Sequence record: MK962753.1 | Origin: Shigella phage JK32 | DNA length: 64,000 nucleotides | Direction: 5' to 3' (one strand) | Part shown: positions 1 through 64,000 of the stretch, piece by piece | Layout of the letters: each line of letters opens with the position of its first letter | How positions within the stretch are numbered: position 1 is the stretch's first letter | Notes under the pieces: model-generated | Database searches by the model: none | Told to the model about the DNA's origin: nothing | Seen by the model: only the letters and a program-made list of their open reading frames with translations | Made by a program: the position numbers and the translations under genes

Positions 1-169
1 ATAGAGTCAAATGCATCAAAAAGACACATGAGACTGATAATGAACATAACCGTATTTTCTACGATATCCCACGTCTTCGCATCAGTACAGATCCCCCAAA
101 CGGTAAGAAATGCAAATAGTGCAGAAGAGATCACAAGCATGATACTTGCTAAGATATAAAAAGTCATTT

Positions 170-364
170 TCATGGTTTTACCTCAATTTTTCGATATTCA
201 TCACACATCCACGCAGTAAGCAAGAATCCCAGCACATAAGCAACAAAATACGTTAATGCTTCTTCTGGTTTCGTGCTATGTATCATCAGTAAACCAGCGA
301 GAAAGGTCTTAACAATTACATTTAAAATAATTAGCCACGCAAATAATTTCATCGTTTGCCCCAT
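170..364 (-). CDS. hypothetical small membrane protein
   Basis: 64-aa ORF with hydrophobic segments; no recognisable motif. Confidence 0.35.
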   Translation of the reverse strand: MGQTMKLFAWLIILNVIVKTFLAGLLMIHSTKPEEALTYFVAYVLGFLLTAWMCDEYRKIEVKP

Positions 365-588
365 TTCGGTCGAGCCTTTTCAAACTTATACATTCCGTAA
401 CAATCTCGAATCATCCACGTAACAAGAGCACCAGTCAACACAGACAATACACAGAAGAAGTAAAACGGTCCGGTTGCATTATCAACATGAGCAAGCCATG
501 TAAAGAAAACACATGCAAGGAACGTGAAGAACATCATAAAGCACAAGAAAGCAAAATATTTTATACTACTCATAGCGCCACCATACAA
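349..588 (-). CDS. hypothetical small membrane protein
   Basis: 79-aa ORF, mostly hydrophobic (FAFLCFMMFFTFLACVFF). Confidence 0.35.
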   Translation of the reverse strand: MYGGAMSSIKYFAFLCFMMFFTFLACVFFTWLAHVDNATGPFYFFCVLSVLTGALVTWMIRDCYGMYKFEKARPKWGKR

Positions 589-676
589 CAGATCACAAGA
601 AACCCCAACGCAATAAGAATTTCATCAAATTTAGTGAACTCCGGTCCACCTATCAACATCATTCGTTCCTGTTCAT

Positions 677-919
677 TCATAGATCACAGAGCCATCTGAA
701 AGCACCACATAAAGCGAGCAGAATACTAGGTATAAACGAGACTAAAACAAGACTACAAAAATCATCTAAGGTAACGCCGGAATAGCTACCTACTGTAACA
801 ACACCGATTATCAGACACAGAAAGAAAACAAATGCAACCAGAAACAAAGTATTGCTAAACAGTTTAGTGATCATTAGACACCCCACGACGATCAATTTCA
901 AAAACTTTTTTATCATCAA
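677..919 (-). CDS. hypothetical small membrane protein
   Basis: 80-aa hydrophobic ORF; overlaps next gene by 56 nt so true start is uncertain. Confidence 0.3.
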   Translation of the reverse strand: MMIKKFLKLIVVGCLMITKLFSNTLFLVAFVFFLCLIIGVVTVGSYSGVTLDDFCSLVLVSFIPSILLALCGAFRWLCDL

Positions 920-1067
920 CGAAGCATGTCACAACTGCCTCGTTGACTTCCGCAAATTGTTGTGTTACCCACTTAAGGTCAGAGCGAAACAATGTTCTAT
1001 TAATAACAAATGTTTTACCGCTCTTATCCTTACCCATAAATTTTGCTTTAACCATATCCAATTCCAT
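864..1067 (-). CDS. hypothetical protein
   Basis: 67-aa ORF preceded by AAGGTGA Shine-Dalgarno. Confidence 0.4.
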   Translation of the reverse strand: MELDMVKAKFMGKDKSGKTFVINRTLFRSDLKWVTQQFAEVNEAVVTCFVDDKKVFEIDRRGVSNDH

Positions 1068-1076
1068 ATTATCACC

Positions 1077-1235
1077 TTATTTGCTAATCGCTAAACCCAA
1101 TCCGAAGAGAGCACCCGATGCTACAGTATACCCGAAAGTTTCAAAGGCAGTAAAGATATCTAAGCCGCCAGCTAACAGAGTTGCAGTAAACAGAGTACCA
1201 GCTACGAAAATAAAAGTTTTACCGATAAATTTCAT
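1077..1235 (-). CDS. hypothetical small membrane protein (about 52 aa, below the ORF-track cutoff)
   Basis: Read by eye on minus strand: AGGAGAATCAAA-ATG then MKFIGKTFIFVAGTLFTATLLAGGLDIF...; same RBS context as the gene starting at 1676. Confidence 0.4.
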   Translation of the reverse strand: MKFIGKTFIFVAGTLFTATLLAGGLDIFTAFETFGYTVASGALFGLGLAISK

Positions 1236-1266
1236 TTTGATTCTCCTTTCGTTTGTTTGTGGGGGT

Positions 1267-1295
1267 ATCTTACTACCCCCGTTTCATGTTGTCAA
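1267..1295 (-). promoter_or_regulatory. sigma70-like promoter candidate (TTGACA-17-TAAGAT)
   Basis: Minus strand reads TTGACA, 17-nt spacer, TAAGAT, upstream of the 52-aa gene. Confidence 0.35.
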
Positions 1296-1301
1296 CTATT
1301 T

Positions 1302-1676
1302 TTAAGAATATTTTACTTCGTCTACAATGTCTTTCATGACATTGATTTCCATTCCGGTCAGAACACGTTGGAACATGTGCTGCACATACGCTTTCAGGTA
1401 TTCATTTGATGGCTTACTATCGAAAGTCTTTTTAGTGTAGTAGTCATCACCGAAAGCTACTGTAATTACATTTTCGTCGTCGTTCCAAGCGATATAAGCA
1501 AATTTGCCGTTATCCCAGAAGCGAGCACTAATTGCTACTTTTGTTGAATCGAATCCTACTTCGCTGTGAGATTCAAGAACTACTTGTGTGCCAGTTTCTT
1601 TATGAATGTAGTAGCGGGATACTAAGTCAAAGTTACGGGTGTAGTGACATTCGAATTTATCTTTAAACATCATCAT
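1302..1676 (-). CDS. hypothetical protein (start reassigned to internal MMMF)
   Basis: ORF track gives 1302..1745, but the AGGAGA RBS lies just before the MMMFKDK start at 1676 and the upstream ATG falls inside a terminator T-run. Confidence 0.45.
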   Translation of the reverse strand: MMMFKDKFECHYTRNFDLVSRYYIHKETGTQVVLESHSEVGFDSTKVAISARFWDNGKFAYIAWNDDENVITVAFGDDYYTKKTFDSKPSNEYLKAYVQHMFQRVLTGMEINVMKDIVDEVKYS

Positions 1677-1713
1677 TTTGATTCTCCTAAGTGTGTTTCG
1701 TTTCGATATGTGC

Positions 1714-1742
1714 ATTATGCTATAGTCGTTTATGGTTGTCAA
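1714..1742 (-). promoter_or_regulatory. sigma70-like promoter (TTGACA-17-CATAAT)
   Basis: Minus strand reads GGTGTTGACAA, 17-nt spacer, CATAAT, about 35 nt upstream of the RBS of gene 1302..1676. Confidence 0.5.
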
Positions 1743-1746
1743 CACC

Positions 1747-1778
1747 TAAAAACAAAAAAACCCCGAAAAATTTTCGGG
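1747..1778 (-). terminator. rho-independent terminator
   Basis: CCCCGAAAA/TTTTCGGGG hairpin followed on minus strand by a long T-run, just past the 3' end of the 57B-like gene. Confidence 0.6.
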
Positions 1779-1786
1779 GTATAAAA

Positions 1787-2257
1787 TTACAGTTTGGTCG
1801 TCCACTCCAGGTCTAGATCTTCGACATACTCATGAGATCGGACAATCTCTAAATCGAACTCTAGGTCAGTGCCAAATTTACGCGCACCAACATCATAAGA
1901 AAGCGTGATATGCGGTACATATTCAGGATAATCCCACGTCGCACCTAAAGCAGTTCCGATATCGTGTCTGAATTGCATGTAGTCGCTTTCAAATGCCAGC
2001 ACAAGCGCATTAGTACCGGATTGAGTTTCAAACACTTTCAGATGGCATAGAGAGCCTAAAAACTTTTCACCCTCTTCTGGGATAAACGGAACATAGACAC
2101 GAGAATATAAGATAGTGCTATGCAGTTTATCACGAGGAACGGCATTAGGCAGATCGTAGAACTCCTGCAATTTTTCAATGCGGTCTAGTGTATCCTCAGT
2201 GAATTTAACAGCCGCATATGTACCTTTAACGGATTCTCGAAACGGGGTCATAATCAA
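1787..2257 (-). CDS. 57B: 2H-phosphoesterase-like protein, positional equivalent of T4 57B (Acb1-like)
   Basis: 156 aa; two H-x-[ST]-x motifs (HSTIL and HITLS) typical of 2H phosphoesterases; sits upstream of the 57A/1/3 cluster as in T4. Confidence 0.55.
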   Translation of the reverse strand: MIMTPFRESVKGTYAAVKFTEDTLDRIEKLQEFYDLPNAVPRDKLHSTILYSRVYVPFIPEEGEKFLGSLCHLKVFETQSGTNALVLAFESDYMQFRHDIGTALGATWDYPEYVPHITLSYDVGARKFGTDLEFDLEIVRSHEYVEDLDLEWTTKL

Positions 2258-2520
2258 GCCTCCGTGATCAGTTCTACTTCCTCTTTATCGTCTTCCACTG
2301 CTTCGTCTTTAGGGAGAAGTGCTTTTACTTCTTCGACAATAGCATCAAGGGAAACAGTGCCGTTTTCGTCTGGCTGAATACCCAGAATGCGTACCAGTTC
2401 CATCAATACACGCTCACGATCTTTCAGTTGGCCTTCTAAGAATGCGGCCTTTTCTTGAGTGTCAAACAGACGTACTTTCAGGACATTAATCATTTGTTCA
2501 TGCTGATTGGACATATTCAC
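2254..2520 (-). CDS. 57A: small acidic protein, positional equivalent of T4 57A (fiber-assembly chaperone)
   Basis: 88 aa, coiled-coil-like and acidic; position between 57B-like and gene 1; 4-nt start/stop overlap. Confidence 0.4.
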   Translation of the reverse strand: MNMSNQHEQMINVLKVRLFDTQEKAAFLEGQLKDRERVLMELVRILGIQPDENGTVSLDAIVEEVKALLPKDEAVEDDKEEVELITEA

Positions 2521-2546
2521 ATCTCCTACTTGTTGATAACTTTTTA

Positions 2547-3203
2547 TTAAATGTTCGCGAGAATCGCGCTTTCAAATTCTTCTAATGTACCATTATTTAT
2601 GATAATGGTTTCACCGTCAATAGGCAAAATTCCTTTTTCGGTGGAGTGAGTCGATACAATACCAGTATCACGCTGAATATGCAACACCTTAGCACCCATA
2701 GCACGCACGAGAGCAATTTCAATAGGCTGACGCACATCAACCACTACAAAATAACCTTCTTCATTTTTGCGCTTCATAAACTCATTCACGAAGAGATTAC
2801 ACCAATAAAGCGGATTGATCAAGTTAACCATTATATCAGTACCGAGAGTGGTTAACATGAGACGAATAGACCAGACGTTATTATGTTTTTCGCCGATCTC
2901 ATTAACAACCTTGTAAATCTCAGCCAGACGATCACAAGTAAAGGAACTACCGCCATACTTCGAATCTAGCATAAGCAGACACTGAATAAACCACTTATGC
3001 GCGGTATAGGTATCAATACCTAGATCGGCTTCTCTGTCACGCCCTAACCCGTCAAAGTCAAGATAAGTCAGACCTAAGTCTGGTTGACATTCGCACAATA
3101 TTTCTTTGATCGGTGCTGCCAGTTGATAACTATGTCCATCAATGATTAACGCGGCAGTGTCTTTTCCTACTCGCTTTTTACCACAAAGTGCAATCAATTT
3201 CAT
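2547..3203 (-). CDS. 1: deoxynucleoside monophosphate kinase
   Basis: 218 aa; N-terminal P-loop-like MKLIALCGKKRVGKDT resembling T4 gp1; position. Confidence 0.65.
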   Translation of the reverse strand: MKLIALCGKKRVGKDTAALIIDGHSYQLAAPIKEILCECQPDLGLTYLDFDGLGRDREADLGIDTYTAHKWFIQCLLMLDSKYGGSSFTCDRLAEIYKVVNEIGEKHNNVWSIRLMLTTLGTDIMVNLINPLYWCNLFVNEFMKRKNEEGYFVVVDVRQPIEIALVRAMGAKVLHIQRDTGIVSTHSTEKGILPIDGETIIINNGTLEEFESAILANI

Positions 3204-3218
3204 TATATAAGCCTCTTA

Positions 3219-3809
3219 TTACTTTCTAAAAGCAGGGTGCATAGCTTTAATACCTTCCACTCGCTGACGATCCGCCGCCTGAATTGCAGGGCGAGGAACG
3301 ATCAGTTGACCATCACGTTCAATGCTCATTGTTTTAAATGGAAGAATTGCAGTACATACCAGAGATTCATGCATATCATCGGTGTATGTTAACTCAAGTT
3401 CCCCCAATTGTGAACACCAACAACCATAAAAGTTAAAGGTGCATACAATATTGCGGCGTTCATTGTCCATCATGTGAACTTGAACGGCTTCCGGCATTGA
3501 ATCCTTCCACGCAGTGGAGTTACCGTTATTGTAGTCTACTATAGAAAGCATCCATGTGTAAAGGTTTAGATAGCTTTCCAAATGCTCATCAACGATAAAC
3601 CGGACTACCAACGGGTCAAACTCTACATGACTAGACGGATAATCAGCAACCGCCAAACCATATTGACCAGCAACTTGCTTAGTCGGTGGAATGGTTATAG
3701 CCGGAAGTGTAACACCTTGACAGTTTAAAGTAAAGCCTTTTGTTAGTTGACCATCTGGAATGGCAATCTGCCAGTTGCTAGGGTTAGCATAGTTAAAGAG
3801 ATTAGACAT
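3219..3809 (-). CDS. 3: tail completion / sheath stabilizer protein
   Basis: 196 aa; placed between gene 1 and gene 2 as in T4. Confidence 0.5.
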   Translation of the reverse strand: MSNLFNYANPSNWQIAIPDGQLTKGFTLNCQGVTLPAITIPPTKQVAGQYGLAVADYPSSHVEFDPLVVRFIVDEHLESYLNLYTWMLSIVDYNNGNSTAWKDSMPEAVQVHMMDNERRNIVCTFNFYGCWCSQLGELELTYTDDMHESLVCTAILPFKTMSIERDGQLIVPRPAIQAADRQRVEGIKAMHPAFRK

Positions 3810-3889
3810 TACTGATTCCTCAAATGAAAATATTTATTAACAATTGTCGCTTTGCGACGTGCCGGAGGCACTGACTACTTTTTAACCGA

Positions 3890-3943
3890 AACAAATTTTT
3901 TATTATTCTAAAGATCTTTCTTCGTTTTGGTTATGTTTTAACC
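3890..3943. repeat. intergenic repeat copy A
   Basis: Same motif family as 44481..44540 and 44631..44690, in the divergent region between gene 3 and ORF 4000. Confidence 0.6.
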
Positions 3944-3999
3944 AATAACTATATTTTTATACAGTAATAAATAAAACGGGTACTATACGAGGACTTCTT

Positions 4000-4254
4000 A
4001 TGACAGAAGACATTTTGTTAAAACTCTATGATCGTTTGGATAACGAATTAGCAACATTGCGGGGTGAAGTTCTCTATTTGTCTAAATGCAATACAGATCT
4101 GCTTAAGCAGATTGCAGAAAGGGATGATCAAATAAAATCCCTTTCTGGTGCATTACGTGATCGCGACAAGGCATTAGAGATTTTACAGCGTGTTACCAAT
4201 AAGGAAGAATTAAAAGACTTCTTACATGGTTATGCTCATGCTATCGATCTATAA
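4000..4254 (+). CDS. hypothetical coiled-coil protein (opposite strand to its neighbours)
   Basis: 84-aa ORF, heptad-like charged sequence; AT-rich upstream region with repeated motif. Confidence 0.35.
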   Translation: MTEDILLKLYDRLDNELATLRGEVLYLSKCNTDLLKQIAERDDQIKSLSGALRDRDKALEILQRVTNKEELKDFLHGYAHAIDL

Positions 4255-4262
4255 TAAAAAAG

Positions 4263-4288
4263 CCCGTCATTGACGGGCTTAATTGTAT
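4263..4288. terminator. hairpin terminator, A-run one side and T-rich the other
   Basis: AGCCCGTCATTGACGGGCT hairpin between the convergent 84-aa ORF and gene 2. Confidence 0.5.
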
Positions 4289-4293
4289 GTAGT

Positions 4294-5121
4294 TTAAAAC
4301 AGTTTCCAGACTTTTCGAGCGTCGTATTTCTTGCCTTTTGACATAAACTGATAAACGGGCATCATTATGATATTGTGCCAGTCCTTCGGGGCGATCTCGA
4401 TCATCTTGGTTTGGATGTGTCCTGGTAAGTATGCTTTAATCATGTGGTCGCTTCCACGCATACCTTTTACATCGCTCCATTTGATTTTTAAGCGCGTTTT
4501 ATTGCTTAGGGTAGGTGTAGTAGCATATTGCTTTAAAAGTGCCTCTAAGAACTGTTGACGAGCTTTAGGTGGGGCATAGTGCAAGTTCAAGCCTAGCATA
4601 ATCGTATTACCCGCTTTACTCTTCCCTTCCCCTAGACAGATAATCAAAGGAAATCGATCGTAGAAAGGCAAAGAATCCTTATATTTTGGGTCATATGCAT
4701 AGGTATAGATCCGACCTACTTGTGGTTTTACTACCTGATGGCCTTTTACTCCCGCCTTAATAGTCTTCATAAACCATTCTTGCGATTTCTCTTTAGGCCG
4801 ACTCACTTTAGCCGTTTTGGTAAGAGACGCACGAAAATCATTAATAAGCATCATTGCTCGTTGTTGCTTGTTTAATCCTTTTGGGCTTTTACCCTTTAAC
4901 CGTGCAATCTCAATTGCTTGTTTAATCTCTCCTGAATAACGAGACATACTCTTAGTGAATGTTGTATAGGGTATTCCTTTTTCTTGAGCAAAGGCTTTAG
5001 CTGTCATGCCTTTGGCTTTTGCTTTAGAGAACTCTACGCCCAGATCAATCCACTGTTTAGCCTTTCTTTGTTGTGGCGTTTGCTTAACGTCTTCTTCTGT
5101 GATTATTTCAAATACGCTCAT
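4294..5121 (-). CDS. 2: DNA end protector protein
   Basis: 275 aa (T4 gp2 is about 274 aa); basic; position between 3 and 4. Confidence 0.6.
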   Translation of the reverse strand: MSVFEIITEEDVKQTPQQRKAKQWIDLGVEFSKAKAKGMTAKAFAQEKGIPYTTFTKSMSRYSGEIKQAIEIARLKGKSPKGLNKQQRAMMLINDFRASLTKTAKVSRPKEKSQEWFMKTIKAGVKGHQVVKPQVGRIYTYAYDPKYKDSLPFYDRFPLIICLGEGKSKAGNTIMLGLNLHYAPPKARQQFLEALLKQYATTPTLSNKTRLKIKWSDVKGMRGSDHMIKAYLPGHIQTKMIEIAPKDWHNIIMMPVYQFMSKGKKYDARKVWKLF

Positions 5122-5132
5122 AATATTATCCT

Positions 5133-5609
5133 CTATTTGTTAAGCCCTTTAAAACCGAATACTTTCTTTAATGCATGTTCGGTTATGATCTTAAACTCCA
5201 TGTTATGCTTTTGGCATAAATCAACCGCAGCTTTCCATTTTTCTGTGTTCACTGTGTAGGTGTAACACTCTTGCATATATCTTTGCTTAGTCTTAGTGGT
5301 TATTCTTTTTGGCTTTTGTGGTGGTATTGTCTCTTTTGCTGGTTTTACTTCCCATAAAAACTCTTTGCCATCTACAAACTTCACCCAAAAATCCATATGA
5401 TATTTTCTGGATCGTTTATCTGCGCTAGACCAGTAAGGTATAATCACACATTCAGAGTTCCATTTAGCCACGCTAGGACTACGATCCAAAAATTTCATTA
5501 TGTGCAACTCCCAGCTTGACCGATACGTGATCTTGTGCAAGTTATTCCCTTTGTACTTCTCAGGATTTTCCGGCTTATACTTGCCCTTGTAAGTGTTAGA
5601 TCCTCCCAT
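5133..5609 (-). CDS. 4: head completion protein with PD-(D/E)XK-like nuclease motifs
   Basis: 158 aa; motifs RSSWEL ... DFWVKF ... EVKP; position next to divergent gene 53. Confidence 0.6.
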   Translation of the reverse strand: MGGSNTYKGKYKPENPEKYKGNNLHKITYRSSWELHIMKFLDRSPSVAKWNSECVIIPYWSSADKRSRKYHMDFWVKFVDGKEFLWEVKPAKETIPPQKPKRITTKTKQRYMQECYTYTVNTEKWKAAVDLCQKHNMEFKIITEHALKKVFGFKGLNK

Positions 5610-5624
5610 TTTAGCACCCTTTAT

Positions 5625-5632
5625 TATAAATA
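5625..5632 (+). promoter_or_regulatory. T4-type late promoter TATAAATA
   Basis: Exact TATAAATA about 33 nt upstream of the gene 53 start. Confidence 0.55.
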
Positions 5633-5664
5633 CATAATACTATTTATCAATTGAGGGTGCTAAA

Positions 5665-6219
5665 ATGCTCTTTTCTTTCTTCCCTGCCATTGAATACAAC
5701 GGCAAGATGATTACTGACATTGTGCGCAATTACCGCGCATATTTCAATGCAATAATTTCTGATTATAACATACAAACATATTACATTCAAGGTAGTCCAC
5801 GACCGGAACAAGTTGCATATGAAGTATACGGAAACCAACAACTTTACTGGATCTTGCTGATGCTTAATGACGTATACGATCCGTTCCATGACTGGATCAC
5901 CGATCAAGAGACAGCATATGAATCAGCCGAACAACGATATGCAAATGTAGGAGGAAATCAAGTATTATACCACGTTGATATTGACGGAAACAAGTATTGG
6001 AATCTTACCGAATATCCGAAAGGATCAAGCAATTGGTATGATAAAGGGGATATTCATCACCGTTATTTGCAGTTTCAGGGTGCATTATCGGCAGTAGACA
6101 CACTGGAAGATGCGATCCTCCGTAATGAGGAACGACGCAAGATCAAGATCATAGATCCTACACAAATTAAACAATTTATTAACGCATTCATTCGAGAAAT
6201 GGAAAAGGCTGATGTGTAA
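5665..6219 (+). CDS. 53: baseplate wedge protein
   Basis: 184 aa; immediately upstream of gene 5 as in T4. Confidence 0.6.
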   Translation: MLFSFFPAIEYNGKMITDIVRNYRAYFNAIISDYNIQTYYIQGSPRPEQVAYEVYGNQQLYWILLMLNDVYDPFHDWITDQETAYESAEQRYANVGGNQVLYHVDIDGNKYWNLTEYPKGSSNWYDKGDIHHRYLQFQGALSAVDTLEDAILRNEERRKIKIIDPTQIKQFINAFIREMEKADV

Positions 6220-6230
6220 GGTGATTAATT

Positions 6231-8030
6231 ATGCTAATGTTTAATAACTCCGTTAAATGGTTTACCGGAATTGTAGAAAACAGGGAAGACCCATTAATGC
6301 TGGGGCGCGTTCAGGTTAGGATTCATGGTATACATCCTTCGCTATCCGCACATGGTGACATTCAAGGTCTTCCAACCGAAGATCTATTATGGATCACGCC
6401 AGTACAAGATATTACAAGCGCGGCGATCTCCGGTATAGGTCAAAGCCCTACTGGTATTGTTGAAGGTTCAATGGTATTTGGTTTGGCTTTAGATGAACGT
6501 TATTTAAACTGCGTTATTCTGGGTACTATTGCCGGACAATATACAGAGAAACCACTCACTACAGAGGGTTTTTGCGACCCTTCTGGTGCATATCCTCGTT
6601 ATATTGGTAATGATGTTAATATTCTTGCTCGTGGCGGTATTAACCCAGAAACCGGACAAACAACAAAACCTGATAGTGTCTATATTCGAGATGAAAACAC
6701 TGGAGTTGCAGTAAATCCAGACGACGAGCCATTAGACCAAATTCCGGTTGATGATAATCCTGATTTTACAATAGAAAAAATGCTGCGGGGCGATGAGGGA
6801 TATCGCGAGAAATGGTATCTTGATTCAGAAGGATATCCGACAATAGGCATCGGGCATTTGATCATTTATAAGAAAACCAGTGATCTTGGTATTATCAATA
6901 ATGAACTTTCTAAGCTGGTAGGGCGTGAAGTTACAAACGGAAGACTTACCGCCGAAGAAGTTAGTAAAGTATTTGCCGACGATATAGAAAAGACTCGTCG
7001 TGATATGCGCAAACATCCACGAATTGCACCTGTCTATAATAAATGTAATGCCTCACGTCGTATGGCATTAGAAAATATGGCGTTTCAAATGGGTGTTGGT
7101 GGATTGGGTAAATTTAAGAATAGTCTTGCTGCGATGTTAGCGGAAGAATGGAAACAAGCCTATGATGGATTACGTCAATCGGTATGGGCTAACCAAACTC
7201 CAGGACGCTCCAGTCGTGTTTCTAAAATTATTTTAACTGGTAACTTAGAATCATATGGCGTAATTGCTCCAAAGAAAGAGGAATCAATTTCGGATGATCC
7301 GCGAGCACGTTTAAGAAATGCCCGTATTGCTGCCTATAAGACGCAGAGAGCAGAAGAAGACCCAGAAGCACCGTTTACCCCACAAGACACACGAATCATG
7401 TTTAAAGAGCCTAAGAGTTCGTATTCTGCGAGGTATCCTTATAACCATGTGTACGAGTCAGAGAGCGGTCATATTATCGAGATTGATGATACTCCTTCTC
7501 ATGAGCGATATCATCGTAAACATCCTTCTGGTACATTTGAAGAAACCAGACCGGACGGAACGAGGGTAGAAAAGATTGAAGGCGATGATTATCTGATCGT
7601 TAAACAAGGCCGGAAAGTAAACGTTAAAGGCAATCTGCAAGTTGTTGTTGAAGGTGACGCGCAAGTTTATTATATGGGTAATGTGATGCAAACCGTTGAT
7701 GGTAACGTCACTGAATTTATTCGTGGCAATGTTAATCAGACCGTTGAAGGTACTGCTAACATGCATGTTGTCGGTGATGTTATCGCACAGCTTGACGCTA
7801 ATTTGACGGCTAATGTCAAAGGTAATGCTGAATTAATGATCGAGGGTAACACTACAGAGACAATTAAAGGTAACTATGATTTAACCGTTGAGGGTAATTT
7901 TAATATGACCGTCAATGGCACTAAATCAGATCAGGTTAATGGTGACTGGTCCCGTAATTGTGGTGCAAGCGTTAAAGATATTGCATCTGGTACAGTTAAA
8001 ATTGATGGTAGCCGTATTGATCTTGGGTGA
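6231..8030 (+). CDS. 5: baseplate central spike with lysozyme domain
   Basis: 599 aa; T4-lysozyme-like motif EGYPTIGIGHL in the middle; C-terminal VxGxxxxx beta-helix repeats. Confidence 0.85.
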   Translation: MLMFNNSVKWFTGIVENREDPLMLGRVQVRIHGIHPSLSAHGDIQGLPTEDLLWITPVQDITSAAISGIGQSPTGIVEGSMVFGLALDERYLNCVILGTIAGQYTEKPLTTEGFCDPSGAYPRYIGNDVNILARGGINPETGQTTKPDSVYIRDENTGVAVNPDDEPLDQIPVDDNPDFTIEKMLRGDEGYREKWYLDSEGYPTIGIGHLIIYKKTSDLGIINNELSKLVGREVTNGRLTAEEVSKVFADDIEKTRRDMRKHPRIAPVYNKCNASRRMALENMAFQMGVGGLGKFKNSLAAMLAEEWKQAYDGLRQSVWANQTPGRSSRVSKIILTGNLESYGVIAPKKEESISDDPRARLRNARIAAYKTQRAEEDPEAPFTPQDTRIMFKEPKSSYSARYPYNHVYESESGHIIEIDDTPSHERYHRKHPSGTFEETRPDGTRVEKIEGDDYLIVKQGRKVNVKGNLQVVVEGDAQVYYMGNVMQTVDGNVTEFIRGNVNQTVEGTANMHVVGDVIAQLDANLTANVKGNAELMIEGNTTETIKGNYDLTVEGNFNMTVNGTKSDQVNGDWSRNCGASVKDIASGTVKIDGSRIDLG

Positions 8031-8038
8031 GGTAACTA

Positions 8039-8605
8039 ATGGTTGAAATTCTTCCGATGAGTTCAAAATTGGAGGATATCAGCGAGCGAGAAATCTTTGA
8101 GGTGGTGTTCTCTTATAAAGCAACGCCACCGGATGCAAATACCACATACACGATTAAAGAGTTTAAGATCAGCGAGTATCGCCCTAATAAGGGCGTTACC
8201 GTTGAAGAAACTAAAATATCTGGTGAGTATCTGGATAGTTTTTCGCTTGGCGCGGATTCTCTTAAATATATAACGAAAGATCGAATTAAAAAATCTGCCG
8301 GAAGTTTTGATGATTTACCAGATCCAACTACCGCAGATCTATATTATTTTAACGCTCCTACACGTCTACAGGAGGTTTATACTTATAAAGTAACCCTAAC
8401 CTATATCCAATCTGTTTCAGAGTCTTCTGGTGGTTCCGGTGAAGGAAATAGTGGTGGTTCCAATAGCCGAGAGGGTGCTGGTGAAACTAATCCGCCTCCG
8501 GTAGTAACCGAGCACACAATAGAGAAAGTTTATACTCAAACCGTTTTTGGAAATTGGGACGTGTGGGCGCAGCAACTAAGAGATTATGTACATAGGGGTG
8601 TTTAA
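8039..8605 (+). CDS. hypothetical baseplate-associated protein (gp5.1-like position)
   Basis: 188 aa with Gly/Ser-rich segment; between gene 5 and the PAAR gene. Confidence 0.35.
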
Positions 8606-8898
8606 TGGCTGGATTATCCTACGATAAAGCTAAAACTACAGGGCACGGAAACTACCAACCTACGGTAATTAATGCAACTCAATCTAAGGTATTTGTTGAG
8701 GGTATCCCTGTATTAGTCGAAGGAGACCCAATTACACCACACACAAAAACAACAAAGCCTTATGATACACACGGGGGAACTACGGTCGCCAGTACCCCGA
8801 AAGTATTTGTTACCGGAAAGAAAGCAATTCAAATGGCAGATCGTATTAGCTGTGGCGATACCGTCGCTATGGCATCACCGAAGGTATTCATAAAATGA
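8605..8898 (+). CDS. 5.4: PAAR-repeat spike tip protein
   Basis: 97 aa; beta-rich sequence of the size and position of T4 gp5.4. Confidence 0.55.
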
Positions 8899-10799
8899 CA
8901 AAGCAAAAGATTACACAAATTCCTGATATTTTTAATGCTGCTACATTCGATGAAATTAAAAGCGCATTAACAGACTGGATGAGAAACCAGGAAGAATTTA
9001 AAGATTTTGATTTTAATGGTGCTGGTATTAACGTATTGATGGACTTGCTCGCATATAATACCCTTTATATTCAGCAATTTGCCAACGCCGCGCTATATGA
9101 ATCTTTTATCAGAACGGCAATTAAGCGTAGTTCAGTTGTTCAAGCCGCGCAAGATTTAGGATATTTGCCAGCAAGTAAAACTAGTGCATCAACTACAATT
9201 ATGTTGCACGTATCACATCCGCGAAATCCGGCAAGTATTCGAATCCCACGAGGAACTAAATTTATTGCAAGTGTGGATCGTCAGACTTCTTACCCATTTG
9301 TTACTACAGAAGACGTTGTGAGCGTTTTAGGTTCAAATGGTTTATATACGCCTATGTTAAAAGTTGCACAAGGTCGTATTGTTAGAACAGAAATGTTATT
9401 TGATCCGAAGAAACAAATTCTGATCCGTGATCCTGATATTGACCGCGCTCAGGTTAAATTGTGGGTGGATGGTGCTGAATGGAAAGACTGGACGCGAGAA
9501 AGTATTGTTAATGCAACTGGCGCTAGTAATATTTTCTATATGCGTGAAACCGTAGACGGTCATACAGAAATCTTCTTTGGTGAAGGTGAATCAACTTTAT
9601 CTGCTGCTGGCGGTGCACTGGAAGCAAATTATATTGGTGGACTTAAGCCGTCAACTGGTGCTAATATCGTTATCGAATATATTAGCACTAAAGGCGCGGA
9701 AGCTAACGGATCTGTCAATTTCACATACGCGGATACCCTTGCATCTATCTCTATTGTTAAAATTATTGAGAATCCGACAAATGACCGTGATTATGTAGGT
9801 GCTGATGGTGGCGGTGATCCTGAATCAATCGAACGTATTCGTGAACTTGCTCCGGTAATGCGTGAATCTCAGCGTCGTTGTGTAACTGCTTCCGACTATG
9901 AGGCTTTTGTTTCCAGCCGATTTGGTAGTATTGTTCAGGCGGTACAATGTTTCACCGATCGAGAAAAACCAGGTTATGCTTTTGTTGCTGTTAAGCCTAA
10001 ATCTGGCTTGCGCTTGACAACTGTTCAAAAAGAAGATATGCGGGATTATCTGGCAAAATATAATCTTGCTCCTATCACGCCGAGCATCATTGACCCTAAC
10101 TATCTGTATATTAAACAGAATATTAAAGTTTCCTATTCAATCAATGACTTGTCAGAATCAGAGCAGTGGTTGCGCGGTGCGGTTATTGATCAGATTGATG
10201 CATATTATACCGACGAAGTGGAAATTTTTAACCAGACCTTTAGTAAGTCTAAAATGCTTGCGCGTATTGACAAAGCTGATGTATCTGTGATAGGTTCTAG
10301 TGCAGAAATCGAGATGGTTCGAGAGATCGACAACTTCTATAAAGCACCGATGGCGGGAATCAAGTTTTTAAACCAGTATAAGAGCGGAATCAAGTCTAGT
10401 TCATTCAACTTCGAAAAGGACGACAAGCAATATCCGATCCATTATGTAAGTACAGAAATGAACAAAGAATCCGGTTTAGCTAAATTGCTGGTTGGACCTT
10501 TCCCCGTTGGTTCTACAATCGCTTTACCGCATTATTCCGGCACTGATTTTGATAAAGAGGTTATCGACGGTGCGGACCTATACTTTGAGGTTGGAGAGGT
10601 TCAGCATTATGAAGACCTTATTTCATGGGATCTGGGTAAACTGAATATCAATAGCGATCGCTTTACTGGTTCATATATTGAGTTGACAGCTAAACCGATT
10701 GCTGATAACATCTTTACTAAAGACGGTTCTTTGATCGTGTTTGAAAACGATCTCCGTCCTCAGTACACAACTATTAGTCTGGAGGCAATTGCTCAATGA
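8895..10799 (+). CDS. 6: baseplate wedge protein
   Basis: 634 aa; synteny and size (T4 gp6 about 660 aa). Confidence 0.7.
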
Positions 10800-13700
10800 T
10801 TAAAGCGCCTAGTGTAACTAGCTTGACAATAGAAAAATTGTCTGCTAATCAGGCGTATATCACATGGGATGACGTAGGCGAAAACTTCTTTTATTTTGTG
10901 GAGTTAGCCGAAACCAGGACACGAGACGGGGAGATCATCCCCGTCGATGAGTTAAGCTGGGTAAACCTGGGATATACTGCCGATCAAAACTGGTTTGAGG
11001 ACAAAAACCTTTTTCCAGAATATTATTACAAGTTTCGTGTAGCAGTAGCCGCAGAAGGATTTGAACAAAGTAAATGGATTGAAACAGAAGAGTTTCAGAC
11101 ATTTAAAACAAACGCATATAATTTTTCTATGATGCGAGAGTTCAACCTTGCAAACGAGTTTATAAAGGAAAAATTTACATACGATAATAGAGAGTATGTA
11201 AAGTTTAATACCGACCTGATTCAAGCATCATTGATGAAGGAAGATTTTGTCTTTAGTCCTGAATATGCAAACATGACAAATATCTCAAACTACATTGTAG
11301 TTGATGAGAACTTTCATGAAATACAGGACCACATAGAAAAAGTCTGTACGGACATAAACCGCACAATGTTAGCGGAAATGAACGGTGTTTTGTACCTTTT
11401 CGAACGGTTCCAGCCGATCGTGAAAGTGTCAAATGATAAAGGTCAATCATGGAAAGCATACAAGGCTTTTAATGATCGTGTAGGCAATCCGGTTTCCCGT
11501 ACATGCGTTTATCAGTCTAAAACCACTACTTACGTTTTAGGATATGACCGAATCTTTTACGGACGACAAGCGAGCGATACTCGATGGAGCGCGGACGATG
11601 TTCGATTTAGTGATGATACGATCACTTTTGCAAAGGTCGGTGACGAAAACGATTTAGGCTTTGACGTTGAGGTCTTTGGTGTATTTTCCAGATTAACAGG
11701 TGATACCACAAAATACGCCGAAGCTATGGCGTGTAGTGATGACTATTTGTGGGTTGGTGCTAAAGATGTTATTCGCCGGATTCGTCTTAAGAATACTCCT
11801 GTTGATACCGTACAGGGTTCGCCTACGTTTGGAGAAAAAATATTCGATCCTGATGTTATCCGAGTAACAGGAAATGATAAAGCTGTCATTCAGAAAATGG
11901 ATGTGATCGACGGTAAATTGCTTGTATTTGTTACGGGTGAAGTTAAACAGCGTTATCAAGATCCAACTAAACCAGAAAACGTTGTTCCGTCAGATGATGC
12001 GGGTGTATACTTAATAGGGAGTGATGGTCTGTCTTTTCAGAGAGTATTTGGCAACACTCCGCAGGAAAGGGAATATATTCAGCATGGGTTCAGTAATATG
12101 TCAACCAATGGTGATGAGGTGTTCATAAGCCATTATAATCATCACTTCGAAAGCATTTTACCTGATCCAGAAACTGCCGAGAAATATGAATTGGGCGAAG
12201 CTGTAAAATATTCTCAGGAGCCAACTTATCTAACTGATAAGAAAATACATCAAACTACTTTCAGAGCAAGTTATGATGATTTGCGTATTTGGGAGTTAGG
12301 ACCGCAAGCGTATTATAACGAGGCTGATTATACATGGATGCGTCGAAACGGTGTCCGTGTGTGGATCACAAATGATAATCGCCCGTTGGTTGTTTATCCA
12401 GAGGTTATCTATACTCAAGAAGTTGATACGTCTGGCATTCTTGACCAAAATAGGGTCAACCGAGAAGTTTATGATAAAGGGACCGTGACCTGTTATCTTA
12501 ACAATGTTAAATTTGAAGGATTCAAACAATATGCATCCGGTGTAATGTTCCATAAAAACACGGGAGAGATCATAGGATTCTATCAATTTAATTATCGTGT
12601 TCGTGATCAGGTTGGTGTATATTGGAAACCTACAAATGTAGCATTTGTTGCCGAATTGCAAAATCAGGTTCGAGAGGTTCCCTGGGTTCCGGTTCACTAC
12701 GATCGAGAGCAAGATCCAGATTTGCGACCTTTACTGAATAAGATGACACCGGATAGCTTTTTACTTGAGAACGAAAATTTCAGAAAATTCTCTGAATATT
12801 ATCTGCAATTCTTAAGTGATGGTTCAGGAACATATTATAATAAACTAAAAAATCTGATTAAAAACAAATATCCACGCGAGCAAGATGCATATGAGTATCT
12901 TTGGTCAGAGATGAACAAACGAAACATCTATGCAGATAAAAACAAGCGAGATGCGGTAGTAAGATTCTTTGAATCCCGCAAATCAGATTTTTATTCCACT
13001 AAGGGCGTGGAGGCTTCTTATAAGTTCTTGTTTAAGTTACTTTATAATGAAGATGTGGAAATTGAGGTTGAATCACAAGCCGGACTAGAGTATGATATTG
13101 TTGTTAGTTCAACGAACATTGACGAGGATATCGTAGGTCGCACGATTTATACTCCAACCGGACGGGCTAACGTGACGTATCTTGAAAGGGAATATGAAGG
13201 TGGTCGCCTACGCTGGCGAGTAACCATTCATAACCTGATCGGGCGGTTCGAAGAAGGTCAAGTGATCAAATCAGAGAAAACAGCGTTTGAAGGGATGATC
13301 CTTGTTGGTGTACGTGGTAAAGAGTTGTTGAGTAGTTCAATCGACTATATCAACCGCTCACGAAGCCAATACACCATGAAGATTAAAAGTGCATTGCCAG
13401 TTTCGCGCTATGCAAATGATGTAATGCGATTTGTTCATCCTGTCGGCTTTGGGTTTATCGGTGTTACCCTGCTTACGATGTTCATTAACAGCGGGTTAAG
13501 CATGAAACACACAGAGACGATAATTCAATCTCTGAAAAATTATAAGTTTGACAGCGGATTGCCTAGCGTGTATCCTGATCGGGTGGCAGACCTTGACGTT
13601 GACGGAAACATTAAGAAAGACCCGCTTACCGGAAAAGCATTATATTTGACTTCACCTTTAATTGGTGATGAATTTCCGGTTCCTCCTGAATATGATCAGG

Positions 13701-13882
13701 AGAACAGCGAATTGTTCCACGGACTTAAAGCAAGCGAACGAAGATTTGCAATGAGTCCACTGTTTGACCAGTCGGCGGTAACATTCTCTATGTTCCGTGA
13801 ACTTGTAGATAAACGGTTGAAGGATAATATAGGGAATCCACGCGATCCGAAGAATCCTACACAGAGGAAAATTAATGGCTAA
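10796..13882 (+). CDS. 7: baseplate wedge protein
   Basis: 1028 aa (T4 gp7 about 1032 aa); synteny. Confidence 0.75.
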   Translation: MIKAPSVTSLTIEKLSANQAYITWDDVGENFFYFVELAETRTRDGEIIPVDELSWVNLGYTADQNWFEDKNLFPEYYYKFRVAVAAEGFEQSKWIETEEFQTFKTNAYNFSMMREFNLANEFIKEKFTYDNREYVKFNTDLIQASLMKEDFVFSPEYANMTNISNYIVVDENFHEIQDHIEKVCTDINRTMLAEMNGVLYLFERFQPIVKVSNDKGQSWKAYKAFNDRVGNPVSRTCVYQSKTTTYVLGYDRIFYGRQASDTRWSADDVRFSDDTITFAKVGDENDLGFDVEVFGVFSRLTGDTTKYAEAMACSDDYLWVGAKDVIRRIRLKNTPVDTVQGSPTFGEKIFDPDVIRVTGNDKAVIQKMDVIDGKLLVFVTGEVKQRYQDPTKPENVVPSDDAGVYLIGSDGLSFQRVFGNTPQEREYIQHGFSNMSTNGDEVFISHYNHHFESILPDPETAEKYELGEAVKYSQEPTYLTDKKIHQTTFRASYDDLRIWELGPQAYYNEADYTWMRRNGVRVWITNDNRPLVVYPEVIYTQEVDTSGILDQNRVNREVYDKGTVTCYLNNVKFEGFKQYASGVMFHKNTGEIIGFYQFNYRVRDQVGVYWKPTNVAFVAELQNQVREVPWVPVHYDREQDPDLRPLLNKMTPDSFLLENENFRKFSEYYLQFLSDGSGTYYNKLKNLIKNKYPREQDAYEYLWSEMNKRNIYADKNKRDAVVRFFESRKSDFYSTKGVEASYKFLFKLLYNEDVEIEVESQAGLEYDIVVSSTNIDEDIVGRTIYTPTGRANVTYLEREYEGGRLRWRVTIHNLIGRFEEGQVIKSEKTAFEGMILVGVRGKELLSSSIDYINRSRSQYTMKIKSALPVSRYANDVMRFVHPVGFGFIGVTLLTMFINSGLSMKHTETIIQSLKNYKFDSGLPSVYPDRVADLDVDGNIKKDPLTGKALYLTSPLIGDEFPVPPEYDQENSELFHGLKASERRFAMSPLFDQSAVTFSMFRELVDKRLKDNIGNPRDPKNPTQRKING

Positions 13883-14870
13883 TGAAAATAGTGTGATCTA
13901 TCGCTCAATCATTACTAGTAAATTCAGAACGGAAAAACTTCTGAATTTCTATAATTCTGTAGGCGATGGGGCAAATCAAATTACAATTTATGGAACGTTT
14001 GGACGTTCGGAGCCGTGGTCAGAAAACGAAAAAGAGGTGGGCTTTGCCCCACCTTATCCGACCGATTCAACGGCTGGCGTTGTTGATATGTGGACCCATA
14101 TGATGGGGGCGGTTAAGATTAATAAATCACTTCTTGATGCGGTTATCCCCCGTAAAGATTGGGGTGATACCGGACAGGATAACCCGCGCACATTCTTTAT
14201 CAATGACATTGTTGTTGTAAACTCAGCACCATATAACAGAACTGATGTTGGTAGTGGTTGGATGGTGTATCGAGTGACAGATGTTCCCGATCGCGGTTAT
14301 TGTTCTATTTCAAGCATTGACGCTAAAGTAGAGTGTTTGAAATTGGGTGGAAAATGGACACCTACGCATGAATCAATCGCGCCACCAGTAGGGAAAGGCG
14401 ATTCTATTGATATGGGTGACGGATATCGTTGGGAATATTTGTACACAATTCCGCCTGATGCGGCGATCAACCGTTGCACCAACGAGCATATTGTTGTGCC
14501 GTTCCCTGATGAACTGCGACAAGATCCGGCGCGTTGGGGCTATGACAATGTGATCACCTGGTATAATGACTATAATCTGCTTTATCGGCTGAAAGTAGTA
14601 ACTTTGCGTTTTCAGGCTTATATGGATTCCGCACAATTCCCAACGTCAGCGTTAGTGGGTAATACTGGCTTCCGTCAGTTAAGCATTATCCTTAACCCAT
14701 TGGAAAAGAAAGCACGCCCTAGCGATCCAGACGTTAAAGCGGTTAAAGATAAGTACCGTCCGCAAGACTTAGAGCCGCACTCAGGCGAAATGATCTACAT
14801 GGAAAACCGACAACCTATCGTTCGGTCATTAGATCAAACAGAACTTGTTTCTGTATTGTTTGAGTTCTAA
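13875..14870 (+). CDS. 8: baseplate wedge protein
   Basis: 331 aa (T4 gp8 about 334 aa); synteny. Confidence 0.7.
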   Translation: MANENSVIYRSIITSKFRTEKLLNFYNSVGDGANQITIYGTFGRSEPWSENEKEVGFAPPYPTDSTAGVVDMWTHMMGAVKINKSLLDAVIPRKDWGDTGQDNPRTFFINDIVVVNSAPYNRTDVGSGWMVYRVTDVPDRGYCSISSIDAKVECLKLGGKWTPTHESIAPPVGKGDSIDMGDGYRWEYLYTIPPDAAINRCTNEHIVVPFPDELRQDPARWGYDNVITWYNDYNLLYRLKVVTLRFQAYMDSAQFPTSALVGNTGFRQLSIILNPLEKKARPSDPDVKAVKDKYRPQDLEPHSGEMIYMENRQPIVRSLDQTELVSVLFEF

Positions 14871-14881
14871 GTGTATGATTT

Positions 14882-14917
14882 AAAAGCCAATTCGAGAGAG
14901 TTGGCTTTTTCTATTTT
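14882..14917 (+). terminator. rho-independent terminator after gene 8
   Basis: AAAAGCCAA...TTGGCTTTT hairpin followed by TTTTTCTATTTTG. Confidence 0.6.
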
Positions 14918-14922
14918 GGGTG

Positions 14923-14950
14923 TTGACAATCTCATTTGGTAAGGTATAAT
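14923..14950 (+). promoter_or_regulatory. sigma70 consensus promoter (TTGACA-16-TATAAT)
   Basis: Perfect -35 and -10 hexamers with 16-nt spacer, about 30 nt upstream of the ORF at 14980. Confidence 0.6.
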
Positions 14951-14979
14951 ACACACATCTAAACAACGGAGGATAAATT

Positions 14980-15237
14980 ATGGCACGTCGTAAATTTACA
15001 GATAATTGTGAAGCAATTCAGGTATCCCCTTGCGGCTGGGATGTTATCGCAAACGGTGAGAAGATCGGGGAACTCATCGATCATACTCATTCATCACTAG
15101 CCGATTACACCGATGAACTATGGGAGGGTATTAATTGCGCTAACGTAACTAAACGATTCAAGACTATTGATGAGGCTATACATTTTGTGTATAATCCAAC
15201 TTTCGGTATGTGGAGTGATAGAAAATGGCACGCGTAA
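14980..15237 (+). CDS. hypothetical protein (cassette gene 1)
   Basis: 85-aa ORF with GGAGG RBS, directly downstream of the sigma70 promoter. Confidence 0.45.
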   Translation: MARRKFTDNCEAIQVSPCGWDVIANGEKIGELIDHTHSSLADYTDELWEGINCANVTKRFKTIDEAIHFVYNPTFGMWSDRKWHA

Positions 15238-15557
15238 ATATTAAACTGCATTACACAATGAATAAAGCTAAGTTTCCAATGCAAAAGCATTACTATGGTC
15301 TACGTGCACAAGATCCTAAACTCTATGGTACTCATTGGTTTTGTAAACATGATAACCAATGGCACACATACGAAGAAATGCACGAGATGATGAAACAGGG
15401 TATTGAATTTAGTTATTCTAATTATGACCATCGTATAACTTGCATTCGAAAATTGAAGCGATGGATTCGTAAGAATCCGCAATTTAAAAACTTTGTGTTC
15501 TTTATGTCTCATGTTTATTTGGGTCATAGCGTTACCGTAACAGCAAAGGTTAAATAA
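15225..15557 (+). CDS. hypothetical protein (cassette gene 2)
   Basis: 110-aa ORF, overlaps upstream and downstream genes by a few nt. Confidence 0.4.
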   Translation: MARVNIKLHYTMNKAKFPMQKHYYGLRAQDPKLYGTHWFCKHDNQWHTYEEMHEMMKQGIEFSYSNYDHRITCIRKLKRWIRKNPQFKNFVFFMSHVYLGHSVTVTAKVK

Positions 15558-16396
15558 TGGCACGACTTTCCAAACAAGAACAAAAATTACACGACCGGGC
15601 AATGGAGCTAATCAATTCAGATCGTCCATTGACATATGAAGAAAAAGATTTTTGCTATAATAACTATCAGGGAGATGGTCTAGGTGGTTCTGGTGCATTC
15701 TTTACCCCAGAAGGGCTTGCATGGGATTTTACCATTGATGCACATTGTACCGGAAAAGTATTAGACCTGTGTGCTGGGATCGGTCGTTTATCTTTCTGTA
15801 TGTTGCATCGTTGTAAGCCAGAAAAGATCGTATGTGTCGAACTCAATCCAGAATTTGCGCGGATCGGTAAACGACTATTGCCGGAAGCAGAATGGATCAC
15901 CAGCGATGTATTCGAATTTGAATCAAACGAAAAATTTGATGTTGTAATTAGCAATCCACCTTTCGGGAAAATCAATACTACCGACACAAAGGATGTATTT
16001 GAGTACACTGGCGGCGAATTTGAATTTAAGGTTATGACATTAGGCCAGAAGTTTGCCGATGTTGGTTATTTTATTGTTCCTTCCGGTTCCGCTGGTTTTT
16101 CCTATTCCGGTAGACCTTATTATGACGGGACCATGAAGTCTAATAAATATCTAAAATGGAGCAAACAAACTGGTTTGGTGACTTATGCCGGATGTGGGAT
16201 CGATACATCAATCTATCGCGATGAATGGCATAGTACCAACGTTTTAACAGAAGTGGTTGAGGTTCGGTATTACGAGAAAGAAGCCGTAGAATCTCCTAAA
16301 TCGCGTCCTAACGAACAAATAGAAGAAAGTAAGGAGATTACCTTACCAAAACAGGAAAGCGAGTCTGGGACGCTCTCAGATTTGTTTGACATTTAA
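15557..16396 (+). CDS. class I SAM-dependent amino-methyltransferase, probably N6-adenine DNA methyltransferase-like
   Basis: 279 aa; FFTP motif, SAM-binding VLDLCAGIGRL, and catalytic NPPF motif. Confidence 0.55.
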   Translation: MARLSKQEQKLHDRAMELINSDRPLTYEEKDFCYNNYQGDGLGGSGAFFTPEGLAWDFTIDAHCTGKVLDLCAGIGRLSFCMLHRCKPEKIVCVELNPEFARIGKRLLPEAEWITSDVFEFESNEKFDVVISNPPFGKINTTDTKDVFEYTGGEFEFKVMTLGQKFADVGYFIVPSGSAGFSYSGRPYYDGTMKSNKYLKWSKQTGLVTYAGCGIDTSIYRDEWHSTNVLTEVVEVRYYEKEAVESPKSRPNEQIEESKEITLPKQESESGTLSDLFDI

Positions 16397-16400
16397 TTAT

Positions 16401-16430
16401 AAGCCGTCCTTGTGGGCGGCTTTTTTGTAT
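16401..16430 (+). terminator. rho-independent terminator after methyltransferase gene
   Basis: AAGCCGTCCTTGTGGGCGGCTT hairpin followed by TTTTTTGT. Confidence 0.6.
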
Positions 16431-16436
16431 GTATTT

Positions 16437-16444
16437 TATAAATA
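16437..16444 (+). promoter_or_regulatory. T4-type late promoter TATAAATA
   Basis: Exact octamer about 28 nt upstream of gene 9. Confidence 0.55.
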
Positions 16445-16471
16445 ATACATCATAACATGAGGAATTAAACA

Positions 16472-17326
16472 ATGGCACAAGTTCCAAAGAAAAGAATAGA
16501 CACGGGTACTGTCGGCAATCCATCGACTGGCGATATCTTATATGATGGCGGTAATAAAATTAACGATAACTTTGATTCAATATATGACGCATTTGCTGAT
16601 CAGCGGTTTAAAGACGTAGACCACGGTGTAGGAAGAATGGTTATTCATGCAACCGGATACTATCAGAAGCATCCACGTCAAAGCTACGCTGGTTCCGCTG
16701 TTGAGATTGGGAGTCTACACGATATCGATACAACTCAAGGCGCACTTATTGCTATTCTACCTAAAGCAAAGGTTGGCGAGGGTGTTGTATTCATAAATAG
16801 TAACGGTAGCCTTTCAACGACGACACCGCTCAATATTCGAACTCAAGCAGGTGATTCTATTAGCGGGTATTCCGGTGATGCTACAATAACACAACCATTT
16901 TCAAAAGTCACTGTTTGGTGTACTGCCGTTGAAGGTAGTCGCGTAACATGGCGATTGGGTATCGAAAGTATGTTTACCGATACAACAACGCCATTAGATA
17001 AAACAGTTAACGTAACTGGAGTAGCAACAAACGTTGCTATTGCCGCAAAAACAGAATACGTTTCCATCAAATTATTAACTACCGCTAGCAATACATCCGG
17101 TTCAAAAATGCGTTCAAGTGAAACGCTACTGATGATTGATTCTAAAGCCGGAAAAGTTTATGCGACGGAATATGCAGTTTTGCAGAAGACAGAAGATGAA
17201 CTATACACGGTTCGTTATTTCATCGGTTCCGGCGATAAAGTATATGCAGAGTATAAGGCTACTGGCGAAAATATTCGTTTGGCAGTTAAAGCCGTAGACA
17301 CTATTAAAATCGGGGTTGCTACATGA
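16472..17326 (+). CDS. 9: baseplate wedge / long tail fiber socket protein
   Basis: 284 aa; N-terminus TGTVGNPSTGDILYDGGNKINDNFDSIYDAF closely resembles T4 gp9. Confidence 0.8.
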   Translation: MAQVPKKRIDTGTVGNPSTGDILYDGGNKINDNFDSIYDAFADQRFKDVDHGVGRMVIHATGYYQKHPRQSYAGSAVEIGSLHDIDTTQGALIAILPKAKVGEGVVFINSNGSLSTTTPLNIRTQAGDSISGYSGDATITQPFSKVTVWCTAVEGSRVTWRLGIESMFTDTTTPLDKTVNVTGVATNVAIAAKTEYVSIKLLTTASNTSGSKMRSSETLLMIDSKAGKVYATEYAVLQKTEDELYTVRYFIGSGDKVYAEYKATGENIRLAVKAVDTIKIGVAT

Positions 17327-19125
17327 AACAATTAATTAATATCGGTAACGTTGTTGATGACGGTACAGGTGATTATCTAAGAAAAGGTGGTCAAAAGATT
17401 AATGACAACTTTTCTGAACTTTACACTAAGCTGGGGGATGGTGATATCCCTCATGCATCCGGCGCGTGGAAAACTCACACACAACCAGTATTAAAACCAA
17501 ATTTTGGTGATGCATGGGCGATTAATACAACGAACAACGCTGTTTCTGTTGAATTGCCTAAAGGAAGCGCGAGTGATTACAATAAAACAATTAAACTTCG
17601 TGATGTTTGGCGCTCATGGGCTGCACATAACGTAACATTGAAGCCAGCACAAGGTGATACCATTAAGGGATCTCCAATCGACCGTGAGTTGTATAAAGAT
17701 TTCATGGATGTTGAATTGGTTTATTGTGCGCCTGGACGTTGGGAATATGTCGAAAATAAACGAGTAGATACTATCACCACTTCCGATTTAAGCACAGTCG
17801 CTAAGGAAGTTTATATTGCAACCGAAGGACAAACAGACTTCCCCAATGTGTTTGGTTCCAATACTTACAATATTCGAAATGTTGAAGTGTATTATCGCGG
17901 TAACTTGCTTTATTATGGCAAGGATTTAACCGATGATTCTAACTATGGTTCAATCGGTGAAAACGGTGATATTGTTCCGCTGGACGGTAAAAGCATTAAA
18001 TTACGCTTCCCTTGTTCGGCTGGTGATACCATTCAAATCATCACTTATATGGACGGTATCGCATCCTTCCGGTCAAGCTATATTACTCATACAATCCGCG
18101 TTTATGAAACAGGAATGACCACTTTGGAATCCATCCCCGGTGAAGTTTGGGTTGGTGAACTAGCTAATAAGAAAGAATTTACTAATGCTGAATTAGGCGT
18201 AAGTAAGCGAGATCTTATTAATCCAAATTCATTTGAATTGCTGATCAACGGCACACAAATGATTAAAGCGGGTGATGCGGATTTACCTTCCTTTATTTGT
18301 GAAGGTGCTGACGGCGAAACAGAAGAAACTTGTGTACTTGCTGGCGGTCAATGGGTGGAATCTGGGGAAGATTATTCATTGATGTTCGACGAAAACAGCG
18401 TGGTGACTGGTATTAAATTATCTAAAGCACTAGATAACCGAGATACTATCACAATTCGCTGGTTTAATAATGATATCGGAACATTAATGGAATGGGACGG
18501 TGTAGGCGGTATTAAAGAAAAAGCAGATAAAATCTATCTTAATAACGAAGATGAAGTTACTCTGACAAATCGAATTGAATATACCGATTTCCAGAATCCA
18601 AGCCAAGCGACTAAACGCCCAATGGAAGATTATACAGGTCGTGTGATGGATATCTATTCCATATTCGATATTTTCTATCCTATAGGCACAATTTATGAAA
18701 ATGCGCATAACCCAGCTAACCCAGCGACCTATATGGGAGTTGGTACATGGGTACGTTATGCAGAAAAAGAATTTTTAGTTGGTTGGTCTTCTGACGCAAG
18801 CGATCAAAACTTCGCACTAAACAACAACGATCTTGATACACATGGTCAACCTACACACACCGCAGGTGGTAACGGTGGTGATGTTGCATACCAGATCAAG
18901 AAAAATATGATTCCTGAATTACAGAGCGACGATCGAGTTCTTGTAAAAGATGATAACGGAAATATTATTATTGGTGGTTGTCAGGTAGACCCTGATGCAG
19001 TAGGTCCAGCGTTTACCAAATATCGCGAAGATAATGTTAAAGTTAATCAGGGAAATACCGATCCATCAATGATTGGTATTCTTCCTCCATACAGAACTGT
19101 CTATCGTTGGCTAAGGGTAGGTTAA
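17323..19125 (+). CDS. 10: baseplate wedge / tail pin protein
   Basis: 600 aa (T4 gp10 about 602 aa); N-terminus resembles the gp9 N-terminus as in T4. Confidence 0.75.
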   Translation: MKQLINIGNVVDDGTGDYLRKGGQKINDNFSELYTKLGDGDIPHASGAWKTHTQPVLKPNFGDAWAINTTNNAVSVELPKGSASDYNKTIKLRDVWRSWAAHNVTLKPAQGDTIKGSPIDRELYKDFMDVELVYCAPGRWEYVENKRVDTITTSDLSTVAKEVYIATEGQTDFPNVFGSNTYNIRNVEVYYRGNLLYYGKDLTDDSNYGSIGENGDIVPLDGKSIKLRFPCSAGDTIQIITYMDGIASFRSSYITHTIRVYETGMTTLESIPGEVWVGELANKKEFTNAELGVSKRDLINPNSFELLINGTQMIKAGDADLPSFICEGADGETEETCVLAGGQWVESGEDYSLMFDENSVVTGIKLSKALDNRDTITIRWFNNDIGTLMEWDGVGGIKEKADKIYLNNEDEVTLTNRIEYTDFQNPSQATKRPMEDYTGRVMDIYSIFDIFYPIGTIYENAHNPANPATYMGVGTWVRYAEKEFLVGWSSDASDQNFALNNNDLDTHGQPTHTAGGNGGDVAYQIKKNMIPELQSDDRVLVKDDNGNIIIGGCQVDPDAVGPAFTKYREDNVKVNQGNTDPSMIGILPPYRTVYRWLRVG

Positions 19126-19126
19126 T

Positions 19127-19771
19127 ATGATTTCGAAAACACGTTCAAAAGCTAGTGTATTTTCCAGCGATGCGGCGTTTATTTCATACGATCCAGGATC
19201 GAAAGATCCTGTTATCGGTGGTTCTCGTCCTATTGGTGGTGTTAATGTCGATCAATCAAGAAAAGGTTCCTATGTAAACAACGTTCAATCTGCAATTGAT
19301 GACCTTTATTCATTGTCAATGATCCGAATTGGTGACGTTTTAGTAACAACAAATTCAACTGCACCACAATCGGCAGGGCAAATTGAAACATTAACATTTG
19401 CAGGAAGTGTTAATAATCAACATAACCCAGAAGCAAAGAAAGTATTAATTGATGTTTTGGGTTATCCATTTATTGTTGATGTTGGGTCTTCCGGCGTTTC
19501 TTTATGTGAGAAAGTAACGGAAAAATTTACCGAACTAATGAATAAAAACATTATGTTCAAAGAAGTAAAAAGAAAAGGAAGTAGCAACGATCAATTAGAA
19601 ATTCATTATATCGATTCTCTTGAACATCCACCAACCGATATTAACAAGTACGGAATTACAATCACAGGAAATGTTGATTCCCCTGCTCGTGTTGGTTATG
19701 GTTCATGGTCTCGCATGGGTACAGAAGAGAAATTTGGAACTACCCTATATTATTTCAAACGTATTGCATAA
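19127..19771 (+). CDS. 11: baseplate wedge / short tail fiber attachment protein
   Basis: 214 aa; synteny. Confidence 0.65.
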   Translation: MISKTRSKASVFSSDAAFISYDPGSKDPVIGGSRPIGGVNVDQSRKGSYVNNVQSAIDDLYSLSMIRIGDVLVTTNSTAPQSAGQIETLTFAGSVNNQHNPEAKKVLIDVLGYPFIVDVGSSGVSLCEKVTEKFTELMNKNIMFKEVKRKGSSNDQLEIHYIDSLEHPPTDINKYGITITGNVDSPARVGYGSWSRMGTEEKFGTTLYYFKRIA

Positions 19772-19782
19772 GGTGATGTATA

Positions 19783-21183
19783 ATGGCAAACAATACTATT
19801 AACCATGTAAAAGACGATGCTCAATACGTCAAGTTTAACCCTGTAAATGATTGGCCTCAAAGCATTACCAACGTACAAGCGGCTTTAGCCGCTATTAACG
19901 GCTTTGCCGTAAATGGATTACCGGACGCTACGGAAGATACAGCCGGGATCGCTGCAATCGCAACTCAGGAAGAAGTAAACGACGGTACAGTAGACAATAA
20001 GATCGTGACTCCAAAAACACTGGCGGTTAAAAAGTCACGTCCAGATGCCACAAAAGAAGTAAAGGGTATCACCCGATTTGCCACGATGGAAGAATCGCTG
20101 CAAGAGAGCAACGAGAACATGGCAATTGGTCCAGACACACTAAACCATTACTTCACCACTAAAAAGGCGTCAGAGAGCGTTCAGGGGACTATTAAGATAT
20201 GTTCTCTTGAGGCAGCAAAGATTGGCAGTGATGACACAATGGCAGTAACACCGAAAAAGATGCACACTGCCATTGCACAGATTGTACCCGGATTAATTCC
20301 AGATCAAAACACAGCAACCGAAAGCGCACAGGGTTTAGTTCAGTTAGCAACCAATGCGCAAGTTTTACAAGGCCAGATTCGAGAAGGTTTTGCAATTAGC
20401 CCTTATGCATTTGCAAATGCTCGCGCCAATGAGAATCAGGCGGGTACTGTTAAGATCGCCAGCCAGTCACAGATGAATGCTGGTTCAGATGATACTGTAG
20501 TTGTTTCTGCTAAGAAGTTTGCAAGCACTAAGGCAACAACGTCTCAATACGGTATTGTTAAACTACGAGACACCGTAGGAAGTGAGGCTAACGCTGCACT
20601 ATCAGCAAATGCTAAGGTTCTTCCTAGCACTGGCGGTACGGTAAGCGGAAACGTCTATAAAGGTTCTAACTCAGACGGCAACCAGTTTGTTACTAAAAAT
20701 GAATTAGCGAGTCACGCAATGCCAATTGGTGGTATTATCCTTTCTGGATTCAATGCTGATCGCGGTGACTTTCTGATCTGTAATGGTCGTTCACTGAATA
20801 AAAATCAATATCCGCAATTATTTTCTGCGATTGGTTATACCTTTGGTGGTTCAGGTAACAATTTTAACCTTCCTGATATGCGCGGTTTAGTTGCTCGTGG
20901 TTGCGATCATGGAAGAAACTTTGATCCATGCCGTCGATTTGGTTCTTATCAAGAAGACGCAATGCAGAGAATTACTGGTAAATTCCCTGTAGCTGACCGC
21001 TGGCGCGGTTGGTATGGTGGCGCATTTACTGCACAGCGCGGTCAATGGAGCACGAACTATAAAAACGGTGGGGGTGATGATTGGGGTTCTACTGTTAACT
21101 TTGACTCAGGAAGATCCGTAAGAACGGCTAACGAGACTCGCGTCAAGAGTCTGGCATTAAACTACATCATAAGGGTGCGCTAA
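19783..21183 (+). CDS. 12: short tail fiber protein
   Basis: 466 aa; repetitive Ala/Thr/Val-rich N-terminal half; synteny. Confidence 0.7.
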   Translation: MANNTINHVKDDAQYVKFNPVNDWPQSITNVQAALAAINGFAVNGLPDATEDTAGIAAIATQEEVNDGTVDNKIVTPKTLAVKKSRPDATKEVKGITRFATMEESLQESNENMAIGPDTLNHYFTTKKASESVQGTIKICSLEAAKIGSDDTMAVTPKKMHTAIAQIVPGLIPDQNTATESAQGLVQLATNAQVLQGQIREGFAISPYAFANARANENQAGTVKIASQSQMNAGSDDTVVVSAKKFASTKATTSQYGIVKLRDTVGSEANAALSANAKVLPSTGGTVSGNVYKGSNSDGNQFVTKNELASHAMPIGGIILSGFNADRGDFLICNGRSLNKNQYPQLFSAIGYTFGGSGNNFNLPDMRGLVARGCDHGRNFDPCRRFGSYQEDAMQRITGKFPVADRWRGWYGGAFTAQRGQWSTNYKNGGGDDWGSTVNFDSGRSVRTANETRVKSLALNYIIRVR

Positions 21184-22952
21184 TGATTGAACAATTAAAC
21201 ATTCGTAACATTCCTAACGTTGATGGTGTACCGGGCGAAGGCCAACACTCAATCATGTGGATGAAAAATGGTGAATGTTTAAGCGCAGCAACTACCCAGA
21301 CTGGTCATGACGGTACGCTTAACCGCGTACCTTATGCTATTCAGGAAAACGTTGTTCGCTTAGACGAAAACGCTAAAACAACTAAGACAAAAATTAATGA
21401 GATCGTAACTGCCGTTAATGACATTAAAACGACTTTAGGTGCAATCGGTGACGGTAGCGTTATTGATATTGTAAACCAAACAATCGAACATGTCAATGCA
21501 GTCGAGGAAAACTTAGGAGAAACCGCAAGAACTCTCCAGACTGCCGTAACTGGTCTGGAAGGTGTTCAAATCAAGATCGGTGTTCGTCCAGCAGCAGATC
21601 CGAGCACACGAACGATCTATGATGATATTTCCTTCATTAAACAGGAGATGGGTGCATATCCGGGATTTAACATCAACGGACAGCCGGAAGCAGATAACTC
21701 CGGTTCTGGTATGAAATATCGTTTAATGCAGAATACAGCAGCATTAAACAACCACGGTCAACGAATCTCCCAATTAGAAAGCGATTGGCAAGATTCTGAT
21801 GTGGGCGATCTGACCGAGAAGGTAAACAAATTTCGTAGCGAACTAGGCGACACTTCCCTAGCCACACAGGATAATGTTTATCTTCGCTTGCGTACCAATA
21901 CCCGCAATATTGCTAACTTATCAAATGAAGTCTTAGAAGTCAAGAAAGCAATTTTATTCGATGCGGTTCCTGATATCGGGACGAAAGTAACAAACCTTAC
22001 TGCAAACTTTGACCGTTTAGACAGTGAAGTCAACGGCGTAGATTCTGGTATTCGTCCGCGACTGACGGCAATCGAAAATAAAATTGGCAATCCTCAAGCC
22101 GCAGGAAGTCTTGATTATCGTTTAACTAATCAGGAACGAGAATTTAATGACCTGAAAGTTACAGTTGGTGTTAGTGGCGCAGATGGCCTACGCGGTGAAG
22201 TTGCACGGTTGACTAACCAGATCGGGACCGACGTTGATCGTCATACTATCGCCGGACGAATCAAGATTATCGAAAACACACAAGGCCGTTTAGAAGCAAG
22301 TGTCCAGGACATTGAGCAAATGGTAGGCAATGCGCAATCCGGTATTGTCGCTGGTGTGATGAAACTGTCAACTGATATGTATGGTGATCCACAAGGCGCT
22401 GATCAGTTTACTCAAGATGGTATTGTGAAAACTGTCAAGGCGATCCAAAAATCTGATGCTGGTAAAGTCTCCGATGTTCCTGATGATGGGTATCATTATC
22501 TGCGTAAACACGGTGAATGGGTACAAGTGGCATATGCGGCGGGGGCATTCAAAAACACTACCGATATTACACTAGAACTTGATGCACAAGACACATACAA
22601 GGGTATTCCTTTGACGGACATGACCGCAGAAGTTCCGGTACGTCAGATGGTTAAAAGCGATTCGCTGGTTACTGTACAGGATAAAGGTTTATTCCGTTGT
22701 GTATTCCGCACATCGATTCACGCACAGCATAATGCTACCTTCGTGGTCGGTATTTTCAAAAACGGGCAAATTGTGCACGAGGTAAGAAATGGTCATTATG
22801 GAACTGATGAATTAATTAGCTATTCTACCAGTGCTTTCCTAAATATTGAAAAGGGCGACCGGATCGATATTCGTATTAAGGGTGTATCCGAAGAAGCATT
22901 AGCGCAACCGCTACAAATTAAAGAGTTCCTCTTTGGAATTTCTCCGGTATAA
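21183..22952 (+). CDS. wac: fibritin (whisker) with foldon-like motif and extra C-terminal domain
   Basis: 589 aa; long coiled-coil region; foldon-like GYHYLRKHGEWVQV followed by about 130 further residues. Confidence 0.65.
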   Translation: MIEQLNIRNIPNVDGVPGEGQHSIMWMKNGECLSAATTQTGHDGTLNRVPYAIQENVVRLDENAKTTKTKINEIVTAVNDIKTTLGAIGDGSVIDIVNQTIEHVNAVEENLGETARTLQTAVTGLEGVQIKIGVRPAADPSTRTIYDDISFIKQEMGAYPGFNINGQPEADNSGSGMKYRLMQNTAALNNHGQRISQLESDWQDSDVGDLTEKVNKFRSELGDTSLATQDNVYLRLRTNTRNIANLSNEVLEVKKAILFDAVPDIGTKVTNLTANFDRLDSEVNGVDSGIRPRLTAIENKIGNPQAAGSLDYRLTNQEREFNDLKVTVGVSGADGLRGEVARLTNQIGTDVDRHTIAGRIKIIENTQGRLEASVQDIEQMVGNAQSGIVAGVMKLSTDMYGDPQGADQFTQDGIVKTVKAIQKSDAGKVSDVPDDGYHYLRKHGEWVQVAYAAGAFKNTTDITLELDAQDTYKGIPLTDMTAEVPVRQMVKSDSLVTVQDKGLFRCVFRTSIHAQHNATFVVGIFKNGQIVHEVRNGHYGTDELISYSTSAFLNIEKGDRIDIRIKGVSEEALAQPLQIKEFLFGISPV

Positions 22953-22958
22953 GAAATT

Positions 22959-22980
22959 AAAGGGGCGTTAAGCCCCTTTT
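22959..22980 (+). terminator. rho-independent terminator after wac
   Basis: AAAGGGGC-GTTAA-GCCCCTTTT hairpin with T-run. Confidence 0.6.
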
Positions 22981-22998
22981 CCGTTTATAGGTGATATT

Positions 22999-23931
22999 AT
23001 GTCAGGATATGTAACCAATAACCCAAGAGAATTAAAAGACGCTATTCTGCGTCGTTTAGGCGCACCAGTAATTAACGTAGAAGTCACAGAAGACCAGATT
23101 TACGATTGTATTCAGAGAGCACTAGAACTCTATGGGGAATATCATTTCGATGGTGTGAATAAAGGATATAAAGTATTTCGTGTTAGTGCAGAGCAAGCGC
23201 AACACGGGGTATTTGATTTAAGCGACTCTGGGGTATTCGCAGTAACTAAAATTATTCGAACAAACGTAGGTAGCGCGGCTACGATGGATGGTACTGCCGT
23301 TTATCCGTGGTTTACTGACTTTCTGTTGGGTTTAGCGGGTGTAAATGGCGGTTTAGGATCTGGCTGTAGTAAATTTTATGGTCCAAATGCAATGGGCGGT
23401 GATCTGGGATATTTCGAACAGCTTATGAGCTATCGCGCAACTATGCAAAACATGCTTAATCCTCTTCCCGATTACTGGTATAACAGCGCAAACGGACAAC
23501 TTAAGATCACTGGTAATTTTCGAGAAGGTGATCTCATTGTAGTTGAATTGTATGTTAAAAGCTATGTAGACGTTCCTGATATGATAGGAGCGGTCGCTGG
23601 CTATGCTCATGCTGGAGGATGCTCTACCGCTGGCGGAATTAGTGCTGTTTATGATAACCCAACCGCAGGATTGAGCGGGATTTCGGCAGGAATGGGACCA
23701 ATTAGAGAAAACAAACAGGGTGCATATAATAACCGTTGGGTGAAAGATATGGCTACCGCCTTCACTAAGGAGGTTTGGGGGTCAATCATGGCTAAACATC
23801 AAGGTCTGCAATTACCCGGCGGTGTCACTGTTGATGGTATACGAATCATTGAAGAAGCACGCGCCGACATTGAGAAATTGCGACAAGAATTAGAATTATT
23901 AGATCCTCCGTTCGGCATCCTCATGATTTGA
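22999..23931 (+). CDS. 13: neck protein
   Basis: 310 aa (T4 gp13 about 309 aa); synteny. Confidence 0.7.
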
Positions 23932-23967
23932 TTTATTGGGGGAGTATTCCCCCATTTGGAGTAACAT

Positions 23968-24708
23968 ATGTTTAACAACACTCTTTTTGCTCGCCTTGAA
24001 TCGCAAAAGGATTATGAGAATACACGACAAACAGAGATTCTTAATCCTTATGTGAACTTTCACAAATATACAAATACTCAGACGTTAGCCGACGTTATGG
24101 TCGCCGAAGCTATTCAGATGCGAGGTGTAGAATTATATTACATCCCTCGTGAATTTGTCAAACCAGATATGATATTTGGCGAGGATGTTCAAAGCAAATT
24201 TACTAAAGCATGGAAATTTGCGGCTTATATTAACTCATTTGATGGGTATGAAGGAGCGGGTAACTTCTTCTCTAGTTTCGGTTATCAAGCCAATGATGAA
24301 CTAACTTTTACGGTTAACCCCAACCTATTCAAGCATCAAGTAGATGATCAAGAGCCAAAATCAGGTGACTTGATTTATATTCCAATGAGTAATGATCTCT
24401 TTGAAATCAATTACGTCGAGCCATATCAGCCGTTTTTTCAGGCTGGCAAAAATGCCATGCGTAAAATTATTGCAGAGAAATTCGTGTATAGCGGTGAGGA
24501 ATTGCGACCAGAATTACAACGCAATGAGGGAATTAATGTTGATGAGTTTGCGGATCTGGATCTTGCACCGATCACTAATCTGGATGGGTTAACGGATATC
24601 AACTTAGATCAGTACAAAGAAGATAAGCAATTCAGAAGCGAAGGACAAGATTTTATTGACCCATTTGATCCTATTAATGGCAAGGGTTCACCTTTCGCCG
24701 ATTTTTGA
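23968..24708 (+). CDS. 14: neck protein
   Basis: 246 aa; synteny. Confidence 0.65.
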
Positions 24709-25568
24709 TAAATACTCATAAACAAGGGGGTCAAATGTTCGGTTGGCACTATAATTCGTCAATTAGACGGTATATTGTATTGCTGGGTAATTTATTCTCC
24801 GGCGTACAAATTAAAAGGGTGCGCAGTGACGGTGAGCGTTTTATTAAAGTTCCTATCACCTACGCAAAGAAAGAAAAATTCATGATGAGTCTGGACAAAT
24901 ATAACAATATCTCAAGTGAGGAAGACGTAGCAAAGGTAGAAACTATTTTACCTCGTATGTGTCTTTCTTTGATTGATATGACATACGCCCAGAACTTTAA
25001 AACCAATATTGCAAATAAGACAGTACCAAAATATACAGCGGATGGAATCAGGAGCGTAACACAATATAATCCTGTACCATATAAGTTTACTTTCGAGTTG
25101 GGGATTTATACGCGTAACGAAGATGATATGTTTCAGATAATTGAACAGATTCTTCCTTACTTCCAGCCTCATTTTAACTGTAAGATTAAAGAACTACACG
25201 GTAATGATGTATGGATTGATCGAGATATTCAGGTCACAATTAGTTCTATTACTCCAGATGAACAGGTAGGCGAAGATAAGTTTTCTCGTCGTCGTCTTGA
25301 GTGGACCATTATGTTTGAGTTCATCGGGTTTATCTATCCTCCAGCTACCGACGTTAAGGGGGAAATCAGAACGATTTATCTTGATTTTCATGCTAATTCT
25401 CGTGAATTAAATCCTAGCGGTAATTTTGAATCTGTGGATCACGAGGTCGTTAAACGTGATGTTGAGCAAGAAGATTGGGACGGAACTATCAAAGAATCAT
25501 ATTCTAGTGATATTCCAATACCAGTTGCACCAACTCCACCGGGTCCACGTATTGTAAGAGAATTTTAA
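24705..25568 (+). CDS. 15: tail sheath stabilizer / tail terminator protein
   Basis: 287 aa; synteny. Confidence 0.65.
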
Positions 25569-25581
25569 GAGGTAAATTATT

Positions 25582-29190
<3,609 letters not shown>

Positions 29191-29221
29191 CGATAATGCA
29201 TAAAAAGATGAGGAAATTCTA

Positions 29222-31219
29222 ATGACTCTATTATCACCGGGTTTCGAAACGAAAGAAACTACTCTCTCCACTACCATTGTGCAATCTGCGACTGGTCGCG
29301 CGGCACTGGTGGGTAAATTCCAATGGGGTCCAGCTTTCCAGATTGTTCAAGTAACTAATGAAGTTGAATTAGTTAATAAATTTGGTCAGCCGGATAATAA
29401 CACCGCAGACTATTTCATGAGCGGGGCTAACTTCCTCCAGTATGGCAATGATCTGCGTGTTGTTCGTGTATTGAATACAGAAAAAGCGAAAAACTCCACC
29501 ACTCTCGCGGGTAACGTTGCATTTGAAATTACCAACGAAGGTTCCAACTATAAAGTTGGTGACGTAATTAAAGTAAAATATAAAAACTCAGAAATTGAAA
29601 CAGGCGGTAAAGTTACTAAAGTAAGCACCGAAGGTAAAGTTAAGGGAATCTTTATTCCGACTGGTAAGCTGATCGCACACGCTAAAGCTGTTGGTACTTA
29701 CCCAGAAGTAAACGGATATACCGTAGAAATCACTTCCGGTACGGGTAACTCTTCGGCATCTATTACTATTTCCAGCATTGTGACAGATTCCGGCTTGCTG
29801 TTAACCGACCTAGAAACTTCTCGCTCTAATATCACTAATCAGACTTTCTTGACCAAGCTGAAAAAATATGATATGCCAGCGGTGAGCGCAATCTATGCAG
29901 GTGAGATCGGAAACTCTCTGGAAGTTGAAATCCTTTCCCGTAGTGCATTTACTGGAACTGCTCCGAATCTGACCATGTATCCTTACGGTGGCGAACGTAC
30001 CGCTGCACGCAATCTGGTGGCATACGGTCCGCAGAATGATAACCAGTACGCATTTATTGTACGTCGTGATGGCGTTATGGTAGAATCCTTTGTACTATCC
30101 ACCGTAAAAGGTGATAAGGATGTTTACGGCAATTCCATTTATATGGATGATTTCTTTGCTCGTGGCGCAAGTCAGTACATCTACGCAACCGCTCAAGGCT
30201 GGGTGGATGGGTTTAGTGGCATCATCTCTCTTGCGGGTGGTCTGTCTGCTAATGAAGCATCCACCAACGACCATCAAAATGACCCGTTTATCGGTGCGAT
30301 GATGCAAGGTTGGGATTTGTTCGCTGAACGTGAAACTATCCACGTAAACCTGCTTATTGCGGGTGCTTGCGCTGGTGAAGGTGATAACTTCTCTACCGTA
30401 CAGAAATATGCTGTTTCCATCGGTGATGAGCGTCAGGATTGCTTAGTGATGGTTTCTCCGCCACGTAGCACCGTTGTTAATATTCCGGTCACTACCGCAA
30501 TTGATAACCTGATCCACTGGCGCGAAGGTAGCAACAACTACTCAGACAACAACATGAACATTAATACCACTTACGCGGTTATTGATGGTAACTACAAATA
30601 TCAGTATGACAAATATAACGATGTAAACCGTTGGGTTCCGTTGGCTGCTGATATTGCTGGCTTGTGTGCTCGTACTGATGCTGTATCCCAGCCGTGGATG
30701 AGTCCGGCAGGTTATAACCGTGGTCAGATCATGAACGTGGTTAAACTGGCAATTGAGCCTCGCAAGGCGCACCGTGACCGTCTGTATCAGGCCGCAATTA
30801 ACCCGGTAATCGGTGCTGGTGGTGAAGGTTTTATCCTGATGGGTGATAAAACCGCTACGACTGTTCCTAGCCCGTTTGACCGAATTAACGTTCGTCGTCT
30901 GTTTAACATGCTGAAAAAGAATATCGGTGATTCAAGCAAATACAAACTGTTTGAAAACAATGATAACTTTACTCGCGCTTCCTTCCGTATGGAGGTTTCG
31001 CAATATCTCAGCACGATTCGCTCTCTGGGTGGCATTTATGACTTCCGAGTACAATGCGACACCACAAATAACACGCCAGATGTAATTGATCGTAACGAAT
31101 TTGTTGCTAGCATGTTCATCAAACCAGCAAAATCGATCAACTATATCATGCTCAATTTCACTGCTGTTGCAACTGGTGCTGATTTTGACGAAATTATCGG
31201 TCCGGCTAACCAGGCATAA
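29222..31219 (+). CDS. 18: tail sheath protein
   Basis: 665 aa (T4 gp18 about 659 aa); synteny. Confidence 0.85.
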   Translation: MTLLSPGFETKETTLSTTIVQSATGRAALVGKFQWGPAFQIVQVTNEVELVNKFGQPDNNTADYFMSGANFLQYGNDLRVVRVLNTEKAKNSTTLAGNVAFEITNEGSNYKVGDVIKVKYKNSEIETGGKVTKVSTEGKVKGIFIPTGKLIAHAKAVGTYPEVNGYTVEITSGTGNSSASITISSIVTDSGLLLTDLETSRSNITNQTFLTKLKKYDMPAVSAIYAGEIGNSLEVEILSRSAFTGTAPNLTMYPYGGERTAARNLVAYGPQNDNQYAFIVRRDGVMVESFVLSTVKGDKDVYGNSIYMDDFFARGASQYIYATAQGWVDGFSGIISLAGGLSANEASTNDHQNDPFIGAMMQGWDLFAERETIHVNLLIAGACAGEGDNFSTVQKYAVSIGDERQDCLVMVSPPRSTVVNIPVTTAIDNLIHWREGSNNYSDNNMNINTTYAVIDGNYKYQYDKYNDVNRWVPLAADIAGLCARTDAVSQPWMSPAGYNRGQIMNVVKLAIEPRKAHRDRLYQAAINPVIGAGGEGFILMGDKTATTVPSPFDRINVRRLFNMLKKNIGDSSKYKLFENNDNFTRASFRMEVSQYLSTIRSLGGIYDFRVQCDTTNNTPDVIDRNEFVASMFIKPAKSINYIMLNFTAVATGADFDEIIGPANQA

Positions 31220-31292
31220 TCAGTAAATTAGCATAGATTAAAAGTTAAATCAAGCGGGGAGAAGTTCCCCGCTCTATTAAGGAATATCAATT

Positions 31293-31787
31293 ATGGCACT
31301 CGATTTGAATGATATTACACGCGGTTTCGAGTCTGGCGATTTTGCTCGTCCTAACCTGTTTGAAGTTGAGATCCCATATCTGGGGCAAAACTTTAAGCTG
31401 ATGTGTAAGGCTGCTACTGTCCCGGCTGCTACCGTAGAAAAAATCGCTGTAGGTTATCAAAACCGTAAAATTAACATCGCTGGCGACCGTGTATACGACG
31501 ACTGGACCATCACTGTATTCAACGATGACGCACACAAGATCCGTGATGCTATCGTTGCATGGAGCGATCAGACACATGGCACTGGTTCGGCGATCACGGG
31601 TGCAACTCCGGCACAATATAAGAAACAAGCTATTGTTCGTCAACTTAACCGTAACACCGAAGCATCAAGCGAAAAAACATTGTACGGTATTTTCCCGCTT
31701 AATGTCGGTGAAGTTACTCTCGATTGGGATCAAAACAACGAAGTTGAAACCTTCGAGGTTACTTTCGCTATCGATTGGGTAGAATAA
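31293..31787 (+). CDS. 19: tail tube protein
   Basis: 164 aa (T4 gp19 about 163 aa); synteny. Confidence 0.85.
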   Translation: MALDLNDITRGFESGDFARPNLFEVEIPYLGQNFKLMCKAATVPAATVEKIAVGYQNRKINIAGDRVYDDWTITVFNDDAHKIRDAIVAWSDQTHGTGSAITGATPAQYKKQAIVRQLNRNTEASSEKTLYGIFPLNVGEVTLDWDQNNEVETFEVTFAIDWVE

Positions 31788-31843
31788 ATATATTATCACG
31801 CGGGGATTATTCCCCGCTTAATATCTCCCAATCGAGGTGAATA

Positions 31844-33409
31844 ATGTTTAATAGATTAAAGATGCTTGCGCGTTGGGCGGATTTCGACAACGACAAATAC
31901 GAAGAACAAATTAAAGCAAAAGCGGAATCTATCGCTGCACCAAATAACAGTGATGGTGCTACGGAAGTAGAAATAAACGATAATACCCCCGCTAGTGCAT
32001 GGAACTCTCTAACACAACAATTTTACAGCACCGACCAGAAGATTAGCAATACTAAACAGCTAATTAACACCTACCGTGGATTAATGAATAACCATGAAGT
32101 AGAAAACGCCGTTCAGAATATTGTTAATGATGCGATTGTATTCGAGGAAGGGCACGATGTTGTATCTCTGAATCTGGATTCTACCGGATTTAGTGAATCG
32201 GTTAAAGAGCGTATTCACGAAGAATTTAAAGATCTCTTAAACACTATCCAGTTTGATAAACGCGGTCAGGATATGTTCCGGCGCTGGTATGTTGATTCCC
32301 GCATTTTCTTCCATAAAATCATCGGAAAGAATCCGAAAGATGGAATTGTGGAATTACGACAACTCGATCCGCGTAATCTGGAATATGTTCGCGAGATTAT
32401 CACAGAAGATACACCGGAAGGTAAAATTTATAAAGCAACGAAAGAATATTTCATTTACAAGGTAGGAAGTGGTTCTTATTGCGCGGGTGGTCAAGTATTC
32501 TCTCCGAATAGTCGCGTTAAAATCCCACGTAGCGCCATCACATATGCGCATAGCGGCTTGATGGATTGCGACGATAAATATATCATTGGTTATTTGCATC
32601 GGGCGGTTAAACCTGCTAACCAGCTTAAATTGCTGGAAGATGCTATGGTCGTTTTCCGTATTACCCGCGCACCTGAACGTAGGGTATTTTTTATCGATAC
32701 CGGAAACATGAACAACCGCAAGGCTGCGCAGCACATGAACTCAGTGGCACAGTCTTTTAAAAACCGCGTTGTTTATGATGCGTCTACGGGTAAATTGAAG
32801 AATCAGCAAGCCAATATTTCTATGACCGAGGATTATTGGTTACAGCGTCGTGATGGTAAGGCTATTACCGATGTAACTACATTACCAGGCGCATCCGGTA
32901 TGAGTGATATCGATGATGTTCGCTACTTTAATCGCAAACTTTATGAAGCATTGCGCGTGCCATTGTCACGTAGTAATCTCTCAGAAGCAAATATGGTTAT
33001 TGGCGGTGACGGTAATGAAATTACCCGCGATGAGCTAGAATTTTCTAAATTCATTCGTACTCTACAGACTCAATTTTCGGAAGTCCTGCGCGATCCTCTT
33101 AAATACAATCTGATTCTCAAAAATGTTATAACAGAAGACGATTGGGATCGTGAAATAAATAATATCAAGGTTGTTTTCCATCGGGACTCTTATTATACAG
33201 AAGTTAAAGACGCGGAAATTTTAGAACGTCGAATCAACCTGATCGAGCGTATCGCCCCTTACATTGGTAAGTATTTCTCTAACCAGACAGTAATGCGCGA
33301 TATTCTGAAATATACCGATGACCAGATGGACACCGAGAAGAAACAGATCGAAGAAGAAGCGAACGATCCGCGCTTTAAACAAACTCCCGATGAAATAGAG
33401 GATTTTTAA
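31844..33409 (+). CDS. 20: portal vertex protein
   Basis: 521 aa (T4 gp20 about 524 aa); synteny. Confidence 0.85.
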   Translation: MFNRLKMLARWADFDNDKYEEQIKAKAESIAAPNNSDGATEVEINDNTPASAWNSLTQQFYSTDQKISNTKQLINTYRGLMNNHEVENAVQNIVNDAIVFEEGHDVVSLNLDSTGFSESVKERIHEEFKDLLNTIQFDKRGQDMFRRWYVDSRIFFHKIIGKNPKDGIVELRQLDPRNLEYVREIITEDTPEGKIYKATKEYFIYKVGSGSYCAGGQVFSPNSRVKIPRSAITYAHSGLMDCDDKYIIGYLHRAVKPANQLKLLEDAMVVFRITRAPERRVFFIDTGNMNNRKAAQHMNSVAQSFKNRVVYDASTGKLKNQQANISMTEDYWLQRRDGKAITDVTTLPGASGMSDIDDVRYFNRKLYEALRVPLSRSNLSEANMVIGGDGNEITRDELEFSKFIRTLQTQFSEVLRDPLKYNLILKNVITEDDWDREINNIKVVFHRDSYYTEVKDAEILERRINLIERIAPYIGKYFSNQTVMRDILKYTDDQMDTEKKQIEEEANDPRFKQTPDEIEDF

Positions 33410-33628
33410 ATGGAAAAATTTATCGAAGCAATTAAAACCCGCGATCTAACGCTGATCGAAAAAGAATTTGATAAGATCATGGAGGCTAAAAAAGCCCAGA
33501 TCATCGAATCCCAGCGTGTAGAAATCGCTTCCAGCGTCATGATCGAAGGTGAAGAAGAAAAAGATCATGACGATGATGAAGCCGAGGAAGAAGATCACGA
33601 AGACGACGAAAAAGACGAAGAAGAATAA
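33410..33628 (+). CDS. 67: prohead core protein
   Basis: 72 aa with very acidic C-terminus; position after gene 20. Confidence 0.5.
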   Translation: MEKFIEAIKTRDLTLIEKEFDKIMEAKKAQIIESQRVEIASSVMIEGEEEKDHDDDEAEEEDHEDDEKDEEE

Positions 33629-33640
33629 CAGGAAGCCAAC

Positions 33641-34048
33641 ATGATTAAAGATTTTACTCCTAAAGCCGAATTAGAAACATTTCTACCGGAAGCACGGGAA
33701 AAGCTCGACATGTTGGCTATGTTTGAGTCAGAAGAACTGTTGAAAATCGTTGAGGGTATTTCCGCAGATGAGCCAGAATTAGCGGTTGCAATGCTGTCTA
33801 TTATCGACGGAATTACTGTAAACGAGGCAATGGTAAAACATGTTAATGCCCGTGGTGAAGTCGCCCGTAAAAAAGACCGTAAAACCCGCGAGCGTAATGC
33901 ATACATGACTACTGGCTTAAGCAAGGCTAAACGCCGTCAGATTGCCCGTCGCGCGGCTAAAACAAAACGCGCTAATCCATCTATCGAACGTCACGCAGAA
34001 CGCAAGCGCAAAAAAGCAATGCGTAAGCGTAAGGCGCTAGGATTATAA
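33641..34048 (+). CDS. 68: prohead core protein
   Basis: 135 aa, basic C-terminus; position. Confidence 0.55.
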   Translation: MIKDFTPKAELETFLPEAREKLDMLAMFESEELLKIVEGISADEPELAVAMLSIIDGITVNEAMVKHVNARGEVARKKDRKTRERNAYMTTGLSKAKRRQIARRAAKTKRANPSIERHAERKRKKAMRKRKALGL

Positions 34049-34059
34049 CAGGAAACAAC

Positions 34060-34755
34060 ATGGAAAAGAACGAATTACTGATCGAACAATGGGGCGCTCC
34101 TTGTGCTCGCGGTAGTTCGTCATTGCTTGAATCATTTGATGATAAGGCTACAGGAAATCTCTATATTCAAGGGATTTTCCTACAAGCCGAAACAGTAAAC
34201 CGTAATAAACGCTGGTATCCACGCGCGGTACTGGAAAAAGCGGTTACTAAATACATTCATGAACAAGTTGAGACACATCAAGCTCTGGGCGAACTGAATC
34301 ATCCAGCAAGGGCAACACCAGATCCATCTAATGCTTGCATCATAATTGAAAAATTGTGGTGGGAAGGTAATAACGTTATGGGTAAAGCTCGCGTTATTGA
34401 AGGTGATAAAGGGGTCGGTGATAAACTCGCTGCATTGATTCGCGCTGGCTGGATTCCTGGCGTTTCCTCCCGTGGATTGGGTCGTTTGAAAGATTCTGGA
34501 CGCGGTTACAATATTGTACAGGAAGGTTTTGTGTTAACGGTTGGTGTCGATGTTGTTTGGGGTCCAAGTGCTCCTGATGCGTGGGTCAAACCAGTGGTTG
34601 AATCAGAAGATATTGATTCTAGCGTCTCAGACGCACCAGAAATCGATAAATTCGAAAAAACGATTAACCCTACACCCTCACAAGAAAACATCGTAGAATC
34701 GAATAATAACGCGTTTATGGCGTTGGCAGAGGCGCTATCTAAACGATATAAATAA
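34060..34755 (+). CDS. 21: prohead core protease
   Basis: 231 aa; position upstream of scaffold gene 22. Confidence 0.75.
   Translation: MEKNELLIEQWGAPCARGSSSLLESFDDKATGNLYIQGIFLQAETVNRNKRWYPRAVLEKAVTKYIHEQVETHQALGELNHPARATPDPSNACIIIEKLWWEGNNVMGKARVIEGDKGVGDKLAALIRAGWIPGVSSRGLGRLKDSGRGYNIVQEGFVLTVGVDVVWGPSAPDAWVKPVVESEDIDSSVSDAPEIDKFEKTINPTPSQENIVESNNNAFMALAEALSKRYK
34747..34754 (+). promoter_or_regulatory. T4-type late promoter TATAAATA
   Basis: Exact octamer about 30 nt upstream of gene 22. Confidence 0.5.
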
Positions 34756-34785
34756 TATTACGTTATCAACAAGAAGGTTATAACC

Positions 34786-35580
34786 ATGCTTAAAGAAATG
34801 CTGCTCGAAGAAGCAAAACAGATCACCGTCGATGTTGCTCTCGATGATCTGTTTGAATCCGTCGAACTGTCGCCGGAAGTAAAAGAAAACTTTGGTACTA
34901 TCTACGCTCAAGCGGTAAAAGCTAATGCAGTTGCACTGGCAGAAAGCCACATTGAAAAAATTGCCGCTAAAGCCGATGAACTGGTAGAATCAAAGGTAGA
35001 AGAAGCTCGCACCGAAATCGAAGCTAAACTCTACGAAGATGCAGATAAATTCCTGAATCATCTGGGCGCTAAATGGCTGGCTGAAAATAAAGAAGCTGTT
35101 ACCCGTAATATTAAAGCGGATCTGTGCGAATCCCTGATTGGTTCCCTGAAAGATGTTTTCGTTACTCACAATGTTGTAGTACCGGAAGAATCTGTAGACG
35201 TTGTTGCGGAACTGGACGAAGCACTGAAAGAAGAAAAAGAGAAAACCGCTGAACTCTTTGACGCTAAACTGACTCTGGAAAGCGAAATTCGCGGCATGAA
35301 GCGTGAGCAAGCTATTACTGAAAGCACTCGTGATCTGTCCGATACCCAGAAAGAAAAAGTTACCGCGCTGATCGAAGGTCTGGAATATAGCGAAACCTTT
35401 GATAAGAAATTGACTGCAATTGTTGAGATGGTTGCCAAGAAAGAAGAAAAACCAACTCACATTGAAGAATCACTAAATACTGATGCCGACAAGCTGAATG
35501 TTATTGTTGAAGCTGTCGAAGAATCAGAGAAAAAAGCAACTGTAGATACTGGCGTTTCTCGCTACCTGAATTATCTCTAA
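34786..35580 (+). CDS. 22: prohead core scaffold protein
   Basis: 264 aa, highly acidic alpha-helical (E/K-rich); synteny. Confidence 0.75.
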   Translation: MLKEMLLEEAKQITVDVALDDLFESVELSPEVKENFGTIYAQAVKANAVALAESHIEKIAAKADELVESKVEEARTEIEAKLYEDADKFLNHLGAKWLAENKEAVTRNIKADLCESLIGSLKDVFVTHNVVVPEESVDVVAELDEALKEEKEKTAELFDAKLTLESEIRGMKREQAITESTRDLSDTQKEKVTALIEGLEYSETFDKKLTAIVEMVAKKEEKPTHIEESLNTDADKLNVIVEAVEESEKKATVDTGVSRYLNYL

Positions 35581-35597
35581 TATAATTCGATCTACTT

Positions 35598-35605
35598 TAT
35601 AAATA
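35598..35605 (+). promoter_or_regulatory. T4-type late promoter TATAAATA
   Basis: Exact octamer about 32 nt upstream of gene 23. Confidence 0.6.
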
Positions 35606-35637
35606 CTTTAGGTTAACAACAAACAAGGTTTAAAAAC

Positions 35638-37224
35638 ATGAAAACTACCAAAGAACTGATGGAAAAATGGTCTCCGCTGCTGGAAAACGAAAAACTGCCG
35701 GAGATTGCAACCGCATCTAAACAGAAACTGGTTGCTAAAATTCTGGAATCTCAGGAAGCAGATTTTGCAGTAGATCCGATTTATAAAGATGAGAAAGTAG
35801 TAGAAGCGTTTGGTGGCTTTATCACCGAAGCAGAAGTTGCTGGCGACCACGGTTACGATGCTTCCAAAATTGCCGCAGGTCAGACTACTGGCGCAATCAC
35901 CAACGTAGGTCCGGCTGTTATCGGTATGGTTCGTCGTGCTATCCCTAACCTGATCGCATTTGACATTTGCGGCGTTCAGCCGATGAGCACCCCGACTAGC
36001 CAGATCTTTGCAATCCGTTCCGTATATGGTGGCGATCCGCTGAAAGAGGGTGCTAAAGAAGCATTCCATCCGATGTATTCCCCGGATGCGTTCCATAGCT
36101 CTCTAGCTGCTAAAGATGCAACCGCTGCTAACCCGGTAGGTACTGCATTCGCTAAACTGACTATGAATACTGCAATCAATGGAGGTGATATTGTTCATCA
36201 CACCTTTGCAGAAACTGGTATTGCATATCTGCAAAACGTAAGCAGTCAGGCTGTTACCCCGTCTAAACAGGGTCAGGAATCCGACGATGAAGCAGTAATG
36301 AAACTGATCGAAGAAGGCAAACTGGCTGAAATCGCACACGGTATGGCTACTTCCATCGCGGAACTGCAAGAAGGCTTTAACGGTTCCCAGAATAACCCGT
36401 GGAACGAAATGTCAATGCGTATTGACAAACAGGTTGTTGAAGCGAAATCTCGTCAACTGAAAGCCCGTTATTCTATCGAAGTTGCTCAGGATCTGCGTGC
36501 TGTACACGGTATGGACGCTGACGCCGAATTGAATGCTATCCTGGCTAACGAAGTTCTGCTGGAAATCAACCGTGAAATCGTTGACGTAATCAACTTTACC
36601 GCTCAGGTTGGTAAGACTGGCATGACTCAGACCGTTGGTTCTAAAGCTGGTGTATTCGATCTGCAAGATCCGATTGATACCCGTGGTGCTCGTTGGGCTG
36701 GTGAATCCTTCAAATCTCTGATCTACCAGATTGACAAAGAAGCTGCTGAAATCGCTCGTCAGACTGGTCGCGGTGCTGGTAACTTCATTATCGCTTCCCG
36801 TAACGTTGTAAACATTCTGGCTTCTGCTGATCAGGGTATTAGCGTAGCAATGCAGGGCGCTGCTCGTGGTCTGAATACCGACACCACTAAAGCTGTTTTC
36901 GCTGGTGTTCTGGCTGGTAAGTATAAAGTATTCATCGACCAGTATGCTCGTCAGGACTACTTCACCGTAGGTTACAAAGGCGACAACGAAATGGATGCTG
37001 GTATCTACTACGCACCGTATGTTGCTCTGACTCCGCTGCGTGCAACTGATCCGCAGTCTTTCCACCCGGTTCTGGGCTTCAAGACTCGTTACGGTATCGG
37101 TATTAACCCGTTTGCTGATAGCAAGTCTCAGTATCCGAGTGCTCGTATCACTTCCGGTATGTTGAGCAAAGAAAGCGTAGGTAAAAACGCTTACTTCCGC
37201 CGCGTATGGGTGAAAGGTTGCTAA
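35638..37224 (+). CDS. 23: major capsid protein
   Basis: 528 aa; long stretches near-identical to T4 gp23 (e.g. RRAIPNLIAFDICGVQPM, GMATSIAELQEGFNGS, GIYYAPYVALTPLR); T4-biased codon usage. Confidence 0.95.
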   Translation: MKTTKELMEKWSPLLENEKLPEIATASKQKLVAKILESQEADFAVDPIYKDEKVVEAFGGFITEAEVAGDHGYDASKIAAGQTTGAITNVGPAVIGMVRRAIPNLIAFDICGVQPMSTPTSQIFAIRSVYGGDPLKEGAKEAFHPMYSPDAFHSSLAAKDATAANPVGTAFAKLTMNTAINGGDIVHHTFAETGIAYLQNVSSQAVTPSKQGQESDDEAVMKLIEEGKLAEIAHGMATSIAELQEGFNGSQNNPWNEMSMRIDKQVVEAKSRQLKARYSIEVAQDLRAVHGMDADAELNAILANEVLLEINREIVDVINFTAQVGKTGMTQTVGSKAGVFDLQDPIDTRGARWAGESFKSLIYQIDKEAAEIARQTGRGAGNFIIASRNVVNILASADQGISVAMQGAARGLNTDTTKAVFAGVLAGKYKVFIDQYARQDYFTVGYKGDNEMDAGIYYAPYVALTPLRATDPQSFHPVLGFKTRYGIGINPFADSKSQYPSARITSGMLSKESVGKNAYFRRVWVKGC

Positions 37225-37305
37225 TCCACTTTAATTAATCCGGTCGGGTGCAATGCCCGACTTATATGTAAACTTGATAGTGTAGTTACTAAAAGTTTTC
37301 TTTAA

Positions 37306-37336
37306 GGGAGATCCGAAAGGGTCTCCCTTTTCTTTT
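37306..37336 (+). terminator. rho-independent terminator after gene 23
   Basis: GGGAGATCCGAAAGGGTCTCCC hairpin followed by TTTTCTTTTG. Confidence 0.6.
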
Positions 37337-37351
37337 GTCTAAAAAACACAT

Positions 37352-37359
37352 TATAAATA
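37352..37359 (+). promoter_or_regulatory. T4-type late promoter TATAAATA
   Basis: Exact octamer about 38 nt upstream of ORF 37397. Confidence 0.55.
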
Positions 37360-37396
37360 AGATTGCAAGCCTATATTCTAAGGGGAGCGAAAATAG

Positions 37397-37705
37397 ATGC
37401 ACACACTTATAAAGACCAAAACTCCCGCCGTGTCTGCACCAATTAGCTGCATTCATAGTACCCATATGACGGTACAAATGACAGTTGAAAGTGCTGTACA
37501 AGGGCAAAAAGTTGTCGCAGAGGCTGTTTTAGAAGGTTCTCTCGATGGCAAAGGTTGGTTCACTATTTCAGAATTGAAAGCTGATGGTAATGAATATGCA
37601 ACTGATGGTGGAGCGTTTGAAACATTATGGTCATTTATTCGGGCTAAGGTAAAATCATTATCCAATGGTTCTACCGTAAATGTGTATCTTGCGAAACGGG
37701 GGTAA
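37397..37705 (+). CDS. hypothetical small beta-rich protein (insert gene 1)
   Basis: 102 aa; AAGGGGAG RBS; downstream of the late promoter. Confidence 0.4.
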   Translation: MHTLIKTKTPAVSAPISCIHSTHMTVQMTVESAVQGQKVVAEAVLEGSLDGKGWFTISELKADGNEYATDGGAFETLWSFIRAKVKSLSNGSTVNVYLAKRG

Positions 37706-37708
37706 TGC

Positions 37709-39427
37709 ATGAAGCTAAATCCAGATGCGGTTATTAATGCTGGTTCTGTTGGCGGTGGTACTGGTTCCGGCGGTGGTGGTATTCAGGTCGGAACTAATGT
37801 ACCATGCGGAATTAAAAATACTCATCGTTTCGAAAATGAAGCTGAACGAGACGCATATTTTACCACTAAATTTGCGGAATTGGATCGCCTAAAAACAATT
37901 ATTGTTTGCGGTGGTAAACTTCAATTGTGGACAGGTGCGACTGCCGCATCACCTTATGATAATACCAAATGGGTCGATATGACCTGGGTAATTCAAGGAG
38001 AACAGGGTACTACTGGTGAAAAAGGCGAGAATGGACGAGGTATTGCCAGAATTGAAGCGCAAATCTCTGATGATGATCGCGAATGGAAACTAGAAATTAC
38101 CTACTCAGATTCTACCACAGAAACATTAACTTTCCCTGTACCTGATGTGTTAGCTAATGTTGCGCAACGTCTTACTGCATTAGAGGTAAGATGGACAGCA
38201 ACTGGTCAGCCAGTTAATAACCTTGATGCGACTGTAGATCAGGGTCGTTATCCGGTTGGAGATAACACATACGGTAAGCCACCAATGATGGCAAATAAGG
38301 GGTCTGCTGATGTATATGTCATTGAGGGTAGCATTATTCAAGTGGTTCGTTCTATTGACGGTGGCGTGTACTCTCGTATCCGACACAACGGTCATTGGAG
38401 CGAGTGGGTCTCGCAAAGTGGCGGTGGAAATGGTAGCGGTGGAGGCTTGACGGGTGATCAAGAAGCTATGTTAACTAGCTTAGTTAATCGTCTACCGGAA
38501 ATTTCACCAAATACACGCGATCTTAACACTCTACAGAAGCAAGGTCGTTTCTGTTATGATGAACGTACTACAAACCGCCCTAATGGTACTCAGGTACACG
38601 GGTCGGTAGATGTTCATGCTTGCAAAGATCATGTATTACAAATCGCAACCAGTCTCGATGGTGTCATGTCACATCGCGCACTGGACAAAGCAAACGGTAC
38701 ATGGTCTGAATGGTTGCAGATAAGCGATCATACTGGTGGGGCTACGATTTACGCGTTTCCTAGAGTTTCTAGTGTATTCACCACTTCGCAAAACTTGATT
38801 GAAGTCACAAAACCGGGCGCTGGATTCTTTTATATTCCGTGGAAATATGTTATTCATGATAACTATGGATGCACTCCACAGATCCAACACCCAGACCGTC
38901 AACAAGATGCGGATCATTGGTGGGTATGCCCGAAATCCGGTAGCTATGACATGGAATTATTGCTTGATATGAGTTTTATCAAGACACAAGCAACTATTCC
39001 GGTTCTTGCTGCTGTAACGGCATGGCACAGGAAAGCAGACGGAAGCGAGACAGAAGCCGCACGTTATCAAATCCCGTTTGATGTTACCCAGAAAAACCAG
39101 AAAACAAGATCCGCTAAACTCCGCATTAATAATTTGCCATCCGGCGAGATGATCCGCTGGCAGGTAAAACTCAGTGGTTATAGCTGGAGCGAAACTGATA
39201 ACCCAGACGTAGCATTTGCACCCTTCCGCACTATGCTGATGGTCGATGAAGCAGAATACGACACAGCAAAACGAATTGGTGCTCTTGCGTTCAATACATG
39301 GGCTAACTTCCATGCGAAAAAAGGTTTTGCTGCCGCTGTAAGTGAGGACGAAAATCAGAAAGCACGTCTTAACGCCGTTAAATGGGGTGCTGTCATTGAA
39401 TCCGTCCAAGCTCAGTCACAACCATAA
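37709..39427 (+). CDS. putative fiber-like protein with Gly-rich linkers and a short collagen-like motif
   Basis: 572 aa; GGGTGSGGGGI and GGGNGSGGGL linkers; five G-X-Y triplets (GEQGTTGEKGENGRG). Confidence 0.4.
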   Translation: MKLNPDAVINAGSVGGGTGSGGGGIQVGTNVPCGIKNTHRFENEAERDAYFTTKFAELDRLKTIIVCGGKLQLWTGATAASPYDNTKWVDMTWVIQGEQGTTGEKGENGRGIARIEAQISDDDREWKLEITYSDSTTETLTFPVPDVLANVAQRLTALEVRWTATGQPVNNLDATVDQGRYPVGDNTYGKPPMMANKGSADVYVIEGSIIQVVRSIDGGVYSRIRHNGHWSEWVSQSGGGNGSGGGLTGDQEAMLTSLVNRLPEISPNTRDLNTLQKQGRFCYDERTTNRPNGTQVHGSVDVHACKDHVLQIATSLDGVMSHRALDKANGTWSEWLQISDHTGGATIYAFPRVSSVFTTSQNLIEVTKPGAGFFYIPWKYVIHDNYGCTPQIQHPDRQQDADHWWVCPKSGSYDMELLLDMSFIKTQATIPVLAAVTAWHRKADGSETEAARYQIPFDVTQKNQKTRSAKLRINNLPSGEMIRWQVKLSGYSWSETDNPDVAFAPFRTMLMVDEAEYDTAKRIGALAFNTWANFHAKKGFAAAVSEDENQKARLNAVKWGAVIESVQAQSQP

Positions 39428-39439
39428 TGGGGGTGTATA

Positions 39440-40363
39440 GTGGAACATACAGGAAAAAGGTTGCTAGATCTTAGAAATGGTTTTAATCAGGGTGAAATCA
39501 CAGAAATCACTGGTATGCCAGCTAGTGCTCTCATGGAGGCAGACGTAGGCCGCATATCTAATCAAATCAACACCGAACTAATTGATCCGGTGATTGATTT
39601 TATTATTGCTTGCGATGAAGTTATCGCAAATGCAGCCGAGGATGCTTTAAACAAAGCCGAGAGCGCCGAGAGTATGGCAGAAGTCGCAGACCGAACGGCA
39701 GGTCAATCTATGAGCAAGGCAACCGATGCTCTAGACAAAGCGACGACCGCAGAATCGGAAGCAGGGCGAGCGCATGATCGCTTAGACAAGTTGAACATTC
39801 CACAAATCCCGAACTTAGACGGGCACACATGGAATTGGCTACCACGTTCTTTCGATAGCGTGTCTATTCAGTTGGGAAGCGGTATCACATTAGTTGATCC
39901 AGTGAACGGCAAGCCTCACATTACATGGACACCAATTAGACAGAACTACGAGACAGGAAGATATTACATCGAGGGTCGTTTTGAAGCCAGATTTAAAGTA
40001 ATGTTAATGGACTGGATTCAACAATCATCCGGTGGTCATATTTTCTATCTAGGTGGTGGTCAAAGTCTGGCATCATTTAACGGACGCGTGTCACTGGTGA
40101 ATATCTCGAATGATATAATGAAGCCGACTAATATACAAGTCAACGCATACACTGCCAAAGATACTCAGGTTATTTTCGGTGCGTGTGCTGATGCGGCAAT
40201 TTCAACATCAAGGGAAGTTAAACTAGCTTTCATGGTTGATACTGGAACAGATAAATTTGACCGATATAATGATCCTGTATATGTTGATTTGGTAATGACA
40301 TTCCAACGCGACGGGGAAGGAAATTTCGGATTCGGAAATCTTTTCCCAAGCCTAAATCCTTGA
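39440..40363 (+). CDS. putative fiber/decoration protein (N-terminal domain shared with the 614-aa ORF)
   Basis: 307 aa; N-terminal 90 aa alignable with ORF 40421 (LIDPVIDFIIACDEV vs LITPVIDFINECDNI). Confidence 0.4.
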   Translation: MEHTGKRLLDLRNGFNQGEITEITGMPASALMEADVGRISNQINTELIDPVIDFIIACDEVIANAAEDALNKAESAESMAEVADRTAGQSMSKATDALDKATTAESEAGRAHDRLDKLNIPQIPNLDGHTWNWLPRSFDSVSIQLGSGITLVDPVNGKPHITWTPIRQNYETGRYYIEGRFEARFKVMLMDWIQQSSGGHIFYLGGGQSLASFNGRVSLVNISNDIMKPTNIQVNAYTAKDTQVIFGACADAAISTSREVKLAFMVDTGTDKFDRYNDPVYVDLVMTFQRDGEGNFGFGNLFPSLNP

Positions 40364-40368
40364 TCCTA

Positions 40369-40400
40369 TTGTCGGGGAGAAATCCCCGACAACGTTTTCT
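40369..40400 (+). terminator. rho-independent terminator / attenuator
   Basis: TTGTCGGGGAGAAATCCCCGACAA hairpin followed by CGTTTTCT. Confidence 0.5.
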
Positions 40401-40420
40401 AATATCAACGAGGATATGAT

Positions 40421-42265
40421 ATGTTAAGAAACCGTGCAATCAAGTCAACCCCTAATTTCATTCAAGGGGATATGGGAAATATTACCTCAAGAGATAATCA
40501 TGCATTAATGGAGCATGATATTCCAACAATCTCTGACACAATTAACAGGGATCTAATTACACCAGTAATTGATTTTATCAACGAATGCGATAATATTCTA
40601 CTCGATGGAATCGGGACGGTCGCAGATACTGTTGATATTATCGAACGGAAAGCTGATAATGCAACCGAAATTTCTAATTACGCCAGTGAAAAAGCTATCG
40701 AGGCATTGGCAAAATCAAAAGAAAGTTTGACGAAAGCGGAAGAAGCAAACACGGTAGCAAATAGTGTTGCTGGTGATGCGCAAACAGCATTAACTAAAGC
40801 TAATGAGGCTAAAACGCTAGCAGAAAGTCTTAAAACAAAAGTTGATGGTTATGACACCAGAATCACAGAAATTGATTCTAAGGCAACTACAGCTCAATCT
40901 GACGCGTCTTTAGCAAAAGATAAAGCTGATGCACTGGAAACAACGGTCAATAGCGAGAAAACTAAACTGACAGCATTGACTACTAAGGTCGATACTCTAG
41001 AAGGTGATATTATCGATGCTGTGGATCTGGCTGAACAAGCAAAGAATAAAGCCGATTCAGTAGAAACACAAGCCATTAATAACACCACAGAGATTACCGC
41101 TTTAAAAGGCCGTGTATCAACTGTAGAGACACAATCAGCAGAAGCCAATAGACTGGCTACCCAAGCCGATAAAAATGCGTCTACGGCGCTCTCAGACGTT
41201 TCTACGTTATCTTCAAAGGTTGATGATGTTAAGGCTACAGCCGACGCAGCAAGCGCAAGCGTGGCGGGATTAACTCAGGATATCGGAGAAGTGCGGACAC
41301 TGGCAGAAACAGCCACGACAAACATCACAACTCTTTCCGGTAAAGTTGATACCATAAAGACAACCGCAGATACAAACAAGACCAATATTGAAGCATTAAC
41401 CACTCAGGTTAATGAACACACAACTAAGATCGGAGAGTTGGAAACTGGTGTATCTAACGTTAATGGTGAACTTACCACGGTTCAGGAAACCGCAGCTAAT
41501 GCACTTCAAAAGGCCACCAGCGCAGAAACAAAGGCAGGTAATGTAGAGACACTAATTAATAGTCTTACACCGCGTGTGGACGCGTTAGAAGGCGATTTAG
41601 GTACATTAGAGAGCACTGTTGCTGATTTATCTCCTAAAGTGACAGCAGCAACCGAAAAAGCGACTATGGCATTCAACAAAGCAACTGCCTTAGAGCAAAA
41701 AACGGAATCGATGGAAACAGAAATCGAAGATGTTCGCCTCGATGCTGGGACCGCGATGGCAGAAGCGACACAAGCTAATAGTGAGATCGCCACGTTAAAA
41801 ACTAAAGTCGGTGAACTGGAAAGCGATGTTGACACAGCCGATACAATCGCAAATGAAGCATTAGCAGTTGCACAAAGGGCGGATACTAATGCAAATACAG
41901 CCAATACAAATCTTGCAACGATAACACCAATCGTGGAAAGATTGAATGGTGCATTTGTCGGTATGATTCGAATCAGATACAAGGAAACTCGAACTATAAC
42001 GAAAGCTGGCGGCAACACTCGTCGTAAGTTGATAATCCCACAAGTTCGAAAAGGTGATATGGCATTTGCGGCATTTTTAAACGTACCAGATAAACGAGAT
42101 AGTATTCTGTTTAACTGTATGATTCCTGTCGACGGCGAAGTTCACATGGCAATAAAAAATCTGCATACCGCTGCATTAGATTTTAACGATTGGGTTCAAA
42201 TATTGGTATTCCAGACAAGTACGGGTAATCCTATTGTTGACCCAGAAACAAGCCTAACAAACTAA
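40421..42265 (+). CDS. putative coiled-coil fiber protein with tandem repeats and distinct C-terminal domain
   Basis: 614 aa; about 400 aa of repetitive Ala/Thr/Glu-rich heptad sequence; N-terminus paralogous to ORF 39440. Confidence 0.45.
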   Translation: MLRNRAIKSTPNFIQGDMGNITSRDNHALMEHDIPTISDTINRDLITPVIDFINECDNILLDGIGTVADTVDIIERKADNATEISNYASEKAIEALAKSKESLTKAEEANTVANSVAGDAQTALTKANEAKTLAESLKTKVDGYDTRITEIDSKATTAQSDASLAKDKADALETTVNSEKTKLTALTTKVDTLEGDIIDAVDLAEQAKNKADSVETQAINNTTEITALKGRVSTVETQSAEANRLATQADKNASTALSDVSTLSSKVDDVKATADAASASVAGLTQDIGEVRTLAETATTNITTLSGKVDTIKTTADTNKTNIEALTTQVNEHTTKIGELETGVSNVNGELTTVQETAANALQKATSAETKAGNVETLINSLTPRVDALEGDLGTLESTVADLSPKVTAATEKATMAFNKATALEQKTESMETEIEDVRLDAGTAMAEATQANSEIATLKTKVGELESDVDTADTIANEALAVAQRADTNANTANTNLATITPIVERLNGAFVGMIRIRYKETRTITKAGGNTRRKLIIPQVRKGDMAFAAFLNVPDKRDSILFNCMIPVDGEVHMAIKNLHTAALDFNDWVQILVFQTSTGNPIVDPETSLTN

Positions 42266-42294
42266 TTAATTTCATCAACTATAGGGGAATTAAC

Positions 42295-42447
42295 ATGAGC
42301 AAGAAAAAAGATAGCTATGTTCAAATTACCAAGAAACAGTATGATGAATTAATGTTAGCGGTGGCCTATGCCATAATGCGATCTGATTTGGCGATCCAGC
42401 AAATCGAAAAGACAAATAAAAGTCTTGAGAATGTAGCAGCAAATTAA
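42295..42447 (+). CDS. hypothetical small protein (50 aa, below the ORF-track cutoff)
   Basis: Read by eye: AGGGGA RBS, ATG at 42295, MSKKKDSYVQITKKQYDELMLAVAYAIM..., stop at 42445; followed by terminator. Confidence 0.3.
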   Translation: MSKKKDSYVQITKKQYDELMLAVAYAIMRSDLAIQQIEKTNKSLENVAAN

Positions 42448-42453
42448 TTTTTT

Positions 42454-42485
42454 GGGGAATCCTTAACTGGATTCCCCTTTCTTTT
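42454..42485 (+). terminator. rho-independent terminator
   Basis: GGGGAATCCTTAACTGGATTCCCC hairpin followed by TTTCTTTT. Confidence 0.6.
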
Positions 42486-42492
42486 ATAAATA
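42485..42492 (+). promoter_or_regulatory. T4-type late promoter TATAAATA
   Basis: Exact octamer about 38 nt upstream of gene 24. Confidence 0.55.
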
Positions 42493-42530
42493 CAACCATA
42501 TCCATCAATAAAAATACAGGATTCATAAAC

Positions 42531-43772
42531 ATGGCACAGATTTTCAATGAACTGTTAAAGGAATCGACTTCCTCAGTAGCAAACCAGACAGCAAGACCAC
42601 AATTATTGGCACTTACCCGCGCGGTTAACAACCTGATTTTCTCCGATCTGGTGGCAATTCAGCCAACAAATCAGCCTATTTGTGCATTATTCGGACTTCG
42701 TTATGTTAACCGTGATGGTCAAATGACTTATCGTACCGCAGGAACGTATGGTGGTGCGGCTGGTAATCGTGATGTTTTTGAAGATTTTCAGAAAGATAAA
42801 GAATATCAGGTCGGTGATCATTTCAAATTTGATAATGTTGTATATGAAGTGATTACAGAAGGTGCAGTAGGACAGGATATTTCTACCGAAGAAGAAGCGA
42901 TCTTTAAGGGAGTAGTGTCAAATAAAATTCGTTTCTTTAGTGATTATGCACCGACTGAATATTTCGAAGATGCAAACACTGAAATTTCTACTACCGATTT
43001 TGATTTTGAAAAATGGCAAGTTAATGTCGGATCTCGTAAACTGAAAACAGAATTTACTACCGAATTGATGCAAGACCTGGAAGCAAACCAGATGAACTCT
43101 GAAAATACCGTTTTGGATCTTCTTGCTACCGTTGCATCCGAAGAAATCAATAAAGATATTATCCAGAAACTGATTACGGTATCAACTCGTTATAAAGTTA
43201 AGAGCATTACACCTGATGGCGTTCTTTCACTGGTTAACGTTCAGGACGCACCAGCACAAGCGCGTGAACTTTATCGCTATGCATGTGAAATGAGTAATCA
43301 AATGCTTCGCACTTCGTCTTTCGGTGGTACTTATGTTCTTGCATCTTCTCGTGTTGTTGGCCTCCTGCAAGCTAGTGGCTGGATGGAAGAAACTGACAAT
43401 GCACTAAGTGAAGGTCGTTTACGTTGTGGTTTAGAAGTTTATGCGGACACTGTAACCCCGTTTGATTATATGATCGTTGGTTGTAAGCATATGGTTGGTG
43501 ATATGGAGAGCGTAGGTTCTCTGTTCTACTCCCCATATACAGAATCAGACGGAGCGGGTGCATATAAGAGCATCATCGATCCTAATAGCTTCAACCATAA
43601 AGTAGCGATTATGAATAGATATGCTCTTTCTGTCAACCCATACACAACCAAAGCTGATCAAGAAAACAACCAAGTAATCAAGGGTGACGAGTGGGGCAAA
43701 CTTGCCGGACGTTCAGAAATGTCCTACATGCTGGGTATAGAACTGCCACCGCTTGAGATTGACAACGCTTAA
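42531..43772 (+). CDS. 24: head vertex protein
   Basis: 413 aa; N-terminus MAQIFNELLKESTSS...LLALTRAV closely resembles T4 gp24; paralog of gp23. Confidence 0.9.
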   Translation: MAQIFNELLKESTSSVANQTARPQLLALTRAVNNLIFSDLVAIQPTNQPICALFGLRYVNRDGQMTYRTAGTYGGAAGNRDVFEDFQKDKEYQVGDHFKFDNVVYEVITEGAVGQDISTEEEAIFKGVVSNKIRFFSDYAPTEYFEDANTEISTTDFDFEKWQVNVGSRKLKTEFTTELMQDLEANQMNSENTVLDLLATVASEEINKDIIQKLITVSTRYKVKSITPDGVLSLVNVQDAPAQARELYRYACEMSNQMLRTSSFGGTYVLASSRVVGLLQASGWMEETDNALSEGRLRCGLEVYADTVTPFDYMIVGCKHMVGDMESVGSLFYSPYTESDGAGAYKSIIDPNSFNHKVAIMNRYALSVNPYTTKADQENNQVIKGDEWGKLAGRSEMSYMLGIELPPLEIDNA

Positions 43773-44360
43773 CTAAATATCTAACCAAGACAAATCAGAT
43801 CCGCCCAAGATTTTTTCAACGGCGGATCTATTTTCTTGATGATACAAGTTAAAGCATGGTATCCCATGTCTACGAGCAACATAAACAGCAATTCGAGTCC
43901 CGCCAGAAACAATCCCATTAACTTCTTTCGCCCAAAATAACACACAATCTACAGGATCATCAAGTGTCTCACCTAAGACTTGAGCAACATTTCTAGAAAA
44001 CAGATTTTGCATGTATAACGGTATAGAACGAGGATTATCATAAACGTGTTCTAATTCATCCATCGCCAGATTTTTTTGTTCTAAGGTTTGCCATGCAATC
44101 ACATCATGACCGTTATGCTTGTGGTCATAAAACTTCCAATTTGGAATGAAAATTTTTCTATAATCTGGATCGTAATACTTCATGAAAGCATTGTCCATAC
44201 CGTAAGCCCCTCCAGAATGCGCTACAACGCGATTTTCTGACAATACCCTCCCAATGGTACTAGCCATTATCAAAATGTCGCTAGGCGCTTTTCTAGAGCC
44301 GATTAAAGCACATCTACGAAGCGGTTTTACTCCAACTAGATCTTGTAACTGGTCAAACAT
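43773..44360 (-). CDS. DprA/Smf-like (SLOG-type Rossmann) protein
   Basis: 195 aa; motifs ALIGSRKAP and HSGGAYGMDNA resemble the DprA Rossmann-domain GSR and SGxAxGxD motifs. Confidence 0.45.
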   Translation of the reverse strand: MFDQLQDLVGVKPLRRCALIGSRKAPSDILIMASTIGRVLSENRVVAHSGGAYGMDNAFMKYYDPDYRKIFIPNWKFYDHKHNGHDVIAWQTLEQKNLAMDELEHVYDNPRSIPLYMQNLFSRNVAQVLGETLDDPVDCVLFWAKEVNGIVSGGTRIAVYVARRHGIPCFNLYHQENRSAVEKILGGSDLSWLDI

Positions 44361-44383
44361 AATATTTCCTCCATAGAAAGCAA

Positions 44384-44412
44384 TATCATACTACAAGTTA
44401 ATAACAAATACA
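44384..44412 (-). promoter_or_regulatory. sigma70-like promoter candidate (TTGTAT-17-TATGAT)
   Basis: Minus strand, about 25 nt upstream of the DprA-like gene RBS. Confidence 0.4.
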
Positions 44413-44480
44413 AGTATCCGCGTAGCGGAAGCGAGCACAGCGAGCAATAAAACACTTCCAGTAATTGATTAATAAATGTT

Positions 44481-44540
44481 CGAAACAAATTTTTATTATT
44501 CTATAAGATAAGTCTTCGTTTTGATCATAATTTAATCATA
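44481..44540. repeat. intergenic repeat copy B
   Basis: Shares AAACAAATTTTTATTATTCTA with 3890..3910 and TCTTCGTTTTGATCATAATTTAATCA with 44663..44688. Confidence 0.6.
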
Positions 44541-44609
44541 CATGTAAAAACTACACAAAAGGATATCGCTTCGCGAACTCCTACGGAGTATAACATTTGT
44601 GTTACAATA

Positions 44610-44628
44610 TGTATTGATTAATAATTAA
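44610..44628. promoter_or_regulatory. perfect 19-bp palindrome TTGATTAAT-A-ATTAATCAA (possible dimeric protein-binding site)
   Basis: Exact inverted repeat; a further half-site TTGATTAAT at 44464..44472. Confidence 0.4.
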
Positions 44629-44630
44629 TC

Positions 44631-44690
44631 AAAGATACATTTTCTATGTTCTAAAGATCTTTCTTCGTTTTGATCATAATTTAATCAAAC
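44631..44690. repeat. intergenic repeat copy C
   Basis: 24-nt identity TTCTAAAGATCTTTCTTCGTTTTG with 3906..3929 and 26-nt identity with copy B. Confidence 0.6.
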
Positions 44691-44735
44691 AGTATTAATA
44701 TTGTGCACATGTAAACTAAAATTATGTTAATAACA

Positions 44736-44761
44736 GATACAAAAAAGCCGCCCCGAAGGAC
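44736..44761 (-). terminator. rho-independent terminator
   Basis: AGCCGCCCCGAAGGACGGCT hairpin with T-run on minus strand; member of a three-copy terminator family. Confidence 0.5.
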
Positions 44762-44773
44762 GGCTAATGTTAA

Positions 44774-45211
44774 TTATTTGTTGATAACGATCTGATTTCG
44801 GCGAATGGTAACATTACTCTTAGAGATGATCAGATCATCCGGCACTACGTTAGTTTTGTATGGCTGGAAGCGAACAAGCATCTGATTGCGTTTAGACCCT
44901 TCCTTAATCTTGATTTCCATCTGGATATTGTTGCCTACGTGAGCAACCGCAATTTCACCTTTATTCTCATAGACCCACTTGCTGGTAACGTCTCCAGCAA
45001 AAGCCTTAATAACTTGCAATGCTTCGTCGTATGCGGTAGAGCTGTGAACTTTCAGAAGGCCAGCCGTCGCCAGACGTGAGCAAGTGATCGCCGGAGACTG
45101 CCAAACATCAACATTAATTTGCTCAATCAGAGTAACACCGCCCTGATCAACTGCTTTGAATGCTTCGAACATTGCTTTTTTCATTGCTACGTGGTTTTTA
45201 CGGAATTTCAT
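44774..45211 (-). CDS. hypothetical protein
   Basis: 145-aa ORF downstream of a consensus sigma70 promoter. Confidence 0.4.
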   Translation of the reverse strand: MKFRKNHVAMKKAMFEAFKAVDQGGVTLIEQINVDVWQSPAITCSRLATAGLLKVHSSTAYDEALQVIKAFAGDVTSKWVYENKGEIAVAHVGNNIQMEIKIKEGSKRNQMLVRFQPYKTNVVPDDLIISKSNVTIRRNQIVINK

Positions 45212-45257
45212 AATTAGTCACCTCTATTGATTAGTTATTCAGAATATTAATTACAAA

Positions 45258-45641
45258 TTAGGACATTGCCCGTTTGAATGCGTCCATTATAACAGTGTTA
45301 TTTGGCTTGTCAACACGTTTTTGAACTTTATTTTTAAATTTTTTGTTGATGTGGTGTTTACGATAAACAACCTTTTCACGGTTGGCGTAAGCCTCTCGTG
45401 CATCTTTTACCATCAACCATGCCTTAGCCGCATCTTGTCCGCTGATCCCGCCAATCTTTTTAGCAATATCAACAAAATTAAGACCGTGGTCTTCGCGTAG
45501 CATGTAAACCATTAACGCTGTTTTCTTGTCCATCACTTCGCCCCATTGACGATTAACAGGATAGTGATCAGTACCGGAAACTGGATCATGACAGTACCAA
45601 TAAACCGGATAAACGCATTTTCTGACTTCCACACATGACAT
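45258..45641 (-). CDS. hypothetical protein with possible helix-turn-helix
   Basis: 127-aa ORF; segment LNFVDIAKKIGGISGQDAAKAW is HTH-like; true start may be an internal Met. Confidence 0.35.
   Translation of the reverse strand: MSCVEVRKCVYPVYWYCHDPVSGTDHYPVNRQWGEVMDKKTALMVYMLREDHGLNFVDIAKKIGGISGQDAAKAWLMVKDAREAYANREKVVYRKHHINKKFKNKVQKRVDKPNNTVIMDAFKRAMS
45286..45313 (-). promoter_or_regulatory. sigma70 consensus promoter (TTGACA-16-TATAAT)
   Basis: Perfect hexamers on minus strand, inside the 3' end of ORF 45258..45641. Confidence 0.55.
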
Positions 45642-45730
45642 GCGACTAGCTGATAGACCATTGTTGCAACCAAAGCCAGAAAATACATCTCGATTGGTGC
45701 TTCTTTGATCAATCGTACAATCTCATTCAT
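45533..45730 (-). CDS. hypothetical small membrane protein
   Basis: 65-aa hydrophobic ORF overlapping the previous ORF in another frame; only one of the two may be real over the overlap. Confidence 0.3.
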   Translation of the reverse strand: MNEIVRLIKEAPIEMYFLALVATMVYQLVACHVWKSENAFIRFIGTVMIQFPVLITILLIVNGAK

Positions 45731-45850
45731 ACTTCACCTCATACATTCATAAACACAACAACGAATAGGACAGTAACAGTTATTAAAGCCATTTTCAACC
45801 CCATATTCATAATATTTTCCTCATAAGGTAACGCCCTGTTGATGTGTGCC

Positions 45851-45878
45851 ATTATAAGCCACTAAATCACACTGTCAA
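45851..45878 (-). promoter_or_regulatory. sigma70 consensus promoter (TTGACA-16-TATAAT)
   Basis: Perfect hexamers on minus strand immediately downstream of the terminator hairpin. Confidence 0.55.
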
Positions 45879-45884
45879 GCACTA

Positions 45885-45914
45885 AAAACAAAAAAGCCAC
45901 CCCGAAGGATGGCT
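45885..45914 (-). terminator. rho-independent terminator after hoc paralog
   Basis: AGCCACCCCGAAGGATGGCT hairpin with long T-run on minus strand. Confidence 0.55.
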
Positions 45915-45925
45915 GATAGATTTCA

Positions 45926-47167
45926 TTAAGCAGGAGGCGTTTCACGAATGCGTAGAACTCGCTCTAACGTCTCTCGGTCCAGTTTATGGAAATCTTTGGA
46001 CTGATACATGAAACCATTGCGAGATTCCATGCAAGTGCAATCACTATATTTTTCTTCCGCTGCTGCGATCGTCTCCAGATCTTTGGCGTACTTGCTGGTT
46101 GAATAAACTTCTCGGTGACGCCACTCTAAACCAGCCTCATTGAATTTAACAATCTCGTCAAATACCCACCATCCAATATAGATGAATGAAGTTTTGCGCC
46201 ACGGGATCGGGTGCACGTAACGGAACATTTTATGAAGAGATTCAACAACTTCCATTGAACACTTTCTGCTTGTATGTGCTGCAACTTCTACTGTTGCGCT
46301 TTCGATCTGTTGGTATAATTTAGCAACACACCAGAATTTGGCTGTGTCATCGTAAGTAGCACGCTCTTTGAACAGATGACCGTCTGGCATGATAGAAAAT
46401 CCTTCCAGTGCTTCGCCGACCTCACTACCGATCAGAGTCGGTGACGGCTGTCCTTCACGTTGCAAATACCAGTTATGTTTGATAGTCAATTTAGGCATAC
46501 CGCTAGAATCGCCTACAATGTCCTCTGATACAACATAATTAAGTAAGATTTCCTTACCTAGTGCTACGGTCTTTGATTCCACCACATCCTGATCTACGCT
46601 CATTGTAGCCAGCATGATTTTAGTCGATGCACTATCGGCTGAATCTTCCGATTCGCCCCATACTTTGACAGTATACACACCGTTGTTATCTGCTGTAAAT
46701 TCTTGGATCGTGATATCCTGTGTTGTGTCTATAACTTCTTCGCCCTTACTCCAACTATAATGTAGTTCATAGTTGTCTGTTGGAGTCTTCCCGCCAGAGA
46801 ATTTGACGGTTGCGTGTAATTCTACGTCTGTGTGAGTAGGAACATAGAATTGCGGCGGTTCGGTGATCTTAACGATTAATTCAGCTTCTTCCATACGGAA
46901 AACGTCAGATTCTACAGATTCCCCGCTGTCGGTATCTTGTACGGTGACTTTATAGTTACCCGCATTTTCACTTGTTGCACCTGCTACAGTTAGCGTAGCG
47001 GTGTTATTTTCATGCGGTTTGTTGTCTTTTGTCCATGTATAGGACAAATTGCTGGGTAATGGTTCGTCACCTGCTACAGTCGCTGTTAATGTGAAACCAT
47101 CTCCAGCAAGAAAACATCTTTTGTTCGATTTAATTGATACTGTGAAAGCCATATAAAGCCACTCCAT
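45926..47167 (-). CDS. hoc: Hoc-like outer capsid decoration protein (paralog 1)
   Basis: 413 aa; Ig-like repeats; C-terminal YVHPIPWRKTSFIYIGWWVFDEI...ESRNGF matches the T4 Hoc capsid-binding C-terminus. Confidence 0.7.
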   Translation of the reverse strand: MEWLYMAFTVSIKSNKRCFLAGDGFTLTATVAGDEPLPSNLSYTWTKDNKPHENNTATLTVAGATSENAGNYKVTVQDTDSGESVESDVFRMEEAELIVKITEPPQFYVPTHTDVELHATVKFSGGKTPTDNYELHYSWSKGEEVIDTTQDITIQEFTADNNGVYTVKVWGESEDSADSASTKIMLATMSVDQDVVESKTVALGKEILLNYVVSEDIVGDSSGMPKLTIKHNWYLQREGQPSPTLIGSEVGEALEGFSIMPDGHLFKERATYDDTAKFWCVAKLYQQIESATVEVAAHTSRKCSMEVVESLHKMFRYVHPIPWRKTSFIYIGWWVFDEIVKFNEAGLEWRHREVYSTSKYAKDLETIAAAEEKYSDCTCMESRNGFMYQSKDFHKLDRETLERVLRIRETPPA

Positions 47168-47191
47168 ATAAAAGCCGACCCGAAGGTCGGC
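47168..47191 (-). terminator. rho-independent terminator between hoc paralogs
   Basis: GCCGACCCGAAGGTCGGC hairpin with T-run on minus strand. Confidence 0.5.
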
Positions 47192-47201
47192 GTTTAATTA
47201 A

Positions 47202-49742
47202 TTAAAATAGTTGAGTACCATCAACCAGATAACCATTACGAGATTCCAATACATGAGTATTAGAATAGTGATGCAACGAGGCTGCAATAGTCTCGATCTC
47301 GTCCGGGTATTTGGTGTGTTCAAAGTCTTCTAACCAGTTAAGCCCTTCGCGGTTGCAACGGTCAATTTCATCAAGTACCCAATAGCCTTGATACTGGAAC
47401 GAAGTACGACGCCACGGAATCGGGTGTACATAGCGTTTTAATTTCGCGGTAGTAAACACTACACGAACTTTTTCACTATGTTTAACATGTCCTTCGTCGT
47501 CAGTAACTTCTGCATAATAGGTTGCTTGATGTGTCTCCTTGCTAATTTGTTCTTTAGGAATAGTATACACCTTACTATTCGCGCCAGGAATAACAGTATC
47601 TTTACCGCCCTGAATTTTATGCCACTTCCATTGAACTTCTTTTTCATCATCAACGTGTTCGGCATGAGCTTCTAAGGTAATATCCTGTTTCTGTCCTTCT
47701 TTAGCAACCACATCCACCGGATGTTTCAGAATATTGATATTTGAATGATGAGTCATTGTCACTAATGCAGGATTAGATTCAATGGTATTCTCACCAGCCG
47801 TAATTACCGCTGTGTAGCTGCCTACGTCAGACGGTTTTGCGTGATCAATAATCAACACATCTGAATTTGCACCAGGAATAATTTCACCGTCTTTTTTCCA
47901 TTGATATGATGGTTTAATACCAATAGATGTTTGTGCGGCAGCGTGTAACATAATTTTTTCATTATATTTCACATGCGCATCTTGTGGGTGAGTTGTTATT
48001 GCTAGGTCATTTGGAACAACCGTTACATCGTCGGAGATCAACACCCTAACCGCTTCTGACATTTTAGAAACTCGATGTTCACCGAATCCAGCCGATACAC
48101 GGCATGTATAAACGCCAGTAGATGTTAATTGTGCATGATCTTCGCCATATACATTTCGTTGTTCAATTCCTGCTGGGAAAAGATCCTCACCATCTTTAAA
48201 CCAACGGTAACGAACTGGCAAAGCATCATTAGACGTTGCCTTGATGGTAAGCGCCCATTGTCCACCGGAGCGAACTTTAACTGCTTTCGGTTGTACAGTG
48301 ATCTCTAACGTTGCCTTTGAGTTATCAACTGTCACCTGAACTGCATTAGACTCAGCCGAAATTCTGTGATTCTGGATACCCATAGAAACTTTACATTTAT
48401 ATTGACCTTCGTCTGCTTTAGTGATTGAGGAAAAATGCAAAGTTTTAGATGTTTTTCCAGGAATCAACTCATCATTTTTATACCACTGATAATCAAGTTT
48501 ATAATGTTCGTAGTCTGTCTCTGCTTCACAAATAAGAGTTTGTGAGGAACTAACTCGAACATTGGTTAACTGCTGTGGTTGTTGAGTGATTCGAATTGTT
48601 GGCGCAGCACCGACAAGAAGATCCGCTTCTTGTGATTCTGAAACCATATTATCACCGTAAGTCACTTTTGCTTTATATTTCGCCTGATTTAATTCCGCAG
48701 TTGCTGGTGCAATGTGGAGATCTTTATTAGTTGCGCCAACAATTGGTTTAAATTCATCTTCACCATTTTTCTTGATGTACCATTGAACTTTTACTGGTTC
48801 ATAGTTTGTTGCATAATCAACACTGAACAAACCTAAAGCACCAGCACCCACATTTATTGTGAGTGGTTGTTTAGTGAATCGAAAGAACGATCGACCTTCG
48901 ACTGTAACGTGACAATCTTTTGAATAGATCGTTGTTTCTGCTTGACGAACTTCAAGACGCCATACACCCTCGTCTTTTTTCGTGACGTGGGTTATAGTTA
49001 ATGCAGTGCCGTCTTGATCCAACACCATCCTATCGTTGTGAATCCACACATATGATAAAGGACGAGTTTTGTCATCGGTTGTCACCTGTGCTTGTAGTTC
49101 AAGTCTTCCATCTTCTGGAACTGTAACCGCTGATGGGTAATGTTCCTGAATATGAACTTTAGGAGCATCTTTATTTTGTTCCACTACTACAGGACTGATC
49201 CAATAGTGAGAACGTGCATCATCGGTAACAAATACCTTACAAGTATAGTTGCCAAAATCCTCATAACCAACTCGATCTACATGCACGTTTTTTTGACGGA
49301 TTTTATCTGGATTTAACTGAATGTGGTTTTTATACCAAATAGTATCAAATTGCTTGTTATCTTCGATGAACGGAGTAACAAAAATATCCAATTCTTCGCC
49401 TAAACGCTTATAAATGTAGGTCGGAGATTGATCCTGTGGTGCAAGGAAGGTGCGACGTTCAACAAGAATAGGCTTAATATCAACCGATTCAAGCGGATTA
49501 TCTTTCAGCTTAACTTTCGCTGTATACGTGCCGAATTGATCTTGAGTCATTTCAGCAATATACAGAGATTGATCTGGTTCTGCAACCTGATCTGATGGTA
49601 CGCTTTGACCGTTTAGCTTCCATTCTACGATATAGTCTTTAAAATCTGCGGTACTTACTACGAGCTTAAGAACAAGTTCATGTCCTACAGACGCGTAGAC
49701 CGGACCCATAGTTTGATGTAAAATATTGATTTTATCAGACAT
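47202..49742 (-). CDS. hoc: Hoc-like outer capsid decoration protein, expanded (paralog 2)
   Basis: 846 aa; multiple tandem Ig-like segments; C-terminal LKRYVHPIPWRRTSFQYQGYWVLDEI...ESRNGY Hoc-type domain. Confidence 0.7.
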   Translation of the reverse strand: MSDKINILHQTMGPVYASVGHELVLKLVVSTADFKDYIVEWKLNGQSVPSDQVAEPDQSLYIAEMTQDQFGTYTAKVKLKDNPLESVDIKPILVERRTFLAPQDQSPTYIYKRLGEELDIFVTPFIEDNKQFDTIWYKNHIQLNPDKIRQKNVHVDRVGYEDFGNYTCKVFVTDDARSHYWISPVVVEQNKDAPKVHIQEHYPSAVTVPEDGRLELQAQVTTDDKTRPLSYVWIHNDRMVLDQDGTALTITHVTKKDEGVWRLEVRQAETTIYSKDCHVTVEGRSFFRFTKQPLTINVGAGALGLFSVDYATNYEPVKVQWYIKKNGEDEFKPIVGATNKDLHIAPATAELNQAKYKAKVTYGDNMVSESQEADLLVGAAPTIRITQQPQQLTNVRVSSSQTLICEAETDYEHYKLDYQWYKNDELIPGKTSKTLHFSSITKADEGQYKCKVSMGIQNHRISAESNAVQVTVDNSKATLEITVQPKAVKVRSGGQWALTIKATSNDALPVRYRWFKDGEDLFPAGIEQRNVYGEDHAQLTSTGVYTCRVSAGFGEHRVSKMSEAVRVLISDDVTVVPNDLAITTHPQDAHVKYNEKIMLHAAAQTSIGIKPSYQWKKDGEIIPGANSDVLIIDHAKPSDVGSYTAVITAGENTIESNPALVTMTHHSNINILKHPVDVVAKEGQKQDITLEAHAEHVDDEKEVQWKWHKIQGGKDTVIPGANSKVYTIPKEQISKETHQATYYAEVTDDEGHVKHSEKVRVVFTTAKLKRYVHPIPWRRTSFQYQGYWVLDEIDRCNREGLNWLEDFEHTKYPDEIETIAASLHHYSNTHVLESRNGYLVDGTQLF

Positions 49743-49820
49743 GTAATATCCTCTTTTTTAATTGCATAACGGAACTACAATTAAAAACATAACAAATATT
49801 TCACAACTTTTACACTCTTA

Positions 49821-50546
49821 TTATTTAAGCGTGTGGAATTGGCTGTGTTTAGTCTCTCGCACCTTGACAGACCCATCGCGTTTGATATAATAGATCAGTG
49901 ACTTGAGGGTGTCGTGTACATACGCGTGCGGGAAACGTTCTGGATACTTCTTCCAATCTGGAGTATTAACGATCCAGTCGAAAATCCACCACGGGCAGGA
50001 GTAGTAACCACGACCGCCACCGATCAAGCAAATGGTCGGACGGAAACCAGTAAGATCGCAAAATGAGTCAGTGTCATGTGCTGGGGAACGATGCTCTGCT
50101 TCGTCAGAGAAAATGTTTGCTACCGGAGATTCCGCTTTAACTTCCGATGCTTCTTCAAAATCTAACTTAACTTCTTCGACCACTGGTTCAACTGCTGGAG
50201 ATTCTTCTTTTGTTTCTTCAATGACGATCTCAGGTTCTTTCATTGCTTCAACCAGAGACGGATCAACTTCGTCGAATACCACTTTATCATCTGCGGTGTC
50301 TGCTGCCAGAATAAGATCGTTAATACTGGTTCCCTCTTCTGGGGTTTCTTCTTCCATTTCGGACGCCAGTTTAGTTAATTCGGTTTCTACGAACTCGATC
50401 ATATTCTCTAGCGAGAGCGTCTTTTTGACCTTGATATCAAATTGTTTTGCGTAGTCCGCTAATTCTGTTTTAGCGGTTTTCTGTGCTTCTTTGTCGTCGG
50501 ACGCCGCAATAGCGCGGAGTTCTTCGAAATATTCTTTATCAAACAT
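49821..50546 (-). CDS. acidic protein with Hoc-like C-terminal domain; positional equivalent of T4 inh
   Basis: 241 aa; acidic N-terminal half; C-terminal YSCPWWIFDWI resembles Hoc C-terminal WCGWWVMDEI. Confidence 0.4.
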   Translation of the reverse strand: MFDKEYFEELRAIAASDDKEAQKTAKTELADYAKQFDIKVKKTLSLENMIEFVETELTKLASEMEEETPEEGTSINDLILAADTADDKVVFDEVDPSLVEAMKEPEIVIEETKEESPAVEPVVEEVKLDFEEASEVKAESPVANIFSDEAEHRSPAHDTDSFCDLTGFRPTICLIGGGRGYYSCPWWIFDWIVNTPDWKKYPERFPHAYVHDTLKSLIYYIKRDGSVKVRETKHSQFHTLK

Positions 50547-50572
50547 GTTATTCTCCTGATTGGGGGTGTTTG

Positions 50573-50580
50573 TATAAATA
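50573..50580 (+). promoter_or_regulatory. T4-type late promoter TATAAATA
   Basis: Exact octamer about 22 nt upstream of uvsW. Confidence 0.5.
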
Positions 50581-50601
50581 TTTGTATACTGTATTTATTG
50601 A

Positions 50602-52119
50602 GTGAGGCTATTCGCTATGCAAGATATTAAAATTCACTTTCTGAACTACTCTCATGTTCAAATTGAATGTAGCGATTCAATTTTATTAGAAATGCGAGAT
50701 TATTTTAGTTTTGAAGTCGAGGGAGCGCGGTTTCAAAAAAGATTTAAGTATGGTGGATGGGATGGGCGTATTCGTCTTTTAGATTACAATGGAAAGCTGC
50801 CAATCGGCCTAACTAAAACCGTGGGAATCTTCGCTAAAAATATGGGCTATAGCGTATGGGTAGACCCTCGCTTATTCGAAAAAGAACAAGTTACAGAAGA
50901 AGAAATTACAAAATGGTGTAATGATCTGGAATTATATTCCGGTGCTAACAGGATCACCCCGCATTGGTATCAATCAAAGGCTGTCTTTGAAGGTATTCAT
51001 CATAAACGCCGTATGTTAGTTTTGCCTACGTCCGCTGGTAAATCTGCGATTGCTTGTATGTTGTCTCGCTGGTACTTAGAGAACTACGAAGGGAAAGTGC
51101 TGATCATCGTTCCTACCACGTCGCTAGTGCTGCAAATGCGTGATGATTTTGTTGATTATCGCCAGTTTCCTTATGAAGCAATTCATACTATCATGAGCGG
51201 TACTAGTAAACACGTAGGTGATCGCCTGATCGTTGTTAGTACATGGCAATCTGCATGTAAACAGCCTCGTGAGTGGTTCCAACAATTTGGGATGGTAATT
51301 GTTGATGAATGTCACAAGGCCACTGCTAAAAACCTGCTAAACATCGTTACTGATATGGATCATTGCCAATTTAAGATCGGCATGACTGGTTCCCCTCGTG
51401 ACGGGAAAGCTAACATGATGCAGTATGTCGGGCTTTTCGGTGATATTTCTAAGATCGTGAGTATTGACCGCCTGATGGAAGAAGGTCAAGTGACAAAACT
51501 GAAAATTAACTGTCTTTTCCTTCGTTATACCGATGAGGAATGTAGCGCGGTTAAGGGGAGAGAATATGCGGAAGAGATCAAGTATATTACATCTAACCCA
51601 CGACGAAATAAGTTTGCTTGCAATTTGGCGCTAAAACTCGCTAAGAAGGGCGAAAACGTATTCCTTATGTTCCGCAATACTAAGCACGGAAAACTTATGT
51701 ATGACGCGTTACAGAAGGTACACGACAAGGTTTATTATATTGACGGTGGAGTTAAGACAGAAGAACGTGATGAATTTAAGAAAATGGCGGAGGGTGACAC
51801 CGGGATCATTTGTGTTGCGTCTTATGGTGTGTTCTCTACTGGTGTTTCCATCAAGAACTTGCACCATGTTATTTTCGGGCATCCAGTTAAAGAATCAACC
51901 ATTGTTAGACAGAGTATCGGTCGTGCATTGCGTAAACATGGTTCTAAGGATATTGCTACCGTTTGGGATCTTATCGATCATTTGGCGGTTAAGACAAAGA
52001 GCAAGAATGCTAAGAAACAGTTTAGCCACCTTAATTATGCTCTTAAACATGCGCTTTTGAGGATACAGCTTTACAATACCGATAAATTTGAGTATGCTAC
52101 CAAGACTATAGAAATCTAA
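50602..52119 (+). CDS. uvsW: UvsW DNA/RNA helicase
   Basis: 505 aa; collinear with T4 UvsW (PTSAGKS Walker A, DECH box, HFLNYSHVQIECS N-terminus). Confidence 0.9.
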   Translation: MRLFAMQDIKIHFLNYSHVQIECSDSILLEMRDYFSFEVEGARFQKRFKYGGWDGRIRLLDYNGKLPIGLTKTVGIFAKNMGYSVWVDPRLFEKEQVTEEEITKWCNDLELYSGANRITPHWYQSKAVFEGIHHKRRMLVLPTSAGKSAIACMLSRWYLENYEGKVLIIVPTTSLVLQMRDDFVDYRQFPYEAIHTIMSGTSKHVGDRLIVVSTWQSACKQPREWFQQFGMVIVDECHKATAKNLLNIVTDMDHCQFKIGMTGSPRDGKANMMQYVGLFGDISKIVSIDRLMEEGQVTKLKINCLFLRYTDEECSAVKGREYAEEIKYITSNPRRNKFACNLALKLAKKGENVFLMFRNTKHGKLMYDALQKVHDKVYYIDGGVKTEERDEFKKMAEGDTGIICVASYGVFSTGVSIKNLHHVIFGHPVKESTIVRQSIGRALRKHGSKDIATVWDLIDHLAVKTKSKNAKKQFSHLNYALKHALLRIQLYNTDKFEYATKTIEI

Positions 52120-52130
52120 TGATACAAAAA

Positions 52131-52150
52131 TACCCCGCGCTATGCGGGGT
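52131..52150 (+). other. GC-rich hairpin without T-run
   Basis: ACCCCGCGCTATGCGGGGT between uvsW and the following ORF. Confidence 0.4.
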
Positions 52151-52167
52151 ATGGAGGAAAGAAAATC

Positions 52168-53253
52168 ATGGAACTTGTATTTGCTAAAGATATAGAATTT
52201 GTAAAGAAAACAAACAATAAGTCCCCTCAATATTATGAAGACCTTATTATCAAACGCTGTGCTGATCTGAAACTTAACTTTGATGGATTTATTCTTCCGT
52301 GGACTGGTGCTAAGACTAAATTAATTATATCAAATCCAGAAAACGGTTTGACACAGACAATAAATGTTAACAGAATGATAACTTCTACAAATCCAGGTGA
52401 CAAACTAAAACGAGCAAATGAATTGCACTACAAGTCAGAAGCAACAAAATATCTGTTAAACGCTGGTCTTGAATTTATTGGTTGGAATGGGGAATATAAT
52501 AAAAGTAATTCTCTGTCTACATGGTGCGACGCTAAATGTTTGATTCATGGAACTACTCATCGATATTTATTGCGAACTATAGTTCAGCATAAAGATATGG
52601 TAAAGACAAAATGTGTTGAATGTTATCGGATCAATGAATTGACGGAAAAATACGGTAGTGTTGATGCAGCAATAGAAGACCAAGAAAAGCGAGTTTTCGA
52701 TATTGTTTCTAAGTTGGGGTATGAAATAAAACATTTCACTGGAGACCGATTGAGAGACAGCGAAACTGATGTAGTTCTATATTGCCCTAAACATGATGTT
52801 GAGTTTAGTCGAAATGTTTGCGACCTGGTTTATAAGAAATTTGTATACTGTCCTACATGCATTTCTGTTAATAAAGGAATGAGAAGTGGAATAATCCATT
52901 CCTCCAATATAGGGGCATCTAAACCGACTTCAATCTATTTGCAAAATTTGAGCGATAAGTTTTGTAAGTTTGGCGTTAGCGTTCGCCCAAAAGTTAGGAT
53001 GTATGAGCAACAAAAAGTTTCTCAATATAACCACTCTCTTGTGTATGTTCACACTTTCGAAAAAGGCTGGATGGCTGCCGATGTGGAATATGGGATAAAA
53101 CTTAACTTTAAAGGGCGTGGTGCTAGCCCTACAGCCGTTCCTGATGGGTATACGGAAACGAGAGATATTAGTATGCTCGATAGTATAAAACAGTTTATAG
53201 AAAACTATATAAGAGAGAATCCAGAAAATCCTCTATACCTAACAGAAATTTAA
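52168..53253 (+). CDS. Cys-rich protein with possible degenerate GIY-YIG/T5orf172-like motif (candidate free-standing endonuclease)
   Basis: 361 aa; several Cys pairs; C-terminal SIYLQNLSDKFCKFGVSVRPKVR resembles a GIY-x(10)-YIG pattern; flanked by hairpins. Confidence 0.3.
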   Translation: MELVFAKDIEFVKKTNNKSPQYYEDLIIKRCADLKLNFDGFILPWTGAKTKLIISNPENGLTQTINVNRMITSTNPGDKLKRANELHYKSEATKYLLNAGLEFIGWNGEYNKSNSLSTWCDAKCLIHGTTHRYLLRTIVQHKDMVKTKCVECYRINELTEKYGSVDAAIEDQEKRVFDIVSKLGYEIKHFTGDRLRDSETDVVLYCPKHDVEFSRNVCDLVYKKFVYCPTCISVNKGMRSGIIHSSNIGASKPTSIYLQNLSDKFCKFGVSVRPKVRMYEQQKVSQYNHSLVYVHTFEKGWMAADVEYGIKLNFKGRGASPTAVPDGYTETRDISMLDSIKQFIENYIRENPENPLYLTEI

Positions 53254-53258
53254 TAAAT

Positions 53259-53284
53259 AGGGGCATATAGCCCCTATATTTTTA
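53259..53284 (+). terminator. rho-independent terminator
   Basis: AGGGGCATATAGCCCCT hairpin followed by ATATTTTTAC. Confidence 0.55.
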
Positions 53285-53298
53285 CGGAGATTAAAATA

Positions 53299-53538
53299 AT
53301 GAGTATTAGCTTTAAAAGATTCCTTGTAGAAGCGGTTATTGATGGTTTCATGAATAAAATCTATTCTTGTAATACTATGGAAGGTTTGGACGAGCTTGAA
53401 AAATATTATGAAAAGCGCAAGAAAGAGACCGATCTCAAACCGTCAGATGATATCTCTATTCGTGATGCAATAGCAGGTCGGAGAAAACAGTTAGAGAGTG
53501 AAAACGAGCCGGAGGAGGAGCCGGAAGAGGATTTTTAA
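53299..53538 (+). CDS. hypothetical small acidic protein
   Basis: 79 aa with acidic tail EPEEEPEEDF. Confidence 0.35.
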   Translation: MSISFKRFLVEAVIDGFMNKIYSCNTMEGLDELEKYYEKRKKETDLKPSDDISIRDAIAGRRKQLESENEPEEEPEEDF

Positions 53539-53553
53539 TAAATCATCGGATAC

Positions 53554-53580
53554 AAAAAAAAGCCCCATCAATGATGGGGC
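53554..53580 (-). terminator. rho-independent terminator for the uvsY-side operon
   Basis: GCCCCATCAATGATGGGGC hairpin with T-run on minus strand. Confidence 0.55.
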
Positions 53581-53618
53581 AAACAAAACCAATTAAAATC
53601 GGTTATCAACAAATTCCT

Positions 53619-53810
53619 TTAGAGAATCAAAGTAGTTTCTACCAGTTGTTCTTGTTCTTCTGCACTTGATTCGCTCAAATGATTCCGGTTTGCAAATTCT
53701 TCGCAATATCCCGGATGAACAACATGATTTTCGATTTTAACAGCCAACGCCATTTCGACTGGCTGTTTACATACAGCACAAATACAAGTCATAAATCCTT
53801 CCTCCTGCAT
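53619..53810 (-). CDS. hypothetical small Cys-containing protein
   Basis: 63-aa ORF with CxxC and HxxxC; downstream of uvsY as are the small uvsY.-1/-2 ORFs in T4. Confidence 0.35.
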   Translation of the reverse strand: MQEEGFMTCICAVCKQPVEMALAVKIENHVVHPGYCEEFANRNHLSESSAEEQEQLVETTLIL

Positions 53811-53822
53811 ATATTTAGTGTC

Positions 53823-54245
53823 TTACTTTCCAGACTCAAGCATACGCAACTCTATAGCATTCTTGATCGCGAATCCTCGCGATTTGATTATATCAAGAGC
53901 CTTGCCAGCAAAATCCATAACCATTTGATAATAAGCAATTTTTGTGTCCAATGGTAGGATATCATCATCTGCCGCCATCACAACTTTCAATTCTGATGTG
54001 GCGTACTCAACTCTACACCATTCATCACTACGATTAGTGTAAAAGTCAAGTTTATTTTTTGTGGCTTTCTTTTTCTTTGCTTCCAGCGCAATGATCTCGC
54101 GCTTTGCTTCACTATACACACGAAGCCATTTAGAGTAAACTACAGGGTTATTAAGTGCTTCCCATTGTAGCTTTGTTGCGTCGATCTTGACGTCAGCGTC
54201 AAGCTGGTCTTTGAGTTCATTCAGGTCCATAGTAAAACACCTCAA
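53823..54245 (-). CDS. uvsY: UvsY recombination mediator
   Basis: 140 aa; C-terminus DIIKSRGFAIKNAIELRMLESGK closely matches T4 UvsY. Confidence 0.85.
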   Translation of the reverse strand: MRCFTMDLNELKDQLDADVKIDATKLQWEALNNPVVYSKWLRVYSEAKREIIALEAKKKKATKNKLDFYTNRSDEWCRVEYATSELKVVMAADDDILPLDTKIAYYQMVMDFAGKALDIIKSRGFAIKNAIELRMLESGK

Positions 54246-54632
54246 TCATTTAGACAATCTAACTCTAAGTTGTTCTAACTCATCTGGATTGTCTATAACA
54301 GAAAAATAAACCGTTACGATAATCGAGTTCTCATCATACTGCGGAGTTACGTCTACGTCAAGCCTTTTTACTCGTGGTTCGTAGTTTCTTATCGATTCTG
54401 TGATATTCTTAGACAAGGTATCCACAGTCAATGGGTTGATGTTTTCGAATAGTGCGCGGTTTAGATCACATCCAAAGTTAGGATCAAACGGGCGAGATCC
54501 CTTAGCCGTGGTTATGATCAGCAATATGGAATCTTTAACCGCTTTAATCCCTGTGTTCTTTTTAATATCGTTGTTCCATGCTCGCTTAAACTCTAGATTT
54601 AAGTCAGTGTACATCTGGTTAACTGTTGTCAT
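54246..54632 (-). CDS. 25: baseplate wedge protein
   Basis: 128 aa (T4 gp25 about 132 aa); synteny. Confidence 0.75.
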   Translation of the reverse strand: MTTVNQMYTDLNLEFKRAWNNDIKKNTGIKAVKDSILLIITTAKGSRPFDPNFGCDLNRALFENINPLTVDTLSKNITESIRNYEPRVKRLDVDVTPQYDENSIIVTVYFSVIDNPDELEQLRVRLSK

Positions 54633-54639
54633 AACTACC

Positions 54640-55278
54640 TCAAAGGATCGTCAGAAATTCATTAAGACCCCTGATCGAATGAATACCGGACTCCCCGCAC
54701 TCACACTTGATCGGCACTGCCAGTGTGATTTGTGGTCCTGTCAACTCATCGATGATAGTCTCTACATGTTCTGTTGTCAACATGCTTAGTATGGTGTCGA
54801 AGTCTTGCTCGTTTAGGTCATTAATATCAAATTCCTGATTATCTATGACAATATAATCAATACAAGCAATTACCATCTGCATGATATCGTCATCTTCTGT
54901 AAAACGCGGAGGACGGAATTTAATTTTAACCCCTCCTAAATCTAACAGATATGGTTCTGTGTCTGGGATCTGTGTCCGTTCAACGTTAAGATTGTATTCT
55001 TTCTCTTTGTTACATACTCCACACACCCACGTAGATTTGAAATTTTCTTTTGCTAGGCTATGACACCATAGCATAAGGAATAGATATTCAGCCTCGCACT
55101 TCTCTAGCTCTAATGCGTTAATTCCTGTACATTCATTGATAATGTCTAATACCGCTTCCTTAAGACGTCCAGTGCTCTTATATTCTACTAATTTTTGAAA
55201 TTCTTCATAGGTGAATGCTCTAGCGGTGATCGTCTTATCACCTAACTTGATCTTGAAAATATGTTGCATAGTATACAC
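54640..55278 (-). CDS. 26: baseplate hub protein
   Basis: 212 aa; divergent from gene 51 as in T4. Confidence 0.6.
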   Translation of the reverse strand: MYTMQHIFKIKLGDKTITARAFTYEEFQKLVEYKSTGRLKEAVLDIINECTGINALELEKCEAEYLFLMLWCHSLAKENFKSTWVCGVCNKEKEYNLNVERTQIPDTEPYLLDLGGVKIKFRPPRFTEDDDIMQMVIACIDYIVIDNQEFDINDLNEQDFDTILSMLTTEHVETIIDELTGPQITLAVPIKCECGESGIHSIRGLNEFLTIL

Positions 55279-55311
55279 CTCTTATGATACATAGAAATTA
55301 TTTAGTATTTT

Positions 55312-55319
55312 ATAAATAC
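55312..55319 (+). promoter_or_regulatory. T4-type late promoter TATAAATA
   Basis: Exact octamer about 19 nt upstream of gene 51. Confidence 0.5.
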
Positions 55320-55338
55320 CCGAAAGGGGGATTGTATT

Positions 55339-56112
55339 ATGAATGTTATACGAATTAAAATGCCAGATGGCGGGGCTAAACGTTTTAAGCCATTCACTGT
55401 AAAAGATTATCGTGATTTTCTTTTAGTTTCGGCTGATATGAAAGGCAATCCATCGGAGGAACAACTGATTCTGGATGAATTGCTGGAGGAATTATACCCT
55501 GATGTGGACCCGATATTCCGAGAATATATTTTCCTGAACGTTTTTACTAGCTCAATAGGCAAAACAAAATTACCACTTTCTTTTAAGTGTCCAACCTGTG
55601 GTAAGGAAAAACGAATACTGTTAAACCTTGCTGTTCCGGCACTGCAACCAATCGTCCTAGAAACGGCTGGGCTTAAAATTAAGTTTAAGTATGTGAAACC
55701 ATCAAGCGACTACGCAAAAACGTTTCTAGAAGCTATTGAGAGCGTTTCTGACGGTGATCATGAGTATGTATGGACCGAATTGCCGGAGGAAGTGCGCGAT
55801 CAGGTTATAGATTCGATATCCTTCGCAGAATTTGAAACCATAGTAAAGAAAATGCACACCATTTTGATTGAGCAGAAGATCAAATGTTGTGATACACACG
55901 AATTAAGATATACTGATTTGTTGGGGTTATATAAACTAATCCTTAATCCAGATGAGCTTTTTACTTTTTATAGGATTAATCATTTGCTTGTAAAAAGTAG
56001 TTATACGTTTGGTGATCTAATGGATATGTTGCCAGTAGAAAGAAATATCGCCCTAACATTAGTAGAAAAAGACGTTAAAGAGGCAAATAATGCAAAGACC
56101 CGGATTTCCTAA
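55339..56112 (+). CDS. 51: baseplate hub assembly protein
   Basis: 257 aa; synteny. Confidence 0.6.
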   Translation: MNVIRIKMPDGGAKRFKPFTVKDYRDFLLVSADMKGNPSEEQLILDELLEELYPDVDPIFREYIFLNVFTSSIGKTKLPLSFKCPTCGKEKRILLNLAVPALQPIVLETAGLKIKFKYVKPSSDYAKTFLEAIESVSDGDHEYVWTELPEEVRDQVIDSISFAEFETIVKKMHTILIEQKIKCCDTHELRYTDLLGLYKLILNPDELFTFYRINHLLVKSSYTFGDLMDMLPVERNIALTLVEKDVKEANNAKTRIS

Positions 56113-57199
56113 CGTCTCTATAAAGCTATATCAGGACTATGAAGCATTTTTGGAAAATAGATTTGTTGAATTGGGAGCAACCTTCATTACAATGACATTA
56201 CGAGATTCTCTTCGTGGTGTCAATGAAGGTCTACTACAGATCTATGATTCTAAGGCGCTTCATACGAAATTAGCAGGAACAGAGATTATACAAATTTCAT
56301 TATCAACGGCTAATACTGAACAAGTATTCAACCGGATATATGGTATCGCGCATAGTAATGTGACCGTTGACTCTAAGGCCGATAATATAATAACCTTCCA
56401 GTTAAAGAGCTACCATGAAACGCTGAATCTAAAGTTTTCTCGCGCTACCGACACTAACGCGATGAATAACATCACCAGTATGATAGACGCGATCTATAAG
56501 AATGTTCCCTTGTGGAAACCTACCATTACAGGAGTAAACGTATTCATTCCTAAGTGTCCGTGGGTTAGTACCGTCAATGACTATTTTGAATATGTGAGAA
56601 CACATGGTCAGAGTGTAGACAACGAATCGTTCGTTTACTGTTGGGAAGACTTTGACGGGATCAAGATCACCGATCATAAACTACTAATGCAGGGTGATCC
56701 AATTCCTGCTATCGTCACCGAGCCTACCCTAACAGGACAATTCATGGATATGAGCGAATATTTGATGGTGTTTAACTTTGAGTGGGATACTAAGAGTAAT
56801 GCGGTAACAAAAAACTCATTCGCTAATGTCACTTACACAACAATTGATTTCATCACGAAGCAGTATAACAAGATTGTAGTGGGTAATGGTGATAACATAG
56901 CTCATTTTGCACATGGTGGTGCCTATGGTAATTTGACATATAAAAACGCGTATCTTGAAGGTTCTAAACTGGCAACTTTTGGACAATTTGATTCCTATGC
57001 CAGCGCGGTGTGTCATGGTAATTTCTCTCTACGTCCGGCACAAAAGCTAAGATTCTTTGATGCTAAACAGCAAATTCGCACCGACTTTATTGTCGATGAA
57101 GTTGTTCATGAAATTTGTCGAGAACAATCATTAACACATATTCACATGTTTAGTCATAGTGAGATTTTGAAAGATGTACAATTTGAAGGTAAAATGTGA
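56090..57199 (+). CDS. 27: baseplate hub protein
   Basis: 369 aa; synteny. Confidence 0.65.
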   Translation: MQRPGFPNVSIKLYQDYEAFLENRFVELGATFITMTLRDSLRGVNEGLLQIYDSKALHTKLAGTEIIQISLSTANTEQVFNRIYGIAHSNVTVDSKADNIITFQLKSYHETLNLKFSRATDTNAMNNITSMIDAIYKNVPLWKPTITGVNVFIPKCPWVSTVNDYFEYVRTHGQSVDNESFVYCWEDFDGIKITDHKLLMQGDPIPAIVTEPTLTGQFMDMSEYLMVFNFEWDTKSNAVTKNSFANVTYTTIDFITKQYNKIVVGNGDNIAHFAHGGAYGNLTYKNAYLEGSKLATFGQFDSYASAVCHGNFSLRPAQKLRFFDAKQQIRTDFIVDEVVHEICREQSLTHIHMFSHSEILKDVQFEGKM

Positions 57200-57717
57200 T
57201 GACTGATACTAAACCATCTCTAAAATTTGTTGTTCCTGTTAAAAATATTACCGTTAACGGGAAACATATCAAGATCCCTAAAATGGGGATCAAACAGCAC
57301 AGATTATTAAAAGATGTTCGTAGCTGTGAAGAGACTTTAAAAATTCTACTTGATTCCATTCACCCAGGACTAAATGCAGCCGAAGCAGAATATGTTATGC
57401 TTCACTTATGCTCTTTTAATGGCAAATGCCTAGAAGAAAAAGATGGTTTGCGATTGGATGATGTTTATATCTGTACAGAATCGGAGTTTGAATTTAATGG
57501 CGAGAAATTCAAGTTCACGCCTCCTATGCTCTCTTCTGAATATACACATGATGATGCAAATTTCCTAAGCAATCACTATCACGATCCTAGTGTAGACTTT
57601 CATAAATTCCCAGCGTTTATTATGAATTGGGCTACAGGATTAAGAAAAACCGTTGCCTTAGATACTCCAGAAGGTACTATCTATGGTGGCATTAACATAT
57701 TGGATCGCCTATCATGA
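57196..57717 (+). CDS. 28: baseplate hub distal protein
   Basis: 173 aa; synteny. Confidence 0.6.
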   Translation: MMTDTKPSLKFVVPVKNITVNGKHIKIPKMGIKQHRLLKDVRSCEETLKILLDSIHPGLNAAEAEYVMLHLCSFNGKCLEEKDGLRLDDVYICTESEFEFNGEKFKFTPPMLSSEYTHDDANFLSNHYHDPSVDFHKFPAFIMNWATGLRKTVALDTPEGTIYGGINILDRLS

Positions 57718-59393
57718 ATGACACATTAACATCATTTCGCGGAATGCGTAAAGACGCAGAAAATGATCCGCTTGATAAATTAGAAAAATTGGACAAACTA
57801 GATTCTATTGATAATCTTCAAGCTGCAAGCGAATTGGTAGCAGAGACAGTAGAACAAAAATCTAATGAAGTTATTGGAGCGGTGGAGGATAACACCGCCG
57901 CCAACGAATTAACGGCAGAAAACACACAATCAACTGCTGGTAATACTCAAAAAACCTATGAAGAATTGCAGAAGTTGAACAGCTTTTCTTCTCAGATGAA
58001 TGAGAAATTACGCGGTTTTGGTGTTATGATGGAACGTAGATTCAGCGTAGTTTCTAAGATCACCAGTGGTCTTGATGCAATTGAAAAGGCCATCAAGGAT
58101 GAGAAACAGCCGGAACAAACTATGCCATCACCGCAACCAGTTTTGCCGAGTGTACCGGAACAACAAAATAACGATAACTACCCTACGTTACCTAAGAAGC
58201 CTAAAGACGATAAGAAAAAGAAAGATAAGAACAGCGACCGTGACAATAATATGCAAATGCTAATAAAAGCGGTTCGCGGTGGATTTAAAGAGACTGTTGG
58301 TGTATCCAACAAGATATTCTCTATGCTGTTTAAAATGACCGTAACTGCATTGCTGGAAGTTGCCAAATGGGGAGCTATTCTTCTGGGGATCGTTGTTGCT
58401 ATTGATACTCTTATGATTCATTTTAGATACTGGAGCACGCAGTTTAACGAGAACTTTGGCGGGTTTATGAAGAAGGCCGGAGGATGGGGTACATCACTAA
58501 CAAGTATTTTAGCTAGTGTTGACGCGATTAAAGATTTTTGGGCTAAAAAACAATATGGTGATCTAGTTTGGGAAATTGTTAAAGGCATCGGTAAATCATT
58601 AAAAGATGCATTCTTCCAGTTAGATAAAATTGTCACTCAAGGCGTAGCGTCTGTATTGCGAACTATTCCTATGATGGGTGATGTTGCTGATACTATGGAA
58701 TATAACGCGCTAAAACAAGCTAAAGAGCATGGTGGATATAAACTTACACCAGAAGAAAATAAACTTTATCTTCGTAAGAAAAAAGAAGAAGATATGGAAA
58801 AAGGTAAACTTGCTAAAGCTAAATTAGCCGTTGAGAAATATAATCAGCCTTTGGGGATGCAAACAGAAATTTTGTTGTCGCCCGAAGAACAAAATGCTGT
58901 AGATAGATATGAAGAATTGAAGTCTGTGAGTGAGGAAAAATATTTGCGTAGTGGTGCTATTACTAGCGATGCAGAATCTGACTTAAAAAGAAATATTTCT
59001 ATGTTGGATTCGCTTAAGCCAAACTTACATGACAAACAGATTGCCGAACTTGATGCTAATGTAAATGAATATCGATCTTTGGTTAATGATGACTCATTGC
59101 TTTCTACTGATCGCAGAATGATTCAGGATCTGCTTAATCGTTATGACAAACTTCGTGCGGATAAAAACGCTAAGGTAACAGTAACCGCGCCTCCACCGGA
59201 TGAAACCGATACAGCAAAACAAGCAACGGCAATAGAACAGGGGCAATTACAGAATATCAGGAATGATAATTCTATTTCTAATACAGCCAACGTTGCAAAC
59301 ACGCAGATCTATAACAATAATAGAACGGTGCAGATAACACGGCCTCAAACTAGTACGCCTTCTCCCGGCCTATTACAGAAAGGAATAGTTTAA
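57714..59393 (+). CDS. 29: tail tape measure / baseplate hub protein
   Basis: 559 aa, helical, low-complexity; synteny. Confidence 0.65.
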   Translation: MNDTLTSFRGMRKDAENDPLDKLEKLDKLDSIDNLQAASELVAETVEQKSNEVIGAVEDNTAANELTAENTQSTAGNTQKTYEELQKLNSFSSQMNEKLRGFGVMMERRFSVVSKITSGLDAIEKAIKDEKQPEQTMPSPQPVLPSVPEQQNNDNYPTLPKKPKDDKKKKDKNSDRDNNMQMLIKAVRGGFKETVGVSNKIFSMLFKMTVTALLEVAKWGAILLGIVVAIDTLMIHFRYWSTQFNENFGGFMKKAGGWGTSLTSILASVDAIKDFWAKKQYGDLVWEIVKGIGKSLKDAFFQLDKIVTQGVASVLRTIPMMGDVADTMEYNALKQAKEHGGYKLTPEENKLYLRKKKEEDMEKGKLAKAKLAVEKYNQPLGMQTEILLSPEEQNAVDRYEELKSVSEEKYLRSGAITSDAESDLKRNISMLDSLKPNLHDKQIAELDANVNEYRSLVNDDSLLSTDRRMIQDLLNRYDKLRADKNAKVTVTAPPPDETDTAKQATAIEQGQLQNIRNDNSISNTANVANTQIYNNNRTVQITRPQTSTPSPGLLQKGIV

Positions 59394-59394
59394 T

Positions 59395-60441
59395 ATGAAA
59401 ATTAAAATTTTGGATGATGCTAATGACGCCTTAAAAAAAGGCGTCAAAGCGTCTGCTGGGTTTACTCAAAAACAAGACAAGTCAACTTTAACCGCTCAAT
59501 TTCCATCTGAACGAGCTAGCGGTAATGATTCGTCTGGTATATACATAAATGACCTTTATAGTAATGGCTTGTTGTTTACTGCCTATGATTATAGAGAACG
59601 TGTTACTAGTTCTCTTCGTGATTTTAGAAATGAGCACAGTACATTACGTGGATTTGGTGCGAATGGGAAAATAGGGTCAAAAGATTTTTATAAAACATCG
59701 TTTGACCGTGATGCTGTTGCTAATATCCTGCTTCCTCGTAGTCAATCAGATGTTGATGCGGTAAGTCACAAGTTTAATGATGTTGGTGAATCTCTCGTTA
59801 CTCGTGGTGGTGGTACTATTTCTGGTGCATTATCTGCTATGGCATCGACCGCAGTATTTGGTGGTTTGGAAAGTTTGACAGGTGGTTATCTTGCGGATAA
59901 AAACGAGCAGATCTATAATACCGCTCGTAGTATGTATGCTGGGGCAGATCCTAGAACTAAAAACTACGTCTGGCACTTAACCCCACGTAGTATTGAAGAC
60001 CTGCGAAATATCCTGATTATCTATGAAACGTTTGTAGAATTGTCTTATGGATCTAGTGGTATTTCCAGTACCGCAAAACAATTAAAAGCGGAAGTTGATG
60101 CATGGTATAAAAAGACAATTCTTTCTAAAACGGTTCCAGAAGGTGCTGATACAACGGGTACTGTATTTGAGGGAATAACTGACTTTTTGACAAACGTAAC
60201 CACTGTGTCGAATCCTACTATATGGATGGTCTCAAATTTCGGTAAGAGATCTGCTTATGAGGGACGTAATGACTCTTTCGGACCAGCGCAGATCACTAAC
60301 GTAAGACTTGATAAATCACCAGATGGTAAATTTGGTGGCCTGGCAATATCTCCTAACTTACCGAGTACCTTTGTTTTGGAAGTATCGTTTAGGGAGATTC
60401 TTACTCTTTCCCGTGGTACTGTATTTGGGAGTCAATTATAA
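59395..60441 (+). CDS. 48: baseplate-tail tube junction protein
   Basis: 348 aa; synteny. Confidence 0.65.
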   Translation: MKIKILDDANDALKKGVKASAGFTQKQDKSTLTAQFPSERASGNDSSGIYINDLYSNGLLFTAYDYRERVTSSLRDFRNEHSTLRGFGANGKIGSKDFYKTSFDRDAVANILLPRSQSDVDAVSHKFNDVGESLVTRGGGTISGALSAMASTAVFGGLESLTGGYLADKNEQIYNTARSMYAGADPRTKNYVWHLTPRSIEDLRNILIIYETFVELSYGSSGISSTAKQLKAEVDAWYKKTILSKTVPEGADTTGTVFEGITDFLTNVTTVSNPTIWMVSNFGKRSAYEGRNDSFGPAQITNVRLDKSPDGKFGGLAISPNLPSTFVLEVSFREILTLSRGTVFGSQL

Positions 60442-61370
60442 TGTTTGATTTAAATGATTTCAACGAACAAGCCGCTAATCTAGACTTTCAGCGATCTAAT
60501 CTATTTTCGGTGGCGTTTGCCACCGTTCCTAGTAGCAAGACACAGCAAATTCTAGAAAATTTTGGTGGTGCTATTCATGATATTATACCTGGTAAATTAA
60601 ATGATTATTTTGGTATTACAGAGGGTGATTATACCGATGCCGTAACAAATTTGGCTATACATGGAGTGCGTAGAGCCGTTACATCGTCCGGTGTCAAAAA
60701 GTATCTTTTAGGTGCAATGTCATCCCGCGTAGTTCAATCTCTTCTGGGGCAATTTGAAGTTGGTACATATGTCATGGATTGGTTCAATATGGCATATAAG
60801 ACAAGCGGTTTGATGGTATATGCTGTTAAAGTTCCAGAAAACCGATTGAGTTATGAAATGGACAGAAACCACAATGCGCCTAACATTAGAATTACTGGAC
60901 GTGATTATGACCCGTTGATTCTTAGCTTTAGAATGGACGCTAGCGCGTCTAATTACAGGGCGATGCAGGATTGGGTTAACTCAGTAGAAGACCCCGTTAC
61001 AGGGCTTCGTGCGCTTCCTGTTGACGTTGAAGCAGATATTCAGGTCAACTTACATAACCGAATGGGAGTTCCTCACACGATCATGATGTTTAATGGTTGT
61101 GTTCCTGTTGGTGTGAGTTCCCCTGAATTAAGCTATGAAAATAACAACGAAATCACAACATTCGATGTTACTTTTGCGTATAGGACTATGCAAACTGGTG
61201 CTGTAGGAGAGCAAGCCGCGCGAGAATGGATTGAGGATAAGGCAATAAACCTGATTCAAAATACTATTGGTGATGGTACATCTGGATCGTTGACCGCTGC
61301 TGGTAGTGCGTTATCTCGCCTACAGGGTGTTGGTGGTAGGATAGTTAATTCTATTACTAGGTTGTTTTAA
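60441..61370 (+). CDS. 54: baseplate-tail tube initiator protein
   Basis: 309 aa; synteny. Confidence 0.65.
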   Translation: MFDLNDFNEQAANLDFQRSNLFSVAFATVPSSKTQQILENFGGAIHDIIPGKLNDYFGITEGDYTDAVTNLAIHGVRRAVTSSGVKKYLLGAMSSRVVQSLLGQFEVGTYVMDWFNMAYKTSGLMVYAVKVPENRLSYEMDRNHNAPNIRITGRDYDPLILSFRMDASASNYRAMQDWVNSVEDPVTGLRALPVDVEADIQVNLHNRMGVPHTIMMFNGCVPVGVSSPELSYENNNEITTFDVTFAYRTMQTGAVGEQAAREWIEDKAINLIQNTIGDGTSGSLTAAGSALSRLQGVGGRIVNSITRLF

Positions 61371-61374
61371 TGTT

Positions 61375-61397
61375 AAAAGGGGCATTGCGCCCCTTTT
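61375..61397. terminator. bidirectional rho-independent terminator
   Basis: AAAAGGGG-CATTGCG-CCCCTTTT hairpin between convergent gene 54 and the lipoprotein gene. Confidence 0.6.
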
Positions 61398-61399
61398 AA

Positions 61400-61912
61400 T
61401 TAATTTAGTATATCTTCACACTGTTTACGCAGTTTATACCGGTATTCTTTAGAACTCAGCAATTGAACTTTTTCATAATCTCCAGACTCATATGCACTTG
61501 ACAGGTCGTCTTGATATGCTGCCTCTACCCCGATTCGACAAATGTCATATTTTCGTGCTTTCTTCAAGTCCAATTGTTCTCGCTCAAACTCTTTTCTTCT
61601 TTTCTCTAAATCTTCCTGATAGCTCTTATTTCTGCGATCTATCTTATCTTGAATCTCTGCGATTCTTTGTTGTGCTTCTTGTGGTAGTCCTATACGCGCT
61701 GCTGCCTCATCTTTTTTCTGTAGCATATCAATCACGCAATGTTCAGGGTCTTGATATACAAATTGCTTGACTTGCGAATGATTGTACCATTGAACACAAT
61801 ATTCTTCAACTTGCTGTATTGATGCTGTTGCGACTCGATAATCTTTTAACCCAGCGCACCCATTAAGCATAGCCACTAAAGCCGCAAGACCAATCAGTTT
61901 AATAATTTTCAT
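61400..61912 (-). CDS. putative lipoprotein
   Basis: 170 aa; signal peptide with lipobox LNGC; start overlaps the stop of the upstream ADP-ribosyltransferase gene. Confidence 0.5.
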   Translation of the reverse strand: MKIIKLIGLAALVAMLNGCAGLKDYRVATASIQQVEEYCVQWYNHSQVKQFVYQDPEHCVIDMLQKKDEAAARIGLPQEAQQRIAEIQDKIDRRNKSYQEDLEKRRKEFEREQLDLKKARKYDICRIGVEAAYQDDLSSAYESGDYEKVQLLSSKEYRYKLRKQCEDILN

Positions 61913-62742
61913 TTAGTCACCTCACCGAAAATTGTAAATTGTCTACGATTCTCATCGCCGAAGGATTCTACTACGTCGTTTACCTTTATGCAAGTCCCGC
62001 GCGGTAAAATTACTTCACATTCGCAAGGATTCCACGCAATCGACCCAACAACAAAACCTTTATGATCTTTTACATCAATTACCCATGATACATTACAAGA
62101 ATGTTGCATCTTTCCGGTCATCGATTCATATCGATTCTCACAATAAAGGCTAGTGCTGTTTGAAAGCCATCCTCCAAAAATGATCGGTGTCATGCTGGTC
62201 GACACAAAGTTTTTAAAGGTAAATTCCTTATCTTCAATAATACGCTCTATTGTTTGAATGTCAAGATGTTGACCACGATAAAGAGTACCGTTTAACTTTT
62301 CGGTTTTATCCATGACACAATCCATCAAATCGACAATCTCTGATATCTCGTCGGTCATGTCTTCCTCGCCTAAGAGAGCACCATTTACCCATTCGTATTG
62401 TTCAGACACATAATCACAGATTGCATTATATTCTGCTGGGGTTATGTTGTTATGTTTGTAATATTTGAATACATTATCTCCAAAATCTTCGGAGTGTACT
62501 TCATACATCACATTAATGATTTTCTTGACAAATCCATAATCTTGTGTCTCTCGCTCAAGGAAGCGGATAATCTTCACATAATCATCAAAGTTAATCTGAT
62601 CGCTGATCATCTCAGTGATCATGTAACCATTAATCCCCTCAATGCCATATGTTTCGATGTAATTATCCATACGTTCCATCATTGATTCGCGTGAATCTTC
62701 TGAAAGACGAAAATCCTGTAATTGTTTGAACATTTTGAACAT
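61909..62742 (-). CDS. mono-ADP-ribosyltransferase (R-S-E type, Alt/Mod-like), paralog 1
   Basis: 277 aa; motifs LYRGQ, FVSTSM, ECEVILPRG. Confidence 0.6.
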   Translation of the reverse strand: MFKMFKQLQDFRLSEDSRESMMERMDNYIETYGIEGINGYMITEMISDQINFDDYVKIIRFLERETQDYGFVKKIINVMYEVHSEDFGDNVFKYYKHNNITPAEYNAICDYVSEQYEWVNGALLGEEDMTDEISEIVDLMDCVMDKTEKLNGTLYRGQHLDIQTIERIIEDKEFTFKNFVSTSMTPIIFGGWLSNSTSLYCENRYESMTGKMQHSCNVSWVIDVKDHKGFVVGSIAWNPCECEVILPRGTCIKVNDVVESFGDENRRQFTIFGEVTK

Positions 62743-62755
62743 TTTAAACCTCCCA

Positions 62756-62794
62756 TATAACAGAAAACGGGGCTAGTATAAAACTAGTCCCCGT
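62756..62794 (-). terminator. hairpin terminator / attenuator
   Basis: AACGGGGCTAG...CTAGTCCCCGTT hairpin with moderate T-run on minus strand. Confidence 0.4.
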
Positions 62795-62820
62795 TTGAGT
62801 CAACCATTATTTCTTAAAAA

Positions 62821-63939
62821 TTACATTTTAAATTTATCTGGCATTGCGTCTACAGATACCAGATCAGCGATAAGCTGACGTAGAGTTGCCTTATCTGCTT
62901 TCTTACGTTCGGTTTTAGCTTCGGTAATAAAGCTGGAGAAAGACAGGTCAGAAGCAGGTTTAACAACACCTTCACGGATGAATGCATCACCGTCCGCGAT
63001 CATCTCGCCAGATTCTTGTAATGCTGCCAGTTCATTTTTGTTCATAATATGTGCCTCAATGTAATAAGTTTCTTGTGAATCCGTCGATGCCGTAGCACGA
63101 GTTACCGTATCAAAGGATAACACAACACCGCGAGGAAGTAAAATCTCGCATTCTTTGTAAGCAAATGCTTTGTTACCTACTGGCAATACGGGGATGTTTT
63201 CCGCGCCAGCAATGGAGAAAGCAACATTAGCGCCACCTTCACCGCGAGATCCAGCCATAGAATCTACACCAGCAACGGCACTAGCCACGTTTGCATTCCA
63301 GCCGCCAAAAATGTTAGGTGCAAGGGAAGTGCTCACATAGTTTTTAAAGTAAAACGCTTTTTGCTTACGTGCAGTTTCCCACATTTGCGACCGGAAGTCC
63401 ATACCACGATACAGAATAGTACCAGGATCAAGTTTAACGCCATAGTTGGAGAAGGCATTATCCAGTGCATCGCACATCTTGACCAATTCTTCTGGATCTG
63501 CGATGCCTTCAAACTCTTCCAGCTTACGGTCGGTTAGGAAGTTGTTCATATTGATGTATGCTGCATCGGCATATTCGCTCAACACAAAACCTTCCGCGCC
63601 CGGCAGATCAAGATCAATATCTGCCATCATTTCACCCATGTTGCTAGCAATTGCTTCAAACATACCGGAAGCAACATTACGTAGGGCATCGGTTTTAATC
63701 TGTGTGATGTGACTACGCAGCATTTCAGCTTTTACATCTGCTGGCATAGACTGGTCTACTCGATCCATTGCCAGGGCGGTGATCTTGTTTTCGAATACTT
63801 CCTCGCTCATGATTTCTTTTAAGCGTTTGATTGATGCTGCGATAACTTCCGCAGACAACGGATCATATTGATCCTGAACTTTTACCAGTTCGCTTACTGC
63901 ATATTTTGCATCGGCTTCGCTTTCAAAAATAGTACGCAT
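62821..63939 (-). CDS. mono-ADP-ribosyltransferase (R-S-E type, Alt/Mod-like), paralog 2
   Basis: 372 aa; motifs LYRGMDF, YVSTSLAP, KECEILLPRG; C-terminal domain alignable with paralog 1. Confidence 0.6.
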   Translation of the reverse strand: MRTIFESEADAKYAVSELVKVQDQYDPLSAEVIAASIKRLKEIMSEEVFENKITALAMDRVDQSMPADVKAEMLRSHITQIKTDALRNVASGMFEAIASNMGEMMADIDLDLPGAEGFVLSEYADAAYINMNNFLTDRKLEEFEGIADPEELVKMCDALDNAFSNYGVKLDPGTILYRGMDFRSQMWETARKQKAFYFKNYVSTSLAPNIFGGWNANVASAVAGVDSMAGSRGEGGANVAFSIAGAENIPVLPVGNKAFAYKECEILLPRGVVLSFDTVTRATASTDSQETYYIEAHIMNKNELAALQESGEMIADGDAFIREGVVKPASDLSFSSFITEAKTERKKADKATLRQLIADLVSVDAMPDKFKM

Positions 63940-64000
63940 GAAACCATAGCGAGTGATAATATCACTTGTCCAGTCATTCAGAGAACGAGCGGTTGAACGT

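Follow-up and report, generated by a model that had tools for sequence, protein, structure and literature searches.

A probable Krischvirus orthologue of the T4 anti-CBASS protein Acb1, encoded directly after the tail-fibre chaperone gene 57A

The founding member of the anti-CBASS 1 family is Acb1 of phage T4, the product of gene 57B, which was identified as a cyclic-oligonucleotide nuclease by biochemistry (PMC9117128). T4 Acb1 and nine further cloned homologues all cleaved 3'3'-cGAMP and cAAA, and this metal-independent activity takes 3'3'-cGAMP, cUA, cAAA, and cAAG as substrates while leaving cGG and cA4 uncleaved (PMC9117128). The T4 catalytic tetrad, of the form HxT/HxT, consists of H44, T46, H113, and T115 (Hobbs et al. 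2022, PMC9117128). Aromatic residues Y12, W74, F107, and W147 stack on the nucleobases, E141 touches the adenine N6, explaining the adenosine requirement, and residues 145-152 form a C-terminal lid (PMC9117128). Crystal structures have been solved for the Acb1 of Erwinia phage FBB1, both as the apo form (7T26) and with 3'3'-cGAMP (7T27) (PMC9117128). Protection from CBASS in vivo was demonstrated for T4 (PMC9117128; HIDEN-SEQ preprint, bioRxiv 10.1101/2025.11.20.689424), in which acb1 is conditionally required on a CBASS host and non-essential on CBASS-free hosts (bioRxiv 10.1101/2025.11.20.689424). Expression of T4 57B/acb1 is predominantly middle/late, according to a transcriptome atlas (bioRxiv 10.64898/2026.03.30.715471).

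Here, we examined a counterpart of this gene in a stretch of phage DNA of 64,000 nucleotides, referred to below as the window. The list of open reading frames (ORFs) for the window includes an uninterrupted ORF at 1787-2257, as the first-pass annotation had reported without giving a strand; the ORF lies on the minus strand. Very probably, it encodes the Krischvirus (RB49-like) orthologue of T4 Acb1, with a predicted anti-CBASS role, and forms the second gene of a 57A-acb1 unit. The coding sequence, which we call acb1, runs from 1787 to 2251 on the minus strand, with 154 codons and a TAA stop. Its start is likely to be the ATG at 2251-2249 and not the TTG at 2257, because a GGAGG Shine-Dalgarno sequence, read directly from the sequence (2259-2263, minus strand), lies 7 nt before this ATG and within the final 57A codons, because the TTG overlaps the TGA stop (2256-2254) of upstream gene 57A, and because relatives carry the same call. 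Indeed, the corresponding 465-nt coding sequence is annotated in four Krischvirus records: JSE (as "57B"), GEC-3S, Whisky, and G2494. The TTG start given previously, which the ORF list also uses, was thus 6 nt too far upstream. Across the 57A stop and acb1 start, the minus-strand sequence reads ACGGAGGCTTGATTATGACCCCG.

The earlier suggestion of an Acb1-like protein was borne out by a match along the full length of the protein. The acb1 product scored 174.4 bits against the Pfam model for anti-CBASS protein Acb1 (PF23474; E=1.5e-51), for which the curated cut-off is 27, and the match spanned protein residues 9-152 and profile positions 1-143 of 144. A sequence search of the PDB matched a single solved structure, that of FBB1 Acb1 (E=1.8e-43), with 53% identity across 142 aligned residues (PDB 7T26/7T27). 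T4 57B/Acb1 (NP_049750.1) was 47% identical over its full length (E=3e-47). In PHROGs, the protein was assigned to phrog_755, which carries the label "RNA ligase", and a scan against NCBIfam matched no family model. By homology to 7T26/7T27, the protein is predicted to fold as a compact 2H phosphoesterase that carries a C-terminal lid. AlphaFold2 run from the single sequence returned a mean pLDDT of 37.5 and a pTM of 0.36, values too low for the model to be informative. Taken by its homology, the product would be a cyclic-oligonucleotide phosphodiesterase of the 2H-phosphoesterase family. The family to which the gene belongs has been described and curated and has solved structures, and the gene sits in that family's canonical locus; in this sense it is already known.

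The first-pass annotation had drawn attention to two tetrapeptides as a 2H signature. Both are present: H44-S-T-I-L at codons 2122-2108 and H114-I-T-L-S at codons 1912-1898. The first contains catalytic motif H44-S45-T46 (CAT AGC ACT, 2114-2122, minus strand), aligning with H44/T46 of T4 Acb1, and the second contains H114-I115-T116 (CAT ATC ACG, 1904-1912, minus strand), aligning with T4 H113/T115. As a signature, the pair did not exceed chance when taken alone. H-x-[ST] occurs with a mean of 0.44 per 154 amino acids across window ORFs of at least 100 amino acids, and we rejected the pair as evidence by itself, as at least two such motifs occur in 4 of the 29 window ORFs of 100-220 amino acids. 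The identification of Acb1 here rests instead on full-length similarity, the whole-length alignment extending well beyond the two tetrapeptides.

We then mapped the residues described for catalysis and ligand contact onto the window protein by alignment, which also established that the residue numbering in PMC9117128 is that of T4. The equivalents are H44, T46, H114, T116, Y12, F74, Y108, W150, and E144, the last of which aligns with T4 E141. Each of the nine is either unchanged from T4 or conservatively substituted. The two substitutions, W74 to F and F107 to Y, match the residues of the active, crystallized FBB1 enzyme, which agrees with the window protein at every one of the nine positions. 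FBB1 differs in both host and phage lineage from the window phage. Residues H44, T46, H114, T116, Y12, and E144 were invariant across seven aligned homologues that were 28-51% identical to the window protein and came from phages of Escherichia, Acinetobacter, Aeromonas, Vibrio, Klebsiella, and Pseudomonas.

Overall, the window protein and T4 Acb1 are near-equal in size (154 and 152 amino acids, respectively) and have in common the HxT/HxT tetrad, the aromatic stack, the adenine-reading glutamate, and a C-terminal tryptophan lid. They differ in that the window protein has one additional residue near position 81 and, relative to both T4 and FBB1, a 2-residue insertion near 129-131, before the last strand. 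The lid segment aligned with T4 residues 145-152 reads LEWTTKL, compared to LDWADDLK in T4, and the lid differs from that of FBB1 as well. The insertion and altered lid could tune the specificity of Acb1. They are one reason to entertain an Acb1-family enzyme with a shifted substrate range or main target, for example one that chiefly removes the cA3 of type III CRISPR systems or other cyclic nucleotides, or that is sensed by decoy-nucleotide systems like Panoptes, for which "anti-CBASS" would be only a partial label. It also speaks for such a shift that cAAA is already a substrate of T4 Acb1 (PMC9117128) and that Acb1 over-expression lowered colony formation of cells carrying Panoptes (PMC12657218). 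However, every named contact and catalytic residue is identical in an enzyme that was crystallized with 3'3'-cGAMP, and the additional homologues tested by Hobbs et al. cleaved 3'3'-cGAMP and cAAA in nine cases out of nine (PMC9117128). We accordingly give a shifted range only a slim chance, and an orthologue with the activity of T4 Acb1 is the reading we carry forward.

Cellular and viral 2H enzymes of the LigT type have RNA ends or 2',5'-oligoadenylate as substrates and are not known to act on the cyclic oligonucleotides of CBASS. These enzymes, including the 2'-5' RNA ligases (PF13563, PF02834), also have two H-x-T/S motifs and show weak local likeness to the window protein near the second motif. 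That likeness, together with the "RNA ligase" label found on phrog_755 and on several public records, is what would favor a generic 2H enzyme that works on RNA ends, for example in tRNA repair, whether as a LigT-like 2'-5' RNA ligase or as a 2',3'-cyclic phosphodiesterase. The matches to Pfam 2_5_RNA_ligase2 (PF13563; 19.4 bits, cut-off 27, E=0.0011) and LigT_PEase (PF02834; 14.1 bits, cut-off 23.3, E=0.057) fell below the family cut-offs and covered only residues 70-126 or 98-118, whereas the Acb1 model matched over the full length and gave the best whole-length match. Furthermore, the ligand-specific residues E144 and Y12 and the W150 lid are conserved. The label itself looks like a legacy annotation, because T4 57B is also named "RNA ligase" in RefSeq and yet is a demonstrated cyclic-oligonucleotide nuclease (PMC9117128). 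A generic RNA enzyme is therefore very improbable, and we favor membership of the Acb1 family.

Annotation of this gene in public records lags behind the 2022 characterization of Acb1. Proteins at least 99% identical to the window protein are annotated as "hypothetical protein", "RNA ligase", "putative RNA 2..." or "Phage protein", and the T4 RefSeq record still carries the older name for 57B. A homologue from an Acinetobacter phage, 51% identical, is annotated as "cyclic phosphodiesterase". Among the papers searched, none linked Acb1 by name to Krischvirus or RB49 or reported a direct test of a Krischvirus Acb1, and no activity data on the exact window protein were found in accessible text. 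Krischvirus vB_EcoM-G2494 was included in the lysate screen of Hobbs et al., under the name "Escherichia phage RB49" in Supplementary Table 1 (PMC9117128). The G2494 Acb1 is identical to the window protein at 153 of 154 residues.

The genomic context matched that of T4. Reading from the baseplate side, the minus strand carries gp4 (5133-5609), gp2 (4294-5121), gp3 (3219-3809), gp1, encoding a dNMP kinase (2547-3203), and 57A, encoding a tail-fibre chaperone (2254-2514), followed by acb1; a small ORF, orf84, lies on the plus strand at 4000-4254. The resulting order, 4-2-3-1-57A-57B, is that of T4, with acb1 in the same slot directly after 57A, and the 3-1-57A-57B block is kept in four further Straboviridae genera (Acinetobacter, Aeromonas, Vibrio, and Klebsiella phages). 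From 5665, gp53, gp5, and other baseplate genes follow on the plus strand. This synteny supports the earlier placement of the ORF at the T4 57B position, on the edge of the structural region. The 57A product matched phrog_1002, "tail fiber chaperone" (E=3.3e-26), and fell slightly under the cut-off for Pfam GP57 (E=4.7e-6); 57A is also annotated in GEC-3S and JSE.

Spacing between the two genes is tight, with a 2-nt gap from the 57A stop to the acb1 ATG, compared to a 4-nt overlap of 57A and 57B in T4. With this gap, a Shine-Dalgarno sequence inside 57A, and no promoter-like site between the genes in a promoter scan, acb1 is very probably co-transcribed with 57A, and translation of the two is probably coupled. 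The unit ends at a strong intrinsic terminator predicted by a terminator scan (1750-1780, minus strand), which starts 6 nt past the acb1 stop. It comprises a GC-rich 9-bp stem, ACCCCGAAA/TTTCGGGGT, followed by TTTTTTTGTTT, with a predicted RNA folding energy of -13.4 kcal/mol (z=-2.5), and is also annotated in GEC-3S and G2494.

Beyond this terminator, the promoter scan identified a sigma70-like early-type promoter, TTGACA-17-CATAAT, matching the consensus at 11 of 12 positions (1714-1742, minus strand) and annotated in GEC-3S. The first-pass annotation had placed acb1 just downstream of a sigma70-like promoter, but this was an error of orientation, as the promoter at 1742-1714 lies 3' of both acb1 and the terminator, points away from acb1, and drives the gene that follows (1302-1676). 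We rejected it as a promoter for acb1, given that its orientation is wrong and the terminator intervenes.

For the 57A-acb1 unit itself, the scan yielded an early-type candidate by consensus match, TTGACG-17-AATAAT (10 of 12 positions; 2592-2620, minus strand), which may serve as its promoter. The candidate precedes 57A by ~75 nt, within the 3' end of gene 1, and no annotation of it was found in relatives. In RB49-type phages, overlapping early and late promoters reportedly stand in for the middle promoters of T4. A late-promoter-like sequence, CATAAATA, overlaps the candidate at 2601-2594. A search of the whole window for the exact T4 late-promoter sequence TATAAATA gave nine matches, none of them upstream of 57A-acb1. 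With one mismatch allowed, TATAAATA occurred 93 times in the window, fewer than the 129 expected by chance, and because this total is below chance expectation, CATAAATA can be taken only as a weak lead to a late promoter. All nine exact copies lie on the plus strand, at 5625, 16437, 29183, 34747, 35598, 37352, 42485, 50573, and 55311, in agreement with the plus-strand structural genes. Their number is not above chance (shuffle mean of 5.6, with 7 of 100 shuffles reaching nine).

Next, we considered conservation. Over its first 6 kb, the window showed 93-95% overall identity with 58 Krischvirus-type genomes, among them RB49, JSE, GEC-3S, Whisky, and G2494, which identifies the window phage, by nucleotide similarity, as a Krischvirus (RB49-like) coliphage. 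Using tblastn, the acb1 product was found in 1,475 phage records, with at least 99% identity in 55 of these, 95-99% in two, and 80-90% in one. The 58 close records equal the count of Krischvirus-like genomes, and from these equal counts we infer that acb1 is a core gene of Krischvirus. When acb1 was compared with GEC-3S, JSE, RB49, and Whisky, each of the four differed at 3-7 codons, all of them synonymously, which indicates purifying selection on the gene, as judged from these alignments. That acb1 might be an inactive or decaying remnant without present function is scarcely credible: nothing specific favors it besides the dispensability of the T4 gene on CBASS-free hosts (bioRxiv 10.1101/2025.11.20.689424), and against it stand the intact ORF, good Shine-Dalgarno sequence, intact catalytic tetrad, the lack of non-synonymous change relative to four relatives, and the near-identity of the protein in 55 genomes.

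Similarity to other Krischviruses was uneven along the window. The acb1 segment showed 98-99% identity to known Krischviruses, unlike a structural block at 20001-45000 (tail sheath, terminase, portal, and major capsid), for which the best records among 50,697 phage genomes reached 86-90% identity at 80-86% coverage. The window thus seems to come from a Krischvirus-like genome, divergent or mosaic, with no entry of its own in this collection. A sharp mosaic boundary was also visible at ~4260-4290. On one side, the region from dmd to gp3, together with orf84, had 96-99% nucleotide identity to GEC-3S, JSE, RB49, and Whisky; on the other, gp2 and gp4 had ~77% identity to the same phages, with indels, except that Whisky gp4 reached 92%. 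A bidirectional terminator, identified by the terminator scan, lies at this same boundary (4260-4280). JSE carries a homing endonuclease gene at the same orf84/gene 2 junction (4285-5427 of the extracted JSE segment), which suggests that the exchange was endonuclease-associated.

Two homologues from other phages had unusual architectures. Pseudomonas phage psageK9 (NC_074661.1, 41321-43123) encodes, beside the terminase, a 600-amino-acid protein with portal and Acb1 domains, in which Phage_portal_3 covers residues 38-385 (E=5e-89) and a C-terminal Acb1 domain with an intact HxT/HxT tetrad covers residues 457-598 (E=1.9e-43). Such a portal-Acb1 fusion would place the nuclease in the virion. In Klebsiella phage vB_KpnM_05F (Slopekvirus), Acb1 has 207 amino acids (2459-3082 of the extracted segment), with a ~45-residue C-terminal extension past the lid and a lysine where the lid tryptophan stands (W150 in the window protein).

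The genes that follow acb1 differ from those of T4, where its 3' neighbor is ipI. In the window, the ipI slot is filled by a gene for a 124-amino-acid protein (orf124; 1302-1676, minus strand) with its own early-type promoter at 1742-1714, followed by a 52-amino-acid ORF (1077-1235, minus strand) and dmd (864-1067, minus strand; Pfam Dmd, E=7.6e-16). Dmd is an antitoxin against RnlA/LsoA. The orf124 product belongs to phrog_15253 and matched Pfam Gp30.7 below threshold (E=0.004); a PDB sequence search gave only chance-level matches (E of at least 0.09), and an NCBIfam scan returned no family. Three small unannotated minus-strand ORFs that come after dmd within 170-1745 appeared hydrophobic and membrane-like by eye. 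The minus-strand genes after acb1 (170-1745) may form a small anti-defence island. We think it unlikely, while giving it some weight, that the Krischvirus Acb1 has an altered substrate range or that acb1, orf124, the 52-amino-acid ORF, and dmd make up an anti-defence island in which orf124 encodes a new counter-defence protein.

Drawing on the published T4 and FBB1 enzymes, we can postulate how the Krischvirus orthologue would act. Expressed as the distal cistron of 57A-acb1, with transcription ending at the terminator at 1780-1760, the small metal-independent enzyme would, after infection, capture cyclic di- and trinucleotides with 3'-5' linkages that the host's CBASS cyclases produce. Its proposed ligands are 3'3'-cGAMP, cUA, cAAA, and cAAG, with at least one adenosine needed. 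Y12, F74, Y108, and W150 would stack on the ligand bases and E144 would read the adenine N6, while the C-terminal lid would shut over the bound cyclic nucleotide. H44, T46, H114, and T116 are then predicted to carry out metal-independent acid-base catalysis in which the adenosine 2'-OH attacks the 3'-5' phosphodiester, and a 2',3'-cyclic phosphate intermediate would be resolved to a linear 3'-phosphate product. With the signal gone, the CBASS effector would be left without its activator and abortive infection would be avoided.

The practical value of this assignment lies in the re-annotation of public records, and it raises no new mechanistic question. It suggests that this RB49-like coliphage, like T4, has the standard cyclic-oligonucleotide nuclease against CBASS, with its activity predicted from homology. 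The presence of acb1 would be relevant to predicting host range on E. coli that carry CBASS, for example in phage therapy.

Follow-up and report, generated by a model that had tools for sequence, protein, structure and literature searches.

A gp4/TnsA-like nuclease domain in the putative homing endonuclease of a split-intein terminase gene of Shigella phage JK32

It is already known that gp4 is a TnsA-like nuclease, that fractured genes exist, a gp17 case among them, and that inteins of the large terminase subunit (TerL) may be split atypically. Fractured genes were described by Dassa et al. in 2009 and include one metagenomic gp17 terminase locus from Lake Gatun that is interrupted by an atypically split intein (PMC2677866). 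For the AceL-TerL and GOS-TerL inteins, whose IntN halves comprise 25 to 37 amino acids, trans-splicing has been demonstrated in vitro (PMC11766414). Iyer et al. 2021 (PMC7824862), with reference to Benler et al. 2020, describe gp4 as a TnsA-like nuclease with a restriction-endonuclease fold that is needed in packaging and head completion; nuclease activity is reported for T4 gp4 only (Benler 2020, as cited in PMC7824862).

Shigella phage JK32 (MK962753.1) brings these elements together in the 64,000-nucleotide stretch analyzed here, hereafter called the window. We consider it likely that gene 17 of this phage is a fractured gene with a trans-splicing split intein and a homing endonuclease, and that the nuclease domain of this endonuclease is an old, sister-like homologue of gp4.

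The fractured gene 17 and its split intein

The source phage is evidently RB49-like (Krischvirus) and of the T4 type; its gene 17 region is 95 to 97% identical to those of RB49-like coliphages of the genus Krischvirus. In an alignment with RB49 gp17, the gene 17 insert starts exactly after IYIDE, and when the 1,288-nt insert was taken out, the 1,824-nt gene that remained was colinear with RB49 gene 17. ORF1 begins with the N-extein (26076..26837, + strand), which comprises TerL residues 1 to 254 up to the Walker B sequence ...FIYIDE, as delimited by the RB49 gp17 alignment and by positions 5 to 106 of the Terminase_6N profile. An IntN of about 27 amino acids follows (26838..26918, + strand; boundary to the endonuclease approximate); its first residue is the nucleophile Cys255 (CVSGLTKV...), and it is homologous to the terL-N IntN of phages HY03 and Thanatos-2. 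In frame with IntN is the endonuclease module (aa 282 to 583 and then a stop; 26919..27827, + strand), which was recognized by its match to phrog_15427 (1.3e-48). The ORF1 stop codon lies at 27825-27827, and ORF2 (27808..29187) overlaps ORF1 by 20 nt in the +1 frame. The ORF2 ATG at 27808 is preceded, 8 nt upstream, by a Shine-Dalgarno sequence, GAGGA (27795-27799), so placed that the whole initiation region (27795..27810, + strand) lies inside the last ORF1 codons. ORF2 encodes first an IntC of approximately 106 to 107 amino acids (MNFWN...VESHN; 27808..28125, + strand), which contains all Hint blocks but the first and matches CatC, and then the remainder of TerL as the C-extein, residues 255 to 607 from CAFIQNW onward (28126..29187, + strand), which was delimited by the RB49 gp17 alignment, Terminase_6N profile positions 107 to 213 and Terminase_6C. 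The two junctions read IYIDE/CVSG... (Cys1) and ...VESHN/CAF (His-Asn and then Cys+1). When the insert was searched for the T4 late-promoter motif TATAAATA, no copy was found inside it; the sole occurrence of this motif is at 29183, before gene 18.

A phmmer search matched the whole of IntC to PDB 6dsl_B, the "consensus engineered intein CatC" (E = 6.2e-13; residues 27 to 134 of the joined intein), and the JK32 intein can therefore be assigned to the AceL-TerL/GOS-TerL group. The joined intein was not recognized as Hint or Intein by Pfam. As judged from its sequence, the gene 17 intein falls into the atypically split AceL/GOS/Cat-TerL class, with its halves on separate polypeptides. Because there are two overlapping ORFs, each with one intein half, gene 17 is a fractured gene and does not run on continuously around a nested intein. 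The first-pass annotation had placed a nuclease, fused and intein-associated, inside gene 17; the association with the intein stood, since the nuclease is in frame behind the 27-aa IntN, but the idea of a single interrupted gene did not, since gene 17 is split into two overlapping ORFs.

We considered the possibility that a +1 ribosomal frameshift connects ORF1 and ORF2, or that the break between them is a sequencing error; either way, the intein would be unbroken and the endonuclease nested within it. The 20-nt overlap of the ORFs around CTT TTG G would be in keeping with this idea. However, an equal stop/start layout is found in independent genomes of several genera, and the same two-ORF layout of gene 17 is annotated in phages kaaroe, TB34 and Thanatos-2, which speaks against a sequencing error. 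In addition, HY03 has three cleanly separated ORFs, ORF2 is equipped with the ribosome-binding site described above, and the TerL inteins homologous to that of JK32 are split by nature (PMC2677866, PMC11766414). Taken with these observations, a frameshift or an error in the record is highly improbable.

According to the fractured-gene reading, a 1,288-nt mobile insert directly after the Walker B codons (IYIDE/C) would have split gene 17 into overlapping ORFs. ORF1 would be translated into a single polypeptide made of TerL(1-254), the 27-aa IntN and the 302-aa endonuclease, and ORF2, from its own ribosome-binding site, into IntC and TerL(255-607). By analogy with the homologues that splice in vitro, IntN and IntC would associate and trans-splice to give a normal 607-aa TerL, with the predicted junction peptide ...FIYIDECAFIQNW..., and the IntN-endonuclease and IntC would be released. 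From its context, the endonuclease, with E493, D528, E539 and K541 intact, would presumably cut the intein-less gene 17 of co-infecting relatives, and repair of the cut allele would then copy the insert (homing). The endonuclease could also be translated separately from an ATG at 26919 or 26922; a candidate internal start is present in the form of GAGG at 26910-26913, 5 to 8 nt before these codons, and the free-standing homologues P0004-6 and P0010 (287 to 302 aa) begin where the JK32 endonuclease module begins.

Homology between gp4 and the endonuclease domain

From its N terminus, the endonuclease module comprises a helical region, two zinc-ribbon-like clusters of the Cys4 type (aa 352-378 and aa 401-420), a segment resembling NUMOD3 (aa 445-466) and, last, the nuclease domain; the zinc-ribbon-like and NUMOD3-like segments would serve in DNA binding. 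In Pfam searches, Zn_ribbon_3 matched the window endonuclease weakly (E = 0.0098) and no NUMOD3 match was obtained, the segment being NUMOD3-like in sequence only; NUMOD3 was detected in the homologues P0001, P0059, P0115, P0281 and P0293. The nuclease domain, a gp4-like PD-(D/E)XK domain (ORF1 aa ~465-580; 27468..27815, + strand), was delimited by PF08722, hhalign and AF2. It contains the motifs HNFRSSWEL (aa 486-494; nt 27531-27557), ITDFVDHDN (aa 526-534) and YEVKPKR (aa 538-544; nt 27687-27707), and its predicted catalytic residues are E493, D528, E539 and K541. Gene 4, which is intact in JK32 alongside the gene 17-linked endonuclease, encodes the essential head-completion nuclease gp4 of 158 aa (5133..5609, - strand; stop codon at 5133-5135), and the annotation of its product in Shigella phage JK32 (100% identity) is head completion protein. 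The corresponding motifs of gp4 are RSSWEL (aa 30-35; nt 5505-5522), HMDFWVKF (aa 71-78) and WEVKPAKE (aa 86-93), with E34, D73, E87 and K89 as predicted catalytic residues. The trio of RSSWEL, an acidic D-F and E-V-K-P, reported in the first-pass annotation as common to gp4 and the ORF1 domain, is indeed present at these positions.

Both proteins passed the 26.5-bit gathering threshold of PF08722 (Tn7_TnsA-like_N, TnsA-like endonuclease N-terminal), a family of the PD-(D/E)XK clan, in Pfam, gp4 with 71.2 bits and ORF1, over aa 506-574, with 34.5 bits. The ORF1 nuclease domain also matched Phage_endo_I at 29.0 bits, just under the threshold of 29.1. Searches of PHROG matched gp4 to phrog_218 "head closure" at 7.7e-58 and also to phrog_22215 (2.6e-7) and phrog_15427 (3.9e-4); the ORF1 domain matched, in order, phrog_15427 "endonuclease" (1.3e-48), two unnamed families and the gp4 family phrog_218 (6.7e-10). 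Among the matching PHROG and Pfam families, gp4 is the nearest of the annotated ones to the endonuclease domain.

When compared directly by BLASTP, gp4 and the ORF1 domain were 31% identical over 85 aa (E = 0.005). For profile comparison, 150 endonuclease-family representatives and 77 gp4 homologues were collected and aligned, and hhalign of the two family alignments gave a probability of 99.2 and an E value of 7e-20 over 114 columns, with ORF1 465-580 matched to gp4 8-150; with independently assembled alignments, the probability was 99.0 and the E value 5.6e-18 over 117 columns. The likeness extends beyond the three motifs to an N-terminal G-x-(F/Y)-x-P segment, an (I/V)PY strand and a C-terminal K..AA..WC..G..F..ITE helix-strand, and the catalytic E/D/E/K columns are invariant or >92% conserved across 78 gp4-family and 151 endonuclease-family sequences. 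Used against 5.8 billion proteins, the endonuclease-domain profile retrieved true gp4 proteins at E values of 1e-12 to 2e-8. When all six frames of the 64-kb window were scanned, the endonuclease HMM matched ORF1 and gp4 (E = 4e-9) only, and the gp4 HMM matched gp4 and ORF1 (E = 6e-6) only.

Searches of PDB sequences yielded no solved structure for the gp4 family or the endonuclease family, and in a PDB sequence-profile search with the endonuclease there was a marginal match to T7 Endo I (1m0d; E = 0.002). AF2 models built on the family alignments had pLDDT values of 93.2 for ORF1 441-583 and 93.7 for gp4. When the gp4 model was compared with predicted viral structures (BFVD), gp4 orthologues came first and the model of the ORF1 protein itself, A0A5B9MV75 (583 aa), was found at rank 7 (E = 3e-6; TM 0.51; 125 columns), with further endonuclease-family members next. 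The endonuclease model matched, in order, its own family, Endo I-like multi-domain phage proteins and entries named "head completion nuclease" (E of ~1e-6 to 1e-5); its best match in the PDB, obtained with Foldseek, was TnsA (1t0f/1f1z; E = 8e-4 to 2e-3; TM 0.55 to 0.57). Since several Endo I-like proteins outrank gp4 in the structure search, the designation of gp4 as closest relative rests mainly on sequence profiles.

An alternative to specific kinship would be that the shared motifs reflect nothing beyond generic convergence among PD-(D/E)XK nucleases or a common superfamily, gp4 and the endonuclease having no particular tie. Motifs of the E...D...ExK type are common across PD-(D/E)XK families, the pairwise BLASTP E value is no better than 0.005 and the TM scores, at 0.5 to 0.57, are modest. 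Against this, the profile alignments cover 114 to 117 columns that include noncatalytic segments, at E values of 1e-18 to 1e-20; true gp4 proteins were found by the endonuclease profile at database-wide significance; and in like-for-like comparisons gp4 scored four to eight orders of magnitude above T7 Endo I. With this evidence, a purely generic resemblance has very little chance of being the right explanation. Profile comparison and modeling instead identify gp4 and the ORF1 nuclease domain as true homologues over nearly all of gp4, with a predicted restriction-endonuclease-like fold in both, and both belong to the TnsA/T7 endonuclease I branch of the PD-(D/E)XK fold. The same-fold relationship that had first been suggested from motifs was thereby upheld in pairwise and profile alignment, with likeness beyond the motifs, and in the comparison of predicted structures, in which the gp4 model finds A0A5B9MV75.

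Mobility of the insert and direction of descent

The endonuclease family was gathered by an exhaustive representative search together with a profile search, a word-indexed search with the full 302-aa endonuclease having returned one match. It comprises 1,491 representatives, or ~1500 clusters at 50% identity, most of which are proteins of ~300 aa with the nuclease at the C terminus and variable N-terminal parts. This combination of a C-terminal nuclease, variable N-terminal parts and NUMOD3 in homologues is how phage homing endonucleases are usually built.

Within Krischvirus, the insert was found in ~6 records; the others lack it, cover 66% of the query and have a precise empty site. A homologous intein and endonuclease occupy the identical terL site in Tequatrovirus HY03, in which the endonuclease is a separate 199-aa ORF, and in Shewanella phage Thanatos-2, in which it is fused as in JK32. 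Further terL-adjacent matches resembling that of HY03 were obtained in Yersinia phages TG1 and phiR1-RT and in Pseudomonas phage PspYZU05. Salmonella phage S16 has a family member flanked by the two parts of a canonical split intein in its uvsW; in Campylobacter phage CP21, one located in phoH is likewise flanked by split-intein halves but is decayed and in pieces; and two proteins from metagenomes, P0059 and P0115, are fusions of the form UvsW-IntN-NUMOD3-nuclease. The terL, uvsW and phoH sites are all located directly after the Walker B sequence hhhDE and before a Cys. The presence of family members between the split-intein halves of uvsW and phoH suggests a homing endonuclease.

We also considered whether the nuclease no longer functions in homing and is instead a decaying relic, or has been domesticated for terminase function or head completion as a second gp4-like activity. 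The ATPase fragment of TerL and the nuclease are parts of one polypeptide, and packaging and head completion is the role given to gp4-type nucleases in the paper already cited (PMC7824862); moreover, the Campylobacter phage copy is in pieces, and among the five genomes compared no more than two flanking synonymous sites (-40 and -4) tracked with the insert, so that no clear co-conversion tract was seen. On the other hand, the window copy retains its catalytic residues, which are conserved over 151 representatives, the gene is 98 to 100% conserved in six phages, and one family splits three host genes at Walker B sites, as is typical of mobile endonucleases. JK32 has also kept gene 4 itself. We therefore regard loss of the homing role as unlikely on these grounds, and the gene 17-linked nuclease as most likely a homing endonuclease by which the split intein would spread.

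The relative position of the two families was approached with profile-versus-single-sequence comparisons run under identical conditions. The T7 Endo I query was a sequence of which two stretches agree with the PDB 1m0d match. The endonuclease profile gave E values of 1e-9 against a single gp4 sequence and 2e-5 against this T7 Endo I sequence, whereas the gp4 profile gave 7e-13 against a single endonuclease sequence and 2e-4 against the same T7 Endo I sequence; the endonuclease family therefore sits between Endo I and gp4. There is also a group of intermediate proteins that score equally on the gp4 and endonuclease HMMs, and P0281 and P0293, which carry NUMOD3, are among them. For two other intermediates, P0277 and P0313, the genomic neighbors are unannotated. 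Neighbor joining, with T7 Endo I as the root, gave an endonuclease clade (60% bootstrap) that is sister to gp4 plus the intermediates (50%), and the endonucleases are not nested in gp4, although support of 50 to 60% is weak. The endonuclease domain is 40 to 55% identical to endonucleases of many distant phages and 22 to 31% identical to the resident gp4. This low identity together with the sister placement indicates that any split between gp4 and the endonuclease was ancient. The relationship is, as far as these comparisons go, old and sister-like, and the endonuclease would not have arisen by recent copying of the resident gene 4.

The first-pass annotation had offered gp4 as a candidate origin of the intein nuclease, and this part of its proposal found no support in that form, with the resident gp4 at 22 to 31% identity and placed as a sister by the weakly supported tree. 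Direct recruitment from a T4-like gene 4, in which gp4 was duplicated, gained DNA-binding modules and became the homing endonuclease of the intein, would be in line with the standing of gp4 as the nearest annotated family among the matches, with the presence of both families in T4-like phages, and with the existence of proteins that score equally on both HMMs, some with NUMOD3. Yet the endonucleases of distant phages resemble one another more closely than the JK32 domain resembles its resident gp4, the rooted tree puts the endonuclease clade beside gp4 and not inside it, and the endonuclease profile is nearer to T7 Endo I than the gp4 profile is, so that gp4 as a derived branch fits at least equally; recruitment from gene 4 is improbable. 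An origin of gp4 from a nuclease of the endonuclease type accounts for the data no less well than recruitment of the endonuclease from gp4 does. That the two families stand in direct descent, one from the other, is a possibility that we put forward only tentatively, and it includes the case in which gp4 is a domesticated homing-endonuclease domain minus its DNA-binding modules. Hints toward such domestication are that the NUMOD3-bearing proteins group with gp4 in the tree and that the endonuclease family is placed between Endo I and gp4 by profile distance.

Comparison with described systems

In the searchable literature, we found no description of a gp4/TnsA-type family as a fractured-gene endonuclease, and a literature search revealed neither an intein-borne homing endonuclease of the TnsA-like or gp4-like kind nor experimental characterization of the endonuclease family. 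In precomputed annotation, PF08722 is present on both gp4 and the ORF1 protein. If the present reading holds, the homing endonuclease repertoire would gain a large family (~1500 clusters at 50% identity) with a nuclease of the gp4/TnsA/Endo I-type PD-(D/E)XK group, and clear homology links this selfish element with a core phage assembly enzyme. The reading also accounts for misannotations of these genes as "hypothetical protein," "head closure" or "transposase" and for the annotation of two "terminase large subunit" genes.

The T4 gp4 family (phrog_218; PF08722) shares with the JK32 nuclease the fold, the E/D/ExK residues, the G-x-(F/Y)-x-P segment near the N terminus and the helix-strand at the C-terminal end. 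In contrast to the JK32 nuclease, gp4 is a single-domain protein of ~150 aa, is encoded by a core morphogenesis gene and has an extra insertion of ~20 aa after EVKP, whereas the JK32 nuclease is the C-terminal domain of a 302-aa multidomain module (fused to TerL-N and IntN) and belongs to a sporadically distributed family. The ORF1 domain scored ~29 bits on the gp4 HMM, compared to 130 to 214 for true gp4 proteins, and 40 bits on phrog_218, compared to 196 bits for gp4. An assignment of the ORF1 domain as a gp4 orthologue was rejected, since its scores are far below those of members and it is not a single-domain protein.

The N-terminal catalytic domain of TnsA (Tn7) is the best solved-structure match of the JK32 endonuclease, which differs from TnsA in that it has neither the TnsA C-terminal domain nor a transposon context. 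To T7 endonuclease I, it is linked by the Phage_endo_I score (29.0 bits) and the 1m0d match (E = 0.002); unlike that enzyme, it is not a stand-alone protein of the junction-resolvase type, and it is nearer to gp4, as measured with the T7 sequence that agrees in two stretches with the 1m0d match.

With the fractured genes of Dassa et al. 2009 (PMC2677866), the JK32 locus has in common that the gene of an essential phage enzyme is interrupted by a split intein, between whose halves an endonuclease is encoded, and the Lake Gatun gp17 locus (PMC2677866) shares the unusual split point of JK32 gene 17. The endonucleases differ. Those described from fractured genes are GIY-YIG or Vsr-like/EDxHD enzymes (PMC2677866; I-Bth0305I, PMC3239194), and that of JK32 is gp4/TnsA-like; those described are free-standing ORFs, and that of JK32 is translationally fused to IntN, HY03 having the separate form. 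In the Foldseek search of the PDB, the endonuclease model matched I-Bth0305I at an E value of 7e-3 (TM 0.43) and Vsr at 0.06, both of which ranked below TnsA with TM scores of 0.41 to 0.43. Membership in the Vsr-like/EDxHD group was considered and rejected: there is no Vsr match in Pfam, the consensus DFxDxxNK is without the conserved His, and TnsA ranks higher.

The closest counterparts of the intein itself, AceL-TerL, GOS-TerL and Cat, agree with it in host protein, split point, a very short IntN (25 to 37 aa), a long IntC (104 to 115 aa) and the nucleophiles Cys1 and Cys+1. These inteins are known from metagenomes or as an engineered consensus, whereas that of JK32 resides in cultured coliphages, so that natural atypically split TerL inteins are now at hand in easily grown phages, beside the metagenome-derived ones used for protein labeling. 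Genetic tests of splicing and of homing, and of how a 27-aa IntN copes with a 302-aa cargo, thereby become possible. It is this cargo that further sets the JK32 intein apart from the AceL-TerL, GOS-TerL and Cat inteins, since its IntN carries the 302-aa endonuclease on its C terminus.

Possible intermediates between gp4 and the endonuclease family

For a group of 120- to 240-aa proteins (P0277, P0280-P0284, P0286, P0293, P0294, P0313, P0315, and P0326), the HMM of the head-completion nuclease gp4 and the HMM of the gp4/TnsA-like endonucleases found between split-intein halves gave approximately equal scores (60 to 85 bits). Some of these proteins also contain NUMOD3, and two of them (loci L009 and L010) are encoded on phage contigs of approximately 170 kb, where the neighboring genes are unannotated. 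The group may form a bridge between the gp4 and endonuclease families.

Fused and free-standing endonucleases and the gene 17 flank

Window 26838-26960 was compared with positions 2365-2496 of the locus of Tequatrovirus HY03 (L005). The HY03 terL-N ORF continues from the 27-aa IntN into ALAITQKEAKDAQK and then stops. Since this tail is homologous to the opening residues of the window endonuclease module, and since the HY03 endonuclease is missing the first ~105 residues of that module, the free-standing 199-aa HY03 form seems to have arisen by deletion from the 302-aa fused form.

Upstream of the insertion point, two synonymous sites (window 26798 and 26834, at -40 and -4) were C in the three insert-carrying genomes (the window, kaaroe, and TB34) and T in both insert-less genomes compared (RB49 and FL15). 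In this small sample of five genomes, these sites could be target-site or co-conversion markers.

Additional inteins in gene 17

The Walker A site (GK/TTA) of Krischvirus gene 17 can hold a second intein that is unrelated to the Walker B split intein. In Escherichia phage FL15 (PP400778.1), this intein (L004 1569-2561) is continuous, is 331 aa long, and contains a LAGLIDADG domain; the gene 17 that bears it is misannotated as "replicative DNA helicase DnaB." The metagenomic protein P0002 combines the Walker A intein with the split intein and endonuclease of the Walker B site. Another metagenomic protein, P0009 (542 aa), has a C-intein piece of the Walker A site (...SNGILSHN/TSAL) at its start, and its end consists of IntN and the endonuclease, placed at Walker B. 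P0009 is apparently one fragment of a three-piece terminase, in which TerL would require two trans-splicing reactions.

Fractured genes in other phages

Salmonella phage S16 (NC_020416.1) carries a fractured uvsW with a canonical split intein (L008 1140-3866), in which an IntN of ~95 aa follows MMNDE/C and an IntC of ~44 aa precedes C+1. Between the uvsW halves lies gp114.1 (291 aa), a member of the window endonuclease family that is annotated as hypothetical. In Campylobacter phage CP21 (NC_019507.1), phoH is fractured (L007 505-3367), with the break after VIVDE/C, and the endonuclease between its halves is in pieces. For one such piece, CP21_059, RefSeq gives the annotation "head closure" and GenBank gives "Tn7 TnsA transposase"; both labels evidently stem from its similarity to gp4 and TnsA.

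Follow-up and report, generated by a model that had tools for sequence, protein, structure and literature searches.

The analyzed window comprises 64,000 nucleotides of Shigella phage JK32 (MK962753.1), a Krischvirus of the RB49/Phi1-like type; all features described here are on its plus strand unless indicated otherwise. Baseplate genes 8 and 9 are separated in this window by 1601 bp; the gap between them in T4 is 63 bp. The left flank is formed by gene 8 (13875..14870), encoding a baseplate wedge subunit (Pfam Phage-Gp8, E = 1.3e-143; phrog_977), and the right flank by gene 9 (16472..17326), encoding the baseplate wedge/tail fibre connector (Pfam T4_gp9_10_N, E = 1.4e-40; phrog_967). From left to right, the gap contains a first terminator, a sigma70 promoter with a perfect consensus match, three open reading frames (ORFs), another terminator, and a late promoter. 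The cassette sits where one late transcription unit (genes 6-8) gives way to the next (genes 9-12).

The terminator scan placed the first intrinsic terminator at 14882..14917, with a 12-bp stem and a 4-nt loop (hairpin 14882-14909) followed by a T-run. It ends late transcription of genes 6-8 and is also the stem-loop half of a unit of the PeSL (promoter-early stem-loop) type; the upstream 50 nt fold as RNA at -15.6 kcal/mol. The promoter half, TTGACA-N16-TATAAT (14923..14950), agrees with the sigma70 consensus at 12 of 12 positions, and TTGACA-N15-18-TATAAT occurs five times without mismatch in the window, where 0.15 occurrences would be expected. The ORFan ORF1 (14980..15237, 85 aa, phrog_16603) is preceded by a Shine-Dalgarno sequence GGAGGA, read from the sequence at 14968..14973, and is followed by a second ORFan, ORF2 (15225..15557, 110 aa, phrog_12630), and by ORF3, the open reading frame of a 279-aa methyltransferase (15557..16396). 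The three frames overlap or abut, and each begins with MAR. The early cassette transcript is closed by an intrinsic terminator at 16401..16422 (9-bp stem with six GC pairs, then a T-run), and the late promoter TATAAATA of genes 9-10 is found at 16437..16444. TATAAATA occurs nine times, which as a bare count is no enrichment over the 5.6 expected, but all nine copies are on the plus strand; the same element occupies the same place in loci L103 and L106, in which the layout of both terminators is also conserved. All of the cassette elements listed in the first-pass annotation (the terminators, the promoter, the three MAR-initiated ORFs, and the methyltransferase motifs) are present where it placed them.

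PeSLs were described in phages of the RB49/Phi1/JSE type (Arbiol et al., 2010, PMC2839356; Comeau et al., 2014, PMC4122927), and according to the authors a few of them lie inside virion modules, beside genes of unknown function. The upstream border of the JK32 cassette is of this class: a terminator stem-loop and a strong sigma70-consensus early promoter together stand directly before ORFans in a phage of the same genus, and the stem precedes the -35 box by 13 nt, a stem-loop on this side of the box being typical of one published PeSL subclass. Composite terminator-promoter units of like order recur in the window at 1742 and 45878, both on the minus strand, and the PeSL-type units of the window have in common the boxes TTTTAG(G)TG before the -35 element and CACA(C/T)ATC after the -10 element. 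The genes downstream are ORFans, as they mostly are in the published class. An early promoter, Pe:73830, was predicted in RB49 exactly at the cassette site (Nolan et al., 2006), and the RB49 early-promoter consensus agrees with transcript 5'-end mapping; together with the PeSL-class boundary, this bears out the earlier view that the cassette is self-contained and has a promoter of the early type. The cassette differs from PeSL loci in two respects. First, it has a PeSL at the upstream border only, whereas the downstream border consists of a terminator and the late promoter with no sigma70 promoter, so that the excision proposed to occur between two PeSLs cannot remove the cassette as a whole. 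Second, it is genus-wide and fixed, not variable. The experiments of Arbiol et al. (PMC2839356) concerned other PeSLs, and that paper mentions neither the cassette locus nor any methyltransferase. We classify the locus as a long-established, PeSL-type early-transcribed cassette, with promoter and terminator activity predicted from the sequence.

The cassette was found in all 58 matching phage records, those inspected being all Krischvirus, and in relatives further removed the methyltransferase is likewise located between gp8 and gp9. The terminator/promoter frame is kept in relatives whose gp8 and gp9 are 88 and 77% identical, respectively. The fixation in 58 of 58 records and the shared junction in distant relatives speak against the notion of a recent or variable insertion. 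The first-pass annotation had named a conserved core feature with late timing as one outcome that would count against its reading; the conservation is evident, and of late timing there is no sign. Most of the cassette is already on record, in that it is annotated (RB49ORF143w was a putative methyltransferase already in 2006), its early promoter was predicted, and the PeSL class is published. As first described the cassette is ordinary, and the new point is the C-terminus of the enzyme.

The two small upstream proteins had been proposed as specificity or regulatory partners of the methyltransferase, a role that we reject on distribution. The enzyme occupies the same site without ORF1 in L103-L106, and relatives keep it there either without small ORFs or beside a different one. 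ORF1 of RB49 is frameshifted (11-bp deletion), and the ORF1-ORF2 pair occurs also in rV5-like phages seemingly lacking the methyltransferase, ORF1 being present in Vequintavirus FV3. Within Krischvirus, ORF2 has two allelic forms and shows a mosaic identity profile relative to RB49. Neither protein has a Pfam, NCBIfam, or PADLOC match, both fall into PHROG families of unknown function, their homology searches returned near-identical phage proteins only, and the AF2 model of ORF2 is of low confidence (pLDDT 62). ORF1 and ORF2 are unrelated, variable ORFan cargo under the shared promoter. The MA[RK] start is a family trait of the methyltransferase, and the MAR start of ORF1 and ORF2 is taken as coincidence.

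The conserved payload of the cassette is the 279-aa SAM-dependent methyltransferase, predicted to be an N6-adenine (gamma-class-like) enzyme. Its catalytic domain (residues 1-240, 15557..16276) contains GAFFTP as motif X (residues 46-51, FFTP 48-51; nt 15692-15709), VLDLCAGIG as motif I (residues 68-76; nt 15758-15784), and NPPF as motif IV (residues 133-136, NPPFG 133-137; nt 15953-15964). The order X, I, IV is that of the gamma class, with its (D/N)PP(Y/F) catalytic motif, and GAFFTP, CAGIG, and NPxFG are invariant or nearly so across the methyltransferase family. The predicted fold consists of one Rossmann domain with N-terminal helices and then a disordered tail, which begins with an acidic/polar linker (residues 241-271, 16277..16369; pLDDT < 50 for residues 246-270). 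This single-domain model has no target-recognition domain, and the non-conserved neighbour ORFs provide no specificity subunit. No restriction endonuclease is found beside the enzyme, its neighbours being the two ORFans and the baseplate genes.

The profile searches gave scores above the cut-offs for the generic Pfam family MTS (38.6 bits, cut-off 23) and for Eco57I (28.2 bits, cut-off 25.3), and a score below the cut-off for N6_Mtase (16.3 bits, cut-off 20.4). Among the homologues, one scores high enough for N6_Mtase, and a second carries an N6_N4 DNA methylase fragment as a fusion. The PADLOC model of the Mad2 DNA methyltransferase matches with an E-value of 1e-16, and nine PADLOC models of Type II or orphan DNA methyltransferases match too; all of these, Mad2 included, align FFTP to NPPF. 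Sequence and profile searches against the PDB returned weak matches only (E ~1e-3), confined to the Rossmann core and not diagnostic. Motifs, profiles, and predicted structure agree with the earlier identification of the last ORF as an amino-methyltransferase with gamma-class motif order and no target-recognition domain.

The C-terminal peptide of the methyltransferase, QESESGTLSDLFDI, ends in the tail TLSDLFDI (16370..16396 with the stop codon), a predicted binding motif for the gp45 sliding clamp, assigned by its likeness to the end of the DNA polymerase gp43. The enzyme ends in ...ESGTLSDLFDI and Phi1 gp43 in ...KVASLTDLFDI; six of the last eight residues are identical, and the other two are S/T swaps. 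The gp43 tail was taken from Phi1 and relatives, genes 43 and 45 lying outside the window; it is kept throughout 56 Krischvirus records and can be aligned with the C-terminus of T4 gp43. The C-terminal pattern [ST]L..[LMFI]F occurs in only 2 of 606 ORFs, those of gp43 and the methyltransferase. A recent DNA copy of the end of gene 43 was considered and rejected, since the two genes use different synonymous codons ahead of the last 14 nt. In close relatives the tail is invariant, whereas the linker before it varies (KQESES, EQETAS, or EDKSPS).

The C-terminal tails of T4 gp43, gp33, and gp55 bind gp45, are interchangeable, and are carried on divergent flexible linkers (PMC2988020), and gp45 also binds T4 gp43 EKASLDFLFG and a ligase loop (PMC6212786). 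The JK32 enzyme likewise has [ST]Lxx(L/F)(F) at the extreme C-terminus, behind a linker that is divergent and, by its pLDDT, flexible, and this arrangement matches the description of gp55 (PMC2988020). Here the motif sits on a methyltransferase, a kind of protein that neither of the two reviews (PMC2988020, PMC6212786) lists as a gp45 ligand. The resemblance suggests that TLSDLFDI mimics the gp45-binding tail of gp43 and is a candidate clamp-binding motif.

Clamp-type tails were found across the homologue family, which comprises 338 clusters at 50% identity (E <= 1e-30). The bacterial beta-clamp motif QLxLF, a confirmed consensus (PMC4549789), ends 30 of 97 homologue tails from prophages and uncultured phages, compared with 0.46 expected from 2000 shuffles (shuffle maximum 4), an enrichment of ~65-fold. 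In loci L054-L090 it is present in 29 of 37 methyltransferases and in 4 of ~1600 other ORFs. The same tail is found on genome copies in Caballeronia, Sphingomonas, Brucella, and Ochrobactrum, and the host scan of QLxLF-tailed forms confirmed at least 10 loci. No methyltransferase was described as a clamp client in the literature that we searched, in which subscription journals were thinly covered, so that earlier work is possible.

We consider it rather probable that the cassette encodes an early-made N6-adenine DNA methyltransferase which has no target-recognition domain and is tethered to the sliding clamp, coupling methylation to replication. The host sigma70 RNA polymerase would transcribe the cassette immediately after infection, with the two terminators insulating it from the late operons around it. 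The disordered linker of ~30 residues would connect the catalytic domain to the gp43-like tail, and the tail would dock the enzyme on gp45 clamps loaded on replicating phage DNA. The docked enzyme could then methylate adenines of the nascent DNA processively, which would offset the missing DNA-recognition domain. The likely benefit would be a genome shielded from host restriction or other methylation-sensitive defences. Some members of the genus reportedly lack cytosine modification. For the Krischvirus TB34, which carries the cassette, HPLC/MS of the virion DNA reportedly revealed no detectable modified nucleosides; since adenine was never discussed, this result counts only against bulk adenine hypermethylation and is uninformative for sequence-specific m6A.

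Alternatively, the enzyme might be a conventional orphan DNA methyltransferase acting freely in anti-restriction, with a gp43 likeness that is incidental or serves a non-clamp function. The tail is missing in 47 of 144 family representatives, and it is also missing in copies from Aeromonas T4-like phages, jumbo phages, and enterobacterial islands; it is accordingly an accessory and not a requirement, and the catalytic domain works without it. Furthermore, the tail of RB43-like enzymes (LFTFTIE; pattern [LTN]F[TD]F[RTV]IE) has no close match to the tails of RB43 gp43, gp33, or gp55, and an F.F.IE ending was found in no other ORF of the RB43-like loci fetched. An exact co-variation of the methyltransferase and gp43 tails was not found in RB43, the two having only an xLF-type hydrophobic core in common, and the co-variation is imperfect to that extent. 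Against a free-acting enzyme stand the near-identity of the JK32 tail to gp43, its restriction to two of 606 ORFs, and its invariance behind a variable disordered linker, and homologues in beta-clamp hosts independently carry QLxLF far above both the shuffled and the other-ORF rates. We regard this alternative as unlikely.

Similarly improbable, in our opinion, is an early function in host takeover or translation, by methylation of RNA (rRNA or tRNA adenine or guanine) or of protein glutamine in the manner of HemK/PrmC. The top structural neighbours include METTL5 and PH1948; weak NCBIfam matches were obtained to PrmC, RsmC, and the L3 glutamine methyltransferase; the protein is called 'release factor glutamine methyltransferase' in several GenBank records; and in the record of RB49 it is described as similar to an rRNA guanine-N2 methyltransferase. 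The lack of a target-recognition domain and the TB34 virion DNA reported as unmodified would also suit such an enzyme. Nonetheless, the NCBIfam scores are far under their cut-offs (RsmC 29 vs. 295), and a PrmC/HemK identity was rejected, TIGR03534 scoring 37.5 bits against a cut-off of 199.1 and over residues 64-137 only. The DNA methyltransferase profiles give better E-values, and alignments with DNA enzymes cover a larger part of the fold, extending to FFTP and the N-terminal helices. The alignment to m6A RNA methyltransferases of the METTL5/PH1948 type covers only ~170 residues, with marginal sequence similarity (E ~1e-3). METTL5 requires the partner TRMT112. Clamp-binding tails, moreover, would be sensible only on a DNA-bound enzyme, and homologues are located in replication modules: the methyltransferase gene lies between genes 41 and 61 in RB43 and adjoins genes for a RuvC-like resolvase and a DnaB-like helicase in L072. 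Both the predicted tails and the replication context are ill-suited to an rRNA enzyme, and they make a DNA substrate the better supported prediction.

The least probable explanation, to which we give little credence, is that the tail acts mainly as a competitor or regulator at gp45 (or at the host beta clamp in prophage homologues), modulating replication, late transcription, or host DNA synthesis with methylation secondary: an added ligand would compete because the T4 gp45 sites are common to gp43, gp33, gp55, ligase, and the clamp loader (PMC2988020, PMC6212786), and early expression would place the protein before the onset of late transcription, but a bare peptide or small protein would suffice for this purpose, and the invariance of GAFFTP, CAGIG, and NPxFG in hundreds of diverged members, tailed or not, implies selection on enzymatic activity.

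The clamp-tethered reading may be extended to the family. The proposition that small N6-adenine DNA methyltransferases without a target-recognition domain form a widespread family in phages and prophages and use the sliding clamp as a DNA-binding module, with a C-terminal motif repeatedly exchanged to fit the clamp, is evenly poised on the tail patterns observed. Within it, a gp43-like tail would serve gp45 in T4-type phages and QLxLF the host DnaN in temperate phages, an assignment that in our judgement could equally go either way. The strategy may reach beyond one family, in view of the tail of phrog_799. This unrelated neighbouring methyltransferase has a tail of the same kind; Phi1 ORF189, just outside the window, is an unrelated C5-type enzyme. 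If the enzyme does ride the clamp, efficient genome modification in spite of a missing DNA-recognition domain would be explained, and the phage gp45 and bacterial beta-clamp "tool-belts" would gain a new class of client. It would also supply a concrete mechanism of replication-coupled protective methylation in phages without cytosine hypermodification, the nascent DNA being methylated at the fork before host nucleases reach it. The C-terminal clamp motif would then be a simple sequence rule for spotting replisome-coupled enzymes among unannotated phage methyltransferases.

The closest known systems include the gamma-class N6-adenine methyltransferases (M.TaqI, HsdM, the Eco57I family, MmeI, and Mad2 of MADS), from which the JK32 enzyme differs in having neither a target-recognition domain nor a specificity subunit and in its N6_Mtase score under the Pfam cut-off. 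The bacterial beta-clamp motif (QL[SD]LF or QLxLxL) is carried by polymerases, Hda, MutS/L, and IS transposases (PMC4549789). The homologues end similarly in QLSLF, QLDLF, QADLF, etc., usually 0-5 residues from the C-terminus and after a disordered linker, whereas the tail of the JK32 enzyme itself is of the T4 type and not of the beta type. In eukaryotes, DNMT1 is coupled to PCNA through a PIP box in replication-coupled maintenance methylation, and the proposed enzymes, if confirmed, would be a viral, prokaryotic counterpart. The enzyme class (C5-cytosine vs. N6-adenine-like), size, motif, and clamp are unrelated, and the analogy is one of mechanism only: in both cases a short linear motif would recruit a DNA methyltransferase to the replication clamp, and nascent DNA would be methylated at the fork.

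The window derives from a Krischvirus, one of the "pseudo-T-even" coliphages of the RB49/Phi1/JSE type, and a 2-kb region around the cassette (14882-16444) matched 58 phage records at 93-97% identity, all of which (58/58) contain the cassette. The flanking ORFs, gp8 (13875-14870; Pfam Phage-Gp8, E 1e-143) and gp9 (16472-17326), are separated by 1601 bp, versus 63 bp in T4. Every cassette element listed in the first-pass annotation was found in this interval, namely an upstream terminator (14882-14909; 12-bp stem and T-run), a TTGACA-N16-TATAAT promoter (14923-14950) matching the sigma70 consensus at 12/12 positions, three ORFs that abut one another (85, 110, and 279 aa; ORF1, ORF2, and the methyltransferase), all starting with MAR, a downstream terminator (16401-16422), and the late promoter TATAAATA (16437-16444). 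Five perfect promoter sites were observed in the window, with 0.15 expected. Exact matches to TATAAATA total 9 in the window, which is not above chance (5.6 expected); all of them are located on the plus strand, which also carries the late structural genes. The upstream boundary is a promoter-early stem-loop (PeSL), whereas the downstream boundary is a terminator with a late promoter, not a PeSL. At least two further units in the window, at 1742(-) and 45878(-), have the part order of the cassette boundary and common flanking boxes (terminator / T-run / TTTTAG(G)TG / TTGACA / N16-17 / (T/C)ATAAT / CACA(C/T)ATC), and are presumably additional PeSLs.

Sequence comparison shows an old cassette with the methyltransferase at its core. 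In metagenomic T4-like relatives (L103-L105; gp8 and gp9 88 and 77% identical to those of the window), a 63% identical methyltransferase occupies the gp8/gp9 junction within the same regulatory frame, and the small ORFs are absent from this junction, the methyltransferase standing there alone. In another relative (L106), one unrelated 154-aa ORF precedes the methyltransferase, and in RB43-like phages the gene is located between genes 41 and 61, downstream of unrelated small ORFs. ORF1 is frameshifted in RB49 by an 11-bp deletion (window 15127-15137 compared with L102, AY343333), which splits it into ORF140w and ORF141w. Barring a sequencing error at this point in the old record, the phage can thus do without ORF1. 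The N-terminal two-thirds of ORF2 (15236-15416) occur as two alleles within Krischvirus, with a divergent one in RB49 (63-70% nucleotide identity, with flanks above 90%), a pattern that indicates recombinational mosaicism inside the cassette. The two genes of the ORF1-ORF2 pair are also neighbors in FV3, an unrelated rV5-like phage (Vequintavirus, a different subfamily; FV3_00023 and FV3_00024, L008 2755-3575; 60-70% amino acid identity), with no methyltransferase beside it, and Vequintavirus records are missing among the methyltransferase matches. The annotation of FV3_00023 gives it a longer N-terminus. Both small proteins are narrow-range ORFans with no assignment from Pfam, NCBIfam, or PADLOC comparison and with PHROG families of unknown function, and the predicted structure of ORF2 was too poor for use. 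The interpretation in the first-pass annotation is thus supported in part: the early-type cassette with an amino-methyltransferase agrees with promoter and motifs, whereas the suggested role of the small ORFs as specificity or regulatory partners is not supported, since their distribution across RB49, L103-L106, FV3, and the RB43-like phages differs from that of the methyltransferase.

The methyltransferase family comprises 1035 representative clusters at E <= 1e-3 (338 at E <= 1e-30). GAFFTP, CAGIG, and NPxFG vary little or not at all among family members, and the motif order (X, then I, then IV) is that of the gamma class. The window protein scores above the Pfam cut-offs for the generic MTS and for Eco57I, and below that for N6_Mtase. 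Its best E-values were obtained with PADLOC DNA methyltransferase models (Mad2, 1e-16, and nine Type II or orphan models), all aligned from FFTP to NPPF. In the AF2 model (pLDDT 82), one Rossmann domain and its N-terminal helices make up the fold, and no target-recognition domain is present. Modeled fold, motifs, and profiles together say N6-adenine-type amino-methyltransferase, with a fold that does not discriminate among substrates. Longer family members include P0125 (389 aa), a fusion with a C-terminal portion of an N6_N4 DNA methylase, and P0131 (476 aa), with about 230 extra residues and still ending in QLTLF. A tail-less 238-aa homologue in the Citrobacter freundii chromosome (L004-L007, 8001-8717) borders an island that contains small ORFs of unknown function, an HNH gene, and transposases, and adjoins yliH/bssR; its neighbor is an uncharacterized gene of 170-242 aa in divergent orientation.

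The family alignment revealed two additions in phage copies, a low-complexity linker and a short C-terminal motif that is conserved, both absent from enterobacterial island copies. The window methyltransferase ends in ESGTLSDLFDI, compared with KVASLTDLFDI in the Phi1 DNA polymerase gp43. In a set of 606 six-frame ORFs spanning about 164 kb of Krischvirus DNA, no other protein has [ST]L..[LMFI]F close to its C-terminus. Synonymous differences in the codons preceding the final 14 nt argue against a recent copy of the end of gene 43. Across 56 Krischvirus records, the terminal 60 residues of gp43 show at least 99% identity, and they align to the T4 gp43 C-terminus, EKASLDFLFG, the epitope that binds the gp45 sliding clamp (PMC2988020, PMC6212786). 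The tails of T4 gp43, gp33, and gp55 are interchangeable and carried on divergent flexible linkers (PMC2988020), and T4 ligase contains a motif of similar type, for which the Kd with gp45 is about 10 uM (PMC6212786). The linker of the methyltransferase has predicted disorder (AF2 model), and its sequence differs between close relatives that have an invariant tail; more distant gp8/gp9-junction relatives have tails TKTLDFVDFSEI and GSLSMFDI, also resembling the T4 type. The third-best match in the proteome scan, TANTVKEVFDV, ends the Phi1 gene 30 DNA ligase (L010 9863-11359, beyond the window). Krischvirus ligase has no T4-type internal LDFLF loop, and its clamp-binding epitope may have moved to the C-terminus.

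Homologues from bacterial genomes and from viral contigs of 30-70 kb (40-46% identical, with long Ala/Pro/Glu-rich linkers) end in QLSLFDAA, QLDLFGMAA, QLDIFEQIA, QADLFGVAA, EQLAFF, and similar sequences; QLxLF is a motif for the bacterial beta clamp (PMC4549789). We surveyed 144 complete-domain representatives, 97 of them with tails of at least 8 residues. Qxx[LIM]F was present within the last 16 residues of 30/97 tails, in 14 at the very end, versus 0.46 expected when tails are shuffled (never more than 4 in 2000 rounds). Among loci L054-L090 the motif was found in 29/37 methyltransferases versus 4 of about 1600 other ORFs. In two loci (L072 9098-9772; L071 7891-8562), the gene directly upstream of a QLxLF-tailed methyltransferase matches phrog_799, a different, unrelated PHROG annotated as DNA methyltransferase, with beta-clamp-type tails (RQGELFSGEAA, RQGEMFA); a RuvC-like resolvase and a DnaB-like helicase adjoin the L072 methyltransferase region. 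RB43, RB16, and KP27-like phages conserve the methyltransferase tail [LTN]F[TD]F[RTV]IE-COOH behind a PEPEP-type linker (L003 3546-4280; L037-L053).

Early expression of the cassette, followed by methylation of phage DNA in step with replication by an enzyme tethered to gp45 through its tail, would best explain these observations, and we consider it moderately probable. A free-acting orphan DNA methyltransferase is an alternative of low probability, favored by the many family members without a tail and by the RB43-type tail, which has no close match to those of RB43 gp43, gp33, or gp55; however, tail type tracks the clamp type available. Without clamp binding by the tail this pattern has no easy explanation, and tethering to the clamp in turn implies that the enzyme is bound to DNA. 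An RNA or protein methyltransferase, with PrmC and RsmC matches far below their cut-offs, has a similarly low probability, and a clamp competitor is less probable still. Virion DNA of the cassette-bearing Krischvirus TB34 was reported as unmodified by HPLC/MS, with adenine never mentioned, a result that counts against massive adenine methylation and no more. Krischvirus, in which unmodified cytosine is reported for at least RB49 and TB34, has genes for three methyltransferases: Dam (L009 39544-40356), a small C5-cytosine-type enzyme with an FPPC motif (Phi1 ORF189, L010 3027-3743, just past the right end of the window), and the cassette enzyme.

We found no description of a clamp-binding methyltransferase in the literature, our coverage of which was incomplete. 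GenBank names for the protein vary (hypothetical, putative or DNA methyltransferase, release-factor glutamine methyltransferase), and Nolan et al. (2006) gave RB49ORF143w, the RB49 methyltransferase, as a weak "Methyltransferase small domain" match. The same authors predicted an early promoter of RB49, Pe:73830, at precisely this site, gene 8 and ORF140w being its neighbors, and it is the sole one in their prediction from 60.7 to 98.3 kb. RB49 and Phi1 have about 50 PeSL units each, formed by a sigma70-consensus promoter and a terminator stem-loop, mainly upstream of ORFans, and a few are placed within virion modules (Arbiol et al., 2010; PMC2839356). As an early unit of the PeSL type whose methyltransferase had been annotated as putative, the cassette is already known; the new feature appears to be an N6-adenine-type DNA methyltransferase that combines the lack of a target-recognition domain with a predicted sliding-clamp-binding tail.

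Follow-up and report, generated by a model that had tools for sequence, protein, structure and literature searches.

The neck whiskers of Shigella phage JK32 probably end in the manner of an RB49-type fibritin, in which a shaft and a foldon are followed by a jelly-roll head that trimerises the whisker tip. The DNA examined (the window) is a stretch of 64,000 nucleotides from sequence record MK962753.1, and the protein concerned is the product of its fibritin gene, wac. An extended C-terminus is in itself a known feature of RB49-type fibritins; Letarov et al. are said to have described it in 2005. The new points are that the foldon is retained, that the extra domain has a predicted C1q/TNF fold, that the RB49 and 44RR types of C-terminus are homologous, and that wac as a whole seems to have been replaced in JK32. 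Neither the findings on the head nor those on the allele overturn current views. Text searches of the literature (fibritin with C1q/TNF-like, Krischvirus fibritin, JK32) found none assigning the head to the C1q/TNF fold.

Few trimerisation tags are used as widely as the foldon, so that its behaviour in natural relatives is of some practical interest. Many of these relatives would have it as an internal neck with a C1q-like head above, and the RB49 foldon reportedly does not suffice by itself. The fold assignment gives the whisker tip of RB49-like phages, common candidates for phage therapy against E. coli and Shigella, a form that can be tested: a trimeric knob, of a kind that usually binds something. 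The allele replacement in JK32 further indicates that near-identical genomes exchange the whisker gene.

The fibritin gene and its product

The wac ORF comprises 589 codons and a stop (Table 1). Its product matches PHROG 1056 ('fibritin neck whisker') over aa 1-582 (E 1e-177) and the T4 fibritin structures 3j2o/2bsg (HMMER, E 7e-52), and is 100% identical to the NCBI entry 'fibritin neck whiskers protein [Shigella phage JK32]'. The C-terminal part reads VSDVPDDGYHYLRKHGEWVQVAYAAGAFKNTTDITLELDAQ...EFLFGISPV, in agreement with the letters quoted in a first-pass annotation of this DNA. The gene is flanked by gp12 (19783-21183) and gp13 (22999-23931). By PHROG assignments, the gene order gp9-10-11-12-wac-13-14-15-16-17 is that of T4; the order gp12-wac-gp13 is common to JK32, RB49, KFS-EC and 44RR. 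Unlike in Aeh1, there is no chaperone gene downstream of wac, which is directly followed by gene 13. Between the two lies a G+C-rich hairpin, flagged by the terminator scan on the minus strand only; neither the promoter nor the terminator scan around wac gave more than chance, and this includes the number of terminator-like sites in the region.

Table 1. Features of the wac region of JK32, with positions in the window.
Feature	Position	Strand	Evidence
wac (fibritin, neck whisker)	21183..22952	+	PHROG 1056, T4 3j2o/2bsg, JK32 identity, synteny
N-terminal neck/collar attachment domain (putative), aa 1-50	21183..21332	+	aa 7-83 vs T4 constructs 2ibl/1ox3, E 1e-15
Segmented coiled-coil shaft, aa 51-426	21333..22460	+	Collinear with T4 shaft, aa 7-428 to T4 5-432
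Foldon, aa 427-453, GKVSDVPDDGYHYLRKHGEWVQVAYAA	22461..22541	+	Pfam Fibritin_C, HMMER to T4, AF2 hairpin
Predicted C1q/TNF/BclA-type jelly-roll head, aa 454-589	22542..22949	+	AF2, Pfam BclA_C/C1q
G+C-rich hairpin AAAGGGGC-GTTAA-GCCCCTTT between wac and gene 13	22959..22979		Visible in sequence
Putative recombination tract, divergent wac allele in RB49-like backbone	21203..22937		Gapless comparison with RB49

As in other T4-like fibritins, an N-terminal domain is followed by a long segmented coiled coil, and a single alignment to T4 covers both (E 7e-52). The N-terminal domain, for which a role in attachment to the neck or collar is described (Letarov & Krisch 2013, PMC3797505), has kept more of its sequence in distant homologues than any other part (46-54% identity, compared with 17-38% elsewhere). 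Among Krischvirus-type alleles, the shaft is the least conserved part, with a mean pairwise identity of 0.67. In a precomputed Pfam table, family PF28231.1 is assigned to the JK32 fibritin (P0003) and to three relatives; this family might already model the C-terminal head or the N-terminal domain.

Fibritins have been divided into eight C-terminal types, of which RB49 is one; others are JS98 with a double foldon, RB43 with Ig-like domains, Aeh1 with its downstream chaperone, and 44RR (Letarov & Krisch 2013, PMC3797505). Golomidova et al. have also treated the extended RB49-type fibritin. As in the JS98, RB43, Aeh1 and 44RR types, N-terminus and shaft are conserved in JK32 and the C-terminal module is variable; in the RB43 type (P0022), Ig-like domains take the place of the C1q-like head. 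The closest likeness is to RB49 (Krischvirus) itself: both fibritins have 589 residues, are collinear without gaps at 76% amino acid identity, and occupy the same gene neighbourhood. JK32 nevertheless carries a distinct allele, whose head is 80% identical to that of RB49 at the amino acid level.

The foldon and the domain beyond it

JK32 fibritin has the same kinds of domain as T4 fibritin (1aa0, 1rfo, 2bsg), namely homologous N-terminal domain, segmented coiled coil and foldon, but whereas the T4 protein ends three residues past the foldon, that of JK32 has a further 136 residues after the counterpart of T4 L27 (aa 454-589, window 22542-22949). The first-pass annotation had recognised a foldon-like motif with a further segment behind it, and its estimate of about 130 residues was close. 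Its register for the foldon has to be corrected, however: the 'GY' of GYHYLRK corresponds to T4 G10-Q11 and not to G1-Y2, so that the foldon starts nine residues upstream, at G427 (window 22461), and is complete (aa 427-453).

The Pfam family Fibritin_C matches aa 368-451 over profile positions 2-92 of 93 (E 1.1e-25; 90 bits, with a cut-off of 21). The last 170 residues alone still score above that cut-off, with 29 bits (E 1e-6) over profile positions 64-92. HMMER pairs AGKVSDVPDDGYHYLRKHGEWVQV with the T4 foldon segment; P7, D9, G10, Y13, R15, K16, G18, E19, W20 and V21 are identical to T4, and the same alignment gives the replacements Y2K, P4S, L22Q, F26A and L27A. Some of these replaced positions presumably pack in the hydrophobic core of the foldon. 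AlphaFold2 (AF2) predicts a β-hairpin here, with strands at aa 438-442 and 445-449 (block-mean pLDDT 86-88). This hairpin is the most conserved stretch among wac alleles (0.91), and the motif recurs in distant fibritins. Since both the HMMER alignment and the Fibritin_C match run through the motif, the JK32 foldon is, on alignment evidence, homologous to that of T4 over its full length, and has been kept rather than replaced.

This does not make it equivalent to the T4 foldon, which trimerises by itself. In RB49 fibritin, the foldon motif alone is reportedly not enough for folding and trimerisation, and the extended C-terminus is needed; folding from the foldon alone is confined to the T4 and JS98 fibritins (Letarov & Krisch 2013, PMC3797505). 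Full conservation of the hairpin suggests that the foldon still contributes beside the head.

Foldon-like hairpins are also found outside fibritins. Many long genomic and metagenomic proteins, for example P0024, P0028, P0029 and P0032, contain 5-14 tandem copies; their Fibritin_C scores are high for the protein as a whole, with no one stretch that is strong. One of these proteins carries a T4 gp9/10 N-terminal domain, and another a phage tail-tip domain. Because of these tandem copies, the foldon hairpin seems to serve as a repeat unit in other fibre proteins as well.

The segment beyond the foldon is predicted to be a folded domain. Structure prediction and profile both used an alignment, A2, of the last 170 residues with 12 homologues. 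The AF2 model of these 170 residues (mean pLDDT 89, pTM 0.82) has a short helix, the foldon hairpin, a linker of 3-4 residues and then 10-11 strands, in keeping with the beta-rich character noted in the first pass. It thus shows the predicted domain order of shaft, foldon and jelly roll, and the predicted domain has the ten-strand jelly roll of the C1q/TNF-like superfamily. Foldseek searches against predicted viral structures find the same fold in hundreds of phage proteins, several of them named as tail-fibre, collagen-repeat or C1q-domain proteins.

Sequence profiles lead to the same superfamily. The best Pfam matches to the head are BclA_C (E 0.013) and C1q (E 0.035), although the JK32 head by itself stays below the curated cut-offs (15.8 vs 38 bits for BclA_C; 14.8 vs 23.7 bits for C1q). 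BclA_C matches nine of the 13 homologues, with a best E of 2.9e-7, and C1q matches five; a weak BclA_C assignment to one homologue, P0018, is already present in the precomputed Pfam table. A search of 1.84 billion representative proteins with the A2 profile recovers proteins that Pfam itself assigns to C1q, BclA_C or TNF, among them some that pass the C1q or TNF cut-offs, such as P0079 with 58.7 bits. Model and profiles together indicate that aa 454-589 are a C1q/TNF-type jelly-roll domain. In the PDB, a sequence search with the family profile returned foldon constructs and 'Pizza' repeats, the latter judged spurious, and no solved structure of the head. A word-indexed homologue search with the head alone yielded two fragments of 110 residues only; the full-length query and the profile search found more.

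Related domains are known at the ends of other trimeric fibres. The tail-needle knob of Sf6 (3rwn), P5 of PRD1 (1yq5) and the fibre tips of cyanophages A4 and A-1(L) (9k09/8ke9) are TNF-like knobs of this kind; in the case of Sf6, the knob caps a trimeric coiled coil (PMC3741392). Those fibres are host-facing and belong to the tail or a vertex, whereas the predicted JK32 knob sits on neck whiskers, which are known for controlling the long tail fibres. Unlike in the C1q family and in Bacillus BclA/ExsFA (PF00386, PF18573), the stalk of JK32 fibritin is an α-helical coiled coil with a foldon, and not a collagen-like triple helix.

Role and ancestry of the head

The proposed arrangement is as follows. 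Beyond the coiled-coil shaft, each chain would form the foldon hairpin, the short linker and the jelly roll, and three jelly rolls would come together as a globular, trimeric head that caps the free end of every neck whisker and has the foldon beneath it as a short neck. The head would nucleate trimerisation of the fibre from the C-terminus and set its register, a job that the T4 foldon does alone and that C1q-type heads do for collagen-like stalks. The head may plausibly serve as a knob that binds a conserved partner as well, be it the long tail fibre of the phage itself or a surface ligand that is conserved. We infer the role in trimerisation and folding from the family of folds to which the head belongs, from its pattern of conservation and from the literature on RB49. 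Every close structural neighbour of the head is known as a homotrimer at the end of a trimeric stalk.

Conservation was scored among 12 alleles that are 50-100% identical. The most conserved strands of the head are A (0.92), F (0.87) and H (0.83), and the most variable parts are strand E (0.51) and the A'-B region (0.61). In TNF-type trimers, strands A, F and H belong to the inner sheet (A'AHCF) that forms the interface, and strand E lies outside; the assignment of strands to sheets, and of loops to top or base, follows this canonical topology and not the model coordinates. The pattern is consistent with a TNF-type trimer but is not proof of one. The predicted apical loops are well conserved too, namely C-D with HNAT, E-F with RNGHYGTDE (0.87), and G-H. 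HNAT and RNGHYGTDE hardly vary among alleles whose identity is otherwise 50-88%. Together with purifying selection, this conserved apex favours a conserved partner over a variable host receptor.

The long tail fibre of the phage itself is a candidate for such a partner. The head would then mainly dock this fibre, holding it when retracted and aiding its attachment during assembly, and would take over or add to the role of T4 fibritin, which serves in fibre attachment and in environment-dependent retraction. The near-invariant RNGHYGTDE loop and HNAT fit a conserved partner of this type better than a variable host receptor, and the interaction with the fibre involves the C-terminal part of fibritin (Letarov & Krisch, PMC3797505). 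We nevertheless regard docking as the main function of the head as somewhat unlikely. In a 2026 cryo-EM preprint on T4, the contact between whisker and fibre is made by helix α11 (fibritin 361-386) and a CBM-like domain belonging to the kneecap protein gp35, so the tip is not the contact in T4; because the α11 site precedes the foldon by about 100 residues, contact with the fibre need not be made by the tip. In addition, the head of JK32 differs by 20% from that of RB49 on a backbone that is 98-99% identical in the gp9-gp16 block (the fibre genes lie outside the window).

That the head is an accessory adhesin, binding a host glycan or envelope component reversibly and keeping the virion near the cell before the fibres engage, is unlikely. 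The phage structural neighbours of the head are mostly host-binding tips, and Letarov and Krisch have proposed an accessory-adhesin role for other fibritin types. Typical receptor-binding tips differ from the JK32 head, however, whose predicted apex has no hypervariability, with dN/dS of about 0.1 and no indels. Furthermore, 40 Krischvirus records from various E. coli and Shigella hosts have wac alleles 95-100% identical to that of RB49, and the isolated CBD of A-1(L) failed to bind cells. Neither docking nor adhesion excludes a folding role of the head.

By far the least probable account, in which the likeness to the foldon is due to chance and trimerisation is tied to the extreme C-terminus only, can draw on the five replaced foldon residues and on the reported inability of RB49 fibritin to fold from the motif alone, but it conflicts with the Fibritin_C match (E 1e-25) that extends across the motif as far as profile position 92 of 93, the 29 bits for the motif alone, the ten residues identical to T4, the predicted hairpin, and the status of the motif as the most conserved stretch and a recurrent one in distant fibritins. 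The first-pass annotation had named a similar outcome as one that would overturn its reading, namely a foldon-like segment not homologous to that of T4 and a trimerisation unit at the extreme C-terminus. The first half does not hold. The second does in part: because RB49 fibritin needs its extended C-terminus (Letarov & Krisch 2013), the extreme C-terminal domain of JK32 is, by analogy, probably at least part of the trimerisation unit.

The preferred reading, a head that trimerises the whisker tip, gains a wider setting from the fibritins of related phages, the comparison that the first pass had recommended. Foldon and C-terminal domain occur together in 57 of 57 Krischvirus records (heads 79-90% identical) and in other T4-like genera, so that this architecture is kept across genera. 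With the JK32 head as query, tblastn at E <= 0.01 matched only these 57 records in the phage collection. The profile finds divergent heads in 172 records of T4-like phages of Klebsiella, Raoultella and Serratia, and also in Erwinia phages Cronus and FBB1, Yersinia phage MHG19 and Aeromonas phages 44RR2.8t and 31. In most of the divergent head-bearing fibritins, a proline two or three residues from the C-terminus is conserved. About 18 metagenomic representative clusters of fibritin length (mostly 559-600 residues; one fragment of 413) have the head behind a foldon-like motif of the form D-x-P-x-D-G-x-x-Y-x-R-x-x-G-x-W. The RB49-type C-terminal part has been called 'unrelated to T4 Wac' in the literature. 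When A2 is aligned to the C-terminus of 44RR fibritin with hhalign, the probability is 96.7% (E 4.7e-10, 151 columns), and on this basis the RB49 and 44RR types are homologous.

Because foldon and head are so widely spread among T4-like phages, and because at least two of the types published as 'unrelated', RB49 and 44RR, are homologous, it can tentatively be supposed that fibritin with foldon and head is the ancestral majority form and that the foldon-only end of T4 is a secondary truncation; the swapped wac alleles would in addition imply frequency-dependent selection on whiskers from outside. As a whole this is a doubtful proposition. If true, whiskers would be under selection from the host surface, defences or antibodies, and not just for internal control of the fibres. 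A further reason for considering it is that the end of T4 fibritin, STFLSPA, resembles the end of the last strand of the head, EFLFGISPV (window 22938-22949). This likeness is compatible with loss of the T4 head by internal deletion, but is too short to exclude chance. Of the first-pass idea of an added distal whisker domain, possibly for binding or sensing, a folded distal domain is supported by the structure prediction, whereas the word 'added' may not suit a form that is widespread and may be ancestral, and a binding role is plausible.

The wac allele and its genomic setting

The gp9-gp16 block (window 15500-26100) was compared with RB49-like Krischvirus phages, to which its DNA is 93.5% identical overall. 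The genes gp9-gp12 and gp13-gp16 are mostly 96-100% identical to those of RB49, while the wac ORF is only 74.0% identical at the nucleotide level, without gaps. Its flanks are 98.0% (gp12, left) and 98.3% (22953-23300, right) identical, and the first and last of the clustered mismatches bound the tract given in Table 1. The synonymous divergence dS from RB49 is about 1.7 in wac and 0.07 in gp12. Since the flanks are 98-99% identical and wac 74.0%, and since dS differs to this extent, JK32 appears, within the compared block, to have an RB49-like backbone into which an anciently diverged wac allele was swapped as a whole gene.

Other members of the genus show a similar discontinuity. Identities of the 57 Krischvirus wac genes to RB49 are bimodal, with 40 at 95-100%, 17 at 75-76% and none between, and protein clusters distinguish about eight to ten separate alleles, all equal in length. 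The nearest wac gene to that of JK32 in the phage collection is at most 78% identical at the nucleotide level; the nearest protein relative of its fibritin is metagenomic (86% amino acid identity). All this points to a set of discrete, ancient wac alleles that would be exchanged as a cassette. In KFS-EC, the diverged block runs from gp10 to wac. In more distant relatives, the rate at which wac diverges is close to that of gp11 and gp12 and exceeds that of gp10, gp13 and gp14.

Two other explanations for the divergence of the head were considered and rejected. Its GC content (42.2%) and GC3 (37.5%) are like those of the rest of wac and of neighbouring genes, and the divergent tract spans the whole ORF, both of which speak against a recent horizontal gain of the head. 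Among JK32, RB49 and KFS-EC, dN/dS is 0.07-0.18 in the head and about 0.1 in the whole gene, with no indels, which argues against positive selection on the head; the head is free of indels even among alleles down to 53% identity.

Smaller mosaic patches relative to RB49, which suggest additional short tracts of recombination, occur at 19100-19700 in gp11 (91-95% identity) and at 23300-23900 in gp13 (87-92%); outside the patches these genes are 98-100% identical. Between genes 13 and 14, Escherichia virus KFS-EC carries a gene annotated as a homing endonuclease (L003, 7803-8618); in JK32 and RB49 this gene is absent there, and the gap measures 36 nt (JK32 window 23931-23968).

Gene 17, for the large terminase subunit (window 26076-29187), is interrupted by an insertion of 1,284 nt after codon 255/256, at about 26842-28125. 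The upstream ORF starts with the first part of gene 17 and reads on into the insertion, which encodes a TnsA-like or endonuclease I-like nuclease domain; the remainder of gp17 resumes in another frame (ORF 27808-29187). The insertion, for which no Rfam intron match was found at E <= 0.1, may be a mobile nuclease element, or else an intron not recognised as such. Five of 74 related phage records contain it, and the same nuclease-domain signature is seen in gene 17 of L004, a metagenomic relative.

Follow-up and report, generated by a model that had tools for sequence, protein, structure and literature searches.

Some phages bear optional fibres on the capsid that help the first contact with the host, as reportedly described by Xiang and Rossmann in 2011. 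The gp8.5 head fibres of phi29 and the capsid fibres of myophage 7-7-1 and phiCbK are of this kind, being optional and aiding first host contact (PMC12796354). No report of head fibres in T4-like phages was found in the literature searched. The window analysed in this work (the whole stretch of 64,000 nt) comes from Shigella phage JK32, an RB49-like Krischvirus, and contains a group of genes between the major capsid gene 23 and the vertex gene 24. As in phi29, 7-7-1 and phiCbK, these genes adjoin capsid genes; attachment of their products to the capsid is suggested here by gene position, and no sequence or fold relation to the head fibres of those three phages was detected. We consider it probable that the region is a self-contained late cassette encoding dispensable accessory virion fibres, which would serve primary binding to the host surface and for which the capsid is the favoured attachment site. 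A search for proteomic data on JK32, UPWr_E1, G2248, Brandy and SSG23 yielded none. No description of the cassette was found in the literature, and it adds four unannotated protein families, namely the 102-aa protein, the 572-aa protein, the anchor common to the 307- and 614-aa proteins and the tip of the 614-aa protein.

Hoc and Soc of T4 are dispensable, late and head-associated accessory proteins, and a surface-binding role is assumed for Hoc. In size, the 102-aa protein is comparable to small decoration proteins; however, no Ig, Hoc or Soc domain was found with Pfam in any cassette protein, and JK32 encodes Hoc-like Ig proteins separately from the cassette (45926-47167 and 47202-49742). 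The coiled coil of fibritin (wac) is segmented by loops. Like T4 fibritin, the 307- and 614-aa proteins are predicted to have a parallel coiled coil as a shaft between an N-terminal anchor and a small C-terminal domain, and they would likewise be accessory, dispensable and, judging by the promoter motif, late. Unlike fibritin, they possess no Fibritin_C domain (PF07921), foldon or N-terminal similarity, the heptads of the 614-aa protein are unbroken and JK32 has a separate wac gene (21183-22952; Fibritin_C, E 1e-25).

The R-type pyocin and P2-type tail fibres (6CL5, 6CL6, 6CXB) have a tandem knob fold in common with the modelled 572-aa protein. The latter differs from them in the absence of detectable N-terminal attachment homology and in a TNF/C1q-like head in place of the pyocin foot; moreover, the cassette is located in the head-gene block and not beside the baseplate genes, and no recognisable tail-fibre chaperone is encoded downstream. 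Collagen-stalk trimers of the C1q/TNF type, to which Bacillus BclA also belongs, resemble the modelled 572-aa protein in that their TNF-like jelly-roll head comes after a G-X-Y run, but in the phage protein the collagen run comprises just 4-5 triplets and two knobs are interposed. The Sf6-type needle knob is a TNF-like trimer as well.

Organization of the Gene 23-24 Region

In JK32, 5,306 bp separate the stop codon of the major capsid gene gp23 (35638-37224; Pfam Gp23, E 3e-119) from the start of the vertex gene gp24 (42531-43772; Pfam Gp23, E 1e-88). The gap contains a terminator, a late promoter with the TATAAATA motif and ORFs of 102, 572, 307, 614 and 50 aa, all of them lying where the sequence-only reading had placed them. 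The intrinsic terminator 3' of gene 23 (37304..37339, + strand) is composed of a hairpin (37304-37329; 11-bp stem with six GC pairs) followed by a T-run, and an equivalent of this hairpin is retained in RB49, UPWr_E1, Brandy, G2248, L010 and L011. The T4-type late promoter of the cassette, TATAAATA (37352..37359, + strand), is located 45 nt upstream of the 102-aa ORF. The octamer is frequent in the window by chance alone (nine occurrences against 5.6 expected), but all nine copies sit on the late-gene strand. The cassette copy is kept 42-47 nt upstream of the start of the gene (or of its remnant) in 8 of 11 related loci, among them L005, the flanks of which are otherwise diverged, and the RB49 remnant. 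Such conservation of the promoter motif suggests late expression of the cassette. Each ORF is preceded by a Shine-Dalgarno sequence at a distance of 6-9 nt, and the genes are tightly spaced.

A terminator-like hairpin with a 10-bp stem including six GC pairs is located in the intergenic region of the 307- and 614-aa genes (40369..40392, + strand). Because no TATAAATA-like site was found between this hairpin and position 40421, the 614-aa gene is probably reached by read-through. The cassette is closed by a second terminator (42454-42477) and the late promoter of gene 24 (42485-42492), which together occupy 42454..42492 on the + strand. Neither the hairpin at 40369-40392 nor the terminator at 42454-42477 in front of the gp24 promoter had been noticed in the sequence-only reading.

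The 50-aa ORF (JK32_00163, PHROG 16600; 42295..42447, + strand) had been counted as a part of the module, but it is present in all Krischvirus and is intact in RB49 despite the loss of the RB49 fibre genes. Since every cassette-less Krischvirus also has it, the ORF is probably not a member of the fibre cassette.

The 572-aa and 102-aa Proteins

The 572-aa protein (JK32_00160; 37709..39427, + strand) was analysed using an AlphaFold2 model and Foldseek. The model (m03f5423cea3d) represents a monomer with the N-terminal 110 residues left out and has a mean pLDDT of 62; the confidently modelled domains cover residues 112-145, 165-236, 268-340 and 347-530. The Foldseek search matched it to phi812 baseplate chains (E 2e-9) and to the R1 pyocin fibre 6cl5_A (E 6e-8), and weaker E-values were obtained for the P68 tail fibre, the TNF/C1q family and other phage receptor-binding proteins.

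The Gly-rich linkers and the collagen-like run first noticed from the letters were both confirmed in this protein. Gly-rich runs are found at residues 13-24 and 241-250, the latter being a linker (38429-38458), and the G-X-Y run GEQGTTGEKGENG(RG) occupies residues 97-111 (37997..38041, + strand). Across 20 homologues, G97, G100, G103 and G109 of this run are invariant and G106 and G111 are at least 90% conserved; the X and Y positions are variable. The first, pyocin-knob-like domain (residues 165-236; 38201..38416, + strand) is indicated by an internal repeat and by the fold match to 6cl5, and the second knob (residues 265-340; 38501..38728, + strand) follows the Gly-rich linker and a short helix. 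The internal repeat aligns residues 155-269 with residues 271-335 and corresponds to the tandem knobs. A profile match of residues 169-237 to the R2 pyocin fibre knob was weak (E about 0.5).

The best-modelled part of the protein (pLDDT 80-91) is a predicted TNF/C1q-like jelly-roll head encompassing residues 341-530 (38729..39298, + strand). The whole model matched structures of the TNF family and of C1q domains (FasL, BAFF, APRIL, TL1A and the C1q domain of Caprin-2) over 166-178 columns with target TM-scores of 0.56-0.74, and the length of these matches together with the model confidence suggests that they belong to residues 341-530. The model also matched the binding domain of the cyanophage A-1(L) short tail fibre and, over a longer stretch of 263 columns, the receptor-binding protein of lactococcal phage 1358. 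No passing Pfam match to Collagen, C1q or TNF was obtained for the protein, and its likeness to these families, as judged from the model, is a resemblance at the level of fold only. The N-terminus gave no tail-fibre N-terminal match in Pfam, NCBIfam or PHROG. For three homologues of the protein, Pfam PF27308.1 is precomputed.

The 102-aa protein (JK32_00159, PHROG 16217; 37397..37705, + strand) is a small beta-rich domain with no usable match in Pfam, PDB or NCBIfam. Four fibrous or coiled-coil proteins had been claimed for the region, of which the 572-, 307- and 614-aa proteins look like fibres and the 102-aa protein is not fibrous. Outside the Krischvirus phages that carry the cassette, homologues of the 102-aa protein were confined to Aeromonas phages 31 and 44RR2.8t, where they lie in the same 23-24 slot, and to Pseudomonas Orisa phages. 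In the Orisa phages, the 102-aa domain forms the N-terminal domain of a GDSL esterase, and this fusion is encoded upstream of a collagen-like protein and a pectate-lyase-type spike, with one small gene between. We propose that the 102-aa product is a docking or adaptor subunit.

The 307-aa and 614-aa Coiled-Coil Proteins

The 307-aa protein (JK32_00161; 39440..40363, + strand, GTG start) was modelled as a short coiled-coil fibre consisting of an anchor (residues 15-62; 39482-39625), a helix (residues 27-117; 39518-39790) and a beta-sandwich (residues 135-295; 39842-40324). The helix of ~90 residues is Lpp-like and may be an alanine zipper, and the sandwich shows a weak likeness to pyocin and phage receptor-binding tips, including those of siphophage receptor-binding proteins. 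Structure prediction, which the sequence-only reading had named as a check for fibre folds, turned out in its favour, with phage and pyocin fibres and TNF/C1q trimers as matches of the 572-aa protein and a helix with a tip-like sandwich in the 307-aa protein.

The 614-aa protein (40421..42265, + strand) was interpreted as a long coiled-coil fibre from its heptad period and shared anchor. It comprises the anchor (residues 13-65; 40457-40615), the coiled coil (residues 70-505; 40628-41935) and a C-terminal domain (residues 506-614; 41936-42262). A single sharp hydrophobic period of 3.50 residues runs unbroken over ~435 residues of the coiled coil, which corresponds to about 64 nm. The description of this protein as mostly a repetitive coiled coil therefore holds in the heptad sense only, because no DNA tandem repeats were found in the gene.

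The N-termini of the two proteins were 37% identical over 116 aa (E 9e-14) and their C-termini differ, in agreement with what had been read from the sequence; the common anchor covers roughly 50 residues. The same arrangement recurs in L005, a very divergent version of the cassette, in which the anchor is present on 454- and 982-aa paralogues. The anchor of the 614-aa protein matches L006_303 (52%) and L5_982 (48%) better than it matches the 307-aa protein encoded next to it (37%). The idea that the 614-aa gene arose by recent duplication of the 307-aa gene was rejected, since the anchors nearest to its own lie in the cassettes of other phages. Anchor-profile matches in ~45-kb actinophage contigs were considered spurious: the match in L014, the one inspected, was located inside a tape-measure repeat (LIKPVIDFIVAAF), and the same cause was assumed for the rest.

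For the C-terminal domain of the 614-aa protein, no homologue was found in phage records, IMG/VR or JGI metagenomes. The HMMER search of this domain against 1.84 billion protein representatives resulted in two weak matches only, to He_PIG and DUF5801 Ig-like repeat giants, so the domain is treated as a beta-rich orphan with only a hint of an Ig-like fold. Searched at full length in a 5.8-billion-protein set, the 614-aa protein did not even retrieve itself, and exact look-ups from three alternative start positions gave no match either; the full-length search had probably been flooded with coiled-coil candidates.

The alanine zipper PF11839 was matched by the 614-aa protein with E 4e-11 (above the cut-off) and by the 307-aa protein with E 0.0045 (below the cut-off), and Lpp-56 in the PDB (E 0.013) and NF040598 were also matched; these are composition-driven coiled-coil matches. 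Spanin, SMC/Rad50 and Lpp lipoprotein readings were discarded as artefacts of coiled-coil composition. Defence cargo was rejected as well: PADLOC matched only the coiled-coil region of the 614-aa protein (JetC and LmuB arms) and none of the other proteins.

The proteins could function outside virions, in an intracellular or post-lysis role, for instance as a scaffold, as a factor in lysis or exclusion, or as decoy adhesins that are released. Such a role would fit the weak coiled-coil matches to Rz-like spanin, XhlA, Lpp and SMC-type profiles and the dispensability of the cassette in most relatives, and the incorporation into virions is itself deduced from gene position. However, these matches are at the level of composition and nearly all of them fall under the curated cut-offs, the exceptions being generic (Tropomyosin, Alanine_zipper and Ala_zip_lipo). 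No ATPase features, membrane segments, signal peptides or lipobox were found in the cassette proteins, and the search with Pfam, PHROG, NCBIfam and PADLOC revealed no enzyme, defence or homing-endonuclease domains. Nor did these databases show the cassette proteins to be related to any non-structural or defence protein; a non-structural relationship had been named in the sequence-only reading as evidence that would count against virion appendages. Collagen runs, knobs, TNF-like heads and Sf6-type knobs typify trimeric fibres that act outside the cell, and the structural-gene neighbourhood and the late promoter motif also argue against a role outside virions, which we regard as improbable.

Attachment Site and Proposed Role

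Alternatively, the cassette might encode virion fibres that sit on the collar, neck or baseplate and serve as additional whisker-like or side fibres, much like fibritin or auxiliary receptor-binding proteins. With a trimer-type coiled coil set between an N-terminal anchor and a small C-terminal domain, the 307- and 614-aa proteins are built like fibritin, and the 614-aa protein is of fibritin length. In structure, the 572- and 307-aa proteins come closest to tail and baseplate fibres, i.e., phi812 baseplate chains, the R-pyocin fibre and siphophage receptor-binding proteins. The anchor, on the other hand, is unlike the N-terminus of JK32 fibritin (hhalign of the anchor profile with wac, E 0.48) and resembles nothing else in the 64-kb late region, baseplate and neck genes included, and the cassette lies in the head-gene block, away from wac/13/14 and the baseplate genes. 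A collar or baseplate location seems unlikely on this evidence, although somewhat less so than a function outside the particle. The capsid is the most likely attachment site because the cassette is placed within the head-gene block (20-24, hoc, inh).

On the accessory-fibre reading, transcription from the late promoter TATAAATA at 37352 would yield a single message for the 102-, 572- and 307-aa genes, and the 614-aa protein would be made by read-through of the weak terminator. The 572-aa protein would form a trimeric fibre with, in order, a conserved N-terminal attachment region, the short collagen-like run, two pyocin-type knobs and the TNF/C1q-like head. The 307-aa protein would give a short trimeric coiled-coil fibre of about 13 nm with a beta-sandwich tip, and the 614-aa protein a long one with the 307-type N-terminal anchor and a different tip. 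The fibres may bind host-surface polymers (O-antigen, capsule or mucus glycans) weakly and reversibly, and in this way improve adsorption to natural hosts or broaden the range of such hosts, while laboratory strains could be infected without them.

A broader and more tentative proposal is that T4-like phages of at least two genera, Krischvirus and Biquartavirus, possess an unrecognised capsid-anchored system, in which the 102-aa adaptor docks up to three kinds of trimeric receptor-binding fibres on the head. One kind might be a collagen/knob/TNF-head fibre; the others might be coiled-coil fibres, 13 to about 100 nm long, that are interchangeable and have a common anchor. Such a system would give the best-studied phage family a layer of host recognition on the head, one that could have been overlooked because RB49 and most laboratory isolates deleted the cassette.

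Accessory fibres are a major means by which phages adjust their adsorption and host range, and the Krischvirus phages JK32, SSG23 and UPWr_E1 are under development for therapy and biocontrol. If the fibres are present on the particle, near-identical genomes with and without the cassette would differ in surface recognition, immunogenicity and possibly adherence to mucus or biofilm, and the design of a shared anchor with swappable tips could serve as a platform for display or retargeting on a T4-type particle.

Ancestry, Loss and Selection

Only collinear remnants of the cassette are kept in 49 of 54 Krischvirus records (RB49 and 48 others). As RB49-type phages hold such remnants, sequence comparison indicates that the 102-, 572- and 307-aa genes are ancestral and were lost by two deletions, and that the 614-aa gene alone is extra relative to the sequenced relatives. 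The module had been described as inserted between genes 23 and 24, which is thus apt for the 614-aa gene and not for the other three. The comparison of the 23-24 junction suggested at that time revealed a fixed slot, since every recovered cassette locus sits between these genes, and a fibre analogue in Aeromonas phages, but the remnants point to deletion instead of insertion. The proposed dispensability on laboratory strains would explain why most isolates retain remnants only, and the RB49 remnants illustrate that reference laboratory phages can under-represent the natural virion. In T4, the space separating genes 23 and 24 is occupied by the homing-endonuclease gene segD. A homing-endonuclease or mobile-element origin of the cassette was rejected, as no GIY-YIG, HNH or other nuclease domain was found with Pfam, PHROG or NCBIfam.

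The loss of the cassette in most relatives and the splitting of the 572-aa gene into two ORFs in Brandy raise the question of whether the JK32 cassette is a functionless leftover decaying towards the RB49-like remnant state. This is very improbable, as all four JK32 ORFs are intact and each of them has a ribosome-binding site. The dN/dS values for the 102-, 572- and 307-aa genes were 0.03-0.16 in comparisons with relatives down to 38% identity (0.11-0.16 for the 102-aa gene and about 0.10-0.13 for the 572-aa gene), therefore indicating long-term purifying selection on real genes. At least 20 distinct 90%-identity clusters with the same architecture were identified in metagenomes. For the cassette genes, dS exceeds the gp23 value several times over, which would be expected of a host-range locus subject to exchange. 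In both families conservation is highest in the N-terminal regions, with mean pairwise identities of 0.72 and 0.80, and a conserved N-terminal peptide reads MKLNPxAVIN.

In Aeromonas phage 44RR2.8t, the 102-aa homologue in the 23-24 slot is followed by a 288-aa protein with the Pfam domains Phage_fiber_rpt and Sf6 needle-knob (Phage_tail_NK), E 4e-27. The N-terminal peptide of this protein resembles that of the 572-aa protein of JK32.

Gene Organization between Genes 23 and 24

JK32, an RB49-like "pseudo-T-even" phage (genus Krischvirus, 176 kb), was isolated on E. coli XL1-Blue, with its morphology given only as T4-like (PMC6832132). Between the major capsid gene (gp23, 35638–37224) and the vertex gene (gp24, 42531–43772), both matching Pfam Gp23, ORF calling confirmed the five ORFs listed in the sequence-only reading. 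They are tightly spaced, each with a Shine-Dalgarno sequence, and code for proteins of 102 aa (37397–37705), 572 aa (37709–39427), 307 aa (39440–40363, GTG start), 614 aa (40421–42265) and 50 aa (42295–42447). Of these, the 102-aa ORF corresponds to JK32_00159, the 572-aa ORF to JK32_00160 (100% identity) and the 50-aa ORF to JK32_00163. By numbering, the 614-aa gene should be JK32_00162; its product was missing from a 15-billion-protein collection (three possible start codons tried), in which JK32_00159, 00160, 00161 and 00163 were present.

The terminator downstream of gene 23 (37304–37329 plus a T-run) and the late promoter TATAAATA of the cassette (37352–37359), both reported earlier, were present. 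A terminator-like hairpin (40369–40392) separates the 307- and 614-aa genes, a third terminator (42454–42477) closes the region and the gene 24 late promoter follows (42485–42492). The TATAAATA octamer occurred nine times in the window against 5.6 expected and so is not rare alone; all nine exact copies were on the + (late-gene) strand (5625, 16437, 29183, 34747, 35598, 37352, 42485, 50573 and 55311). Late structural genes begin just 3' of at least four of them (34747, 35598, 37352 and 42485). The cassette copy was kept 42–47 nt 5' of the first gene (in RB49, of its remnant) in 8 of 11 related loci, among them L005, a metagenomic cassette locus with otherwise diverged flanks. No late-promoter motif was found between the hairpin and the 614-aa start (40369–40420), which implies a lower, read-through expression of this long fibre.

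The Cassette Is Ancestral and Was Lost from RB49-Type Phages

The 102-, 572- and 307-aa genes were found together in only 5 of 50,697 phage records (UPWr_E1, Brandy, G2248, SSG23 and SFHK24), all from Krischvirus and with the order 23, 102, 572, ~310, 50, 24; none of the five carried the 614-aa gene. In RB49 (NC_005066; 3127–3866 of the extracted locus), genes 23 and 24 are separated by 740 bp, and this spacer is a deletion scar. It consists of three segments, in the same order as in the UPWr_E1 cassette and collinear with it. The first comprises the terminator, the late promoter and the opening codons of the 102-aa gene; the second derives from the 572-aa gene (roughly residues 395–450); the third contains the final ~48 codons of the 307-aa gene and continues into the 50-aa ORF. 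The difference between the two phages is explained by a pair of deletions (1.49 and 1.18 kb). These collinear remnants indicate that the 102/572/307 cassette was ancestral and subsequently lost, so the description of these three genes as "inserted" in JK32 does not hold. The loss probably occurred once, in the lineage with RB49, Phi1, JSE and Sf20. Among 54 Krischvirus records matching the 307-aa protein, 49 retained its C-terminal remnant alone, frequently annotated as a small hypothetical protein, which is likely a pseudogene fragment and which we suspect to be PHROG 20809.

In metagenomes (5.8 billion proteins) the cassette was diverse but rare, with 22 and 16 clusters at 90% identity, and always occupied the 23–24 slot. 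The dN/dS values of 0.03–0.16 point to purifying selection on the cassette genes. In dS, the 572- and 307-aa genes (1.4–4.7, saturated) were far above the adjacent gene 23 (0.26–0.39), which suggests allele exchange of the kind typical of host-range loci.

The 572-aa Protein

Twenty homologues of the 572-aa protein, down to 38% identity, could be aligned end to end. The protein contains a glycine run (residues 13–24), a second Gly-rich linker (241–250), an internal repeat (155–269 versus 271–335) and a G-X-Y run (97–111), whose glycines are invariant or nearly so among the homologues, with variable X and Y positions. The AlphaFold2 model (mean pLDDT 62) left the first 110 residues unmodelled and had confident domains at 112–145, 165–236, 268–340 and 347–530. 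A Foldseek search of the PDB matched the model to phi812 baseplate chains (E 2e-9), the R1 pyocin fibre (E 6e-8), the P68 tail fibre and many TNF-family and C1q-domain structures (target TM-scores 0.56–0.74), with further matches to the short-tail-fibre binding domain of cyanophage A-1(L), the receptor-binding protein of lactococcal phage 1358 and a Bdellovibrio fibre. In a profile search, residues 169–237 weakly matched the R2 pyocin fibre knob (E about 0.5). As the Foldseek output came without query residue ranges, the TNF-like matches were provisionally placed at residues 341–530 from match length and model confidence.

We read the protein as a putative trimeric fibre, which would consist of an attachment region, a short collagen run, a small beta domain, a helix, a knob, a linker, a second helix and knob, and a TNF/C1q-like head. 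The fibre folds anticipated in the sequence-only reading were thus recovered in the matches to fibre chains and TNF/C1q structures; the predictions were monomers of moderate confidence, and the trimer is our reading of them. Three homologues (P0008, P0009 and P0011) carried the precomputed accession PF27308.1, missing from the Pfam copy used, so a very recent family may already cover part of the protein. In Brandy (MZ504876; locus positions 3604–5333) the gene is split into two overlapping ORFs with the break near the Gly-rich linker (GGN repeats), reflecting either a slippage frameshift, as early cassette decay, or a sequencing error.

The 307- and 614-aa Coiled-Coil Proteins Share an Anchor

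Residues 13–128 of the 614-aa protein aligned to the N-terminus of the 307-aa protein (37% identity, E 9e-14), in agreement with the shared domain proposed before. Its residues 70–505 displayed one sharp hydrophobic period of 3.50 residues with unbroken register, corresponding to a coiled coil of ~64 nm and upholding the view that the protein is mostly coiled coil. The last ~110 residues are beta-rich, and this C-terminal region had no relatives in any collection searched, save two weak matches to Ig-like repeat proteins. Matches of the cassette proteins to SMC, Rad50, JetC, spanin and Lpp were discarded as effects of coiled-coil composition.

The most divergent cassette, L005 (ena:ERZ27260015:k141_207255, 1503–9061), has genes of 98, 560, 454, 982 and 382 aa, the last three coding for coiled-coil proteins. 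Its 454- and 982-aa proteins share with the JK32 307- and 614-aa proteins an anchor of ~50 residues (F-x-Q-G-E-I…L-M-E-x-D-V…I-N-x-x-L-I-x-P-V-I-D), followed by coiled coils of very different lengths and unrelated C-terminal domains. The pattern of one anchor with different tips, described for JK32, therefore holds there and recurs in L005, and the pairing of a short and a long fibre is found in two distant cassette versions. The anchor is absent from the 382-aa protein, which is similar to the C-terminal portion of the 982-aa one and may be a truncated duplicate.

The 614-aa anchor was closer to those of L006_303 (52% identity) and L5_982 (48%), from other cassettes, than to that of its 307-aa neighbour (37%). 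A recent duplication of the 307-aa gene was accordingly rejected, and the 614-aa gene is either a paralogue of long standing or was acquired from a different lineage of the cassette.

The 102-aa Protein and Its Wider Family

The 102-aa protein is small and beta-rich, with no relative in Pfam or the PDB. Homologues were detected in Aeromonas phages 31 and 44RR2.8t (genus Biquartavirus), there too directly after gene 23. The next gene in these phages encodes a 288-aa protein with Pfam Phage_fiber_rpt and Phage_tail_NK domains, the latter an Sf6-type needle knob (E 4e-27), which is a TNF-like trimer. Its first residues (MILNPKAVLNN…) are weakly similar to those of the 572-aa protein (MKLNPDAVINA…), in the same position (hhalign E 0.015 over 32 residues).

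In Orisa phages of Pseudomonas syringae, a GDSL esterase carries the 102-aa domain as an N-terminal fusion, and 3' of it lie one small gene and then the genes for a collagen-repeat protein and a pectate-lyase-type spike. In enzymes of this type, the N-terminal domain usually serves to bind the particle. By analogy with this fusion, we propose that the 102-aa protein may be a docking or adaptor subunit. In Orisa03 (PP179327), this surface-active cluster (locus positions 6926–11971) follows the lysis genes and encodes the 594-aa fusion, a 134-aa protein, the collagen-repeat protein, whose N-terminus is signal-peptide-like, and the spike; residues ~125–140 of the fusion are similar to the N-terminus of the protein encoded by the following gene.

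Proposed Function and Attachment Site

The cassette was rated as coding for a probable kind of accessory phage fibres. Its modules are of known types (pyocin-type knobs, TNF/C1q heads, collagen runs and alanine-zipper coiled coils), and the anchor-shaft-tip logic is like that of phage fibres and fibritin. Membership in the fibritin, Hoc, Soc, phi29 head-fibre and homing-endonuclease families was rejected, as their defining domains were tested for and not found; in T4, segD lies between genes 23 and 24. No membrane segments or signal peptides were predicted in any of the five proteins, and no enzyme, defence or nuclease domains were detected in them. The literature searched contained no description of the cassette, of the RB49 remnants or of head or auxiliary fibres in Krischvirus.

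The capsid is the favoured attachment site on account of the cassette's position within the head-gene block (20, 67, 68, 21, 22, 23, 24, hoc, inh). A serious rival is attachment at the collar or baseplate, to which the best structural matches, being tail fibres, would point. The anchor had no similarity to JK32 fibritin or any other protein of the 64-kb late region, and the N-terminal region was the most conserved part of both fibre families. Capsid-borne fibres, the favoured case, would be of considerably greater interest.

In the proposed mechanism, both the adaptor-like protein and the fibres would be made from a late transcript starting at 37352, the 614-aa gene being reached by read-through of the hairpin. 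The collagen, coiled-coil and TNF-like modules would hold the fibres together as trimers, the conserved N-termini would serve for attachment, and the distal domains might reversibly bind host-surface polymers, improving the first encounter with natural hosts. On laboratory strains, losing the cassette would carry no cost or be favoured, in keeping with the remnants.

Other Putative Surface Proteins in the Window

Two adjoining Hoc-like proteins with Ig/PKD domains (45926–47167 and 47202–49742, both on the − strand; 413 and 846 aa) adjoin the gene in the inh position, and the cassette-bearing locus L006 has the same pair (411 and 841 aa). The second, double-length protein may be another capsid decoration. 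The fibritin (wac) homologue (21183–22952, + strand, 589 aa) has ~140 beta-rich residues C-terminal to its Fibritin_C domain, whose end lies near residue 451; this extension could provide the whiskers with an additional tip domain.
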